Below are positions 1 through 64,000 of a stretch of 64,000 bases of DNA, piece after piece. Location of the stretch: the NCBI GenBank assembly GCA_964016885.1, contig OZ024743.1:347014001-347078000 (forward strand). The letters are read 5' to 3'. This DNA comes from Eledone cirrhosa. Its lineage: Eukaryota. How positions within the stretch are numbered: position 1 is the first letter of the stretch; each line of letters begins with the position of its first letter. Below the pieces are notes generated by a model that saw nothing but the letters and a program-made list of their open reading frames with translations, was not told the origin of the DNA and ran no database searches. The position numbers and the translations under genes are program-made.

Positions 1-439
1 CGCACGTGTGTGATAAAAACTCATTTACTATAGCCACAGATCATCCCAAATATTGTAGCTAAAAGTGAGTAGACGGAAATTTGCTGAAAGTTCATCGGAT
101 TGACTGCATATGTAATTCAAAGGACTACTCTTGACACAGACTGTGTCATGTTGGATCTCCTGAGAATTACGTTAACTCTTTGAGGGTCTCAAACTGTTTG
201 GTTACAACACACGTTGAACTAAAATTTGTCTGTAGAATAAGGTATCTGATTAGAAATACTAAGGACTTCGCAATGATAGATCGAGAGACTAGATCCTAAA
301 TTGATCACAATGTCTATCATGGAAAGAACAATGCTATGTAAATAAACATGTATATATGATGTTATTATGTTCATGACGTTACGTACTCCGCTGAAAGTGG
401 AAATAACGATGGATTCGATTTTCGTGGAATACTCTACCA

Positions 440-710
440 CGAGGTTAACTTTGCCTTTCATCCTTACGAGCTCGTTCAAATAAAGCACCAGTAATGCATT
501 GCGTAATTGCTGGCCTTGTGCCAAAAGTAGAAACAATTATTAGAGGGTCGGACGCCATGCTTTCCAGCATAGTTATGTCCCTTTCCGGTCTGAGTTCAAA
601 TACTACCGAGGTTAACTTTGCCTTTCAACTTTACGGGGTCGATAAAATAAAGTACCAGTAATGCACTGGGATAATTGCTGGCCTCGTTCCAATAGTAGAA
701 ACAATTATTA
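440..710 (+). mobile_element. Two tandem copies (partial + near-full) of an abundant tRNA-derived SINE
   Basis: B-box-like GAGTTCAAAT, conserved core CTTTGCCTTTCATCCTTACGGGGTCGATAAAATAAAGTACCAG and tail GGCCTTGTGCC..AGTAGAAACAATTAT. More than 15 copies in the window. Confidence 0.85.
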
Positions 711-1350
711 CTAGTTAGTATCGTTAATCAAACATCCGCAACACCCATCGATAAAAACGATGGTGGTCCATTTATTGTGTGTGTGAGTGTGTTTCCACCT
801 ATATGTGTGTGTATGTATGTGAAAGTTGTTACAAAAAGCCATTTAGTGCGTTACTTATCCAACAACAAGATTTATAACGCTCGTTAAGGAATTAGTATTA
901 ATCCTAGCTGGGAAATCGCAGCGAATCTTTTTGAATATACGACAACTGTGAGGAAGAGATGCTGGAAAAGCGAGCTAGAGAAAGATAGAATGAGAGGAAA
1001 AGAGAGAGTGTCAGCTAGAATGAGAGACACGTGATTTGTGCAATATCGACAGAAGCTGAAATACACTGAGACAGATGGAGGAGTGAGAGTGAAAGGAGAG
1101 AGAGAAGTAAAGAGAGAGATGTGATGAGTGTAATAATGCCAAAAACTTGAATTAAACAGAGTGAGAGTTGGAGGAGGGGGAGGGAGGACTGCGTGAAAAC
1201 AAAACAGTAACACTGAAAGGGTGAAACAAAGTGTAAGCGAGAAAGCATATGCATTTGATGGAAAGACTGGTAGATTAGCTAATAATGAACGTGAGGTTGT
1301 ATTTGTATCAGAGGAAGAAATGATTTCAAAATCAGCGCGCGCGTGCGTGT

Positions 1351-1381
<31 letters not shown>

Positions 1382-1398
1382 AGAGAGAGAGATAGAGA

Positions 1399-1447
<49 letters not shown>

Positions 1448-1668
1448 TGTATATGTGATTTTGAACAAAACTTGAGAATGACAGAGGGAAATGAAAAAAT
1501 GCATTTCGGGAGACATGATGAGAGAAAGAAGGGGAAATTGAAAAGAATAGAAAATAACATTTGAAAAATATTTAGAAATTTTAGCATGATCAAGAAGACA
1601 CAAGGAATATATAGGATAGTGATAGGGAATATGTATAATATGAATAAACATACATACATATACGCATG

Positions 1669-2020
1669 ATGGTGGCTGCCCCTCGTTATCGAGTATGGCC
1701 AGTGCACGATATAACATTATAAGTAATTATCAATTAATGCTATCGTGAAATGCTTGTGCGTGAAGATTTTTTTAAAAGTGAGGAAAGAATGTTCTCTAAG
1801 CCAAACCTACTCTCTGAGCGAAAGTATCTATAACCAGAAAAGAAGAAAAGATCAACATCATCGGTAACTAGTGAGCCGCAGGTTTTATGTCGGAGTTATC
1901 CCAGTTTCCTGAGTTGCCTTCTCATAGAAGAATGCCCTGTCAAAGGCTAGAGGTCCTTCTCTCTCAGTGATTTAACCGCGCGATCGGTTATCCAGCCTGA
2001 TTTTTTTCTATGTCCCCGTG
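1669..2020 (-). mobile_element. Diverged non-autonomous RTE-derived element (5'UTR piece + 3' hairpin)
   Basis: The 3' hairpin (GGTGGCTGCCCCTCGTTATCGAGTATGGCC on +) and the TTCTCATAG/AAGGCTAG motif resemble 2515-3124. Flanked by (CATA)-type repeats. Confidence 0.6.
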
Positions 2021-2514
2021 CATATACATAGATGTATACATGTATATATACATGTATACATGTATATATATACATATATACATATTTACACATTTTTGGA
2101 TGGTCGCATACATACATACATGAAGATTGCAGAGTCTTCACAGACGATTACCGTCTGTTTTGATTGACTCTTTGTTATCATCCCATCTGCGTCCATGACT
2201 TCGTAGATGACTTTGCAGGCCAGCATGGTTTACGACATGTGACAAAAGAGAGTTGTGCTTTGCACAGGACCAGGGGCGGTCACCCTGTGGGACATAATCT
2301 ATATGTATCACCATATGATTATTAGTCCGGAACTCGTTCTACACACTTTGCTGCATCTCACGCACGTTGTTTCGCCAGGTCATCGTTGAGTGTTGTTGCG
2401 GTTGGTTATCCTTTCATGTGACTTCAGGAGATTAACATAACCAACCTTTGAGAGGAGTACTCGCTGACAGAATAGGCATGTCCAACTACTGATGACTTCA
2501 TCATACATACATAC

Positions 2515-3124
2515 ATGGTGGCTGCCAACTCGTTTTCAAGTACGGCCACTACTTTATATCCATGTAGGAGGACCCCTACCGATGCGCTGAACGAGTGTGA
2601 CTTTTCAGTCCGGCCAGCGACTTGAAAACTTTGGTACAAACATTACACATGTGACAATTATTGACACATAGTGCTGGGCCCATGGTACCATGTGACGACA
2701 AGTGCAGAGAGATCTCCAGATATAAAGCAATGCCTGTGCCGTGAAGTTTTTATAGTGAGCAAAGGCACTGCACAAAGCCAGTCCCACTCTCTTAACCAAG
2801 ATGATATTTACCAAAAAGAAGAACAAGTCAACATCATTGGATATCATCAGGGTTGCAGGTGTGATATCAGAGTTTTCCTTCTCCTAGAATTCTGCCTTGA
2901 CAAAGGCTAAGGGGTCATCTCTCCCGGTGATTTTGGATGGCCATTGACTATTAAGAGCTCCTTTGCCCTTTGACAGGTTTTGTTTTTAGTCCTGCAGGAT
3001 GTCCAAAGTCACCCTCCTCACCAAGAAACCTTGGTGGGGTTGCCAGTTTAGTCGCCAACGACCCGACCATGGGACAGGTTGTACTGGGATACATGTTACC
3101 AGTAGCACCAACTGGTGACCTGAC
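2515..3124 (-). mobile_element. Bipartite non-autonomous RTE element (~610 bp)
   Basis: RTE 5'UTR motif CTAGGAGAAGGAAAACTCTGAT, then the ORF C-terminal C2H2 finger HMCNVCTKVFKSLAGLKSHTRSAHR*, the 3' hairpin CTTGAAAACGAG and a (TATG)n tail. Near-identical inverted copy at 6445-7053. Confidence 0.85.
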
Positions 3125-3233
3125 AAAACATAAAACATACATACATACATACATACATACATACATACATACATACATACATACATACATACATACATAC
3201 ATACATACATACATACATACAGAAGTATATATA

Positions 3234-3595
3234 TCAGGTCGCTCTTCAGCGTTACCAGTAACTTGTAACCCAGTACCACCTGTGGTTGGTCAGGTCGTCG
3301 ATGTCTAAAACGGCAACCCACCAAGCTTGCTTGGTGGGAAGGGTGGTTTTTGGACACCCTGTGGGCCGAAAAAACATAACCCCTTATGAGAGTTAACGGC
3401 CATCCAATAAAGTATTTTCTTGTGAAGCGAGATTCCTAGTCTTCATTAAGATATCTCTCTAGGAGAAAGTCACTCTGATATAAAACCTGCGACGTCGTTC
3501 GCATACACTAATGTAGACCAGTTCTTTTGGGGTAAATGCATTCGATGTTCAGATGGCATTACTCGAAATCGAGTTGCAGCCATCATCATCATCAT
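3234..3595 (+). mobile_element. Shorter bipartite RTE-derived element, different subfamily
   Basis: Same 5' start TCAGGTC, motif CTAGGAGAAAGTCACTCTGATATAAAACC, 3' hairpin CTCGAAATCGAG, and a (CAT)n then (TATG)n tail. Confidence 0.75.
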
Positions 3596-3652
3596 GTATG
3601 TATATATGTATATACATATGTATGTATGCATGTATGTATGTATGTATGTATG

Positions 3653-6352
3653 TTTTCTCTTTCTCTTAATTTCGAGTATATTTTTTTGACCGGCCACCTT
3701 CCTGGTGGCAAGGTTGTAAAAGAAAAGAAATTGTCATCCCTTGAATCGCAAGAATGTTTTGCATATTTTGAAGGTGCCAGCTATCGCAGCCATTTGTAGA
3801 CTATGAATTAGGGAGCTGCGCTTTTTGTCCGCAAATCCAAGTTCGGTCATACTTTGGTCCAAGCGGGTTGGTATATAACCCGTAGCACCAATAATGATGG
3901 GTATGAAGCTAAAGGTGTATCTTGGATACTGGATTTGTAAGCTCCTCATCAATGGTCCGTAGATGTCCTCCTTCTCCTGTATTTTTCTGACAACGTTTAC
4001 ATCAAGTGGGCAGCTGATCTCCACAACAGAACACGTTTTCAATGTGTGGTCCCAAACTACAATATCAGGCCGGTTGTGCTTTAATTTGGTGGCAGTTTTT
4101 ATTTTCAGGTTCCACCAGTATTCCTTAGTGCCATCTGTCTCAATATATTCTTCCTCGTTTGTTGTTAATTTTGTTTTCCGAAGTGCGTTCCAGATAGTTC
4201 TAGCTATCCCATCGTGTCTCATGGGGAGGTAGTAGCGAGATGACATTCTTTCGCAGCTGGCAACAATGTGGCTTACATCCTCGATCTTTGTTTTACATAG
4301 CCTACATTTATTGTCAGCTGCTGGCCCTCCTCTTTTGTGCAGCAGATATTTGGTAGGGAGTTCTTGTTCCTGTATTGCATAGAGATATCCCTCAAGGTGT
4401 GATGTCATAAACTTGTCGGAACTCCATGCCAGGCTTTTTGAGTGGTTTATCCCCTCTATGGTCTGTGTTTTACGCCTCAAGTATCCATGCACAACTTTCT
4501 CTGTAAATTGGTCAATTTTTTTTTCTTGTTTGAACATTGAATAGGATCTTCCGATTTCTCTGGGTGAGAGATTTATATCAGGCTTTATTCCATATCTCTC
4601 CTCCAGATCAGTCGCTATTCTAATGATATTTCTTTTTTCATGCTCATAAACCTGAGCAAGATGGTCGCCAACCTTTTTCCTCTGTTGAAGGTGTTGCTTC
4701 AGTGTTACTATCCGGGTCTCATATGTTGTTAATATTGATTTTAGACCCCGGCCACCTTCCTTGCGTGAGAAGTATAGCCTATCCACATCACCATTGATGT
4801 TAAAGTTCCCAGTAACACTGAGAAGTTTACGAGTTCTAACATCCATCTCACTTAGTTCTTGCAATGACCAGTTCAGTAGGCCAAATGTTGGCGTTAGAAT
4901 TGGCACAGCATAGGTATTGTGGGCAATGTATTTGTTGTATGCTGACAGTTCTGATGACCATATTTTTTTTACTCTTCTGAGGTATTCAGTTCTGATTCTC
5001 TCCTTATTTATGGGTCCATCATATCTGACATTCTCATCCTGTCCAAGATATCTGTAGTTGTCACCTGACTGCAGAGGTTGTATTGTCAGGCCGTTCATAT
5101 CTAGATTTCTAGAGGAGGGCACAGCTCTTCCACGTTTTACTGCCAAATATGCACACTTGGACTCACCAAATTTCATTTTGATGTCGGTTGAAAATTGTGT
5201 AATGAGGTCCAATTGTTTCTTGATGTCATTGATATTTGGCCCATACAACTTCAGGTCATCAACAAAGAAAAGATGGGAGATACTTCTGGGCCCACTTCTT
5301 TGTCCACCTTGTTTCCTGAGTAGGTAAGATAGTGGATTCAGTGAGAGAACGAAGAGTAGTACTGACAAGCTATCACCCTGAAAGATGCCCTTCTGGCAAT
5401 GTATCCTATCAGTCTTAACCTGCTCCTTCTCACCTCTAAGGATCAAATTGGTGTACCAGTTCTTGGTCAGGCGTTCAACAGCAGCTACTAATGGTTGTGG
5501 GACTTTAGCTAACTGTAAGGCCTTAATAATCCACCCATGAGGTACACTATCAAATGCTTTTTGATAGTCCAGCCACACGACAGTCATGTTTCTGCGATTC
5601 TTTGTTGTTTTTTCCTGAATCATTTTGTTAGTTAGTAGGTGATCTATGCAACCCCACACCTCCCTCTTTCCACCAGCTTGCTCAGGTGTTATGATGTTGT
5701 TGGTAGCACAGTGATCCTGTAAGAACAGGTTAAGGCACCCAGTATATAATTTATACATGATGTTTTGGCAGGCAATTGGGCGGTAATTTTTAGCAAGGGT
5801 GGTTTGGCTATTTTTGGGAATGAGGAGAGTAGTTGCAGTTGATAACCATCTGGGCAGTTCTTGTGTGCCCTTAATGGTTTCTGTAAACAGCCGTATGAGA
5901 TCTTGCCGATAGAAAGTGAAATTCTTCAACCAGTATCCTGTAATGAGGTCTGGGCCTGGCGATTTCCTATTCGACATTTTCTGTAGAGCTGTTTCCAGTA
6001 TTGACCCATCTATGTCATATTGTTTTGTCTGGACATGTTGGCAGTAGTCCTGTTCCAGTTGTTTTAGCCAATTAGCTTGTCTGTTGAATCCGTCATCCGT
6101 TTCCCATACAGATCTCCAGTAGTTCTCAACCTGTTCTTTTGAAGGGGTGTCATTTACAGGGATTGAGCTTTTGCCACCGAAGCTGCGATAAACTGATTTA
6201 GGATCTCTGGCAAACAATCTATTTAGCACTTGTCGTTTATGGGCTGTTGACTTATATTTTAGTCTTTCTGTTGTAGCTGTGAGTTGTTGTTTCAACTGGT
6301 GTAATTTGGAGTTCAAAGTTTTAAATTTGGTATCTCCAAATCGTCTCTCTAC
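3653..6352 (-). mobile_element. 5'-truncated R4/Dong-clade non-LTR retrotransposon (family A) embedded in (CATA)n
   Basis: Uninterrupted ORF and an ~80-nt 3'UTR. (CATA)n lies directly on both sides in the same orientation. The reading frame runs up to the repeat at 6352. Confidence 0.92.
3734..6316 (-). CDS. Reverse transcriptase + CCHC knuckle + restriction-like (PD..D/ExK) endonuclease, R4/Dong type; N-terminus truncated
   Basis: Motifs KSPGPD, NYRPI, WLDYQKAFDSVPH, GIFQGDSLS, FVDDLKLY, CRLC..EDVSHIVASC, RHD, NRPDIVVWD, VEISCP, KEDIY. Confidence 0.95.
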   Translation of the reverse strand: MNSKLHQLKQQLTATTERLKYKSTAHKRQVLNRLFARDPKSVYRSFGGKSSIPVNDTPSKEQVENYWRSVWETDDGFNRQANWLKQLEQDYCQHVQTKQYDIDGSILETALQKMSNRKSPGPDLITGYWLKNFTFYRQDLIRLFTETIKGTQELPRWLSTATTLLIPKNSQTTLAKNYRPIACQNIMYKLYTGCLNLFLQDHCATNNIITPEQAGGKREVWGCIDHLLTNKMIQEKTTKNRRNMTVVWLDYQKAFDSVPHGWIIKALQLAKVPQPLVAAVERLTKNWYTNLILRGEKEQVKTDRIHCQKGIFQGDSLSVLLFVLSLNPLSYLLRKQGGQRSGPRSISHLFFVDDLKLYGPNINDIKKQLDLITQFSTDIKMKFGESKCAYLAVKRGRAVPSSRNLDMNGLTIQPLQSGDNYRYLGQDENVRYDGPINKERIRTEYLRRVKKIWSSELSAYNKYIAHNTYAVPILTPTFGLLNWSLQELSEMDVRTRKLLSVTGNFNINGDVDRLYFSRKEGGRGLKSILTTYETRIVTLKQHLQQRKKVGDHLAQVYEHEKRNIIRIATDLEERYGIKPDINLSPREIGRSYSMFKQEKKIDQFTEKVVHGYLRRKTQTIEGINHSKSLAWSSDKFMTSHLEGYLYAIQEQELPTKYLLHKRGGPAADNKCRLCKTKIEDVSHIVASCERMSSRYYLPMRHDGIARTIWNALRKTKLTTNEEEYIETDGTKEYWWNLKIKTATKLKHNRPDIVVWDHTLKTCSVVEISCPLDVNVVRKIQEKEDIYGPLMRSLQIQYPRYTFSFIPIIIGATGYIPTRLDQSMTELGFADKKRSSLIHSLQMAAIAGTFKICKTFLRFKG

Positions 6353-6383
<31 letters not shown>

Positions 6384-6444
6384 TGTATGTATGTATGTAT
6401 GTATGTATGTATGTATGTATGTATGCATGTATGTATGTATGTAT

Positions 6445-7051
6445 GTCAAGTCACCACTTGGTGCTACTGGTAACATGTATTCCAGTACAACCTGTCCCAT
6501 GGTCGGGTCGTTGGCGACTAAACTGGTACCCCCACCAAGGTTTCTTGGTGAGGAGGGTGACTTTGGACATCCTGCAGGACTAAAAACAAAATCTTTCAAA
6601 GGGAAAAGGAGCTCTTAATAATCAATGGCCATCCAAAATCACCGGGAGAGATGACCCCTTAGCCTTTGTCAAGGCAGAATTCTAGGAGAAGGAAACCTCT
6701 GATATAACACCTGCAACCCTGATGGTATCCAATGATGTTGACTTGTTCTTCTTTTTGGTAAATATCATCTTGGTTAAGAGAGTGGGACTGGCTTTGTGCA
6801 GTGCCTTTGCTCACTATAAAAGCTTCACGGCACAGGCATTGCTTTATATCTGGAGATCTCTCTGCACTTGTCGTCACATGGTACCATGGGCCCAGCACTA
6901 TGTATCAATAATTGTCACAAGTGTAGTGTTTGTACCAGAGTTTTCAAGTCGCTGGCTGGACTAAAAAGTCACACTCGTCAGCGCATCGGTAAGGGTTCTC
7001 CTACATGGATATAAAGTGGTGGCCGTACTCGAAAACGAGTTGGCAGCCACC

Positions 7052-7053
<2 letters not shown>
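6445..7053 (+). mobile_element. Bipartite non-autonomous RTE element, second copy
   Basis: Reverse complement of 2515-3124 with scattered substitutions. Zn-finger remnant HKCSVCTRVFKSLAGLKSH near 6916-6972. (TATG)n on both sides. Confidence 0.85.
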
Positions 7054-7082
<29 letters not shown>

Positions 7083-7205
7083 TGTATGTATGTATGTATG
7101 TATGTATGTATGCATGTATGCATGTATGTATGTATTGTTTCTCTGTTTCTTGAACACGTACGCGTATAAATATATACACATATACGTCACTACTATCAGT
7201 TAAAT

Positions 7206-8459
7206 CAGGCATTTCAAACGTGCGGCCTTTTACAAGAACACCTGCGGCCCGCACAAATGTTTTTAAAAGCGCAACCTGTTTTTTCTTCGCATTATAAAAT
7301 AAAAAAAAATTAGTTGTCATGTGTGCCCTTAGTTGTCGTGTGTGGCCCTCTGACAACACATATGTGACCCACCTGGCCCTCAACGAATCTTCAGTTTTAC
7401 ATGCCTAAACTAAACTTTATTTTAATCTGTAATCCATGTTTCATTTGTGTCGCACCTCATTTCTCTCTCTCTCTATATATATATTTATATATATAATTTG
7501 TTAGTTGAAATAATTAAATTAAATTAATTCAACAGTTAAACACACATAGGAATAATAAGCTTGTTACCAAAGAGCCTGAGGATTGACAAGGAAAGCGATG
7601 AACGACACATCTTTTTAACTATGGTTTTGAAAGTAGATTTATAATTATTAGTTTTCATTATACTGTTGTAGATGTCTCGGTAGATAATTTTGAGGAATCA
7701 CAGATGGTGGTGATCCTGGTCTGAAGTTCGATCATAGTCGGGTGTAGGGTTCCGGGTAAAACTTTTCAGTTTTTTTCTATGGGATATAAAATAAAAATTG
7801 CAAAGGATTACATGTACCTTTTGACCAGGATTGAACCCAAGACCAAGATCTCCACCGTCTCTAGTACCTACCGCTAGACCGCTGAGACATCTACGAAAGT
7901 CAATTGAAAATTCATACTTAAAAACCTACTTTCGAAATGTTCAATACAAAATAATGTGGTGTCGTTCATGTCTTTCTTAATGTTATTGCTCCTACTAGAG
8001 ATCAACTTCAAAATCAATTGGGTGTACCATAAACTACATCCTCGTTTTGTTTCTCATCTATCTAGATAAGGCAAGCACACCTGCGGCCCGCTCAAAGTTT
8101 TTACTGCGCGAGCATGTTTTATCTTTGTAATAATATGTTTTATCTTTGTAATTTTTCGATACAATTTTTTTTTTAGGCAATTTTCTGTCAACTACTTTTA
8201 ACTTCCGACGAATCACGCGCAGCTCATTAACAGTTGTAAACAAAAAACTTTCTTTCAAAATTTCAAAACTTTTCTTTTAGAATGGCTACTGCTTCTCCAG
8301 CCTTTAAGTAACAATTTAAGTAACACATTTTTCTGCAATACATTTTATTAAATGAATTTAATTAGTTGTAATGTGCACAATTAGTTGTCGTGTGCGGCCC
8401 TCAGACAACACATATGTGACCCATGCGGCGCTTGGAGGACCCTCTGTTTGACATGCCTG
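7206..8459. mobile_element. hAT (Charlie-like) MITE sequences, possibly one composite unit
   Basis: TIR CAGGCATTTCAAAC / GTTTGACATGCCTG. Flanks AGTTAAAT / GGTTAAAT match at 7 of 8 positions with a central TA. Two copies of the TGCGGCCC-containing body (7206-7405, 8077-8459). Confidence 0.6.
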
Positions 8460-8808
8460 GGTTAAATCATATCTATTAATATATTACCACGCTAAACTTG
8501 AATTTCTTAGTTTATATTATACTCTTGCTAAAGATTTAAATGAAAAATATATATGCTAAGTAGCGACTTTTAAATTGCTATGAAAGATGTTTACATCTGG
8601 CAAGCTCATATTGGATGGAATCCGCAATTATTTAGTGGTTACTGATATAATCTGTTTCTTGCTCTTTACGTATAATGTTTTAAATAAATAAATTTATTTT
8701 TCTGGACAATTTACTATCCGCTGATGCAGGTCCCGAGCCGATGTATATTCCTATATGTGTATATGTTCACAAAACATAATTTATGTGCGGAAAATATACA
8801 TAATGTTA

Positions 8809-9153
8809 TATTTGGGGAGGTTTATGTTGTTATAATATTGCCAGAAAAATATAGTAAAACACATTCACTATTTGGTTTGGGTTGGTTTTAGCTTCAGTAT
8901 GTGTTTTATACTTTCAGCTAGCAATCAATGCTTATCTTTGATTGACCAACCGTTAAAAATATAGATATAAATATAGTTAGTCAGAGATCTTTCGTCACTT
9001 AGCTGTGACATCTTCAGTTATGTTTTCATGTTCCTCCCGTTGTATTCCTGTAATAAAATATACTGAAGCGAAAACCAACCCAAACCAAACAGTGAGAGTG
9101 TTTTACTATATTTTTCTGTCAATATTATAACAACATGTCCCTCCCCAAACATA
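8809..9153 (-). mobile_element. Penelope-type pLTR fragment with inverted duplication and decayed hammerhead (8980-9021)
   Basis: 8809-8897 is inverted at 9062-9153. Minus strand reads CTGAAGA-TGTCAC..GTGAC-GAAA-GATC-TC. Homologous to 20720-21005 and 58625-58885. Confidence 0.65.
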
Positions 9154-9744
9154 AAAATATCTGTTTGAACGTACCATTTAATATCAAAACCTACCAAAAC
9201 AAATCCATCGCCGTCGCAATTTACAGAATATATATATATAATTCAAAATGTTTACCATGTTTATTTTCAAGAGTCATTTAAAGACATATATATATAAAGC
9301 AACGAAACAACGTTTTTCAATCGACTGTTGAGGTGTGTGTGTGTGTGTGTGGTATTTAAACATTTTGTTAGACTTGTGAACTCTAAAGTACAAGCCGCAC
9401 TGTCGGCTACGATTCGAAACCGTTTAAATCCATTACCGACAACTGATAAGCACGGAAGACATTTGTCCTTTTCTGTTACCATCTTCGTCTCATCTAAATA
9501 TATAACTTTGATCAACTAAACATCTCCATTCTTTTATATGTTTCTGTTGTTTGTTTTTTTTCTTTTCGTTTTTTACAGTATATAATTTTAGTTACTTTTG
9601 GTATTAGTTATGAAACTACGCACATTTATTATTATTACTATATATATATATACAGAGTCGATAAAATAAAGTACCAGTAATGTACTAGGTAATTGCTGCC
9701 CTTGTACCTAAAATAGAAACAATTACTATATATATATATATATA

Positions 9745-9935
9745 TAACGAAGGAAATGTAGTAAGGAACCCGATGGACCATGACGCACCAAAGTAGCCAA
9801 TACTTAGGGTAGTAGAGTGGGTAATAGGAACAAGTATAACCCCGACGGCAGAGCTCAAGCCGTTTCGACGGCTGATTCTGGCATCCAGAATTAGCCGTCG
9901 AAACGGCTTGAGCTCTGACGTCGGGGTCATACGTG
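9745..9935 (-). mobile_element. HHR-bearing repeat whose 5' end is an 89-bp palindrome (9839-9927)
   Basis: HHR 3' half GAAA-CGGC..GCCG-TC-GGGGT is present on both arms. The body is homologous to 19790-19905 and 28420-28600. Confidence 0.65.
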
Positions 9936-9937
9936 TT

Positions 9938-9939
<2 letters not shown>

Positions 9940-9987
<48 letters not shown>

Positions 9988-9999
9988 TATATGTATACG

Positions 10000-10071
<72 letters not shown>

Positions 10072-10085
10072 TATATGTATACATA

Positions 10086-10145
<60 letters not shown>

Positions 10146-10180
10146 TGTATATATATATATATATATATTTATATATGTAT
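9940..10180. repeat. (TA)n microsatellite (one of many long TA tracts)
   Basis: Direct inspection. Confidence 0.95.
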
Positions 10181-10433
10181 AAATGAAATGTATAGAAATT
10201 GTTGTAGCGAGAAGCTAACAGTATTCCATAACATATATGTGACTATAGCGTGAAAATGGGAAAATAGTTAACATAAGATATGGGAAAAATAATTCAGACT
10301 CAATTCAAAAGGAATCAGGATATAGATTTATCCAACAGCATTTAGAGAAATCCAGAGAAAAATCAATAGAGCCTTAACTCATGATAAAACAAAGTCTAAA
10401 GTACTCAACCTTCAATTTGGGACAACTTCAAAC

Positions 10434-10515
10434 GCTCTGTATAGTCTTGAAAAGACTATTTCACGAAAACTTTCAGTGGGGATGGTCACGGTTGGATTTC
10501 GTTCATCAGCAGAGC
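10434..10515 (-). ncRNA. Type I hammerhead ribozyme, canonical core, stable stems
   Basis: GCTCTG-CTGATGA-ACGAAA..TTTCGT-GAAA-TAGTCTT(TTC)AAGACTA-TA-CAGAGC. All three stems pair; cleavage triplet AUA. Confidence 0.85.
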
Positions 10516-11446
10516 TCAACATGGTAACCAAGGGAATTTAAAAGCAGGCTAGTTTAACATCATGCGTGGTTATTAAAATAAACGCACATGTGGAAAAACA
10601 GGGCTGGTGACGTCAGAATGAGACAAATGTTTGTTTACATGAAACAACAGTCAAAAACATTCCGAAAGAAAACTCTACAGAAGGAGTTCAGCAAAAAGAA
10701 ATATCATCGCGGTATATATATATATATATATATATAAATATATACACATATATACACACACACACAGATATATATATATACACACAATGTCACAATGACA
10801 CGTACTAAATCATTATATTTAACCACTGACATAGTTCTACTATCAGCAATGACCTGTTATCGATCTATGATAAACAGGTCATCTCTCAATAGCTCTCTCC
10901 CTCCTTCCCTACCATCGCTCTCTTTCTCTTTTTCTGTCTCTCATCCTCTTTATCTGATCGTCTGTGCGTCTGTCAGTTTATGAGTTGTCTAACTGTTTAT
11001 TTGACTGTCTGTCTGTCAGTCGATTATCATACCCTCTCTAACCTCATTATAATATTTCCCCACTTAATGTAGTCTTTCTTTTTTTTATTATATTTTTAAT
11101 TATTTAATTATTCATTTATTTCTTGTTTTTAAATCGATTACGTAAGTAGGTTAATTCTACTAAGCAGGTTAATACTGGCATTGATAGTGACTACTAATAG
11201 CAATAATATTAACACCATCAAAAATATCAACATCACCACCACCACCGCCGCCGCCAACACAACCACAGGCGCCGTCAACACAACCACTATCATCACAATC
11301 TTCCAACCAGCACCAGCACCCACCACCAACAACTTCACCTCTATCACGATCATCAGCATCATCATCACAGCCGCCGCCCCCACACCACTACCACCACCAT
11401 CACTATCACCGACGCCGACGCCGACACCGCCGCCGCCACCACTATC

Positions 11447-12722
11447 AATAATTGTTTCTACGTTAGGCACAAGGCCAGCAATTACCCAGTGCATTACTGG
11501 TACTTTATTTTATCGACCCCGTAAGGATGAAAGGCAAAGTTAACCTCGGCGGGATTTGAACTCAGATCGTAAAGGGACGTAACTATGCTGGAAATCATGC
11601 GTCCGACCCTCTACCGATACTGCCAATCCACCGCCCTATCAATAATATCCCGGAACAATATCCCCACAGCCAACACAATAACTAGCTCGACTACAACTGC
11701 TAGCAAAGTCCCCATCATCACTACACACAACAATACCACTGCCATTACTATAAACACCATCACTACGATCAACATCATAATTATAATTGTTTCTACGGTT
11801 GGCACAATGCCAGCCATATCCAGTGCATTACTGGTACTTTATTTTATCGACCACGTAAGGATGAAAGGCAAAGTTAACCTCGACAGGATTTGAACTCAGA
11901 ATGGCAAGGGCCGTAACTCTATACGTCAAAGCATGGCGTCCAACCCCCTACCAATACTGCCAATCCAATCATTATTATCTTTACAACTGCCTTTCATCCT
12001 TACGGGAGTCGATAAAATAAAGTACCAGTAATGTACTGGTTAATTGCTGGCCTTGTGCCAACAGTAGAAACAATTATCTTTACAACTGCTACGATCTCTG
12101 CCATCAATGCCAATGTCATCACAACGATTAGCTTCATTATCTCTACCACAAACAACGACAACATCATCACAACCATCATCACCACTCTTTTCACCATGAC
12201 AGCCACCCACACCAAGGAAATCAATGTAATTACCATTTCTCCCTTCACAACCCACATTAAAGGTAATAGCAATATAAACATCGTTCTCAATCCGAAAGAA
12301 ACCACCATAAGCACTTAGTATGAGCGTTACTCACACAGATCTGTCGGATACTTCAAAAAATGTTCCAGTTGTTTGAACCAGAGACAGGATAAAGAAAAGA
12401 CAAACACTATCGGTAGAGGGTCAGCACCATGCTTTGCACTATAGAGTTCCGGACCTTTACGGACTGAGTTCAAATTCCACCGAGGTTAACTTTGCCTTTC
12501 GTCCTTACGGGATCGATAAAATAAATCTAAATTATAATAAAGTAGGAAGTGCGGGATTGTGTACGGTTTATAATTTTTTATCCCATTAGTAAAATAACTT
12601 GGATTACTTTGAATAAATAATTGTTTCTACTTTTGGCACAAGGCCAGCAAATACCCAATGCATTACTGGTACTTTATTCTATCGACCCCGGAAGGATGAA
12701 AGGCAAAGTTTGAATAAATAAT
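11447..12722. mobile_element. Cluster of five SINE copies (11447-11640 -, 11783-11970 -, 11988-12078 +, 12408-12525 +, 12618-12712 -)
   Basis: Same core and tail as 541-710. TSDs CTATCAATAAT, ATTATCTTTACAACTGC and TTTGAATAAATAAT. Confidence 0.85.
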
Positions 12723-13338
12723 GAATGAACATTACATAATTTATCAACTAAATTTCGTGGCTGTTCATTAAATATATTTTATTATTTATTTAAAGATTCA
12801 CTTCTTTAAAATTTTCAAATGTCAACACTTCCGGTGGCGATCGCTTAAATAAACATACTAATTTTCTGTTACTAATTTTCTCCTAATGCAGTTTATATAT
12901 AATATCATATTTTTCTTAATGTATCATGGATTACGTTACTGATTACATAAGAGAGTGTAACACAGTCTACGTTCAATTTCTATTGTCAATTACGATGTTA
13001 TTTGATGTATCATATCTACATATATATATACTTGCGTATAATATCAATATACGCACTATACATGCTAGCAGAAAACAACTCGAAGGCTGGTTTTTCTGCT
13101 AGTTACCAGTAATGCACTGGGTTAATTGCTGGCCTTGTGTCTATATATACCAAAATATGACAATCTGAACTTTCATATGCTCAGTTCAATTTTAGGTCTT
13201 CAGAAAAGAGAGAAGAAATGAATGAGAAAATATTGTCCGTAAAATGACACCTTTAAAATCACAGAACCAACATGTACATGAGCTTTACTGGCAGCATGAC
13301 CCTCACAAAGTATAAAATATCTGTTTCAACACACGTTT

Positions 13339-13371
<33 letters not shown>

Positions 13372-13820
13372 TTAAAAAATAAATATATATATATAACTGA
13401 ACATCACCAATGAATATTTACTGTTCGTTTTTAATGTATTTAGTTTGATTTTGTAGAAACATATGTGAAAAGAATATAGTGACACAATTTTTCATCTTTA
13501 ATACTTTTCCATATATATATATATATATATATATAAATATATATGAGTGTGTGTATATATAAATTTATATATGTATGTATATATGTATGTATGTATGTAT
13601 GTTTGTATGTATGTATGTATGTATGTATGTATGTATGTATGTGTGTATGCATGTATGTGTGAGAGTGTGTGTGGTTGTGGACATAATTATATGCATGAAT
13701 ATTATTAACATTCAAATATTTCTGTATTTCACATATTTTTATTTGAATCTATTAACATATGTCTGTATGAATAACTATATATATATATATATAATATACA
13801 CATCCTTGCACACACAAACG

Positions 13821-13905
<85 letters not shown>

Positions 13906-14465
13906 GTGTACATAAATACACACACATATGCATTTCTATCCATATACATATATACATACAAATATATATATATATATATATATATATTTGTATGTATATA
14001 TGTATATGGATAGAAATGCATATCGCAGAAAAGCACAGAGGGAAATATAGCTATCCCTCTGCTCTTTCATACACATATGCTAATTATCTGAATGTCTTCC
14101 GGCCGTGTAAAGCAGATGTGAAGTCGGCAACACATAGTGACAGTTGATTGCTGATCGTAATTTCCATTTTACTAACAGACTTTCCCACGATATTTTATAG
14201 GCGGCGGCCATTTTGTATTGCTTCTCCCAGTTTTCAGTCTCCAGGAAATTACGTGATTCGTCTAAGCATAGGCACATATTACGTATTTTACATCTATCTA
14301 TAAACACTCGAATAGACTTTCACTTACAAACACTCTAACACGCTCATATTCAAAAGCACAAACATATATACATATATGGATTTTTGATCATTTATGCAGT
14401 ATCAATAATTTAGCCCATGATGTCCCTTATTATTGTTTGTCTATAAATTTTCATCTCTGTATAAT

Positions 14466-14642
<177 letters not shown>

Positions 14643-14651
<9 letters not shown>

Positions 14652-15000
14652 ATATTGATAAATGGAACTATATTTATAAAACCACAATTATTTTATTATA
14701 TATATTTCAAAGGCAACCAATGCATTATTGGTGCGCTTTCATCAGATAAAACACATCACATGATTTGTTTTATAAATATTGACATAACCGTGGAAAAACA
14801 ACCTTGACGGTTGAAAGTTCACTGGATAGTATTTTATCTGATGAAAGCGCACCAAGAATGCCTTGGTTATCCTTGAAATATATGTAATACAATAATTATG
14901 GTTTTATAAATATAGTTTCCAATTATTAATATATTGAATATTTACTCCAGTAACTGTTGAGTGCTTTATATCAGTTATATAACTTCTATATATAACTTTA
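14643..15000. mobile_element. Inverted pair of Penelope pLTR fragments, each with a hammerhead (14691-14751 -, 14832-14892 +)
   Basis: TTTTAT-CTGATGA-AAGCGCACCAA..TTGGTT..-GAAA-TATATR-TA-ATA(A/C)AA on opposite strands. Downstream ACTCCAGT..GAGTGCT also occurs at 40035-40062. Confidence 0.75.
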
Positions 15001-15020
15001 ATTTTATACCTAATTGTGTA

Positions 15021-15269
15021 AATTTTATACCTAATTGTGTATGATTGATGATATATTCAATCGATTTCCACGTGCTATTGAAATGCTGGGTATATATTCT
15101 ATAGCTGTTGATCGCGAATAGATGGCTGTCGTTTATGTATCTATTATTTCTTCATAGGTGCCTTTTAATCTTATAGCCTGGTTTAATTGTTTTTTTGTGT
15201 GCTTGATTATGCTGATTGTGAGAGGAGATGGTGTATATATCTTATCAAATGATTCTATGGACATACTTT

Positions 15270-15364
<95 letters not shown>

Positions 15365-15418
15365 ATGTAGAATTATACAGAGATGTATACATATACTATT
15401 TTTTATATATTTGCGCGT

Positions 15419-15449
<31 letters not shown>

Positions 15450-15701
15450 AAAGCATGTACATAGAATCATTTGATAATATATATGTACACCATTTCCTCT
15501 CCCAATTAGCATAATTAACCACACAAAAAATCAATTAGACAAGGCTATAAGAATAACAGGCACCTATGAAGAAATAGTAGATAAATAAACTACAGCAATC
15601 TCTTCACGACCAACCGTCATAGAATATTTACCCAACATTTCAACAGCACGTGGAAATCGATTAAATATACCGTCAACTATACACAATTAGGTATAAAATT
15701 T
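15021..15701. repeat. Diverged ~255-bp inverted repeat (15021-15275 / 15441-15701) around a (TA)n core
   Basis: Arms align in reverse complement, e.g. AATTTTATACCTAATTGTGTAT and TCGATTTCCACGTGCT. Confidence 0.8.
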
Positions 15702-15741
15702 AAGTTAGAAGAAAAAATGCATATACACATACCAGGATCAC

Positions 15742-15821
15742 ATTTCTACCGTAGGGTTTCGTTCGCCTTCGGAAACATCCCACTGAGGATACAATCTCGA
15801 GCATCGAACTCATCAGGAAAC
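15742..15821 (-). ncRNA. Type I hammerhead ribozyme with enlarged stem II
   Basis: GTTTC-CTGATGA-GTTCG..(39 nt)..CGAAC-GAAA-CC(CTAC)GG-TA-GAAAT; triplet GUA. Confidence 0.75.
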
Positions 15822-15967
15822 AAACTCACTTGGACAAAGCAATCTTCCCAAGTGATCTCCACCAGAAACGAACCCAAAATGGCCAAGAACGCGACGCGGC
15901 AGTGGTCAAGTCAGAAAGAATGTGATTGGTTACTTACATAATATATACATATATATACATACATATA

Positions 15968-16007
<40 letters not shown>

Positions 16008-16012
<5 letters not shown>

Positions 16013-16096
16013 GAAATTTCGTTTCATTTTTTCTATTTATATATATATAAAGAAAAAATGAAACGAAATTTCATTTCTCACTCTTAGTACGGCATA
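16008..16096. repeat. Hairpin made of two inverted ends of a short repeat also present at 42568-42607
   Basis: GAAATGAAATTTCGTTTCATTTTTTCT ... AGAAAAAATGAAACGAAATTTCATTTC. Confidence 0.7.
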
Positions 16097-16177
<81 letters not shown>

Positions 16178-16338
16178 ATTATTTATTAATACGTACAGAT
16201 TTATAGGAAATATGTTGAAGCTAGGAGAATTGATATCACTTGTCAATATATTTATCCATATTTCCACGTCCATTACATTCTTCTTGCTGTCTCCCTCCTT
16301 TCGTAGTTCCAAATTTCTCTCTCTCTCTCTCTCTATCT

Positions 16339-16461
<123 letters not shown>

Positions 16462-18316
16462 GCACACACAACCACACACACACACATATATATATAATGC
16501 CTCATCCGCTATTCACCTATCTATTTAACTGTCTGTTCCCCTATCAATCTTCAAGCATTTGACCTATTAAAGTCACATTTGACCTATTAAAGTATCTTTC
16601 TTCTTGTTTTTGTCGTTATGATTATCGTAATATTTGTATATATTGCTTTTATCACAGTTTTTTTTTCTAATTTTGTATTTTGTATTAAGTTCCTTTTTCT
16701 TATTCATTCGTGTTTGTTGTAGCCACTATTGGGGGTCTTTTCCTTACCGGAGCTGTTTTTTATGATCGTGCGGTCGTCGCGAGTTCTTGTGTTGCTGCTT
16801 TCCTATCTATTACTGAAGACATTTTTTTGTTATTTTATTTGAAATATTTTAGTAAGGGACAATAATGCAGTGTCTCCGAGACTTGTGACAAGATGGGAAA
16901 ATAGATATGCAGAAACCGGACATTTAGCTCGAATGATTGCAACAGATTGATCTCTACTAATGATACCAAAATGCCTGGTGGTAGTATTAAATCATGTAAT
17001 GAATTAGCTATTATCAGTCTTTTAGACCAGAGTAGTGCTAGAACAATGTGAAAAAGGAGCTAGATCAAATACGCAAAACACTGAGTCTTGCACCCATCAA
17101 TTTTCCCCAACTCACAGCAACTTTATTTTATTGACCCTTTAAAAAATAAATGTAAATTTAACCGTCGTGTTATGGTTTTGATGCGGTTGATATCATATTC
17201 ATTGTTGTTGATTTTTAATTTGCTGCTCTTGTTTATCAACAGGTCAACAGCGATCAAGTATTTAAGTAGCCGTAACCATACTATACAGCAACCATTGTAG
17301 TGGAATATCTTGGATAATAAAAGCAGATGTTGATGATGGCTTTCGTATTTAAGAAGGGGCTGTGTCCATTACTCCTGCAGACGTTTCCACACGGGACAGA
17401 CTAATGCCATTATTTTCAATTAGAAAATGTGGGCGTATTTGACCCTTGCATTTCCTTTTCCTTTTCAATGCATTAGGGTGTGATTTTGAGGCTAATGTAC
17501 TGCTAGATTCAGTGCCTAAAGACAATAATACCATACTATCAAAGCCATTACCACTGTCACAATTTCAAACAGCTTCAGTGACCTCTTCTCCTCACACACT
17601 CTACAATACGCTCTAATAACGGAAATAATTCTTTACGCCTTCTAGATCTTCTCAATATCCGAACCAAAGTTATTTAAAAAGGAGAGAGAAAAATATACAC
17701 ATTGAAGTACGAAGGATTGGTTCTACTATAGTTATAAACATATGCGAATGGTCACCTTTTAGTTTCAGGCGGGCCTGACTTGAGATAAAACGACAAATGG
17801 AACACCAGCAACAATAATTCTTATAAATGTTGCAGTTTTAGAGATTTCCTACTCTATATTCAGGCATCATATCGTTTACCCACCAATATACACAGTTAAT
17901 AGTAACTTAATAGACTCCACATAACTCTGACAGCCACTCATTCATTCTACTTACTTAGTCTTGGAGGGTCTACACGCTGGATGAGCATGGTTTTAATGTA
18001 CTAAGTAGACACATACACATTCACATACATACATTCAGATACACATGCAGATACACAGAGACACACACACAACAGCACCTGTATGTACTTACATTTACAG
18101 AGAAATATATATATATATATGTTTCTGTGTTTATGTGTGTGTGCCTCAATGTTTGTTTGATTGTGTACTTGCGCGTATATGTGTGTAGGTCTATGATTTG
18201 CATGAGTGTATACTTGTTCTTGCATGTGTAAGTATTTTTTGTACGTGTATGCTTTTTTATATATGTGTAGATACGTACCAACACATACATAAACCTTTGA
18301 TACAGAGTAAGAGAGA

Positions 18317-18405
<89 letters not shown>

Positions 18406-18629
18406 AATTGCCTGAGAGAATGAACGAAAGGTGGGAAGAAAATATGAATGTTTCAAGACTGTAATGATTTATTAACCAATATTTAAAATTTATAAATGGA
18501 TATTTAGTGTATTTTGAAAACAAATCTTTAAAAAATTTCTCGATAATAATATCACGGAATAATCAATTAATCAACCATCCATTACACTTAACCGTTGATC
18601 TACCACACACAAACACACACTATATATAT

Positions 18630-19105
18630 ATTAAAATAACAGATTAAATTTTAAGTAAAGAATCGCTTAATCGTATTTTCTTCGTTTTTTCCGTTCATTG
18701 CCAGCGAACTTCTCCATGAACCACATAAAAGAATATTAGTCTACGACTTCTTGTATACCATAAACGTGGTTTTGTCTTTGCGTGTAATTGTTTTTCACCA
18801 CCCCAAATAATGACGTATTATCTTAGTTTTTTCCCGTTCTTTGCCAGGGAACGTTTCCACGAACCAAAGTATCGTCTTCCTGTCTTCCTCTGGTTGCAAC
18901 GTTTTTTGAAATATTTACTTCTGCGTTCACAGATTGACTTTTTTAGTTTCAGAAGATCCCGTTAAGGGTGAAAGCACCGATTCTCTGCGTAAAATTTAAT
19001 CTGTTATTTTAATAAATATTTGCTCTACGATACTTATATATTTGATATATATTTATCCTTATCGAGCCCTCTTTGGGTTTTAGTCTTCAAATTTATTATT
19101 ATAAC
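18630..19105 (+). mobile_element. Non-coding PLE-like repeat with CAGAAGA hammerhead variant (18945-18995) and short inverted 5' piece
   Basis: Homologous to 33480-34400, 34490-34670 and 58953-60420. Flanked by (TA)n. Confidence 0.7.
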
Positions 19106-19127
19106 TATATATATATATACACTATTT

Positions 19128-19372
19128 CGATGGCCGTTGACTGTGTTGAGTTCCTCCTCCCATTGCCGGGACTTGCATTTCATACCGCAGGGTGTGCAAA
19201 TTTAAACCCCCTCACCAATCAAGTTGGTGGGGTTGCCGGTTTAGTCGCCGACTAAATACAACAACATGCGGCTTCGGAAGCATCCGATGATGTTGATCAG
19301 TTCTCCTTTCCAGTAGGGTTTTCGATGCTCAGAGAGTGGGATTGGTCGAGTGCAATGCCTTTCCCCACTTAA
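19128..19372. mobile_element. Two RTE 5'UTR fragments joined in inverted orientation
   Basis: GGTGGGGTTGCCGGTTTAGTCGCCGAC (minus sense), then GAGAGTGGGATTGG..GTGCAATGCCTTT (plus sense). Both match the 6445-7053 element. Confidence 0.6.
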
Positions 19373-19615
19373 AAAAAAATTCAAACCTTTGGCATTGCTT
19401 ATTCAGGGTCTCTTATAATCTGACAAAATTATAAGTTTGAAGAACAGTCAGACAAGATATATGCAATTCTTTTCCTCCTTAGTCCGTAGAAATCAATTAG
19501 AAAAATAAACGGACCTAAGTTTAAAATGTAACTTTGAAAAAATAACAGATAAATGTCACAGACTTTCCTCTGTGAGAAACAGTCAGATAAAATTTACCTA
19601 GTCCTTCCTCTTAGT

Positions 19616-19686
<71 letters not shown>

Positions 19687-19714
19687 ACATATACATGTAT
19701 ATATGTACATATAA

Positions 19715-19795
<81 letters not shown>

Positions 19796-20024
19796 AAAAA
19801 GAATGTGGTCATACTTTTTCCTATTACCCACTCTACTACCCTAAGTATTGAGTACTCTGGTGCGTTATGGTCCATCTGGTTCCTTATCACAATTCCTTCG
19901 TTATATATATATATATATAAATACACATGAACAAAATATAGGTACGTCAATTTGAAAAAAAAAGACAATCATATTCAGTGATGTTGGTGGAAATATATAG
20001 ACATATGGATATGTATGTATATGT

Positions 20025-20186
20025 TGCTGTTGTTCTTGGTGTTGTTGTTGATGTTGATGTTGTTGTTGATGTTGTCGTTGTTGTTATTGATCTTGTTGTT
20101 GATGTTGTCGTTGTTGTTATTGATCTTGTTGTTGTTGTTGTTGTTGTTGCTGCTGCTGCTGTTGTTGTTGTTGTTGTTGTTGTTGC

Positions 20187-20229
<43 letters not shown>

Positions 20230-20306
20230 CTTCTTCTTCTTCTTCTTCTTCTTCTTCTTCTTCTTCTTCTTCTTCTTCTTCTTCTTCTTCTTCTTCTTCT
20301 TCTTCT
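20025..20306. repeat. Compound (GTT)n/(GCT)n/(CTT)n microsatellite
   Basis: Direct inspection. Confidence 0.95.
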
Positions 20307-20659
20307 CTGCCTTCTCTCACTCATCCTCCACCTCCACCTTTCTTTGTGATTTCCTTCGAACGAAACAGTTCTAGACCTGTAGAAGCTATTTCTATATTAA
20401 ATATATATATGTATATAATTTGTAATATTTTTACATATATCTGTATGATATACATACCAACAAACATATACATCACATTTTTTAATATAAGGAACGTGTT
20501 CTTTGTTTTTATTTCATTGTTTTTATTAATTTATCTTTGACTCTGTTTTCCTGTGATTTTTATCGAACAATTTTCTATGCATCTTCTCTTTTCATGATAT
20601 TTGGATTACATTGAGTTCTTCATACGGATTGGACACTACCGTATATTTTGGTAGATTTA

Positions 20660-20697
<38 letters not shown>

Positions 20698-20719
20698 GCG
20701 GCGATGAATTAGTTTAGCG

Positions 20720-21005
20720 AGACATACAACACAACAGGAGGAAAAAATATAACACCACTGACGATGTTGCAGATGTGCAACGAAAGATTTATGTAAATTA
20801 TGTAAACTATATATATGTGTGTGTGTCTATATTGTATCTGTATTATTTTTGACCGTCGGTCAGTCAATGGCAACATTGAGGACCGATTAAGTTAGATCGC
20901 AGATATAAAAGACAGCGAGAAGCGAAAACCAACCAAACAGTGAGTGTGTTCTGTTATTAATTCTGGCAATATTACACAAATATGACCCTCCCCAAGTATA
21001 ACAAT
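20720..21005 (+). mobile_element. pLTR-like repeat with decayed hammerhead (20753-20794)
   Basis: CTGACGA-TGTTGCA..TGCAAC-GAAA. Homologous to 58625-58885. Confidence 0.6.
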
Positions 21006-21299
21006 ATTTATATATGTATATACATATATACATATATACATATATATATATATAGTATAGAAAAGGTCTATCTATATATAAAGAGCATATTGTTATACTG
21101 GTATGTATGTATGTGGTTTTGTTATGTTTCTATATTAAAGTAATTTAATAATGCTATGTATGCATGATCCCGTAACTCTTACAGCGTTCCTTAGGGCATT
21201 TTAAACCTGGCGGAGCCAATATCCTCTCCAGTTCGGAACACAACAGATTTTTTCAAAGAAGAAGAGAATTTGATAGAATGGATGTGCGAAAGAGATAAA

Positions 21300-21510
21300 G
21301 AGGAAGAATCGACACACATACTTGACTGTTGTTACTTTTTTATTGACATCGAAAATATTAAAGGCAAATCTGACTTCGGCGGCATTTGAACTCAAACAGC
21401 AGACATCAGAAACGAATACCACAATGCATGCTATCCGATAGTCTAACAATTTTACCATTTCGATGCCTTCTAATAATGGTTTCTTATATAGGCACAAGAC
21501 CAGCATCGAC
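21300..21510 (-). mobile_element. Old diverged SINE copy and tail fragment
   Basis: AAGGCAAATCTGACTTCGGCGGCATTTGAACTCA matches the reverse SINE head/core. Confidence 0.55.
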
Positions 21511-21795
21511 GCCTTCTAATAATGCTATACATATATGCATACATACGTTTGTATTATGATTTTATGTAGAAATATTATGTGAGCAATCGTATCACCGAAA
21601 TCTAACTATATTCCCCGCCATCACCACTAGCATTATTACCACCACTTACATTGCTATCACTACTTACACACACATTTACACACAATTATATGCTAAATGT
21701 CTACTTATGATATATCGTTTTTTTTTTCTATATATATTTGTTTGGCATTCGTTTTGCAGAGAGAGATAGAGAGAATTTCAAACAGACTGAAAGTC

Positions 21796-21995
21796 NNNNN
21801 NNNNNNNNNNNNNNNNNNNNNNNNNNNNNNNNNNNNNNNNNNNNNNNNNNNNNNNNNNNNNNNNNNNNNNNNNNNNNNNNNNNNNNNNNNNNNNNNNNNN
21901 NNNNNNNNNNNNNNNNNNNNNNNNNNNNNNNNNNNNNNNNNNNNNNNNNNNNNNNNNNNNNNNNNNNNNNNNNNNNNNNNNNNNNNNNNNNNNNN
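21796..21995. other. Assembly gap (200 N)
   Basis: Run of N. Confidence 1.
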
Positions 21996-22007
21996 TATAT
22001 ATATATA

Positions 22008-22097
<90 letters not shown>

Positions 22098-22260
22098 GTG
22101 TGTGTTTATATGTATATATATGCATATATATGTATGTATATATGTGTGTGTGTGTAAGATCCAAATTTAATATGACAGAAATTATTTCAATAATTACTAC
22201 TATCTTATTGTTATAACTTTTATGCAGCAAACGTGCACACCATATATATACATACATACT

Positions 22261-22345
<85 letters not shown>

Positions 22346-22372
22346 ACATATATACATACATATATATATTTG

Positions 22373-22418
<46 letters not shown>

Positions 22419-22478
22419 CATATATACATACATTTATATATATATATGTATATATATACATATATACATACATACATG

Positions 22479-22512
<34 letters not shown>

Positions 22513-22763
22513 CATAAATATACATATATATATTACATGTATATATATATATGTGTATGTGTGTGTGTATGTATGCGTGTGTGTGTATGTGTGTGTATGT
22601 GTGTGTGTGTGTGTATGATACTAATGGCGTCGGATAAGATGATGTCAGAAGTGGTGTTAATATTAGTTTCCGGTCATGTGCCTATATTAATAACCACTAT
22701 TAGAATTACGTTACTGTAGGTGGTGAAGATGTTGGCACTGTTGATATGTGCTTCTTGTTAATG

Positions 22764-22826
<63 letters not shown>

Positions 22827-22896
22827 AAAATATATATACATATATAAGCATATATATATATATATATATATATAAACATATATATATATATATATA

Positions 22897-23055
<159 letters not shown>

Positions 23056-25189
23056 ATATACATATGCATAGGATTATATATATTTGTGTGTGTGTGTGTG
23101 CGTGTTTGCGTACGTGTGTGTGTGCGCGTGTATGTGTGTGTGCATGTGTATATGTGTGTTTGTCTGTGTGTGTACGTGTTTTTTGCTGGTAGTTCTGGTT
23201 CTGGTAGTGCTCAAAATAATCTAACGGAAATTAAGTTAGCGTTGTTGTTAATATTCTTGTTTATTATTATCATCATTATTATTATTATCATCATCATTAT
23301 CATCACCATCATTATTATTAATGTTGTTACTTTTCTTTATTTATTCACGTTGTTGTTATTTCTGTGACGTTTAAAATGCGTGGATGATGTTGCTGATGAG
23401 TGATGGCGTGCTATTATTGATAATTTCTCATAAATATTTCTTTGTTTATTTATGTATTAAAAAATTATTTATTTATTATTGAAACATTTTGTTTTTTCTA
23501 GGGTTGTCTGTTTGGAAATGTTGCTAGCAATATATTTTGGCTGATAGATAACCTCATTTCTCATCAACAATCTTGCAGCAATCATCACCGTTACCTTGGC
23601 TACTAACGCCAGCAACGTGTTCATCATCATCACTTCATTGTACATCGTTATGATCATCATCATCATCTGTAACAACAGCAGCAGCAGCAGCAGCAGGTGT
23701 GGCTGCAGTATTATCCTCATAATTATCATCGTGTTCATTAAGGCTTTCGTCATCACTTTCATTACCATGTTTGTCATCATCATCATCATCATCATCATCA
23801 TCACCATCAATCTCACCATCATCCTCATCATCATTATTAAAATCATCCCTATCACCAACACTATCACCATCAGGGATTATAAAACCACTTGTTTCATTTG
23901 AGATATGCATTCTATTTCATCATTTGATATTATTTTGTAAGGTTTTTGTTCATTTGAAGATAGATACTCACCTCCTGGAACAAGTACTGACAAATGACAC
24001 CTATAGCGTTCCGATTTTGGATACCTCCCCTACCTCTGCTATGATGTCAACCAATAAACCTATACATGACAAAATATACTGCTAGGAGATCATGTGAATG
24101 CAGCTATGTGATCAATTATCTGACCAGAAATATCCACCAAATTTTTATTAGAATGCGGTGTCGCCTGTAATAAAACGGAAAGTCTAATTGTATAATTGTC
24201 TATTTTTGTGTCATGCCTCTTAATGGGTTCACCTTTATATAATAGAATATGTGTTTGCGCACCGGAACGCTAAGATGTGTGGTTGTTGTGTTGGCATTGT
24301 GTTGGTTCTAATATTTGTTTTTTCACGGAACCCTTATATGCTTCTCGAAAAATCGCTGAAACCACACCTGCATTTTACAGGCAGTCCTTATCATCTTTAA
24401 TTTAATGAGACTTCAAACATTTTAGAGGGATAATTTGTTTCTATAAATAAAGATAAAATATGATAAATGTTTTTTTTTAAATTAAATTTCATTAAAATCC
24501 ACTGAAGTCTAGACTTCTGTCTGGAAACAGATTCCTCGGAGCCAATTTTCGAAACAGTGATACAGGGTGTAAGAGATAGGAAATCGGCTGTGTACTGCAA
24601 TCGATTTATCACTGCATCTGCCACATGAATCCTATTGATGTGGATATTTCCTTTTCTATTGTACCATGATAGCCTATTACATGTTCTCACAGATTTACAA
24701 TCGAATTCATTTACCCCAGTTCATGAGGGATAATTTATTTTAACGATATGTGAAACTTGAAATGAAAAACACATAAATATATTGACATCTGGACCAAGTG
24801 ACTAATGAATGTGCCAATTAACAATCAAGCGTGCTAGATACAATAAAACTCTAAAAATACATTTGAACATACAGCTAATAATGTGTTAATACAAAGGCTA
24901 ACTATATTACATTCTGAGATGTCCAGTTTACTTGATCTCAAACAAAACAGAAAATAACAGTGTTTCCTAGTCAGTTTAGTCTATGTCCTCCATCACCCAG
25001 GAAACTTCGAGAGATTTGATGCGCAAACCACTGACGTATATCTAAACACGGGTTAGGATTAAACAGTTTTAAATGTTATAATGTTAAGCCTGATAGTTTT
25101 TATAGAAACATATATGCAATGTATGAAACTGAGTACAATACCAAGATTATCGTCACGTGATTCCGAAACAGGTGTTTGATCAATTAATT

Positions 25190-26235
25190 AGATATTCTTG
25201 ATGTATCTGAATTGCAATGGAATGTCCTGACCAATGCGAAAGAGTACACAGTGGGACACCTCCAGTGCAACACCTGCTCCAAGGAAATTATACATATGTT
25301 GCTTGCTAATGAACCACTAATCAAGATAGAGATTGAACTCAATACATCATGTAGACAGAGGATATATAATATAATATTGAACCTCAAATCCGCACACGAC
25401 TACAAAGTGTAAAACCCTTTGCTACTCTTATGTTCATATAGAGCACTAACCTCTTTATACATTGAAACTAATGACACAGATTGTTTACAAGGCACACACC
25501 AGTATATGGCGTACCTAACACACACTCAACAATATGAGTGACAATTAGTGATTGCTACTCGAATATAAACCCTTCAAACAGTAAATAACTCAGACGTCCC
25601 TACATAGCTGTCCAATTTAGCAACCCATTATGCCAAACAATTTTCCAAGACTGAATTACACATTAAGACACATACCCCGAATCTGCGTAATAATAAGACA
25701 CCAAAAATAACAATTCCTCGTAGTAATAATCAAAGAAATTATACACACAATACTACTGGTATACACCAAAACCCGCCATGGAAACTACATAACTTTCAGA
25801 AGAAATCACAAATGAGATTAACAATTCATCAAAGAAAACCATTCAGTAACACAAAAGTAGTTCAACTATATTCCAAAAATCTGCCTGTAGTATGAAGCAT
25901 ATATTACGAAAGAATAACGAAACAACCATGATACAGAGCACTTAGCAATAACCAACAACATTAACTAACCAACGAAAGGCTTAAACTAAACGCCTGCAAC
26001 ACTCGTTTAATTTATCAAAATATTATCGAAACAGAGAAACATGCCATTACACAACAACTATACAACACCCACGAACAATGCGACCACAAAATATCTTACA
26101 TCAACACAACCCACTATTTCATTTCTCCCAAAAAGAAACTGACAGTACATCCCATTACAAAACAGTGACGATATACTTAAAAGCTCAAGAAAGGGGACAA
26201 TACTATATTAACAAACCACCAGAGCCATTTAACTA
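25190..26235 (+). pseudogene. Heavily decayed Penelope-like RT remnant, interrupted by the Chapaev3 element
   Basis: A-rich coding-like composition and a frameshifted YTK..GNYITF motif near 25760-25800 typical of PLE RT. No clean ORF. Confidence 0.35.
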
Positions 26236-26239
26236 ATTA

Positions 26240-27971
26240 AACCGTGTAACAAAAATATTTTTTTTCTCTGTTCCTGGCTTGTAATCACTTTTTTTGTGTT
26301 GCTTAGGTCCCAAATAAATAATAAAGTGCTATTAAACAGTTAAAAGTTTCGGTTTGTAAAATTGTAAAACTCTAAGCTATTCACTAGAATTTATTTTATG
26401 CTGGATTTTACGTTGTATGTAAGTTTAATTTGCTTATGTTAAATGATTTTTTTTATATATGTTTCAGGTTAAATTAAAATTATAAAATAAAGAGTAATAC
26501 CTAAAGAAAATTATAAAAGTGTAATAAAGTATAACATTGTTAAAAAAGTGGATTAAAGAGATTTACTGATACTGGATTTTCGCACTTTGAATAAAGGGTA
26601 AGTTGTGTTTTAAGCATTCGTCTCCAGGATGAAGCAGTGGAACTTGCTCAAGGAGGAAGTGCAGGTGACAAGTCAGAGAAGTCGACACGAACCTTTCTCA
26701 GGCTTTTACACTCTTAGGGATAGCCTCTGCTTCTGCCATGACGTGCCTGGACTGTTTGACGTTATTGGGGTACCGTTTGTGTCCAAGCAGTGGCGGCTAT
26801 TTATAGACAGCTCCACCACAAGTTTGAAGGCTGTGCTCCTCCACAATGGAAACACGTTCCCGACACTGCCCCTGTGCTCATTCAGTCTGCCTGAAGGAAG
26901 ATTTTACTACAGTGTGAAAGTCCGTGAAAGTCCTCTTAAAGCACTGCAATACAACCAGTATAATTGGGAAATCATTGGAGACTTCAAGATGGTGGCTTTC
27001 CTGCTAGGACTCCAAGGAGGCTTTATCAAATTCCAATGCTGCCTCTGCTTTTGGGACAGCAGAGCCACCTCTGACCACTACAAAAGAAAGAACTGGGAGA
27101 AGCGAACAGAATTTGTAGTTGGGACCCGGAACGACATGTGGGAGCCATTGGTTGATCCCAGGATTGTGCCCATGCCGCCACTGCACACTAAGTTAGGGTT
27201 GATGAAGCAGTTTGTGAAGGCCACTTTTAAGTACCTTCTTGAGTTCTTCCCCAAGTTATCTGAGGCCAAAATCAAAGTTTGAATTTTTGTTGGACCTCAG
27301 ATAAAGAAGGTGTTTGAGTCTACAGAGTTCTCCAATAAGCTCAATAGGGTTGAGAGAACAGCATGGAACTGTTTCAAGGCAGTTGTTAAGGGCTTCGTGG
27401 GCAACTACAGAGCTGAAAACTGAAAACTACTGGTGCAGGATCTGATAAAGGCTTTTGGCGCCATAGGATGCAGGATGTCGCTTAAACTCCATATGCTGGA
27501 CGCTCACATGGAATAATTCAAGGACAATATGGGCGCCTACTTAGAAGAACAAGGCGAACGATTCCACCAAGATGGGAAAGAGATAGAACGGAGGTACCAG
27601 GGTTACTACAATGAAAAAATGATGGGGGACTATATCTGGGGGCTAGTGCGGCAATGCGACCTGGACTACAACCACAAAATCCAGGAAATCCAGTAATTTC
27701 TGACGGGTATAAGTTGTTTTATAAGTGTTATTTGTTTTTACTTGTTTGCTTTTAATACGCTTGTGTAATAAAATAAATATATACTCTGTTGATTTAATTA
27801 TATGAACTGATAAATTAAAAAAAAATGTTTTTTGTTGATATTTCAAAATATCAAAATCCTGACCACAAACCCAAACTTCTAATTAAATAATGGTGTTTCT
27901 TTATAATAATTGGACATAACACCCAGGAAATGATACTTAGAACCGGGGAACAAAAGATATCTTACGCGGTG
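26240..27971 (+). mobile_element. Chapaev3 (CMC superfamily) DNA transposon, internally deleted
   Basis: Termini (C>A)ACCGTGTAA / TTACGCGGTG, with a 3-bp TSD TTA on both sides. Confidence 0.85.
26629..27700 (+). pseudogene. Chapaev3 transposase, C-terminal part with stops and deletions
   Basis: Motifs WRLFIDSS..SLKAVLLHNGN, GDFKM..LLGLQGG, PPLHTKLGLMKQFVKA, GCRMSLKLH, EEQGERFHQD, MMGDYIWGL. Confidence 0.85.
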
Positions 27972-28089
27972 TTATCTGGCTTCGAGAAGATGAGAATATA
28001 CAACAACCGACACCGCCCACATAAACTTTAACTTTATCTGCAACAAATATCTTAATGGTCAAATTGTATTATTTAATGACACACCGCTA

Positions 28090-28282
28090 AGGCGGTGGAT
28101 TAGCAGTATTAGTAGAGGATCTGCTGCCATGCTTCGCAGCATAGAGCTACGGCCCTTTACGGTATAAGTTCAAATCCCGCCGAGGTTAACTTTACCTTTC
28201 GTCCTTACTGGGTCTATAAAATAAAGTACCAGTAATGTTATGGGCAATTGCTGGTCTTGTGCCAAACGTAGAAACAATTATT
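28090..28282 (+). mobile_element. Full-length SINE
   Basis: Head, core and tail present. TSD ATTATTTAATGAC. Confidence 0.85.
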
Positions 28283-28619
28283 TAATGACTCACTGTCTCA
28301 ATTCCATTCGATTTCATTCTCGTCATGTTTTTTATGTTAACATTTGATTAGGGTTTAATACTCACTATCGCTCATCTTTTTTCCGTTTTTCTCTCCTTGG
28401 AGATGTGAAAGAGTCAGAACCCCACGACTGGGCATAAACCGTTTCAGCAGCTGGTTCCAGCCTCGAACTAGGTGCTAAATCTTCAAGCACTCAGCCGTTG
28501 GGGTCTTGACATTTTTCATATAACCATATTCTATTACCCCAAGTAACGAGTACTCTGGTGAGTAATGGTCTAAGTAGTTTCTTACTGTATCCATCTTGAT
28601 TTATATATGTATCTATATG

Positions 28620-28698
<79 letters not shown>

Positions 28699-29199
28699 GT
28701 TTGTGTATGTGTGTATGTGTGTATGTGTATGCGTGCGTGTGCGTACGCGTGCGCATGTGTGAGCAAGTTTTCACACGATTTATGAGTGTGATTTTGTGGA
28801 TAAACTATTTAATTCACCCAAAGGAAATCAGGTATGCATAAATTTAGCAAGTACACATGTCTGCAAGAGATGTGTTAATCTCAAACATACACCTGTAAAC
28901 ACTTAAACACCATCAAAAGTAAATATATACAAACATATATACATACGAATATACATACATACTTATACACATAATTGTATGTGTGAGTCTTTATGTTTGC
29001 ATGTATATGTCTATAACTGTGTATGCGTATGAGACTCTCGTTGTCTCTCTCTCAGTCACCTTACGTACTATACATATGACAAACCCCAGTCATGACAAAA
29101 TTAATCAAAGTCAGTAGTTTTGCCTTAGTTTACATACAGATCGCTATTAACTTTGATTTAGTTATCAATCTGAATTAACTCTCTTTTTGGGGTGATATG

Positions 29200-29484
29200 A
29201 AGATTGCATAACCATGTAGGTATCTAACGTCTGTCTTAAGGAAGAAGGCTCATTTGGCCGGTGCCTATCCCGGTTTCATGGCGTGAAGCGACTCAGAGGA
29301 CAGGAAGCCAGTCCATCGCGGGTTTATACCCCCAGTTATTGTAGGTATCTATTTTCAGCTGAGTATACTGGATCAACGTCAAATGAAGCCTTTTGCTCAA
29401 GAACACAACATGCAACCCAGGAATCGAACCCACAACATTATGATCGTAAGTCCAATACCCTTACCACTAAGCCACGTGCCTCAA
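29200..29484 (-). mobile_element. Second tRNA-derived SINE family
   Basis: A-box TGGCTTAGTGG and B-box GGTTCGATTCC, followed by a TTGTGTTCTTGAGCAA body. Confidence 0.75.
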
Positions 29485-29514
29485 TGTATATATATATATA
29501 TATATATGATAACT

Positions 29515-30175
29515 GCCACATCTGCTGGCAAGTTTGTTGACTGAACAGGCTTTTCTACAGAACACGCTTTCTTGACACTTCCCATATGGTAAGTGTGAGC
29601 AGTGAATCCTAAAAAAGTGATTGCCCAGTCTCATAAGATTTCCACGAAGCATGTTGCTGTTCAACTTAACAGTGAAGTGACTTTAGGATAAGTCTCGAGA
29701 CATCCACGTGTAAATTTGTGATTTGGGCTTCTAACCGGTCGAGTCGAGTCTGCACACGTGGCCATCCTCTATCGCTGTGGCACTTGTAAAGAATTATTGC
29801 AGATAAATGTGGAAACTCTTTAGCACGCACGCTATACCTGCAACTAATTGTCCAGTGAAAAGACAAGGCAAGATAACAGCACAGTATCGGATATGCTATT
29901 GTCATGGAGTTTAACATCTCCAGTTGGTGTAGCAGTACTTACTACGCATGGCACATTGGTGAGACAATTTAGCCCATTGCTGAGGTAGATGGCCGTTGAC
30001 TGCAGAGTTCATTCGCCTTTTGACAGATTTTGTTTTTGTGCTGATTGGTTACCACTTACCCTCTTCGACAGAATAGTGTCTAGTGGGAGAGCCGGTTTAG
30101 TTGGCAACCACGCGTCGATTAAATAGGTTATAATGGGCCACCTGGTACCAGTAGGAGGCATATACCTGACCTGAA
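29515..30175 (-). mobile_element. Decayed RTE 5' region
   Basis: Starts TCAGGTCA; CTAAACCGGC and AACGGCCATC match the bipartite RTE 5' ends. Confidence 0.55.
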
Positions 30176-31102
30176 ATACATGTGAATATGTCTACATATA
30201 TATACATATATATATATGTGTGTGTGTGTGTGTGTATATAACATTTCTATGTGTCTGTGTGTGACATTATCAGTCATACTAACACATACACACACAGTAG
30301 GAGATATATTTGAATGTTAAAGATAGTGGGGCATGTAGCAATGGTTGTGTTTATATATATAAAGTTCAGCTGTCTTTATATGAAAGGTAAGACAGAAATA
30401 GATCACCGTTTCTGTAAGTTGTTCCTGCGAGGAAATTTTAGTTCTAAAAATATAAATACTCCTATACTTAGTTTTCATGTATAAATGTCAATTTAGAATG
30501 TATGTATTGTGAAACTCTCAGATTTACATGCATGCACTCATACACGCGTATAACGTTGTATATTTTGTAACAATGAACATGAGAGATTATGGGTATTTAT
30601 ATCGATGCATATCTACAATTTGTAAGTATGAATACACAAACTGACATGTATATATATATGTGTGTGTGTATGTGTGTGTGTGTGTATGTGTGTGTGTATG
30701 TGTGTGTGTGCGTGTGTGTGCATGCCCGTGTGTACGTGTGTGCGTGCGTATTTGTTCGTGTATCATCCATTATGATTTCTAATAGATGAAATAATTGTAC
30801 ACCTGTAGAAGTCATTTGTATATCATATAAATATCATATAGATATGTGTCTTCTCTACTAATCTAGCGTGTACCTTATTTATCTGTGTTCCGGAAAACCA
30901 GTCAATATCTCTATATTTGAGAGTTTGGAATTTGCTGTTGAAACTGCAAAAGCTCAGCCGTCGGGCCTCGAGTCTCAAATATAGTTGCACTCTAATATGC
31001 CGAGTATAGTGTCCTCTGTAGTTTAAAACTGGTCTCTCTCTCTCTCTCTCACTCAATCTCTCTCTATCTATCTACCTCTTTCTTTGACCACCCCGCTCTC
31101 TC

Positions 31103-31174
<72 letters not shown>

Positions 31175-32450
31175 GAAAGAGAGAGAGAAAGAAAGAGAGT
31201 GAGAGAGAGAGAGCAAGGAATGGGAGAGAGTAGGTGAGTGAGAAAGAGATCAATCAATAAGAATATGTATTTATTTGCATTTTATGTTTATGTAGCATCT
31301 ATGTACATATCATGTTTGTCTGTGTCCTTAAATCTAGCAGTTTGACATTAAAAAAAATCAATAAAGGTGTACCTTCTTTGAAAAGCATGTACTTGGGTTA
31401 ACTATCTACTTTCTATGCATCATTCATATATATATCCTCGTATATTGCACTAAGCTTGATTCATTTCCACTTTTATTAAACTCTCTGCCGGTTGGTTTAG
31501 ACAAAAGATATATTTACTTCATAATTGCAAGGCATTTATTCGGATAGTTATCATAACTGTTCATTCCTCTCAGTTAATTTTCAATTTCATTTTTAATGTT
31601 AATTTCAGCGTAAATAAACGCTGTGTATTCTGTGTTATTCCGTTGCGGAATTGATATGATATTCAGCTAGGATATAAGATCTGTGTTTAAAGCGCTCACA
31701 CACTTGTTACTCTTCTAAGGCTCTGAAATATGATCCCTCAATGTCGTAAAGGTTTTCAAGCCCTGTGGCCCCAATTAGACAGTAATAACGAGTGCTACTC
31801 TAAAACAATAAGAATGTTAAGATAAGCTCAAGATCTCGTTGCATCGCATCTCTTCGGAACTGGCTGCTTTAATATCTATGAGATTCTGCAATGGAATAGG
31901 CAATGACTTTGTTTGACATGGAGTTAAAAAGAAACAACAAAAAATGCAAACATCCTTATGCAGGATGCAAACTCAGAGGAGTGAAAAATAAAAAAAATAA
32001 AAAAAACAATCACATTTTAATCATTCAATGATTATTCTACTTTTATATAATGCACAAATACAATTGCACATAAATAACTAGCGAATCAGATAACCAGTAT
32101 ACCAATGTCTCTGAACGCGTGGCACTCGGCATAACACAGTAAAGCAATTTGTATATTTAGGTTGTCACTTTTTCTAACTTTTACATTTTATATATTTTAA
32201 CATCAAACATTTTGACCAGTATCGTTATTGGAAAAAGGAGCAATAAATTTATGATCTATGGCCATTCTATCAGTTAGAAATAGCAAAGAAATCTATCTTA
32301 AATCTCATCATAGAGTTTTATAAGATGAAGCATACATTTGATAGTGTATGCCAATATATATTTCCGTATAGATGAGAATACGTGTAGGTCACATCTCGAA
32401 TAAAACTGGAGCAAAAATGCAGGAATACACATTTCTACGAGTACAAACAT

Positions 32451-32513
<63 letters not shown>

Positions 32514-32517
<4 letters not shown>

Positions 32518-33470
32518 ACATAAACAGAGAAAGCCTTAAGTGATACTCCGACCAACTCCATCTCACTCAACAAACATTAGGATATACCAATTATCTCAAT
32601 TTAGTGTTTGGGGTGCTAACTAATCAGTATTTCGTGGATAGCTGGTTGTATTATTTTATATGAAACATTATTAAATAAATATCTCTTTCCTTCCAGACGG
32701 CCGTTTCGCTATAAGATTTCTATAATTTGGGATAAATAATTTCCAGGTTATGTAGAAACTTGTATATAATCCATTGTTTTATACACAAGCGGGCTCTTAT
32801 AAATTCATCAGTGGATGCCCAAATAATATCGATATAAGAATTAAATCGCCATTAATAGAATGGTGATGGTCTCCCTCAGCGCTAAAAAGAGACTGGTAGA
32901 TTAGAAAATCCAGCAGTCCTCCCAAAGAAAAAATACACGCTGTCCCCAAAAGGGTAAAGGGAGGTCATCTTAAAATAAAACAATATACACGCTGGTATTA
33001 ACCACGTGTATAAGAACTCAATTGGAAATTAAAAGAATAACCATATGTATACACAACCAATGCACACACAGAGATATTAAAACATAATAAATACATGTAT
33101 GGATCACCCATATACACACATAGCCATTCTCTAAGGCTAAATCAGACATGGTATACAAGGAAGATCAATCAGTATTTCATAAAAAGATAATAATAATAAA
33201 GAGAGTCATACCTTATATCTGGAAATCATAGGCTCCCAAGAGTATATATTCAATACATAAACAGAGAAAGCCTTAAGCGATACTCCGAGAAACTCCATCT
33301 CACTCAACAAACATTAGGATATACTTAAGTATTATCCCAATTTAGTGTTTAGGGTGCTAACTAATCAGTATTTCGTGGATAACTGGTTGTATTATTTTAT
33401 ATAAGACATTATTAAATAAATATCTTTCCTTCCAGACGGCCGTTTCGTTATAAGATTTCTACAATTTTGG
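32514..33470 (-). mobile_element. Non-coding head-to-tail repeat, period ~738 bp, one hammerhead per unit
   Basis: 32514-32730 is repeated at 33251-33470. No ORF. (TA)n flanks. Confidence 0.75.
32692..32815 (-). ncRNA. Type I hammerhead with ~95-nt branched stem II
   Basis: TCCA-CTGATGA-..TATAAGA[two hairpins]TCTTATA..-GAAA-CGGCCG-TC-TGGA; triplet GUC. Confidence 0.75.
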
Positions 33471-33479
33471 ATATATATA

Positions 33480-34400
33480 TAGTAATAATAATAAATGTGG
33501 AGACTAAAATCCTAAGAGGGCTCGCTAAGGATAAATATATATCAAATATATAAGAACCCTAGAGCAAATATTTATTACAATAACGGATTAAAGTTTAAGC
33601 AAAGAATCGCTGCTTTCTGCTTTCACCCTTAACGGGATCTTCTGAAACTAAAAAAAAAAAATCAATCTTTGAGCGCAGAAGTAAATATTTCGAAAAACGT
33701 TGCAACCGAAGGAAAATAGGAAGACGATATTTTGGTTCGAGAAGACGTTCCCTGGCAATTAACGGAATAAAGCGAAGATAATACGTCGTTATGTGGAATA
33801 TTGAGAACAAATAAACGCAAAGTCGTAGACTAATATTATATTTAGGAAACCGAATGATTCTCGGCTTCGGAGTTAAGAATAATTGTTTCTACTTTTGGCA
33901 CAAGGCCAGCAATTATTCCAGTGTATTACTGGTGCTTTATTTTATCGACCCTGTAAGGATGAAAAGCAAAGTTAAGAATAATGTAAATAAATTAGTAGAA
34001 CGAAAATGACAGAAGTTATTAAAATCATAAAAGTAATAAAAATAAAATATATCATACACACATCTATATAGGTACATACACGTGCATACGCGAAAACACC
34101 CGTCATGCACGTACACGTACACATAAACACGCGCACACATACATAAACACGCACACATACGAACGTATACACCAATTACACATAACAAATATATAGTTAT
34201 ATAAACGTATATAAATATACACACATAAATACGTATATAACGCTCACACACACAATCCTCCAGGTAAATACACATATATTCACCAAACGTACGTATTCCA
34301 AAACTCAATGTACATATATACACACCTTACATACGTGCAAACACGCATACATGCATACACAAACAAACACAAAATACACATAACCATATATGTATATATA
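33480..34400 (-). mobile_element. CAGAAGA-HHR family copy (HHR 33592-33649) with a nested truncated SINE (33884-33975)
   Basis: Homologous to 59480-60420. The SINE is flanked by a 13-bp duplication AGTTAAGAATAAT. Confidence 0.7.
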
Positions 34401-34489
34401 ATAGCTACACGCTACTGTCCCACGTACCGAGTATACTGTTAAATGATGGTTTAACTAGTTTAATACTGGTTTAATTTATATATATATAT

Positions 34490-34664
34490 ATTAAAATAAC
34501 ATATTAAAGTTTAAGCAAAAATCGCTGCTTTCACCCTTAACGGGATCTTCTGAAACTTTAATCTGTTATTTTAATAAATATTTGCTCTACGGTTCTTATA
34601 TATTTGATATATATTTATCCTTATCGAGCCCTCTTTGGATTTAAGTCTTCAAATTTATTTTTAT

Positions 34665-34670
<6 letters not shown>
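34490..34670. mobile_element. CAGAAGA-HHR family inversion junction (HHR 34508-34557 -)
   Basis: Orientation switches exactly at the stem I pentamer AAACT (34553-34557). Confidence 0.75.
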
Positions 34671-34721
<51 letters not shown>

Positions 34722-34725
<4 letters not shown>

Positions 34726-35026
34726 GAGCGTAGTCATCAGACAGAAGTCCGGCGTGAGGGACGTCATCACGGAATATATGCGCAGCAAGTTCAGATGGGC
34801 TGGACACGTCGCCCGGTTCACCGATAATCGATGGACCCGCGCAGTTGCCGAGTGGTACCCGCGAAAGCGGAAACGACCACTCGGAAGGCATCCACGAGGT
34901 CCTCCACGAGTTACTATTTTGAGAATACGATTGGAACTACATGGATGCACGATTCAGAGAGGCATGGACGGCGTGCTGTGACCAGCGGCGCTGAATGGAT
35001 GCCCGACAGACTAGTCCGTCAAGGTG

Positions 35027-35027
<1 letters not shown>
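34722..35027 (+). mobile_element. 5'-truncated RTE 3' fragment in (TA)n
   Basis: Reads IRQKSGVRDVI..KFRWAGHVARFTDNRWTRAVAEWYPRKRKRPLGR. Confidence 0.85.
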
Positions 35028-35061
<34 letters not shown>

Positions 35062-35234
35062 TAATTTAATATATCTACTAACATAAGCGCACAGATGTAC
35101 GCCAATGCCAGCAAATACACAGGTTATGTCATAGTACCTAGGTGGTTCGATGCAGGAGAATGCAGAACAATAATATAAAAGACGTAAAATAAGAACATTT
35201 AAAAAAAAAATTAACTTACTTACTTAAATTTTCA

Positions 35235-35314
35235 CTCCAACTAATTAGTTTCTGCAATGGGATAAAGACAGTTACGTAATGAACCGTTGAGAATTTCATT
35301 GCGTCATCAGGGAG
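35235..35314 (-). ncRNA. Hammerhead ribozyme, copy 1
   Basis: Reverse complement of 35784-35863. Confidence 0.75.
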
Positions 35315-35783
35315 GTCATTCTCAGCCGAGTCTCCAGGCGATGCGCGGACACTGGCGACTCATATAAAAATAATAATAATTCGGTAAATGGAACAGCTAT
35401 CGAGGACTGGATTCCAGCTACTGAAAATTCTCACTACCACTGATCATATGGCCGATTCTAAAGAATCAATCACGTGACACAGAGGCTAGTCAGTAGGAAT
35501 GGGGTGGTAAGATGACAAGCGCCTACTAACACCCCCAAAACCACTTCTAAAAATGTTTTTTGGGGGTGTTAGTAGGCGCTTGTCATCTTACCACCCCATT
35601 CCTACTGACTAGCCTCTGTGTCACGTGATTGATTCTTTAGAATCGGCCATATGATCAGTGGCAGTGAGAATTTTCAGTAGCTGGAATCCAGTCCTCGATA
35701 GCTGTTCCATCTACCGAATTATTATTATTTTTATATGAGTCGCCAGTGTCCGCGCATCGCCTGGAGACTCGGCTGAGAATGAC

Positions 35784-35863
35784 CTCCCTGATGACGCAAT
35801 GAAATTCTCAACGGTTCATTACGTAACTGTCTTTATCCCATTGCAGAAACTAATTAGTTGGAG
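35784..35863 (+). ncRNA. Hammerhead ribozyme, copy 2
   Basis: CTCC-CTGATGA-CGCAATG..CATTGCA-GAAA-CTAATTAG-TT-GGAG; palindromic stem III; triplet GUU. Confidence 0.78.
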
Positions 35864-36327
35864 TGAAAATTTAAGTAAGTAAGTTAATTTTTTTAAAAAA
35901 TTTTCTTATTTACGTCTTTTATATTATTGTTCTGCATTCTCCTGCATCGAACCACCCAGGTACTATGACATAACCTGTGTATTTGCTGGCATTGGCGTAC
36001 ATCTGTGCGCTTATGTTAGTAGATATATTAAATTATCTATATTTATCTCCAAATCACTGATTTGTCGAGCAAACCTGCCAAAACCACTTCTAAAAATTTT
36101 TTTTGGGGGGTGTTAGTAGGCGCTTGTCATCTTACCACCCCATTCCTACTGACTAGCCTCTGTGTCACGTGATTGATTCTTTAGAATCGGCCATATGATC
36201 AGTGGCAGTGAGAATTTTCAGTAGCTGGAATCCAGTCCTCGATAGCTGTTCCATTTACCGAATTATTATTATTTTTATATGAGTCGCCAGTGTCCGCGCA
36301 TCGCCTGGAGACTCGGCTGAGAATGAC

Positions 36328-36407
36328 CTCCCTGATGACGCAATGAAATTCTCAACGGTTCATTACGTAACTGTCTTTATCCCATTGCAGAAACTAATTA
36401 GTTGGAG
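36328..36407 (+). ncRNA. Hammerhead ribozyme, copy 3
   Basis: Identical motif 544 nt downstream of copy 2. Confidence 0.78.
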
Positions 36408-36524
36408 TGAAAATTTAAGTAAGTAAGATAATTTTTTAAAAAGATTTTCTTATTTACGTCTTTTATATATATATATATATATATATAATATAAGATCAAA
36501 AGATGGTTAAAGGAGTTCCATGTA

Positions 36525-36591
36525 TTTTATTATGCGCATTTCAAAAACAAACATCATCATGCAATAATATTTGTGTTTTCATCAGATAAAA
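36525..36591 (-). ncRNA. PLE pLTR hammerhead
   Basis: TTTTAT-CTGATGA-AAACA..TGTTT..-GAAA-TGCGCA-TA-ATAAAA. Confidence 0.8.
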
Positions 36592-37620
36592 CAGGAGAAC
36601 ATGATATGAAGGCTAAAAAACACTTGTGGATAGTGCAGTTTTAAATCAACATATGAAAAGTGGTTTTAGATTGATGTGTGATATTGGGAAAAATATTTTA
36701 TTTAGAGAGGGGGGGGAGGATGAAAAAGGGGAGGAGATGAGAGGGAGAGATGGGTGATAGAGAGAAAGAGATAGTTTTTATAACTGAGAGAAGATATATT
36801 GTTTTACATAGGTTGAAAACCGTTGGAAGATAATGTATAAATTAAAAGAATTTGAAAATTAACGAAGGGAAGATATGTGCGAGGAAAAAATATTTTATTT
36901 AGGGAGGGGGGGAGGATGAAAAAAGGGGGAGGAGATGAGAGTGAAGCTGGAGAGGGAGAGAAGGGTGATAGAGAGAAAGAGATAGTTTTCATAACTGAGA
37001 AAAGATATATTGTTTTACATAGAGAGGTTGAGAACCGTTGGAAGATAATGTATAAATTAAAGGAATTTGAAAATTAACGAAGGGAATTTATGTATGAAGA
37101 TAGAGAGAAAAAATAATAATTGTGGATGAATATTCTAACGTCAAAAAAAGTGTATGTTGATAAGTGTTGTGGCTATTTCAAAATTAACGAAGAGAAAAAA
37201 TTATTAAGGTTTGTGTGTAGAAGGATTTGAGAAAAATAATGTGAAGTTAAAGTTTGTATATTGAAGGAATTGATAATATATGCGAATAAAGAGTTAATAT
37301 GTATTAAGAATGAGTTCGTTGATGGGGAGAAAAAAAAAAAAAAAATTAATAATAAATTAAGGATGAAATTGAGATTAAAAAGTTTTATGATAGAGAGAAA
37401 AAATAATAATAATTGCGGATGAATATTCTAACGTCAAAAAAACAAATGTATATGTTATGAAGGATTTTACAAGGTGAAGATAGAAAGAGGGTAATGAGTA
37501 AACAAGTATTATAGAGTGTATAATGCCCTTTGAAGTAAGGTAGGAAGATGGGTATATTTTAAAGAGGTGTATGTATATGTGCCTTTGAGAAAAGATTCTA
37601 AATTGATAAAGAATTGAATA

Positions 37621-39775
37621 TTAACTGTATACTTTGTGAAAAGTCCTATGGAATTTATGCAGGCAGATAGAAAACAAATCTGTACGTCTATTTATTATAG
37701 AATCTAGATTAGAGATAATGGTAAATTTTTCATTTAGGCAGAGATTACAGATTTTAGATAGAGAGCTGTTCAAGTATGAGGATGCAGAAGAAACCTTCTT
37801 CCAAAAGATGGTATATTTAATGTTTTTGTCTTTCAAGGACGATATGAGTTCTGAGAGAGCCGTGTTGGTTCTTTTAAGTTTGTATTTGAAAGATGAATGG
37901 TGATTATAGAGACGAGCTTTAAAAGAGGTGGAAGTGGAGCCAGAATAGGTGAAGGAATTGGTGCTAGTTATAATTTTACATTCATAAATTAAGTTTTTAT
38001 CGAGACAATGGTTGTTGAGAGGACATTTATTTTTAATGCGGCAGTTGCAATTAGAGAGGTTCTTAATGAGTGACCTAGTGTTATCTATAGAAGGAATTGG
38101 ATTGGAGAAGTTGTTTGCGATAGGAATAATAGGAATAATAGTTTCTTGATTTAGAGTTGGATTATGAACATTTAGCGAAGTTGTGTTTGACGTTGTATTT
38201 GGGTTTACAGAAGTTAGCCTAGGGTTTACAATGACGTCGGGAGTACTATTACTGTTATTATGAAATTCAATGTTGGAAGGAAGAGATTTAGTATTTAGTA
38301 TTTTATTGTTGTGTTTAGAGATGATGTTGGAAATATTGGAGGATGTAGAATAAGAAAATTTGATGGTGTGTTTGTTAAATATTTTACTATAGATATGTGA
38401 GGGAGGGAAGCATTTATTTAAGGCACTAAAAAATAATTTAGGAATATTGTTATTAATAGAGATGGAGAAAGGAGCATTATACCAGATTATGTTTTTGTAT
38501 CTAGGTCTTTTATTAAAATTATTGGAATGATCATGATTAATTATTCTACTGTAAGTTTTTCTAGAATTTGTTTCTTTACTATATTTGATTTTATCTGGAT
38601 AGCCGGCTTTAGAAAGTGCGTTATTATAGTAATTGGCGTTAGCATCAAAGATGTTTTTATTAGAAGATATGTTAGATATTCTTTTTCCAATATTACTAAC
38701 TATAGCATTCTTGATATTGAGAGGATGGTTAGATTTAAAGTTAACATAATTTAGGTTCTCATTGTTTTTATCGTAAGGGTAATATAGGCCAGTGTCAAGA
38801 TTAAGAGATACATCCAAGAAATTTGCTAGTTTGATACTATTATCAAATTCAATTTTTAGGTTATGTTGGTTAAAGAGATTACATATATTGTTCTTAATAA
38901 TATTAAGGTTAACTATATTGCAATTTAGGATAGTAAAGAGTCCATCGTCACGATAAATTCCACCTCAAAGTTGAGGAATTTTCCGACTCAAAGTGTTCAA
39001 AATGAAGATACCAATTAAATCAGTCAATTGGGATGAATCGGATGCTCCCATTGTGATGTCGAAGTTGTTAGAGGTATCGGCTCTGGTCCAATATTCGTTG
39101 TTGAACTCTAGGATGGTTTTACGTGCGGTGAGGATGATGTGAAGTTCATCTGTGGTGATGTCAGAATATTTAAGTGCGAAAGATAGAGCATTATTGAGAA
39201 GTGAAGGCGAAATAGAAGAATAGTAGCTGGCAATATCAAATTGAATAAATTTTAGTTTGTTTTTATTATCCAATTTGTTGAACCAGCCAATCACTTCAGA
39301 AGTACCAAAACATAAATTTAGGTTCAAAGAAGAGCAATTAGAACTAACCTGTGGGATAATTCTATCCAAGATGGCTTTACTAACAACCCCCAGATCAGAT
39401 TTAGAGGGGGGCGATTAATCTGACAGGTAGTTCAGTGCGAAAATTGTTTTTGTGATCCTTGAGATTTATCCTTGAGATTTATTCTTGGGAGGAATGGTTC
39501 GGTCTTTTTTTCAATGCCAAGTTTTGACATAATCTCAGAGGCTTCAAGGTTTATGTATTCTAAATTTTCATGGTTGGTTTTACGATACTTTTTCCTAAGT
39601 TCCTTTAAGATAAGGTTGTTATAATTATCCTTGGAAATACCATATAAGTTATTGGTTTTGTCAGAGTGGACTAAAACATTTTTTGAGGAATTTAGGTTAG
39701 AAATTGTGTTCTTGAGATTTACAAGGTGCTCTTGTCCTTTGTAAGGGTATCTCTTGAATTTAAGATTTTTTATTA
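37621..39775 (-). pseudogene. PLE reverse transcriptase + GIY-YIG endonuclease, with frameshift and stop
   Basis: FIQFDIASYYSSI, FDITMGA, IYRDDG, FLDVSLNL, SNHP, IIWYNAPFS, CNCR..CPL..C, LIY..YSGST..FKARLYNH, CNLCLNEK. Confidence 0.9.
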
Positions 39776-39923
39776 TCTCCTCCCCTTTTTCATCCTTTCC
39801 ACCCCCCTCTCTAAATAAAATATTTTTCCCAATATCACACATCAATCTAAACCACTTTTCATATGTTGATTTAAAACTGCACTATCCACAAGTGTTTTTT
39901 ATCCTTCATATCATGTTCTCCTG

Positions 39924-39990
39924 TTTTATCTGATGAAAACACAAATATTATTGCATGATGATGTTTGTTTTTGAAATGCGCATAATAAAA
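39924..39990 (+). ncRNA. PLE pLTR hammerhead (inverted copy)
   Basis: Same motif; palindromic stem III ATGCGCAT. Confidence 0.8.
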
Positions 39991-40117
39991 TACATGGAAC
40001 TCCTTTAACCATCTTTTGATCTTATATTATGTATACTCCAGTCCTACAAACTGTAGAGTGCTTCTTATCCGATATCTGCATTGCTTTATTGTACTACAAT
40101 AAAGCTCACCTCCTACA

Positions 40118-40441
<324 letters not shown>

Positions 40442-40787
40442 TGAAGATATATACATATATACACAAGTATAGACATACATATGAGGGAGTCCAACATTTT
40501 TTAAAATAAATGAATTAATAAGAATTAATTATTTGGAGCATAATAAAAATTATATTTGGGAAACACAAGTAAGGTAAAGAACTATCTATCTATTTACTTA
40601 TATAAAGCTAAGGTGCTTTAATCGTGTCGTTCAGACCACCTGCAGTTTCAACGATTTAACTGAAATTACTGCAAAGAATAGGTGGCTAATAACAACGCAG
40701 AAATAAATATCTTCATTGGTACAATATCTCTCTCTACATATATATATATACATCTTTCTTTATTTGCTTTATTATTTATTCATTATA

Positions 40788-40977
40788 GGGCGGTGGATTG
40801 GCAGTATCGGTAGAGGGTCGGACGCGATGCTTTCCAGCATAGTTACGTCCCTTTACGATCTGAGTTCAAATCCCGCCGAGATTGACTTTGCCTTTCATCC
40901 TTACGGGGTCGATAAGATAAAGTACCAGTAATGCACTGGGTATTTGCTGGCCTTGTGCCTAAAGTAGAAACAATTAT
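40788..40977 (+). mobile_element. Full-length SINE
   Basis: TSD ATTATTTATTCATTATAG. Confidence 0.88.
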
Positions 40978-41287
40978 TTATTCATTATAGACATATATTT
41001 AGAGAGTGGTGGGGATATGAAAATGGAGGAAACAAATGTTGATACAATGATGCTGTTATGTAGAATGTTTTATTCGAGGGCAAGATGTTTCGTGCTTAAA
41101 CCACGTTTGAAAATTTCCACGTGTTTACACATACACTTAGATGAGAAAATGAATATAACATTGCGGCTATGCTCCTGCTTGACCAGTACTAACTGTGGGT
41201 AGAAATAACGATCATGTTGAAATAACCATAAAATCATTGATAAAAGGTACATACTGACACTCACAATCACCCATGGACACACACACA

Positions 41288-41328
<41 letters not shown>

Positions 41329-42069
41329 ACATACACACGCGCACACAAACACACACACACACACAAATACACCTACCCACAAAGGTATATGCATACGCAT
41401 ACTCACATAAACTTCTAATACTCTTCATACATATACATGCAACTTCAAACAAATAGAAATAAGCATACACAAAAATACACACATACATATACGCACACAA
41501 ACAACACGCCCAATCACATATACATACAGCACATATACACACGTAGGGACCTTAAGGGCAGCAGTAGTTTTAATTACACATTTCTAACAAACAATCCGCT
41601 ATTAGAATCAAATTTTCTTCCCACAAAGCACCGGGACCCCCTTCCCTAACCAAGTCTACTTATACCTGCTGGCTGCAATCAAAACTATATTATATAGCCT
41701 CTTAAAGGGTTACCCTTTTCTTTCTGTCTAACGGATTACCTTTCTTTTTCTAATTAGGCCTAAAGCATTAATAATAGGTTGTGTTGTTATTGTTATTAGT
41801 ACTATAGCTGTTGTTAATTTTGTTCTTGGTGTAGTTTGATTATGTTTTGTGTGTATTTCGGGTTTTTAGAAATTTGCGCACAAGCGTAGAAACACAATCA
41901 CACACACTCCAGCCACATACAAATACAAACACACACAAGCACACATATACATCTGAATCAAATGTGACACCTACAGAACAGATACGTAATGGTGCAAATC
42001 TACTCTCATATACACACAAAATTGTATGTATGCAAATTTGTAATCTCTGACTTCGCTGAAGAATATTTA

Positions 42070-42166
<97 letters not shown>

Positions 42167-42340
42167 CATATATAGATAGATCGATAGAAAGTAAGAGAAG
42201 GTAGAGAATTGTAAATGATAAAATGATAGTATGGAATTGCCGAGTTCTTACCTCAAATCGTGTGTACAATATATAGATTTGAAACATGTGTAATGGAATA
42301 AATATGGTTTTTTGAATGACAGAACTTGATTTTTCAATCA

Positions 42341-42411
<71 letters not shown>

Positions 42412-42728
42412 GAGTTATAAACTCAAATAGTCTTTTACAATTAAATAGCTCAAAGAAAGGAATATTTCTGAGCCGTGTAATACAAATGAATATAGTATAG
42501 GGATAAACACTGGTACAAGTATACATGTGTTTGCAATGCAAATGACCAATACATATATATAAACGGAAAAAATGAAACGAAATTTCATTTCCCACTCTTA
42601 GTACGGCTGTTACTTAAATATAAGTATGTACACGTACATACATATATGTATACAGACGTACAGTAGTATGTATATATATATACATACATGCACACACATA
42701 TATATATATGTACGTATGGATTCACCGA

Positions 42729-43383
<655 letters not shown>

Positions 43384-43792
43384 GTGCGTGTGTATGTGTG
43401 TGTGTGCGCGTGTGTGTGTGTGTGTGCGTGTGCGTGCGCGCGTGTGTGTGTATTTAAAAGGTAAACAGAAATAACAACAGAATAGGTACAGTATATGGAA
43501 GGAATATATTAAGTTGACGCTTGAAATAGCTTAAAGAGAGCCCTAACTTTCCGTACGCTAGTCCTTCATCAGAAGGAAGAATGTGAAATTAGAAAGATTG
43601 AACAGACGGGCGGGGTGGAATTGGAAATATATATATATATGTATATATATACTTTCATACATACATATCTGTATGATTGTGTGTATGAATGTGTGAATAT
43701 GCGTATGTATGTATGTATGCATGTATGTAGTATGTATGTATGTATGTATGTATGTATGTATGTATGTATGTATGTATGTATGTATGTATATG

Positions 43793-44300
43793 TTCTTCTG
43801 GTTTTATAATTTCACAAAGTTTTACCAATAGAGAGAGAGTCGGTTTCTAACATAGACACAAGACTCTCTCATTGGAATTTACACAACATCAACTAGGTAG
43901 ATATGTATGTATGCATGCATGTGTAGATATGGATGTTATTGTATGTGTGGATGTGGATGTTTTGAGTTGTATGTGTGCATGTGTATATGCTTTGTATCTG
44001 TACATGTGTATATGCAGTTATTAGATGCAACATTTTTGGAATGTTTTACATATTTTTACTGTTCCATTAATGGATTGTACTTGTAGTTTCCTAACTAGTG
44101 TTCTTTCTGTTCCTGTGCAGCCTAGCTTCTCAAGATTTGTATTGAGGCAGTTACTTACATATCCCAGTGCCCCAATAATCACAGTCATAAATCTGAAGGT
44201 GTAATTAGGGTGGAGTATCTGCAGATTTCTCATCAGTTCTGCATAAATATTCTCCTTTTCACTAATCTTTGATATTATATTGGCATCTGCTGGGCAGCTA
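43793..44300 (-). mobile_element. Short 5'-truncated R4/Dong family B copy inside (TATG)n
   Basis: Homologous to 60557-61068. Encodes MRNLQILHPNYTFRFMTVIIGALG. TATG repeats on both sides. Confidence 0.9.
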
Positions 44301-46394
44301 TTATGTATGTATGTGTGTATGTATGTGTTTGTGTTATATTTTTGATAGCTATGTGTTCAATGTTGATGTATTTGTTATTAAAGTGTTTTCGAATTTGTTT
44401 ATTAGTTCTTTAAATTCTATATCCATACGTTTTGTATCATTTCCATCCTCATCGTCCAACTAAAAAGTACGAGAAGCTGTTTTGTACCATATCATAATCT
44501 TTGGATACTTTTAAAATATGTTATAGAATGTGTTAGTTATGTGAGTCGTTTACAGCTTTTAATTGTACAAGCTGATTACAAGAGACTATTTTTGCCTTGG
44601 TATTCTTATCTGCAAGCACTATCACCTTCAAGTTGCCATTTGAACTAGTGTACTGATCGTCCGCTTATTCACCATATTTATAGCTAAAACAGGCACTGAA
44701 ATTGCTTCTAACCAAACCAGGATTTTATCACAATCCACTGGTAGAAATAGAAGCCAAATTTCTCTCAAACTACAGCCAATCCTATTTCACAATGCACCTA
44801 AGAACATGATAGGCATATGAGAAATGTTTTTGTTCATAGGTCTGCAGAATCAATGCGAAGGATGACATAAGAACGTGTCAGTTATCATCTACTACGGCAT
44901 AACACTAACTTGACGATTTGGTATGCAATTTGGTATATAGAAAGAGATGAAGGGTACTTATTGCCAATATGACTAATATAACGCAGTACTATTCACTATT
45001 TTATTTTCTAAATCTTTTATTTTCCTGTGCCGTTGCAACTTCTGTCTGTTATCCAAGTTCTAATCTATTTAATTACATGACCTTTATTACTGTGAATTTC
45101 AGGCTCGTCGCGGGAATAATGTCTTTCGTGGTTGACACATCTCACCAAATGTGACATCTTATACAAAATAGAGGTGAAAACTAGAATCTAAATAATATAA
45201 ATCACCGAAATGACAGATGTAGAATTCAGTGCAGTGCTTAAAGGCCTATACCTTTTCTTTCTCAATACATAGCGAAATCAATATAATAAAGATATCTTCC
45301 AATTGTGTCATCATATATATTTTAAGTTTGTTATAAAGGGATATTTACTTAATGATCTTATTAGGTGCAAGTGTGTAGAGGTACCACAGGAAATGTAACT
45401 TTAATTAGTTTATCTTAGGGAGAAATACGGCAAAATGGCAGTTATAAGTCAGTAGAGGCTCAACCCGTTCCGAGTTATAGTCCCGTCGAAGTCAATTTCG
45501 CCTTTCATACTATAGGTTTCAGTAAAATCTTAGCAATCTCGTGATAAGAGACTGACGGAACTGTTAAAATTCGGAGAGAACGTCTAACAATATCTGTCCC
45601 CGGTCTGTGAGTCACGAGTTCGATTCCAGCATCTGCGATCACCAGATAGTATCAGCATCGGAAAAATGTATTGAACTTTAATTTTCTTGAATCATTTAAA
45701 AAAACCGACGATTTTCTGACCAATAATTGCTAACAAGGTAAACATCAATGCCGATCTGCTCTCTATTCCTATAAACTCTGCACAGTAAGACTTTTAAAAT
45801 AATTAAAAAGATACTGGGTACGGCATTCACAGTCTCTTTAATAACGAATAGATAGATGCCGTTAATGAACTGCTTAATGTATTGCAAATTCGTTCTTTTT
45901 CAGACGATAACTGCAACGAGGGATTTCCAGACGGTCGACGTTTTGGAAGGAAATATTCGGAGTACTGATTAGTGCGGGACTTAGGGAATTGTATAAAATA
46001 TGTATGATGAAATGAGTATTATATATATATATATATATACAGACTGAAAGGGGAAATAATTTGAATGACCAACAACATTTCACTCGTTTGTTCCCTATGT
46101 TCTCTGATTCAGCCATCCACATATAATATATATTGTACTAACATTGAATCTAAGCATGTGAATAACAATGAGTTATGTAGAGAAACCCATAATTTAGAAG
46201 AAATATAATACTTTTCTTCAAATACAGCAGTTCATTTGTATGCAGCAAAGATTCCTTCCTGCCTGTTATAATACGAACGCTTGGTAGTCAACATAAATTA
46301 CAACTAATATAATAGAGAAAAGATTATGGAGGTATTTATAGAAATACTGACAGAAAAAGGGTTTTACTTACCATTATTATTATTATTAAACAGA

Positions 46395-46770
46395 GGGTGG
46401 TGGATTGGCAGTATCAGTAGAGGGTCGGACGCCATGCTTTCCAGCATAGTTACGTCCCTTTACGATCTGAGTTCAAATCCCGCCGAGGTTGACTTTGCCT
46501 TTCATCCTTACGGGGTCGATAAAATAAAGTACCAGTAATGCACTGGGTAATTGCTGGCCTTGTGCCTAAAGTAGAAACAATTATTATTATTATTGGCAGT
46601 ATCGCTAGAGAGTCGGACACCATGCTTTGACGCATAGAGTTACGGCTCTTGCCATTCTGAGTTCAAATCCCGCCGAGGTTAACTTTGCCTTTCATCCTTA
46701 CGGGGTCGATAAAATAAAGTACCAGTAATACACTGGGTAATTGCTGGACTTGTACTTAATGTAGAAATAA
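46395..46770 (+). mobile_element. Two tandem SINE copies embedded in (ATT)n
   Basis: (ATT)n lies before, between and after the copies. Confidence 0.88.
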
Positions 46771-47256
46771 TAATAATAATAATAATAATTATTATTATTA
46801 TTATTATTGGCGACCTACGTAGTAAATCGTATCATCGTGAGCTCCGCAAAGGTTTGTTATTTTCAGTTGTTTAAAATTGCCATTTATGGAAATTTTTTAT
46901 TGTTAACGTGCACATACATTGATTTCTGAAAAGGACACTCAAAAATATTGGGGCCTTGAGTCCAAAATTTAAACTTGTTATAATTATCAAACTAAAATTT
47001 TTCTTTGAAAAATCATGGATGACTCAAGGTCACTCCTTCCTCACAAACTAACACCTCACACCGACACCACCATTGTAAATATTGCTACATTTGCCAACAC
47101 TTGAAATGTAAGCAGTAGCAATATTTTAAATTTGTTTCAGGCAGACGTTCATTTCCCGCCATTACCATTGACTGCAGATGTAAAGCCGCCACCCCCACCA
47201 CCACCACAGCGACAACAGAAACAAAAGAAAAAAATAAATTATCTCGTGATATCGAA

Positions 47257-50200
47257 ATGAATTCAACCAAAATGAACTCTTCCACACCGAACACCACTGA
47301 CGCCACCACCACCACAACTGAAACTAAAATTAACAATAACAAAAATAACGATAACAACAACACCAACAATGAAATTAAGAAAACTACCCTGAGTTTTGCT
47401 AGAGTAGCAAAAACGTGCGAAGCGATCCAGGTAAATCAGGAGGAATTAGAAGAAGCCAAAGGAATTCGTAAAGAAAGATGGGTACAGGGTCAGCCCCCCC
47501 CCCCCCACACACACACACACCTAATAAAATGGACCATTGTCGCCTATGCACCGTGTCTTATCGGACAATTAACATAAAATCGCGCCGAGTGGAACGGGCA
47601 TCCGAGTCCCAAATCCAAAAAGCTTTGGGACATGTGTGGGCAAAAAAAACCCACATCAGACGTGGGCAGAAATATGGAACCGTGGACGTGTTCTTTGAAA
47701 CACCACAGGAGGCCAGAGAACACTCCGTGGCCCCATTAAGAAGTGACGACTTCACACTCGTCCCAAGCTATTGTGGTCAGAGACTTGTGAAGATCAGGGT
47801 GACCCACGTTCCACCGGCCATCGAAATTCCCTGGCTAATGGCTGCCGTCCTCGCCGGCATCGAGGCCAACACCAAGATAATTGAAATAGCGAAAGAAAAG
47901 CAGGAGAACTGGTGTGAATCTGGGATGGAGCTCCTGATCCAAGCGGACCATAAAAGCATTGAGGAGATCCCAGAGGTAATAGACCTCAATGACGGCAACC
48001 ACCTCACCGTAATCGTCGAGGGCAGAAGGCCTAGGTGTGTAGCAGCAACAATAGAAGCAACAACTGTAGCAGCAACAATAGAAGCTACTGTAACAGCAAC
48101 AAACCCAGCAACAGTAGCAAAACCAACACCACCACCACCCATCGCGCCAGAACTAGCACCAGTGCCTACACCATCCACCACGCCACAACCAAAACGCCTG
48201 TGGAGGATTTACCACTCCCCGGCTTATCGCAACTGGTGACAGATTGTGACGACGAGGAGTGGGAAACGGTATCCGGAAAAAAGAAAAAAAGAAACCAAAA
48301 AAGAAAGAATTCTCTTCCTTCCCTCTTCAAAAACAAAATACAGAGGGAAACAAATAAATTAACAAACAAAAAAGTTAGGACAGATATGGCACCATCCACA
48401 CCAGCATCACCAACCCCATCACCACAAACACCAACACCATCACCATCATTAACCCCAACACCACCACCACCAACACCACAAAAGTCACCAAAAAGCGTAA
48501 CAGAAACAAACCCACAACAAACGCAACCAAAACAAAATAACAAACACATACACACTACACAGCATTAAATTTGAACAAAAACCAATTATTACACTACATG
48601 CAACACAACACCAGCATCACAGAAAAAGACTACACAACAACCCAAAAGTTCACACCACCTCCACACATACAAATCACTCGCATCACACAGAAAACGTACA
48701 CGACACTAAAACAAAAATTCCCCATAGACATCGGAGACTTCCGACAAACACTCTCCAGGAGGATTTATAAGGACATCCTTCCGGAGGAGGCCACAAGCAG
48801 TGAAAAGGATGGAAAACCATCCTTCCTCTACGTGAAGTAAGGTAAGTGGTCTTTCCCATCTTTTCCACTCCATTTCAACATGACCTCACTCAGAATAGGC
48901 AGCATAAATGCGCGTGGCTTGGGGACGTCATGGAAGCACGGCCACCTGTTCAACGACCTCAGGTCACTAAACATAGATGTAGTGGCCATCAGCGAGACCA
49001 GAATCTCCGAAGCACGGGCCTTCGCACCGACTTCGGCAGCTACGATCTGTACGCCTCTCCCAGCCGTCCGGGATCGGGGGGAGGAGTTGCTGTGCTTTTT
49101 CGGAGAGGTTTGGATCTCGCCATACGGGCCATCTTCATGGACCTAGAAGGTAAGTTGGTGATGCTAGACGTGACCAGCGGAGACCGGCAAGCTTTCAGGC
49201 TAGTGGCCGTCTATGTCCCGACAGGAGCAGGGCGGCCTGATTTCTTCCGGAGTCTGGAGACCTTTCTTGGAACGTCCCGCTCTTTAGTGTTAGTGGGCGA
49301 CTGGAACGGGATCTTAGATGCACGCTGGGACTGTGTGGGATTAGCGGATAGAGTAGGAGGGTTCAAGAACCTCACCAACCGGCTCAGACGTTTTGAACTG
49401 TCTGACAGGTACCGATTGGATTTCCCGAATGTGCCAATGTGGACTTGGACAAATCGTGTAGGGTCATCCAGATCATATCTAGATAGAGTATTTTGTAGAG
49501 AAATAGATAGGTGTAGCATTGGCTGTTCACAATTCAAGATAGTCAGCTACACGGACCACAAATTCGTGATCTGTGCTTGACTTAGATAGGCTTCATAGAC
49601 GAGAACCTGGCTACTGGAAGCTAAACGCGTCCTTACCAGCGCGCAAGGCCTACAGAGACCGGATTAGCGAACTAGTTAAGCGGGCGTTGACGGGGGCCAT
49701 GGTCAACAACAAGTGGTGGTTTGCTCTGAAAAGAGAAATTAGAATAGAGTCCATTAGCTTTAGTAAGGCTTTAGCAATAGAGAAAAATAGAGCAGAGGGA
49801 GAATTAGTTAGAAAATTAGACGAGGCGCTTTGCACAGGCATCGCGACCGACGTACCTGCGGCGAAATTGGCCCTTGACCAATTCTTCAATGCAAAGCACG
49901 AAGGCTGCGTTCTCAGAGCTAGGGTGCGTGCTCTCAGACACGAGGGGACGAAAGCTGTTCAATGGGCCCGAGTAGCGGAGGCGCGTCGTGGCAACAAAGC
50001 CACGATCCGGTCTTTGGTGGACCACGACGGGCGCATGCTACTCGATCCCGGGCAAATGTGTGAAGCTTTTCAGCGATACTTCGCTTAGTTGTTCGGGGGC
50101 AGCGGCGGGCCGGATCGACGGATGGACTATAGTGTCTACCTCGACGGACTGCCGCGGCTCTCGGCCACTGAGGCGGAGTGTTGCGAAAAGCCGATAACAG

Positions 50201-51306
50201 CCGCTGAAGTACGGGAGGCAATGACTAGCTGCACAAGGGTCAAATCACCTGGTTTGGATGGTCTGGCCTATGAACTTTACGTACAGATGCCAGACTTGTT
50301 CGGAGGCCTCTTGGTGGACGTCTACTGCAACTGCCAACAGAACAGGAGAATTCCCAGCTCTTTGAGCCGAGGAGCGGTGGCGCTGCTGAGAAAGGATCCG
50401 AACAAGAGGGATAACATAGATAATTTTAGGCCCATGACCCTTCTAAACACAGAGTTCAAGATTTTGACCAAGGTACTATCAAAGAGGTTGGCGCTTGTCG
50501 TCCGTGGTCTGTTGGGAGAGGCGCAGACATGCGCCATTCCCGACAGATCCATTCACGACAACCTCCACCTCATGCGATACATCGTAGAGAGGGTAGCTAG
50601 GGAACCTGGCACGGGTGGGTCCTTGATCAATTTAGATCAGTCGAAATCTTTCGATAGGATCGACCATCGTTACCTTGCAGCAGTCCTGAGGGCGGCTGGC
50701 TTTAGGCCCGTCTTCATAGGCTCGATCGCTGCCATGCACAGCGACATCTGCTCTGTGGTGAGAGTGAACGGTCACCTTTGGGAACCGTTCAACATCATGC
50801 ACTCAGTCCGCCAAGGATATCCCCTCTCGACCCTCTTGTACGTATTGACTCTCGAGCCATTACCGCACAAACTGGAGACGTTGAGGGGGTCCCGCGCGAA
50901 CTAGGATGCGGAAGATCGGTGTCAGCATATGCGGACGATGTCACCGTAGTGGTGTCGAACGCCAAACACATCGAGGCGATCGGCACTACACTAAGAGAAT
51001 ACGAAGCGGTGACAGGAGCAATGATCAACCAGGAAAGTCAGCGGGCTTGCAGCTCGGCACCTGCAGAGGCAGGTCCATGACGTCCAACAGCGTCGTCAGG
51101 CGCTGGACGGACGGACCGGTTAAATTGCTAGGGGTCTGGTTCGGTCCGGACCTCCAGACGGACAAAAACTGGGGCGAGGTGACGAGCAGGGTGGCTTCTC
51201 TCACCCAGAAATGAGCGGAGAGGAAGCTATCCCTGAAGGGTCGAGCGGAGGTGGCTAACGCGTACATCGCGTCCGTCATCTACTACCGCCTGACCGTCGT
51301 ACCTTG
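47257..51306 (+). mobile_element. Tx1/L1-clade LINE, frameshifted, 3' truncated
   Basis: Broken ORF1 (47257-48840). ORF2 from ATG 48880 with APE motifs (GSINARGL, ISET, LVGDWN, SYLDR, TDHK), GYWKLN, and RT motifs (KSPGLDG, NFRPMTLLN, DQSKSFDR, RQGYPLS, AYADD). Confidence 0.9.
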
Positions 51307-51429
51307 TCTTACGGAGTCGATAAAATAAGGCACCAGTAATGCACTTGGGTCGATTTAATCTAATTCCCCCACCCCCAAAATTGCTGGCCTTGTGCTTAAT
51401 TTAGAAACCATTATTATTATTATTCGTAA

Positions 51430-52900
51430 CGCTTTTGTTCTGGCAGATGTTATACCTACACTATACCAAAAACGCGAACCATAGCCAATGGCCTAAAGTC
51501 CTTTGAATGATTCCTTTTCCTTCAACTTTCCAACACCCTCCTTAGAATACTTTCTGTTGCTAGCTAGCCTGTTTTCTGTAATAATCCTGTCCTGATGGTA
51601 AATACTATTTTCTCAAGCCATGCATCCAAACTTCTACTGACGGCTCCCAGTGCGCCAACCACTTCTACGCATCTGAATCTCCCCAATTTACCGATTTCTC
51701 TCTTCTTAAATGTTCCCCCTTTCCTTCTCATTCACCCTGCGGTCTTTATTCTTCTTTGCCTACCACAACAATGTCAGGCATTCTAGCCACGATGAAATGG
51801 TCGCACTGGATGGTCATTTCCCACAATATTTTATACTTTTGATTTTCAGCCACCCTTTCCGATTGGTGCACATACCATTTCTCATTTTTGCACATGTCTT
51901 ACTTATGACAGAATTTCCAATGAACGAATCTGGCAATATTGTCGTGCCTTCTCTTTTATTCTTTCTACGGAAGAACCTTAAATTCACTAATAAAGTGGTT
52001 TATTGTCTCACATTTTTCGCAACACTGCCTGTGGGGAATTCACTGACTTGTCAATATTGAACTTGATATAATTCGTTTTCAGTGCCTCAAACTGGGCTGC
52101 AAAATTAAGGGCCACATTACAGATTTTAAGTCACTTTTCCTAGTTCATTCCCAGTTCCTATATTTTTTAAATGACTCAGTCATTCCACGTATGAATTGAC
52201 CATACATATTTTTTCCGTCCATCTATTTAAGGTGTAATTCTGTCTGTCTTGTTTAAATTCTCCCTTTTCCTTTGTTTCATCACTGTTTAGTTCCTTTGTT
52301 TCTTATACTTGCCATCAATCTCTCTTTTGAATTCTTTGCATAACATGCCAGATTATATTCCTTCCACTTCACACACATTTCACAGCTAATGAGACCTCTT
52401 CGTTCTCTCTGTCACGGTATATATGACCTGTCCTCGTCAATTCTAGCGTGTAGACACCCTTTTATTATCCTAATTTTCTTGTTTTGTCTCTATCAAGTTC
52501 CTTAAGTTCATCACCACTCCACTCTGCCCCCTGATTTATAGATGTCTAATATATCAGCAATCTTCTGTCTGTCTTTTGCTGATATGTACTTCAGTTTATC
52601 AATGTTAATATCACCTTCATCATCATCTCGAATATTCAGTTCCTCTTCTTCATGTTGGATTCCATCATTTTCCATACTCTTATCTCTATTTGAATCGCCA
52701 AAATCCCGACTTTCTCTATTCTCCATACTCTCCAGGCTTATCTTTTTCTCTATCCCCTCAATCTCAATCTCAGGTAGCCATCTGTTTCTTGCGTATTGTC
52801 CTTACCTGATCACAAATCCTCTTTTCATTTATTTCAAAGATCCCCCCCATCTTCTGACATACTCGTAACAACCTTTTTCTATATCCTCTAATTGGCACAC
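51430..52900 (-). pseudogene. Very old R4/Dong-like N-terminal remnant
   Basis: Degenerate equivalents of NYRPI (DFRPL) and the WK.PG.D...W region; strongly strand-biased composition. Confidence 0.4.
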
Positions 52901-53099
52901 CGTGTTCATTCACAGGCCTGCTTCTAAAATAACACTCAACAACAGCTTTGTTTATCTCCTTACCTCACTCTATTCTGGCTGTCTCATGATGACGACCCTG
53001 CCTGTGCTGCCTAAGAAAAGGGCACCTTCCGAACGAGGTACTTTCATTAATAGCTCCAACACCATTCACGTCTTTGTGTAAACAAATGTTTTGATTTAT

Positions 53100-56085
53100 T
53101 TAACTCATTGGGGTTAGTGGTTATGAGAAACGCCAACGAAAAACGGATAGCCCTCATAGCACGAAGTATAGAAAGCGAGGAGGAGAATTTTGGCATCAGC
53201 ACATTTAGAGTACCCGACGACCTAATGGTGGCACGTATGTCACTTGATGCGTAAAATAATATTGAGCGCACTCCGCGTGACGTGGGAATCCCTAATATAA
53301 AATAAACTATCAGGATTTTAAAGGGCTTCCCATAAGAAACCCCACCCAACATTGAGGTGGAACCACCCTACCTCAATAAGTAACATGATGGTAAGTGAAT
53401 CATTCCTCTCATAATTAACCAGCCAACATGGCTAACTTAAGAGAAGGATGCATGTATGACCGTGGCATAGGATCGTCCTGGAAGCAAGATCAGTTGCTGA
53501 ACGGCCCCAGGTCACTGGATAAGGATGTCACAACCATCAGCGAGACAAGGATTTCCAGCACACGCGCACTAGCGCTCTTCGCATCCATTAGTTGGCCGAG
53601 CACGGGGAGTGGGGTGGTAGTGGTGTTTAGGAAAGACCAGGATCTCGAGGTCAGGACGATTTTCCTGAACACGGAATGTAAATTGATAGTCCTCGACGTG
53701 AGCAGTAGCGACGGTGATGCCTTTAGGCTGGATGCCGTTTATTCCCCGGCCAGTGCCGGCCGGCCGGATTTCTTTAGGAATATCTCATGGAATGTCTCAT
53801 CTTTTTACTGCTAGCTGTGGAGTGGACCGGAATCTTAGAGGCACGCTGTGATTATGTGGGTGTAGCTGATAGGAGCGGGGGGGGGGGGGGGGGGCGGCTG
53901 TGTGAAAAAACCTCAATTAACTGACCAGCTAGTTTCAGCTGTCTGATAGGTATCGACTAGATTTGACAATTTATTCAATGCGAAACACGTACGTTGCATT
54001 GTCAGAGCCAAGGCGCGGGCTCTAAGAAAGGAGGGAATGAAAGCTGTCCAATGGGCCAAAGTGACGTCGGTGCAGCATGGTAACAAATGAACGATTCAAT
54101 CTTTGACCGACTGAGACGAACGTGTGCTGAACGATTCCAGAGAATTGAGTGCCGCCATTTGCCATCACTTTGCTCTACTGTTCGCGGAGAGCGGTGTGGG
54201 TGGGGCGAATACGTTAGTGGACTTCAGTTACTACGTTGGTGACCTCCTGCGGCTATCGGCATCAGATGTTGAGTGATATGAAAGGCGAATAACATCAGCT
54301 GAGATTTGAGATGGCCCAGTCGGTTTGGATAGATTGCCATAAGAGTTTTACACAGATATGTTAGACTTGTCCTTCGATCTCCTGGACGCGGTCTACTGTA
54401 ACTGTCCATACACGATCACCTCCACCTCATGCGATACAATATAGAGAGAGTAGGTTCTAAACCTGGGTTCGTTGGGGCTATGATCAGTTTAGATGAATCG
54501 AAAGCTTTTGATAGAGTCGAACATCGATACTTGGAGGCTGTCCTTATGGCAGGTGGCTTCGGTCTCGTCTTCAGAGGCTGCAATACGCAGTGGCATCTGC
54601 TCAGTGGTCAAAGTAAATGGCCACCTAACGGAACCCTTTCTGATCACGTTATAGGTCAGTTAGAGGTGCCTTCTTTCCTCACTACCGTAGGTATTGGTTC
54701 TCGAGCATTTACTGCGGATGTTGGAGTTGTTTATGTGCATCCCGTTCGAATTGGGACGTGGAAGGGCTGCATCGGCATTTGCGGACGACATTACCGTGAT
54801 GGTGTCGAACACCTCGGAAATAGAGGTCGTTGGCACCTTCTTAGAGGAATATGAAGTTTTGATAGGAGCAAAACTGAACCCGGAGCACTCGATGTGTTGG
54901 CAGCTCGGAAGCTAACATGAGTTGAAGTTGCTCGGACCAGAGGTACAGTTGCATAAGAACTAGGACCAGGTAATGAGCCGCGTACCCACTCTTGCCTAAA
55001 AATGGTGAGGTGGTCTATCAGCTGCCAACACCCTCTACGCGGATGGAAATGCATTTTATGTATTCTTAAACGGTGAACATGTGTAGACTGCTTCCGTGAG
55101 ACTTGTTTTATTTCAGCTCGTCTCTTTTATTGAGCTGCAGTCTTATGTTATGAAGAAACCGAGACAGGGCACTTGGCATCTGGAATGTTGCAAGGTATTC
55201 ACTTCCCTCTACCAGATTGGCAATGCGGTCTATGGAAATTCCACTCTAGAGTTCTATAGTGGATTAGTGTTGGGAAGTGCGACGGCGCTCTTGGAGAGAC
55301 ACTGAGCGTCTATCAAATCGAACTGATCTGACTGTTTCAAGCCGAGACTTTCGAGAACTTCTAGAAATCCCTCGATTGGCAGTGCTATTGGAGGGCACTG
55401 CCGATTCAAAATAAACTTTACAGGAACGAAAGAACGGTCAGACGACCCTATCCGTTTTGCACGCCCTCGACCAGTGTCAGTACATTACTGACTTGTGGAG
55501 TTATGTCGAACAGCTGTTATCTCGTGTGGGACGGATCCGTCTATCGACTATGACCATCGTGAAGATAGCCCCGTCGCCTTATTTCGGTCGGGAAGAGCAA
55601 GCAATTTTCAAATGCCTGGTGGCCGTAACAATAGAGTTTGTGTGGTGGACGAGGCTGAGAGAACTGACGATGGAGATAGACACTTTTCCCTTCGGCTGAT
55701 CCCTCATAAACTTTCACTTGGAAAGGAGGGTGGGAATGGAAAGGGAAATACTGATCCCTCTACCTTTGCTAAAAATTGGGTGAATATTGCGAGAATGGCT
55801 TGTGTGAATGTACCTACGCTGACTATGCGCCTGTCGGCTGGCTGATTTGAAGATGAGAGGGGTGCCCTTATCATGTGCTCTCGAAACTCTGGGTGGTACA
55901 GGATTGGTGGGGTTCCTAAGTCGTCCCTGGGTTGTTATCCTATAGAAGAATTTTCAATGTTGTAATTATTTTGTTTATTGATATTGTTTTACACTTTTTG
56001 CTCGATTTTTGTTGTAAACTCCCACTGTCCATGTTTATTGTATTGTCCACCATATGTAGGCTCTTGTGGCCAATATAAAAAATAT
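53100..56085 (+). mobile_element. Second, older Tx1-like LINE with internal deletions
   Basis: ORF1 C-terminus homologous to 48571-48840, APE start at 53428, SLDESKAFDRV, AFADD, and an A-rich 3' end near 56075. Confidence 0.85.
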
Positions 56086-56300
56086 TATTATTTTTATATT
56101 ATTATTATTGTTATCATTGTTGTTGCTGTTGTTGCTGTTTTCGATTGAAATTCTTTATACATTAGACATCGAGATTCGGACTTTCAATTCAGACTAAACT
56201 ATTTCGTTATCATCTGTGATCTAAGTTAAATACGTAAATATTTGTATGAATATTTTCACTCTGTATATATATCAAATTTCTGTGTGGATGGGCGATGGAT

Positions 56301-56409
<109 letters not shown>

Positions 56410-56676
56410 GTATATATATTTACATATAAGTATCTGTGTATGTATACGTGTGCTTCTGTCTATGCGTATACATGCCTGTTACTATATATTAGGAAATGTA
56501 TAATGTGAATATTTATCACTTATTGCTGTTGGTTATTTGCAATCATATATTTACAGTGTTGCTCTACACACACGTATGAGCACACACATGCACGCGCACG
56601 CACGTAAATCATGCACACACACATTCATACAAATATAAGCATATACATATATATACATATATGTATGTATATACAT

Positions 56677-56733
<57 letters not shown>

Positions 56734-56838
56734 TACAAATATATATATATAAATATAATTGGTGTTGGATGCTTAAAGCGTCCGAATACGGTAGGCACTC
56801 AATGCCCTTGTAGAGCAGAGTATAATATCACATATATA

Positions 56839-58386
56839 TATACCCTCTATAAGAACAAAGGGGACAGAAGTGACTGTAATAACTATCGAGGCATCTCGCT
56901 ACTAACCATCTTTGCCTGCGTGCTCCTGAACATACTACAGAAGATCGCTGAGAGGGTATACCCCGAATCTCGTTATGGTTTCATGTCAGAACGCTCCGCC
57001 GTCGAATTAATCTTCTCCATTACAGAAGTTCTGAGAGCAAAGACAAATACTCTACATCACCTTCATCGATGGACCTCACGATGGCATTCGATCTAGTTAG
57101 TAGAGACGGCCTGTTCATGTTCCTTGCCAGAATTGGTTTTCCTCCAAGATATCTTAGGATAGTCTAGTCGTTTCATGCAGATATGAATGGTGTCCTTCAA
57201 TCTGATGGCTCTTCTTTGAAGGCATCTATCATATGCAACGGTGTGAAGAAGGGCTGCGTGCTAGCCCCCACCCTGTTTGGCATATCTTTCGCAGTCACGT
57301 TAAAACATGCATTTGGAGAGTCAACTGGCGGTATCTAACTCCACACCAGATCAGACGGGATGATGTTAAGTATGTGAAGGCTGAAAGCGAAATCCAAATT
57401 TCGCCAGGTATTCTCATCAGAAAAATACTGTTTGCGGATGAAAATGCATCGCCGTCAGCGCACTCTGAGGGCCAAATACAGCACCTCATAAACAAACTTT
57501 CGAGGCCCTGCCAAGGAATCAGCCTGGGCATTTCTGAAGAAAACCAATGTACAGAGCCAAAGTTTCAAGTACTCCCCACACCACCATCACCATCAACAAC
57601 TATGAGCTGGAGGTAGTCCACGAATTTACCTACCTTGGATCCACCATCACTAACAAGCTTTCCATGGACCCCGAGATCAGCAGGAGAGTTGGTCGAGCAA
57701 CCTCCACATTTGCCAAACTGACAAAGTCAGGGAGAAAAGAAAATTCACAGCAAACACCAAGATTGCTGTCAACAAGGCATGTGTCCTCAGCACACTACTT
57801 TACGACAGCAAGACATAGAGGCTCTACACCAGACAAGAGCGGCGTCTCAATGACTTCCACCTTCGTTGCCTGAGACGCAGTTTGGATATCATGTGGTCTG
57901 ACCGTGTCACCAACACTGAAGTCCTCAACCGCGTCGTCTGCGCGGGCTCGGTCACATGCAGTGTGTGCTGGAGGGACGGATTCCAAAAGACCTACTTTAT
58001 GGGCAACTGGTCACCGGCACAGGAGCACGACGGCGACCTCATCTTCGCTTCAAATACGCCTGCAGTAGGGATATGAGGTCGATAGACATGGACACCCAGA
58101 GATGAGATGAGATCGCTAATGATGGACCACGATGGAGACGAGTACCGTGCAAGAGGAATGAAGTGAGGGGATGACAAACTGAAACTTGCCTCCGAAGAAA
58201 AGCGTTCTCGAAAAAAGTAATAACACAGTTGCACCGGAGGAGAGCATCTACAAATGCAGTCGCTCTCAACTGGACGGCCATTCCCGTGTGTACAGTGACC
58301 TCAAAAACTCCACCACCATTAGTATCTGACACAAAATTCTTCAGGTACAGATCCATGGCCTTTCGAAACCGCCGGGTGCCAATAAT
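56839..58386 (+). mobile_element. Decayed RTE (BovB-like) LINE, 5'-truncated
   Basis: [38 protein letters not shown], and a 3' hairpin-type end. Confidence 0.88.
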
Positions 58387-58577
58387 AATTGTTTCTACTT
58401 TTGGCACAAGGCCAGCAAATACCCAGTGTATTACTGGTACATTATTTTATCGACCGTGTAAGGTTGAAAGGCAACGTTAACCTCGTCGGGATTTGAACTC
58501 AGACTATAAAGGGCCGTAACTCTTTGCTGCAAAGCATGGCGTCCGACCCTCTACCGATACTGCCAATACACCGGCCA
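58385..58577 (-). mobile_element. SINE in (TAA)n
   Basis: Reverse copy with TAA repeats on both sides. Confidence 0.85.
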
Positions 58578-58624
58578 ATAATAATAATAATAATATATTC
58601 ATATAAATATACTTACACATACAA

Positions 58625-58878
58625 TACAACAGAAGGAAACATAATAGTACCACTGATGATGTAGCAGATGTGCAACGAAAGAACTTTGATACACTATATA
58701 TATATATATATTTATATCTGTGTTTTAACCGTTGGCCAATCAATGATAAACGGTGATTACCGAATGAATTAACTATGGGGATATAAAAGATACAGAAGCG
58801 AAAACCAACCAAACAGTGAGTGTGTTCTGTTATTATTTCTGGCAATATTATTACAACAATATGACCCTCACCAAGTAT

Positions 58879-58885
<7 letters not shown>
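58625..58885 (+). mobile_element. pLTR-like repeat with hammerhead (58649-58690)
   Basis: CTGATGA-TGTAGCA..TGCAAC-GAAA-GAAC-TT. Confidence 0.6.
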
Positions 58886-58952
<67 letters not shown>

Positions 58953-58960
<8 letters not shown>

Positions 58961-60417
58961 TAAATAACAGATTGAAGTTTAAGCAAAGAATCGCTGCTTT
59001 CACCCTTAACGGGATCTTCTGAAACTAACAAAGTCAATCTGTAAACGCAGAACTGGATGTTTCAAAAAACGTTGCAACCGGAGGAAGACAGGAAGACAAT
59101 ACTTTGGTTCGTGGAAACGTTCGCTGGCAAAGAACGGGAAAAAACGAATAATACGTCATTAATAGGAGCGGTGAAAAACAAATACGCGCAAAGGCAGAAC
59201 CACGTTTATGGTATAAAAGAGGTCGTAGACTAATGTTCTCTTTAGAGACGTTCTCTGGCAATTTCGGCTTGTAAACATAAATTGCACAAAACCTTCCTGT
59301 ATTACAGCCCCACGTTATACCCTAACGGATAGTACGATCTATACGTGGATATTTTACGTCTTGATGTGGGAGCTAAGTATATGTTTTGTTTATTCCTTTA
59401 CTTATCTGCATAGGTAAGTATATATTACCCGTTTGTTTTGTGAAGGTATGTATACCTTCTCGTACGTATATTTGATTGTTATGGCGTATAATTTTTATAT
59501 TCTGGTATTTAGGGTTTGGCTATGTGTATACGGGAGTTTTGCGTCTGCGTGAGTATGCAGGTTCGTACGTATGGTGGGTGTGTGTATATGTGTACTTCTT
59601 GTTTTAGTTGACTTACGTCTCCGAACATGCGTGTATTTATATGTAGGTATGTGTGTGCGCTTGTTATATACGTATTTATTTACTTATATACGTTTATATA
59701 ATAATTTTTTTATTTGTACACAAGCATACACACACACACACATATTTATATGTGCGTGGTTTTGTATACCTATGGTAAGGTTTTGCGTATGCTTGTGTAT
59801 GTACGTACTTGTTTGCGTATATTTATTTATTTATTTCTATTACTTCTGTATTGTATTTATTTACTTTGTTCTTAACTCTGTAACAGAGATTCATTTGGTC
59901 TCCTAGTTAGAATTTTAGTCTACGACTTCTGCTATACCATTTACGTGGTTTTGTCTTTGCGTGCTATTGTTCTCCACGCTCCATATATGACTTATTATCT
60001 TCGTTTTTTCGTTCATTGCCAGAGAACGTCTCTATGTACCACCTAAGAGAACATTAGTCTACGACCTCTTTTATACCATAAACGTGATTCTGTCTTTGCG
60101 CGTAATTGTTTTTCACCGCTCCTATTAATGACGTATTATTCGTTTTTTCCCGTTCTTTGCCAGCGAACGTTTCCACGAACCAAAGTATCGTCTTCCTGTC
60201 TTCCTCCGGTTGCAACGTTTTTTGAAATATCCAGTTCTGCCTTTACAGATTGACTTTGTTAGTTTCAGAAGATCCCGTTAAGGGTGAAAGCAGCGATTCT
60301 TTGCTTAAGCTTTAATCTGTTATTTAATAAATATTTGCTCTACGGTTCTTATATATTTGATATATATTTATCCTTATCGAGCCCTCTTTGGATTTTAGTC
60401 TTCAATTTTATTATTAT

Positions 60418-60420
<3 letters not shown>
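58953..60420 (+). mobile_element. Longest CAGAAGA-HHR element, with ~310-bp inverted 5' copy (HHRs 58976-59026 -, 60261-60311 +)
   Basis: 58953-59261 is the reverse complement of 60015-60334. Internal ~160-bp tandem repeat. No ORF. Confidence 0.8.
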
Positions 60421-60508
<88 letters not shown>

Positions 60509-60556
60509 TGTATGTATGTATGTATGTATGTATGTATGTATGTATGTATGTATGTA

Positions 60557-63500
60557 TCTTCTTCTGGTTTTATAATTTCACAAATTTGTTCCCAATAGAG
60601 AGTCGGTTTCTAACATAGACACAACACTCTCTCATTGGAATTTACACTAACATCAACTAGGTAGATTATGTATGTATGCATGCATGTGTAGATATGGATG
60701 TTATTGTATGTGTGGATGCATATGTTTTGAGTTGTATGTGTAGATGTGTATATGCTTTGTATCTGTACATGTGTATATGCAGTTATTAGATGAAATTTTT
60801 GTGGAATGTTTTACATATTTTTACTGTTCCATTAATGGATTGTACTTGTAATTTCTTAACTAGTTGTGTTCTTTCTGTTCCTGTGAAGCCTAGCTTCTCA
60901 AGATTTATATTGAGGCAGTTACTAACATACCCCAGTGCCCCAATAATCACAGGCATAAATCTGAAGGTGTAATCAGAGTGGAGTATCTGCAGATTTCTCA
61001 TCAGTTCTGCATAAATATTCTCCTTTTCGCTAATCTTTGATATTATATTGGCATCTGCTAGGCAGCTAATTTCCACTACTGTGCATGCTTTCCTCTCCCT
61101 GTCCCATATCATAATATCTGATCTGTTATGCCTGCATTTTATTGGGGTTTTTACTGGAACATTCCCCCAGTACTCTTTCATATTATGTATATGTATGTCT
61201 TCCACATTGCTGTAGCTTTTAATGTGTTTATTATCGGGGCTAACTTTTTTACGAACTCCATTGTACAGTGTTTTGGCCACTACATCATGCCTCACAGGTA
61301 GATAGTACCGCGATGACATCTTTTGACAGCGGCTGACGACATGGGTGATATCCTCGATGTTAGTTCTGCAGAGTCTGCATTTGTTATCACATCTAGGTGT
61401 TTTGCCTGCATCCTATTCCTTTTGTGAATCAGGTATTTCGTGTTAATTTCCTGTTCTTGGATTGCAAAAGCGTATTCTTTAAAGTGGGAGCCAATATAGC
61501 GGTTGTTGGTCCAAGATAGACTACTTTCCTTATCTATATTACTCTCACTCTGGAGCTTCCTGGCAACATATCCATGCATGATTTTTTGCTGATAAGCATG
61601 TAGTTTTTCATCCATGGATTCACTGCGAAACTGCTGAGCGACTTCCCTGGGTGTGAGTTTCTGATTATCACACAGGGAATATCTCTCGGGGAGTTCCTTC
61701 CCAACTCTCATGATCTTATCTGTTTCATGCAGATAGACTTGCTCGAGAGACGGACTCCTACGCTTCGAGGTTCCTAGATGTCGGAGAGATATGATGCGAC
61801 ATCCAAATGCCTCTGCCTCCCTGCTTACGTTTCAAGTAAAGGCGGTCTATGTCACTGTTGATGTGGAAGTTTCCAGTGTTGTTTAGTATTTTTCGAGTTC
61901 CAACATCAACTGATCGGATTTCGTCTATCGTCCAATTGAGTATTCGAAATGTTGGTTTTAGGACAGGCACAGCAAACACATTGTGAGCCACTGTTTTGTT
62001 TTGCGCAGAGAGATCCGATGACCAAATCTTTCTTAATCGGGTGTAGTATTCCCTAGTTACGCGTTCTTTATTACAGATACCATTATGGGATATGTTCTCA
62101 TCTATCCCCGGATATCTGTAGCAGTCCTCATCAGATATCGGTGAAACAGTTCGGCCATTGATGACAATGTTGCTAGATTGGGTTGTTTTTATTCCCCGCT
62201 TTACAGTCATGTATAAGCATTTATCTTGGCCAAACTCCATTCCTATATCCTTTGAGAACGTTGTAACCAGGTCAAGATTTTTCTTCACCCCACCCATGTT
62301 CTTGGCATAGAGTTTCAGATCCTACACAAAGAAATTATGGGTTAGGTTCGTATTTCTGTCCTCCTGTGAGCCAATGATAGATCCTTCACATTTCTTGAGC
62401 AGAAAGGACAAGGGATTTAATGACAAGATGAATAATATCACAGAGAGACTGTCCCCCTGAAATATACCCCTGCGATATTTATTTTATCAGCGAAAATAGA
62501 GTGCTTCTTCTCTGTCTTTAACCTTAGGATAGCCCAAGAAGAAGACTGCTTCTCTATGACTCTGACAATAATGTCTGGGACTTTAGCAAGTTGGAGGGCC
62601 TCTATCATCCAAGAGTAGGGAACAGAATCGAAAGCTTTCCTGTAGTCCAGCCAGGCTGTAGCTATATTCCTTCTAAGTTGTCACACCTCCGACATCGCAG
62701 TTTTGTTGATTAGGAGTTGTTCAGCACATCCCCAAACCCCTTTCTTTACAGCTGCTTGTTCATCTGTGATGATGTTATTATTTTCACAGTGATCTTGGAG
62801 GTTCAGGAAGGCTGTATACATCTGATGCATCAGTTCTGGCATGCAATGGTTTGTTAGTTCTTTACCAAGTGGGTGTCTTTGTTCTTGAGGACCAGTAATG
62901 TTTGTGCTAATGTCAACAATTCTGGTATAAGTGTATCTCCCTTAAGAACTTGTTGGTAGAGGTCAGTAAGATACCTCCGATAGAATATCAGTTTTTTGTA
63001 TCAGTAGCCGACAATCATGTCTCTTCCTGGTGTTTTCTGATCTTGGAGTTTTCCTATCACAGTTTCAAGAGTACCCTCCCTTATTTCGTATGTTTTTGTT
63101 GTAGTGTAGGAGCAATATCTCTTTCGGATTTCTCTTAGCCACACTGCATCTTGGTTGAAATTCTTCTTTTCACTCCATATTTTGCTCCAAAAGGAATCTA
63201 TGTCTTCCTAGGATGGGGTCTCAGTGACACTTATTATTTTGTTCTACATATCTCTATAGACTGATGTTTGGTTTCGTCTGAATATTTTATTAAGCACTTT
63301 TCTCTCATCTACCTTCTTCAGTTATCGGTGTTTTTCACTAACAGCTCTCAATTCTTGTTTGAGGGTGATCAGCTTATATTGAAGCGTTCTGGTTCTACTG
63401 TTACCAAACATCGTCTCTATTTTATTTTTCACTCTTTGTTGGTGATGAGTGGGGTTTTTTGTGTTTGTTTGCATGTAAGGAGCATTGTCACATATTCTAT

Positions 63501-64000
63501 TGTTTTTCGTAGGTCAACAATCTTTTTTTCTATTTTAGTTATATATGATGGTATTTTTGGCGGTGTTTTGTTCTTGTTAATATCTCTGCTATCACCAAGA
63601 TAATGCTTCACTGTCGTTGCTAGGGCATATAAACAGGCGTTGATTTGCCAAAAATGTTGGGGTTTTTATCCGTCGTAAATATTCATCCCTTATTTTGTCA
63701 ATAACACGTAATATTTTATTATTTGTTTTACCAGTAATACACTGGTAATTGCTGGCCTTGTGCCTAACGTAGAAACAATTATTTGTTTTTTTTATTAAAC
63801 ATTGTCGTTTTAATACTTTCAGCAAGAGAGATATTTATACATGAATTAATTTCTCTCTGGAAGATTTCGTTGAGGGAAATTTTCAATTGTTTATACTTTT
63901 GATTATTATCATTATCGATAGTATTTTCCACAACAGTCGTGGTAGACTCGGATGTTACACGTGGTGTCAAATTTCTTCGATTATTATTATTATTTCTTCG
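60557..64000 (-). mobile_element. R4/Dong family B LINE, frameshifted, 3' end in (CATA)n; SINE tail inserted at 63728-63783
   Basis: RHDVVA, HNRSDIMIWD, VEISC, LDYRKAFDSVP, FQGDSLS; colinear with the 3734-6316 ORF. Confidence 0.9.

What the first reader, a model, noticed from the sequence alone, without database searches (positions are those of the whole stretch)
3596..6445. R4/Dong LINEs that appear to target (CATA)n
Seen: three insertions from two distinct families have 3' ends joined to (CATA)n on the sense strand (3653, 43793, 60557). In the two with visible 5' truncation points (6352, 44300) the same repeat continues on the other side. Known: R4-clade RLE elements are sequence-specific, and Dong targets (TAA)n. 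Inference: an endonuclease specific for a tetranucleotide repeat. The family A ORF is still open over 860 aa, so it is recent. I cannot verify whether this target has already been described.
Basis: partly seen in the sequence, partly recalled or inferred. Interest (0 to 1): 0.7.

Follow-up and report, generated by a model that had tools for sequence, protein, structure and literature searches.

The report
Dong-like retrotransposons landing in CATA repeats
Two families of jumping genes in this probably octopus genome sit almost only inside CATA four-letter repeats, on one strand, and at the one site where the empty version could be seen the repeat was already there; their own protein likely picks this repeat, unlike their known relatives that use TAA, which would make them a natural test of how such elements change landing site.

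Summary
Confirmed and extended. Window 3653-6351 (minus) is a 5'-truncated copy of a young, single-ORF RT + restriction-like-endonuclease LINE (family A, 4.2 kb, copies 99.7-100% alike). Family B is older and about 51% identical in protein. All 89 sampled A copies have CATA at the 3' end. 72 of 75 visible 5' junctions (53 of 55 truncated ones) also sit in CATA, against 1.1% of background; none is in pure TA, CA or TAA, although pure TA is nine times commoner. The two flanks share their array's impurities. One insertion site has 24 empty paralogs carrying the same tract. So CATA is a target, not just a tail. A canonical Dong family in this genome is TAA-flanked, and metagenome relatives on the A/B branch end in CATA or CTTA. 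That the protein, rather than RNA-tail pairing, selects the repeat is inferred. A 607-nt non-coding element shares the sites less strictly. This scan already noted the same system elsewhere in this genome. Ten literature searches showed no CATA target, but Repbase, Dfam and key papers were unavailable. Verdict: new target variant of the R4/Dong kind.

The parts
3653..6351 (-). Family A LINE, 5'-truncated at position 1525 of the 4223-nt full-length element
   Evidence: 99.78% to full-length copy L006; 3095 candidates genome-wide
3734..6351 (-). Open frame of 871 aa: RT domain, CCHC knuckle, restriction-like endonuclease (RH, PD, E, K..Y); the N-terminal Myb-like domain is lost by truncation
3959..4306 (-). 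CCHC knuckle to K..Y motif of the endonuclease (C980 to Y1095 of the full-length protein); coordinates computed from the protein offset
   Evidence: conserved columns; motif roles from PMC4838377 passages
3594..3652 (-). (CATA)n at the 3' junction of A, impure, leading into element X'
6353..6445 (-). (CATA)23 at the 5' junction of A; also the 3' boundary of element X
6446..7052 (-). Element X: 607-nt non-coding repeat, same orientation as A, ends in CATA, likely non-autonomous retroposon
   Evidence: 3823 candidates, 30 loci about 97% alike; no tRNA or gathering-level Rfam match
7053..7135 (-). (CATA)n upstream of X
3221..3590 (-). Element X': shorter, diverged relative of X (73-85% in three blocks), downstream of A in the same orientation
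2514..3135 (+). Second copy of X, opposite orientation, with CATA runs at 2502-2513 and 3136-3219 on its own sense strand
   Evidence: inverted match 95.6% over 720 nt
1668..2105 (+). Element Y: another X relative with short CATA runs on both sides
43794..44300 (-). Family B LINE, short 5'-truncated copy (endonuclease end and 3' UTR)
   Evidence: 93.4% to the 60558 copy
43704..43793 (-). (CATA)n at the 3' junction of the short B copy
44301..44330 (-). Short impure CATA/CACA run at the 5' junction of the short B copy
60558..64000 (-). Family B LINE, long degraded copy; continues about 610 nt beyond the window to a 5' end preceded by (CATA)n
60479..60557 (-). (CATA)19 at the 3' junction of the long B copy, followed by (TA)n

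Best explanation
Families A and B are restriction-like-endonuclease LINEs of a Dong-related branch that sit in CATA-containing microsatellites on one strand, and they likely get there because their own protein recognises and nicks that repeat before target-primed reverse transcription. Shown: the location, the strand, a pre-existing target at one A site, intact RT/CCHC/endonuclease motifs in A, excess 1-5 nt microhomology at 5' truncation points, and head-to-tail stacking. Inferred: the N-terminal three-helix Myb/SANT-like domain and the endonuclease read the 4-nt repeat; the TATG strand is nicked; the RNA's short CA/CATA 3' end meets the primer; the cDNA joins the upstream repeat by microhomology. 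Each insertion leaves CATA on both sides, so the target is kept and stacks of A, B and X grow. The short element X likely borrows a Dong-type enzyme (target duplication 7-11 nt), but its partner is not identified. Odds: preference for pre-existing CATA about 0.93; protein-determined recognition as the main cause about 0.7.
For: 89 of 89 A copies have CATA within 8 nt of the 3' end. 72 of 75 visible 5' junctions (53 of 55 truncated, 19 of 20 full-length) have at least 3 CATA in 30 nt; 0 of 75 have TATG, pure TA, pure CA or TAA. Background: 1.06%; pure TA 12-mers 10,502 vs CATA 1,121 vs CA 1,084 in 200 kb. Flank flavour matches across the insertion: 23 loci, 2 of 5000 shuffles; 6 new loci, 7 of 5000; pooled 29 loci, 0 of 5000. 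Empty sites: 24 of 29 paralogs of the L058 site join both flanks through the tract, 23 of them with at least 2 CATA units. Control family C in this genome: 11 of 16 visible 5' junctions TAA, none CATA. Tree: all CATA- and CTTA-ended elements fall in one branch (SH-aLRT 100), apart from the TAA-ended ones. 60 of 60 recognised neighbours are in the same orientation. Microhomology mean 1.63 vs 0.83 expected, p about 0.001, 27 junctions. N-terminal three-helix bundle at pLDDT about 90, best structural matches Myb/SANT-like at Z 5-6.
Against: No biochemistry. X, which shares the sites, is looser: of 30 5' flanks 10 are pure CATA, 9 mixed, 4 pure TA, 7 other, and L141 and L157 adjoin TATG-oriented repeats; if X uses the A/B enzyme, that enzyme is not strictly CATA-specific. 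B is less clean: 11 of 18 alignment ends pass the test, 12 counting a short flank; of the other six, two are internal deletions, two abut another element, two are non-repeat. One relative on the four-letter branch (L218) has TAA at its 5' contig end and CTTA at its 3' end. The empty-site evidence rests on one A insertion. No target duplication could be measured for A. The Myb-like matches are at Z below 8 and Foldseek found none at E 0.001 or better. The copies sampled are top search hits, not random draws.
Confidence: 0.7

Rival explanations
1. Tail-guided targeting: the endonuclease nicks loosely (for example any pyrimidine-A repeat) and specificity arises because only a TATG-strand primer can pair with the RNA's CATA 3' end.
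For: Every A copy ends in CA or CATA. Branch-wide, tail and target repeat always go together. X enters TA and mixed arrays. Pairing would also explain the single orientation.
Against: The encoded tail looks short: in L002, L007, L027 and L066 one CATA is followed by out-of-phase array sequence. X has the same CATA end yet often sits in TA arrays, whereas A is never in pure TA (0 of 75), so the tail alone does not fix the choice. Published Dong and R4 elements are described as directed by an N-terminal Myb-like domain (argued, not tested, in PMC7998251).
Confidence: 0.22
2. CATA is only an element-made tail; the 5' runs are tails of earlier elements captured by template jumping during one insertion event, or made during insertion.
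For: 28 of 56 readable 5' neighbours are X, B or A in the same orientation, as at window 6352. All 20 full-length A copies start with the same CATACA register, which suggests their RNA carries a few upstream repeat bases. Four X copies share a transduced 3' flank.
Against: The other 28 5' neighbours are unrelated sequence yet still have CATA. Truncated copies cannot carry upstream RNA. Flank impurities match on both sides. The L058 site exists empty, with the tract, in 24 paralogs.
Confidence: 0.05
3. Chance or survival bias: insertions are random and survive, or gather repeats, in microsatellite-rich DNA.
For: The genome is rich in simple repeats.
Against: 96% vs 1.1% background; strict strand bias; no use of the nine-fold commoner TA; copies near 100% identical already have both flanks; family C shows a different repeat in the same genome.
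Confidence: 0.02

Closest known systems
Dong (Bombyx mori) and Dong-like R4-clade elements of insects, molluscs, cnidarians and the ostracod Darwinula
   Same: Single ORF with RT and C-terminal restriction-like endonuclease, N-terminal Myb/SANT-like domain without zinc fingers, insertion into a microsatellite (PMC7998251 passages). A TAA-flanked family of this type is in the same genome.
   Different: Target is (CATA)n, not (TAA)n, which that paper gives for most insects, molluscs and cnidarians. A and B form a separate branch, 27-30% identical to the TAA-side proteins over the whole length.
'Dong-R4' LINEs of octopus repeat annotations
   Same: Probably the same category: five recently active Dong-R4 families with 1129 insertions are tabulated for Octopus vulgaris (PMC13282606 passages); a full-length Dong is noted in O. 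bimaculoides (PMC9115989 passages). The nearest named protein is from Argonauta hians.
   Different: No target site is mentioned: 'target' 0 times in the main text of PMC13282606 and CATA/TATG 0 times in its one held supplement; 'target site' 0 times in PMC9115989. Identity of those families with A or B was not testable.
R4 (nematode rDNA) and Rex6 (fish)
   Same: Same clade by the cited papers; RT plus restriction-like endonuclease.
   Different: R4 targets rDNA. No microsatellite target for Rex6 appeared in the review passages read. Neither sequence was in my tree.
R2 (solved structures)
   Same: Best structural match of the predicted model (E 1e-34 to 1e-27, TM about 0.55); shared RH, PD, E and K..Y endonuclease motifs.
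   Different: Only 16-20% identity; R2 targets 28S rDNA and has N-terminal zinc fingers.
Other microsatellite-specific non-LTR families (Togen on (TG)n, some HERO families; Mino on AC repeats)
   Same: Microsatellite as a dedicated target (PMC4640811 and PMC3124438 passages).
   Different: Other clades and other repeats; none is described with a four-base unit in the passages read.

Membership tests
R4/Dong clade | Single long ORF with RT followed by CCHC knuckle and restriction-like endonuclease, no APE domain | tested here: met
   1169-aa ORF; Pfam RVT_1 and zf-RVT only for the window part; C980/C983/H992/C997, R1009-H1010, P1059-D1060, K1091, Y1095 conserved; fold closest to R2
R4/Dong clade | N-terminal divergent Myb/SANT-like domain without zinc fingers | tested here: inconclusive
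   Three helices at 22-73 with invariant W, W, L. Top VIA matches are Zeste (Z 6.2, rmsd 2.5, 64 aligned), TRF1, Sap1, GT-1, but Z is below 8 and Foldseek has no match at E 0.001. No zinc-finger motif seen in the N-terminus.
R4/Dong clade | Phylogenetic placement with named R4, Dong, Rex6 against R2, NeSL, HERO outgroups | tested here: inconclusive
   A and B form a branch (SH-aLRT 100) next to TAA-flanked elements and insect proteins, including a Pediculus RT at 33% identity. No named Dong or R4 sequence and no outgroup were in the tree; it is the quick tree, midpoint-rooted.
R4/Dong clade | Sequence-specific insertion into rDNA or a microsatellite | tested here: met
Dong in the strict sense | Target is (TAA)n | tested here: not met
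   0 of 75 A 5' junctions in TAA; family C of this genome meets it, 11 of 16
R4/Dong clade | HDV-like self-cleaving ribozyme at the 5' end (reported for R4 and Bombyx Dong, PMC3774820) | tested here: inconclusive
   A home-made pattern found none in A, B, X or relatives, but also none in the TAA-type L221 and L239, and it had no positive control
R4/Dong clade | Short target-site duplication | tested here: inconclusive
   Not measurable for A or B in periodic arrays. X shows 7-11 nt in irregular sites (L134, L145, L150, L154, L290).
R4/Dong clade | Endonuclease cleaves the target in vitro | not testable with these tools
   needs purified protein
tRNA- or 5S-derived SINE (element X) | Pol III RNA-derived head | tested here: not met
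   ARAGORN 0 genes in 1500-8600; none of 46 weak Rfam matches in 1500-9000 is a tRNA or 5S family and none reaches its gathering score. A very diverged head could be missed.

The most novel reading that the evidence does not exclude
An undescribed, deep sister lineage of Dong that switched from three-base TAA to four-base microsatellite targets (CATA in this genome and in another organism's sample, CTTA and perhaps GAC-N repeats elsewhere). Its Myb-like domain and endonuclease read repeat period and strand, and it builds self-renewing one-way stacks shared with a large family of non-tRNA short elements.
Probability: 0.55. Interest if true: 0.65.

Novelty: new variant of a known kind. Interest (0 to 1): 0.5.

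Why it matters
Restriction-like-endonuclease retrotransposons are the basis of current RNA-only gene-insertion tools, and how they change target is an open question. Here a young family with many intact copies uses CATA while a sister family in the same nucleus uses TAA, so domain swaps and tail swaps between two co-resident elements can separate protein recognition from RNA-tail pairing. It also means that many CATA arrays in this genome are landing sites and junction marks of retroelements, which matters for repeat annotation and microsatellite markers. The mechanism itself (target-primed reverse transcription into a microsatellite) is known from Dong.

Tried and rejected
Empty allele from reads: four public runs (X1, X2, X4, X8 of 11 listed; all contigs) were laid on L327:500-2900. 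None of the joints shown skips the insertion and no contig spans it (292 further joints were not shown), so nothing follows. Target-duplication length for A: not resolvable in periodic arrays. A single cut register at 5' truncations: all four phases occur and microhomology blurs them. HDV-ribozyme pattern: no hit, no positive control. Rfam on 1500-9000: 46 matches, none at gathering score, mostly microsatellite-driven miRNA matches. X as a deletion product of A or B: no BLAST similarity to either. One apparent X-head/B-like chimera (3' neighbour of L052) was seen but not pursued. A search for a third four-letter family with a distant relative's endonuclease: all 30 fetched loci of 150 matches were family A. 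Foldseek for the N-terminal domain: no match at E 0.001. Rows left out of counts: L063 (same copy as L021); 14 of 89 A copies without a visible 5' end; L003, L023, L027, L028 from the flavour test, plus loci not repeat-like over 60 nt on both sides (31 of 54, 12 of 18); 7 unclean junctions and L003, L023, L030 from the microhomology test. Not held: Kojima and Fujiwara 2004, Xiong and Eickbush 1993, Burke 1995, Shivram 2011, Biedler 2015, Fell 2025. Repbase and Dfam are not available here.
Full report
1. Observation. The five junctions are as described. Window 3653-6351 on the minus strand is an 871-aa open frame with RT and zf-RVT matches. Two copies of a second family, B, lie at 43794-44300 and 60558 to beyond the window; they are 93% alike in DNA, and B is 51% identical to A in the endonuclease region. 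The long B copy ends about 610 nt past the window and is preceded by a CATA run too. The host is a 3.0-Gb genome; the nearest named protein is from Argonauta, so an octopod is inferred.

2. The element. Full-length A is 4223 nt with one ORF of 1169 aa; the window copy starts at position 1525. The 30 best copies are 99.7-100% identical and 24 of them keep a frame of at least 1173 codons; the search saw 3095 candidates. In 76 aligned homologs the CCHC knuckle and the RH, PD and K..Y endonuclease residues are conserved and present in A (motif roles from PMC4838377, passages). The predicted model (mean pLDDT 88.9) matches R2 structures best. Residues 22-73 form a three-helix bundle whose best matches are Myb/SANT-like DNA-binding domains, at modest Z of 5-6; Foldseek gave nothing significant.

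3. Target or tail. Three samples of top hits (L063 dropped as a duplicate) gave 89 A copies. All 89 have CATA within 8 nt of the 3' end. 75 have a visible 5' junction: 72 have at least three CATA units in the last 30 nt (53 of 55 truncated, 19 of 20 full-length), and none has TATG, pure TA, pure CA or TAA. Two of the three exceptions are an internal deletion (L003) and an X-A chimera (L023). In 200 kb taken at 20 arbitrary places, 848 of 79,760 30-mers pass that test, and pure TA 12-mers outnumber CATA 10,502 to 1,121. Truncated copies cannot carry upstream repeat in their RNA, so they are the decisive class.

4. The array came first. Where both flanks are repeat-like over 60 nt, their 6-mer make-up matches better than shuffled pairs: 23 of 54 loci, 2 of 5000 shuffles; 6 of 18 new loci, 7 of 5000; pooled 29 of 73, 0 of 5000. 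Copy L058 lies inside a dispersed repeat. Of 29 other copies of that repeat, 24 join the same two flanks through a CATA/CA/TA tract with no insertion (longest CATA run 1-21 units, at least 2 in 23), 3 carry other inserts, and 2 lack the downstream flank. A sits in the CATA part of the tract. This rests on one A site; an attempt to find an empty allele in public runs gave nothing.

5. Family B and controls. B has CATA as its first four 3' bases in 27 of 30 copies. At the 5' side 11 of 18 alignment ends pass the test, 12 with a short flank; two of the rest are internal deletions, two abut another element, two are non-repeat. A search with a distant homolog found a canonical family C in the same genome: 11 of its 16 visible 5' junctions are TAA, none CATA. 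So the family, not genome composition, decides the repeat. Among 63 metagenome loci, three full-length relatives from one sample have CATA at both ends (L211, L214, L220; 37-46% identity), five have CTTA at one or both ends (L212, L215, L216, L218, L219), and six of the more distant ones have TAA or TAAA. These contigs are probably collapsed copies, and most of the 63 show no terminal repeat. In a quick ML tree of 48 rows all CATA/CTTA elements fall in one 27-row branch (SH-aLRT 100) apart from the TAA ones. The tree has no named reference or outgroup, and L218 has TAA at its 5' end.

6. Mechanism. Shown: one strand only; 60 of 60 recognised neighbours of A (X, Y, B, A) in the same orientation, one being the L003 deletion; microhomology at 27 clean truncation points averaging 1.63 nt against 0.83 simulated (p about 0.001); a short encoded tail, since four copies show one CATA and then out-of-phase array. 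From established knowledge of R2-type elements: bottom-strand nick, priming, reverse transcription. Inferred: the Myb-like domain and endonuclease select the CATA phase; each insertion leaves target on both sides and so feeds stacks such as X-A-X' in this window. Against a strict enzyme: X goes into TA and mixed arrays (10 CATA, 9 mixed, 4 TA, 7 other of 30). X has 7-11 nt duplications at irregular sites and no similarity to A or B, so its partner is open. The main rival is loose nicking plus pairing with the RNA tail (0.22).

7. Comparison with what is known. PMC7998251 (passages) states that R4/Dong elements have RT and a restriction-like endonuclease, insert into rDNA or microsatellites, carry a divergent Myb/SANT domain, and use (TAA)n in most insects, molluscs and cnidarians. 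PMC13282606 (passages and its one held supplement), PMC9115989, PMC8967140 and PMC10294476, all passages only, list Dong-R4 in cephalopods without a target. PMC3774820 (passages) reports a 5' ribozyme for Dong and R4; my test for it was inconclusive. PMC4640811, PMC6274825, PMC13708176 and PMC3124438 (passages) name other targets. Ten searches (listings only, apart from the papers named) showed no CATA-specific family. Kojima and Fujiwara 2004, Fell 2025, Repbase and Dfam could not be seen and may hold it. The system works like Dong, very probably belongs to the R4 clade, and fails the strict Dong feature of a TAA target.

8. Earlier notes of this scan report the same CATA targeting, the CTTA relatives and the TAA families on other DNA of this genome. 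They are unreviewed and not independent support. The four-letter branch and the TAA control were leads from them that I tested; the empty-site series, flank-flavour test and microhomology test were run here.

9. Verdict. Real feature, strongly supported as insertion into pre-existing CATA arrays; protein-based recognition likely (0.7) but untested. New variant of a known kind; interest 0.5.

Noticed in passing
window 6446-7052 (-), 2514-3135 (+), 3221-3590 (-), 1668-2105 (+); L131-L160: A family group of 370-610 nt non-coding elements (X, X', Y) with a 5' hairpin, a CATA end and no tRNA head; X has 3823 candidates. No sequence link to A or B; partner LINE unknown.
   Followed up: partly
L139, L140, L147, L149: Four X copies on different contigs share the same irregular 3' microsatellite but differ at the 5' side: likely 3' transduction from one source copy.
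   Followed up: partly
5' neighbours in L060, L061, L067, L074, L078, L084: X copies cut short at the 3' end and joined directly to CATA at varied positions, often at AT or CAT microhomology: internal priming or later deletion.
   Followed up: no
L274-L303 (flank of L058): A dispersed repeat of about 600 nt (620 candidates) with an internal CATA/CA/TA tract that has received A (L274), X (L290, L140), a short Y-like element (L282) and another insert (L286).
   Followed up: yes
20 full-length A copies, e.g. L002, L004, L006: All begin CATACA|ATGGCG in one register, even where the array phase differs (L018, L024), which suggests the RNA carries a few upstream repeat bases. X begins with a similar ATGG.
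   Followed up: partly
L233 3' end; L216 5' end; L218: Relatives on the four-letter branch: one ends in GACT/GACG repeats, one has a mixed CTTA/CATA 5' flank, one has TAA at the 5' end and CTTA at the 3' end.
   Followed up: no
window 37621-38964 (-) and 35051-36468: 447-aa open frame without a Pfam match, recalled as resembling the end of a Penelope-like RT/GIY-YIG protein, beside a palindrome of about 1 kb (35051-36046).
   Followed up: no
window 43540-43580 (-): CTGATGA...GAAA motif recalled as a hammerhead-ribozyme core; not folded or tested.
   Followed up: no
window 47472-50904 (+) and 54402-54854 (+): Degraded two-ORF LINE with an APE-type endonuclease and RT (Pfam), probably Tx1/L1-like, and a second RT fragment.
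   Followed up: no
window 26614-27282 (+): 222-aa open frame without a Pfam match, possibly a DNA-transposon remnant.
   Followed up: no
run X2 laid on L327: A run with another species label holds family A at high depth, and its 3' loose-end consensus ends in ..GAGAAACAT, while Y-like cover is low.
   Followed up: no

What the first reader, a model, noticed from the sequence alone, without database searches (positions are those of the whole stretch)
58953..60420. Five-copy hammerhead family with a non-canonical CAGAAGA core (U4 replaced by A)
Seen: AGTTT-CAGAAGA-TCCC(GTTAA)GGGT-GAAA-GCA..TGC-TT-AAACT at 18945, 33592, 34508, 58976 and 60261. Stems I-III pair, and C3-G8, G5, A6, A9 and GAAA are retained. 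All five copies have A at position 4, so this is not copy-specific decay. One copy has a pairing-compatible change in stem I (AAACT>AAGCT). The 18945 copy has lost U16.1. Known: U4 is among the conserved HHR core positions, so CUGANGA-based searches would miss this motif. Inference: either a functional variant HHR or a family that amplified without self-cleavage.
Basis: partly seen in the sequence, partly recalled or inferred. Interest (0 to 1): 0.75.

Follow-up and report, generated by a model that had tools for sequence, protein, structure and literature searches.

The report
Hydra-Penelope hammerhead with fixed U4A core
A jumping gene with tens of thousands of copies in this animal genome starts its likely transcript with a self-cutting-RNA motif in which one normally invariant catalytic-core letter was swapped long ago and then kept, so the motif likely cuts only weakly, and the ends of the genomic copies show that they retain the uncut motif.

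Summary
Observation confirmed and much larger than reported. The five motifs are pseudo-LTR copies of a Hydra-clade Penelope-like element (713-aa RT plus GIY-YIG frame, 3,243-bp unit), with at least 40,348 copies genome-wide. A4 is the lineage state: 21,787 A4 against 103 U4, 41 of 41 motifs beside the best-matching ORF copies, 24 of 26 old-subfamily rows (the other two are fold-back chimeras), and no variant in eight coded public runs. A 52%-identical sister family and all 26 published Hydra-clade rows keep U4, so A4 is derived. Since the old and young subfamilies split, 47.5% of four-fold ORF sites changed, but none of 37 core and stem positions did; all four changes lie in loops. There is no covariation within the family. 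5' junctions pile up at an extra G before the first base of stem I (likely a copied cap), not at the cut site. The same lack of cut-site junctions holds for the U4 sister, so this does not measure activity. Best reading: a weakened but still selected ribozyme on an element that transposes from uncut RNA. Cleavage is untested. An earlier scan note reported other fixed core changes in another genome.

The parts
58953..59262 (-). Inverted, 5'-truncated pseudo-LTR arm of the PLE insertion (310 bp, 94% identical to 60015-60334)
   Evidence: inverted repeat I4; blastn
58976..59026 (-). Hammerhead-like motif with A4 core, identical to the young-subfamily majority
59257..59332 (+). Last codons and stop of the PLE ORF; the rest of the ORF is 5'-truncated
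   Evidence: tblastn residues 686-713, 89%; sequence
59333..60260 (+). Long 3' UTR and upstream part of the pseudo-LTR, with an internal repeat of about 135 bp
   Evidence: blastn to the full-length unit, 59257-60334, 94.5%
60261..60311 (+). Type I hammerhead-like motif: stem I AGUUU, C3-A4-G5-A6-A7-G8-A9, U.U-closed 3-bp stem II, GAAA, 4-bp stem III, U17. Predicted cut between 60306 and 60307. 60261 is the likely transcription start
   Evidence: junction pile-up at G+AGTTT
60312..60420 (+). 3' end of the element: major end near 60334 and an optional tail to 60420, followed by (TA)n
18674..19105 (+). Truncated older copy; motif at 18945-18995 with A4, G at 16.1 and a stem I change
33482..33822 (-). 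Truncated older copy; motif at 33592-33649 with A4 and a 7-nt duplication in stem III
34484..34666 (-). Fold-back copy whose family match on the - strand begins at the first bases of stem I; motif at 34508-34557

Best explanation
This is the type I hammerhead motif in the pseudo-LTR of an abundant Hydra-clade Penelope-like retroelement, in which U4 changed to A on the lineage's stem and stayed fixed; the motif likely starts at the first base of a capped transcript and likely cleaves only slowly or with help from the element's protein, while new copies are likely made from uncut RNA. Shown: host element, fixation of A4, U4 in the sister families, conservation of core and stems, and copies that keep the whole motif at both ends. 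Inferred: (a) the extra G is a reverse-transcribed cap; (b) cutting at +46/+47 would remove the cap at the 5' motif, or the RT start sites at the 3' motif, so strong cleavage would limit transposition; (c) A4 weakens cleavage by breaking the CUGA element and by favouring a competing UUUCA/UGAAA helix that ties up G12; (d) the fold is still selected because some cleavage or fold-dependent processing remains.
For: Host: the motif lies 204 nt upstream of the ATG of a 713-aa open frame and again 3,243 bp later. Fixation: 21,787 A4 vs 103 U4; 41 of 41 motifs in 28 of 30 ORF-selected loci; 68 of 68 native-flank copies in loci not picked on position 4; 24 of 26 old-subfamily rows; no other letter listed at place 5596 in 8 of 8 runs with depth there. 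Polarity: the 50-52% identical sister family has the same architecture with U4 and different but pairing stems; A4 elements form one clade (UFBoot 100 on the separating branch); all 26 Hydra rows in File S2 of PMC8557442 read ctga. Selection: 76 of 160 four-fold sites differ between the old majority and the young ORF; 0 of 37 core and stem positions differ vs 26 of 159 pLTR-flank positions (Fisher p=0.005; p=0.028 without the 21-nt search anchor); all 4 changes fall in the 14 loop positions (p=0.004). Further old variants are a 6-nt loop II and U at position 7. Weakening: single mutants in the CUGA region had low activity (PMC9901934, passage); the predicted C3-G12 pairing probability is 0.73 with A4 vs 0.06 in a natural U4 copy. 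Uncut template. A Poseidon PLE hammerhead cleaved only with protein and was not needed for insertion in vitro (PMC11167929, passages).
Against: No cleavage or RNA data at all. No compensatory change inside the A4 lineage (0 pairs in 25 rows). The hammerhead fold is not the predicted minimum (2.2-3.3 kcal/mol above it, vs 0.3-1.9 for the U4 sister), and folding energy is no better than shuffles (z -0.03). The pLTR flanks also hold unchanged runs of 17-21 nt. The 11 core bases alone are too few to beat the flank rate (about 0.15 by hand calculation). A promoter at +1 could explain part of the conservation. The junction test is equally blank for the U4 sister, so it cannot show that A4 cuts less.
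Confidence: 0.5

Rival explanations
1. The motif no longer cleaves. It is kept as core promoter (initiator at +1 plus downstream elements) and as the structure or sequence that the ORF protein recognises near its RT start sites.
For: 5' ends pile up at +1 within a YYANWYY-like initiator (motif recalled). D. virilis Penelope has an internal promoter with Inr and DPE (PMC2377424, passages). Hammerhead mutants did not affect insertion in vitro. Competing helix and poor fold. No covariation.
Against: Changes are confined to loops and position 7, the one free core position. An old subfamily has a one-base longer loop II, which a spacing-dependent downstream promoter element is not expected to tolerate (recalled). 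Stem III and the 3' strand of stem I lie beyond +35 and are also unchanged.
Confidence: 0.35
2. A4 is a fully tolerated core variant: compensating contacts (A7, the U.U pair, loop II) give near-normal cleavage, making this a new active core type.
For: Long-term fixation with the rest of the core intact. Natural active core variants exist, including U4C in a viroid (PMC3088659, passages).
Against: No single or double mutant rescued the CUGA region except the C3-G8 swap. The U.U pair is common in U4 Hydra motifs (14 of 26 rows), so it is no A4-specific compensation. Even U4C lowers activity considerably.
Confidence: 0.1
3. A4 was kept because it makes TTTCAG a 3' splice acceptor (or competes with the upstream TAG) in read-through transcripts of tandem copies, so that splicing removes the core.
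For: The sequence shows a pyrimidine tract and two AGs 6 nt apart in old and young subfamilies. The D. virilis intron ends at helix I (PMC4209133).
Against: No constant upstream exon is joined to this site among the first 100 junctions (read by eye). A transcript starting at +1 could not use an acceptor at +8.
Confidence: 0.05

Closest known systems
Hydra-clade Penelope-like elements and their canonical hammerheads (Craig et al. 2021, PMC8557442; section 11, passages and supplement part 2 with File S2 read; includes Hydra-1_Obim)
   Same: C-terminal GIY-YIG, RW(R/K), DKT, CxCX5C linker, CxxC and CxH motifs, no CCHH, (TA)n targets, pLTR and inverted arm; type I motif with a 4-bp stem III, often a U.U pair closing stem II and U at 17.
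   Different: All 26 listed Hydra rows have ctga; this lineage has caga. Loop III is 9 nt here and 1-3 nt there. The unit is 3,243 bp with a long 3' UTR (generally <3 kb there). Its motif is not that of Hydra-1_Obim.
Minimal hammerheads of metazoan PLEs (Cervera and De la Pena 2014, PMC4209133; parts 1-2 of 4 read)
   Same: Motif in the pLTR, massive dispersed copies, low activity expected.
   Different: Those lack a stable helix III and are thought to act as dimers, and their reported core change is U3-A8. Here helix III is monomeric and the change is at position 4.
Natural hammerhead core variants (Perreault et al. 2011, PMC3088659; passages only, Fig. 5 not visible)
   Same: Rare natural core changes that keep reduced activity, including U4C in a viroid.
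   Different: 'U4A' has 0 occurrences in the main text. Here the change is fixed across a lineage of tens of thousands of copies.
PAc Poseidon element of Anolis (PMC11167929, 2024; passages)
   Same: RT starts 3' of the motif, uncut RNA is the insertion substrate, no reads end at the cut site.
   Different: PAc has a canonical core with shown, protein-assisted cleavage; here cleavage is untested.

Membership tests
Hydra-clade PLE | Single ORF with RT and C-terminal GIY-YIG endonuclease | tested here: met
   713-aa frame with YRDD at 350 and YIG at 602. Pfam gave no family at E<=0.1, so the domain calls rest on motifs.
Hydra-clade PLE | RWK motif, DKT in place of DKG, GxKF/Y not conserved | tested here: met
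   RWR at 41 and GFKT at 61; DKT in L076, L091 and L096, NKT in L068
Hydra-clade PLE | CxCX5C linker; CxxC and CxH around the conserved E and N; CCHH absent | tested here: met
   CNCRNRADC 568, CDLC 666, CKH 694; one Cys between VY and YIG
Hydra-clade PLE | pLTRs, inverted 5'-truncated arm, insertion into (TA)n | tested here: met
Hydra-clade PLE | Groups with published Hydra RTs in a tree | not tested
   the tree used only sequences of this genome
Type I hammerhead ribozyme | Three-helix junction closed by stem I | tested here: inconclusive
   96.7% of cells pair in 25 copies that were picked for largely intact stems, and stems differ yet pair in the sister family; but the fold is not the MFE
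Type I hammerhead ribozyme | Core C3, G5, A6, G8, A9, G12, A13, A14, A15.1-U16.1, H17 | tested here: met
   unchanged in young and old majorities
Type I hammerhead ribozyme | U4 | tested here: not met
   A in 21,787 vs U in 103
Type I hammerhead ribozyme | Paired 10.1-11.1 | tested here: not met
   U.U here; the same is seen in 14 of 26 published Hydra rows and in the U4 sister, so it is a clade trait
Type I hammerhead ribozyme | Compensatory changes within the family | tested here: not met
   0 pairs changed on both sides in 25 rows
Type I hammerhead ribozyme | Site-specific self-cleavage | not testable with these tools
   needs an assay or end-mapped RNA

The most novel reading that the evidence does not exclude
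PLE hammerheads at the transcription start act as a self-limiting switch that decaps or truncates the element's own RNA. This lineage tuned the switch down with a natural U4A core that still cleaves at a selected low or protein-dependent rate: the first natural active U4A hammerhead, paired with a same-architecture U4 sister as a ready-made control for what PLE hammerheads do.
Probability: 0.3. Interest if true: 0.7.

Novelty: new variant of a known kind. Interest (0 to 1): 0.45.

Why it matters
What hammerheads do for endonuclease-bearing PLEs is stated to be unclear (PMC8557442, passage). This genome offers a matched pair: two related, abundant Hydra-clade families with the same motif architecture, one U4 and one A4, both starting their copies at the first bases of stem I. 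Assaying both would show whether cleavage matters, and whether a core position treated as invariant can be traded away over a long evolutionary time. It also shows that CUGANGA descriptors can miss a family of tens of thousands of copies. The element class and the motif class are known, and activity is unproven, which caps the interest.

Tried and rejected
No RNA holder listed, so expression, RNA ends and splicing were not examined. Rfam scan: only microsatellite-driven miRNA, snoRNA and lncRNA matches. Pfam: no family for either PLE protein. Idea that an ancestral U4 subfamily hides among the 103 U4 matches: rejected; the 30 examined sit on different subfamily backgrounds or at truncation and fold-back junctions, and fold-backs centred on TTC-A-GAA create CTGAAGA mechanically. 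Search for a U4 min-hammerhead ancestor ending GAAAGCTT: 202 matches vs 50 control; the first 100 were mostly unrelated, and the one close match inspected (L124) was a fold-back. Search for a second A4 family: 5,032 matches vs 1,608 control; among the first 30 loci the repeated hits were an LTR-retrotransposon LTR, other non-hammerhead repeats, and stray mutants or chimeras of U4 families; smaller A4 families are not excluded. Permuted hammerhead with a separate CUGA strand: the only sense CTGANGA in the unit is inside the ORF. Cut-site footprint: 765 matches, about 73 of the first 100 true junctions by eye, roughly 0.3-0.5% of copies per base against a background of about 0.5% per base; 0 of 30 computed 5' ends fall within 3 nt of the cut site in either family; uninformative on activity because the U4 control behaves alike. 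Loose ends at place 5604 in the run data fall at a GATC site and were set aside as likely library junctions. The 8 runs were found by near-identical words, so they are close relatives and weak support. Papers not held: Luense et al. on PLE hammerhead variants and Nelson and Uhlenbeck 2008; either could mention position 4. No single-mutant U4A rate was retrieved (supplement list of PMC9901934 seen, files not read). Literature searches for a natural U4A: (0 papers with 'hammerhead' plus a CAGA-core string). The closest sister ORF (L097, 54%) had no motif in the stretch held, so when A4 arose on the stem branch is open.

Full report
Observation. The five motifs are present as described and far exceed chance (6 matches vs 0.62 expected). 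The finding's interval is one insertion in a (TA)n run: an inverted 310-bp arm (58953-59262) followed by the last 1.16 kb of a longer element.

Host element. A 21-base stem II-GAAA pattern has 28,008 matches in the 3.0-Gb genome with 0 in the control. A downstream anchor has 40,348 matches. Flanks of these matches led to an ORF. A protein search returned 86 scored matches at 95-100% identity, many in 713-aa open frames. Full-length copies read pLTR - ORF - long 3' UTR - pLTR, with a 3,243-bp period. The protein has RWR, DKT, CxCX5C, CxxC and CxH, and lacks CCHH. These are the features given for the Hydra clade of Penelope-like elements (PMC8557442, section 11). I did not determine the organism; the repeat landscape looks cephalopod-like (recalled, not tested).

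A4 is the lineage state. With identical flanks, A4 has 21,787 matches and U4 has 103. That pattern leaves out the commonest fold-back chimeras, which create CTGAAGA around the TTC-A-GAA palindrome. All 41 motifs found in 28 of the 30 ORF-selected loci have A4. An old, decayed subfamily was found through its ORF and then through a loop III pattern (303 matches; 70 loci fetched). It has A4 in 24 of 26 aligned rows, and the two exceptions are fold-backs. Contigs of 8 coded runs list no other letter at this place, though these are close relatives by construction.

A4 is derived. A sister family with at least 11,160 copies and a 50-52% identical ORF has the same architecture at the same place, with U4 and different but pairing stems; its own subfamilies differ by a compensatory stem I change. 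Two more distant PLE families also have U4. The six A4 ORFs are separated from the eight others with UFBoot 100; relations among the outgroups are unresolved. All 26 Hydra rows in File S2 of PMC8557442 have ctga, and 14 of 26 have the U.U closure of stem II. So U.U, U17 and a monomeric stem III are clade traits, and only A4 (with a longer loop III) is unusual.

The motif stayed constrained after the change. The old majority and the young ORF differ at 76 of 160 four-fold sites and 61 of 500 residues (21 loci). Over the 51-nt motif they differ at 4 positions, all in loops: 0 of 37 core and stem positions, against 26 of 159 in the pLTR flanks (p=0.005; p=0.028 without the search anchor; p=0.004 for all four falling in loops; flank counts read from the display). 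Other old variants are a 6-nt loop II and U7. Against this: there is no compensatory change in 25 aligned rows (25 of 54 distinct motifs), the flanks hold long unchanged runs too, and the fold is not the predicted minimum. A4 favours a competing helix with U11.1-GAAA (C3-G12 probability 0.73 in young A4, 0.21-0.24 in old A4, 0.06 in a natural U4 copy).

What the copy ends say. 2,307 copies have a non-T base before AGTTT. Of the first 100, read by eye, 79 have a foreign 5' flank and 51 of these have G at -1. In 14 of the 51 the G could be templated by the inverted arm; in several others the G follows (TA)n directly or sits alone at the centre of a perfect fold-back. I infer a capped transcript starting at the first base of stem I. 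5' junctions at the predicted cut site are at background level, and the two common 3' ends lie about 29 and 117 nt past the cut site. New copies therefore come from RNA in which both motifs are whole. The U4 sister shows the same pattern (11 of 30 ends within 6 nt of +1, 0 of 30 within 3 nt of the cut site), so this shows that cleavage is not needed for copying, not that A4 abolishes it. This agrees with the in vitro result on PAc (PMC11167929, passages).

Mechanism. Most likely (0.5) is a weakened ribozyme still under selection. Deep mutagenesis found low activity for CUGA-region mutants (PMC9901934, passage), while a natural U4C variant keeps enough activity in vivo (PMC3088659, passage). 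Cutting would remove the cap or the RT start region, so attenuation would cost the element little. A non-cleaving promoter or recognition element (0.35) is the main rival; a fully active variant (0.1) and a splice acceptor (0.05) follow.

Novelty. I found no natural U4A hammerhead in the searches, but two relevant papers were not held and Fig. 5 of PMC3088659 could not be seen. The scan has no look-alike of this sequence on record, but an unreviewed note describes other fixed core changes in PLE hammerheads of another genome. I reached the uncut-RNA reading before seeing it, and it is not independent support. Verdict: a new variant of a known kind, interest 0.45.

Noticed in passing
window 36493-40022 (-): A second, frameshifted Hydra-type PLE (about 36-42% identical to the A4 family's ORF) with a canonical U4 hammerhead with a long stem II at 36585(-) and an inverted copy at 39930(+).
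   Followed up: partly
window 3734-6445 (-): 903-aa open RT frame with a C-terminal zinc-knuckle and restriction-like endonuclease motifs (labels recalled), flanked by 633-bp inverted repeats.
   Followed up: no
L271:1517-1567, L291, L158: Sister Hydra PLE family, at least 11,160 copies, canonical U4, compensatory stem I change between subfamilies, copies starting at the first bases of stem I; a ready positive control.
   Followed up: yes
G000:C1:53356631-53369063: Seven tandem copies of another hammerhead family that all read CAGACGA instead of CTGACGA: a local amplification of an independent U4A mutant (listing).
   Followed up: no
L012:1474 and L290:1397: Two loci share a foreign 5' flank joined to the motif at A4 (TAGAAGA), suggesting a small chimeric subfamily that captured the motif.
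   Followed up: partly
window 9017(-), 20758(+), 40272(-), 42866(-), 43572(-), 58653(+): At least four other hammerhead families with canonical CUGA cores lie in this window.
   Followed up: partly
window 35173-36468: Tandem and inverted ~390-540-bp repeats that contain CTGATGA...GAAA; possibly a retrozyme-like array.
   Followed up: no
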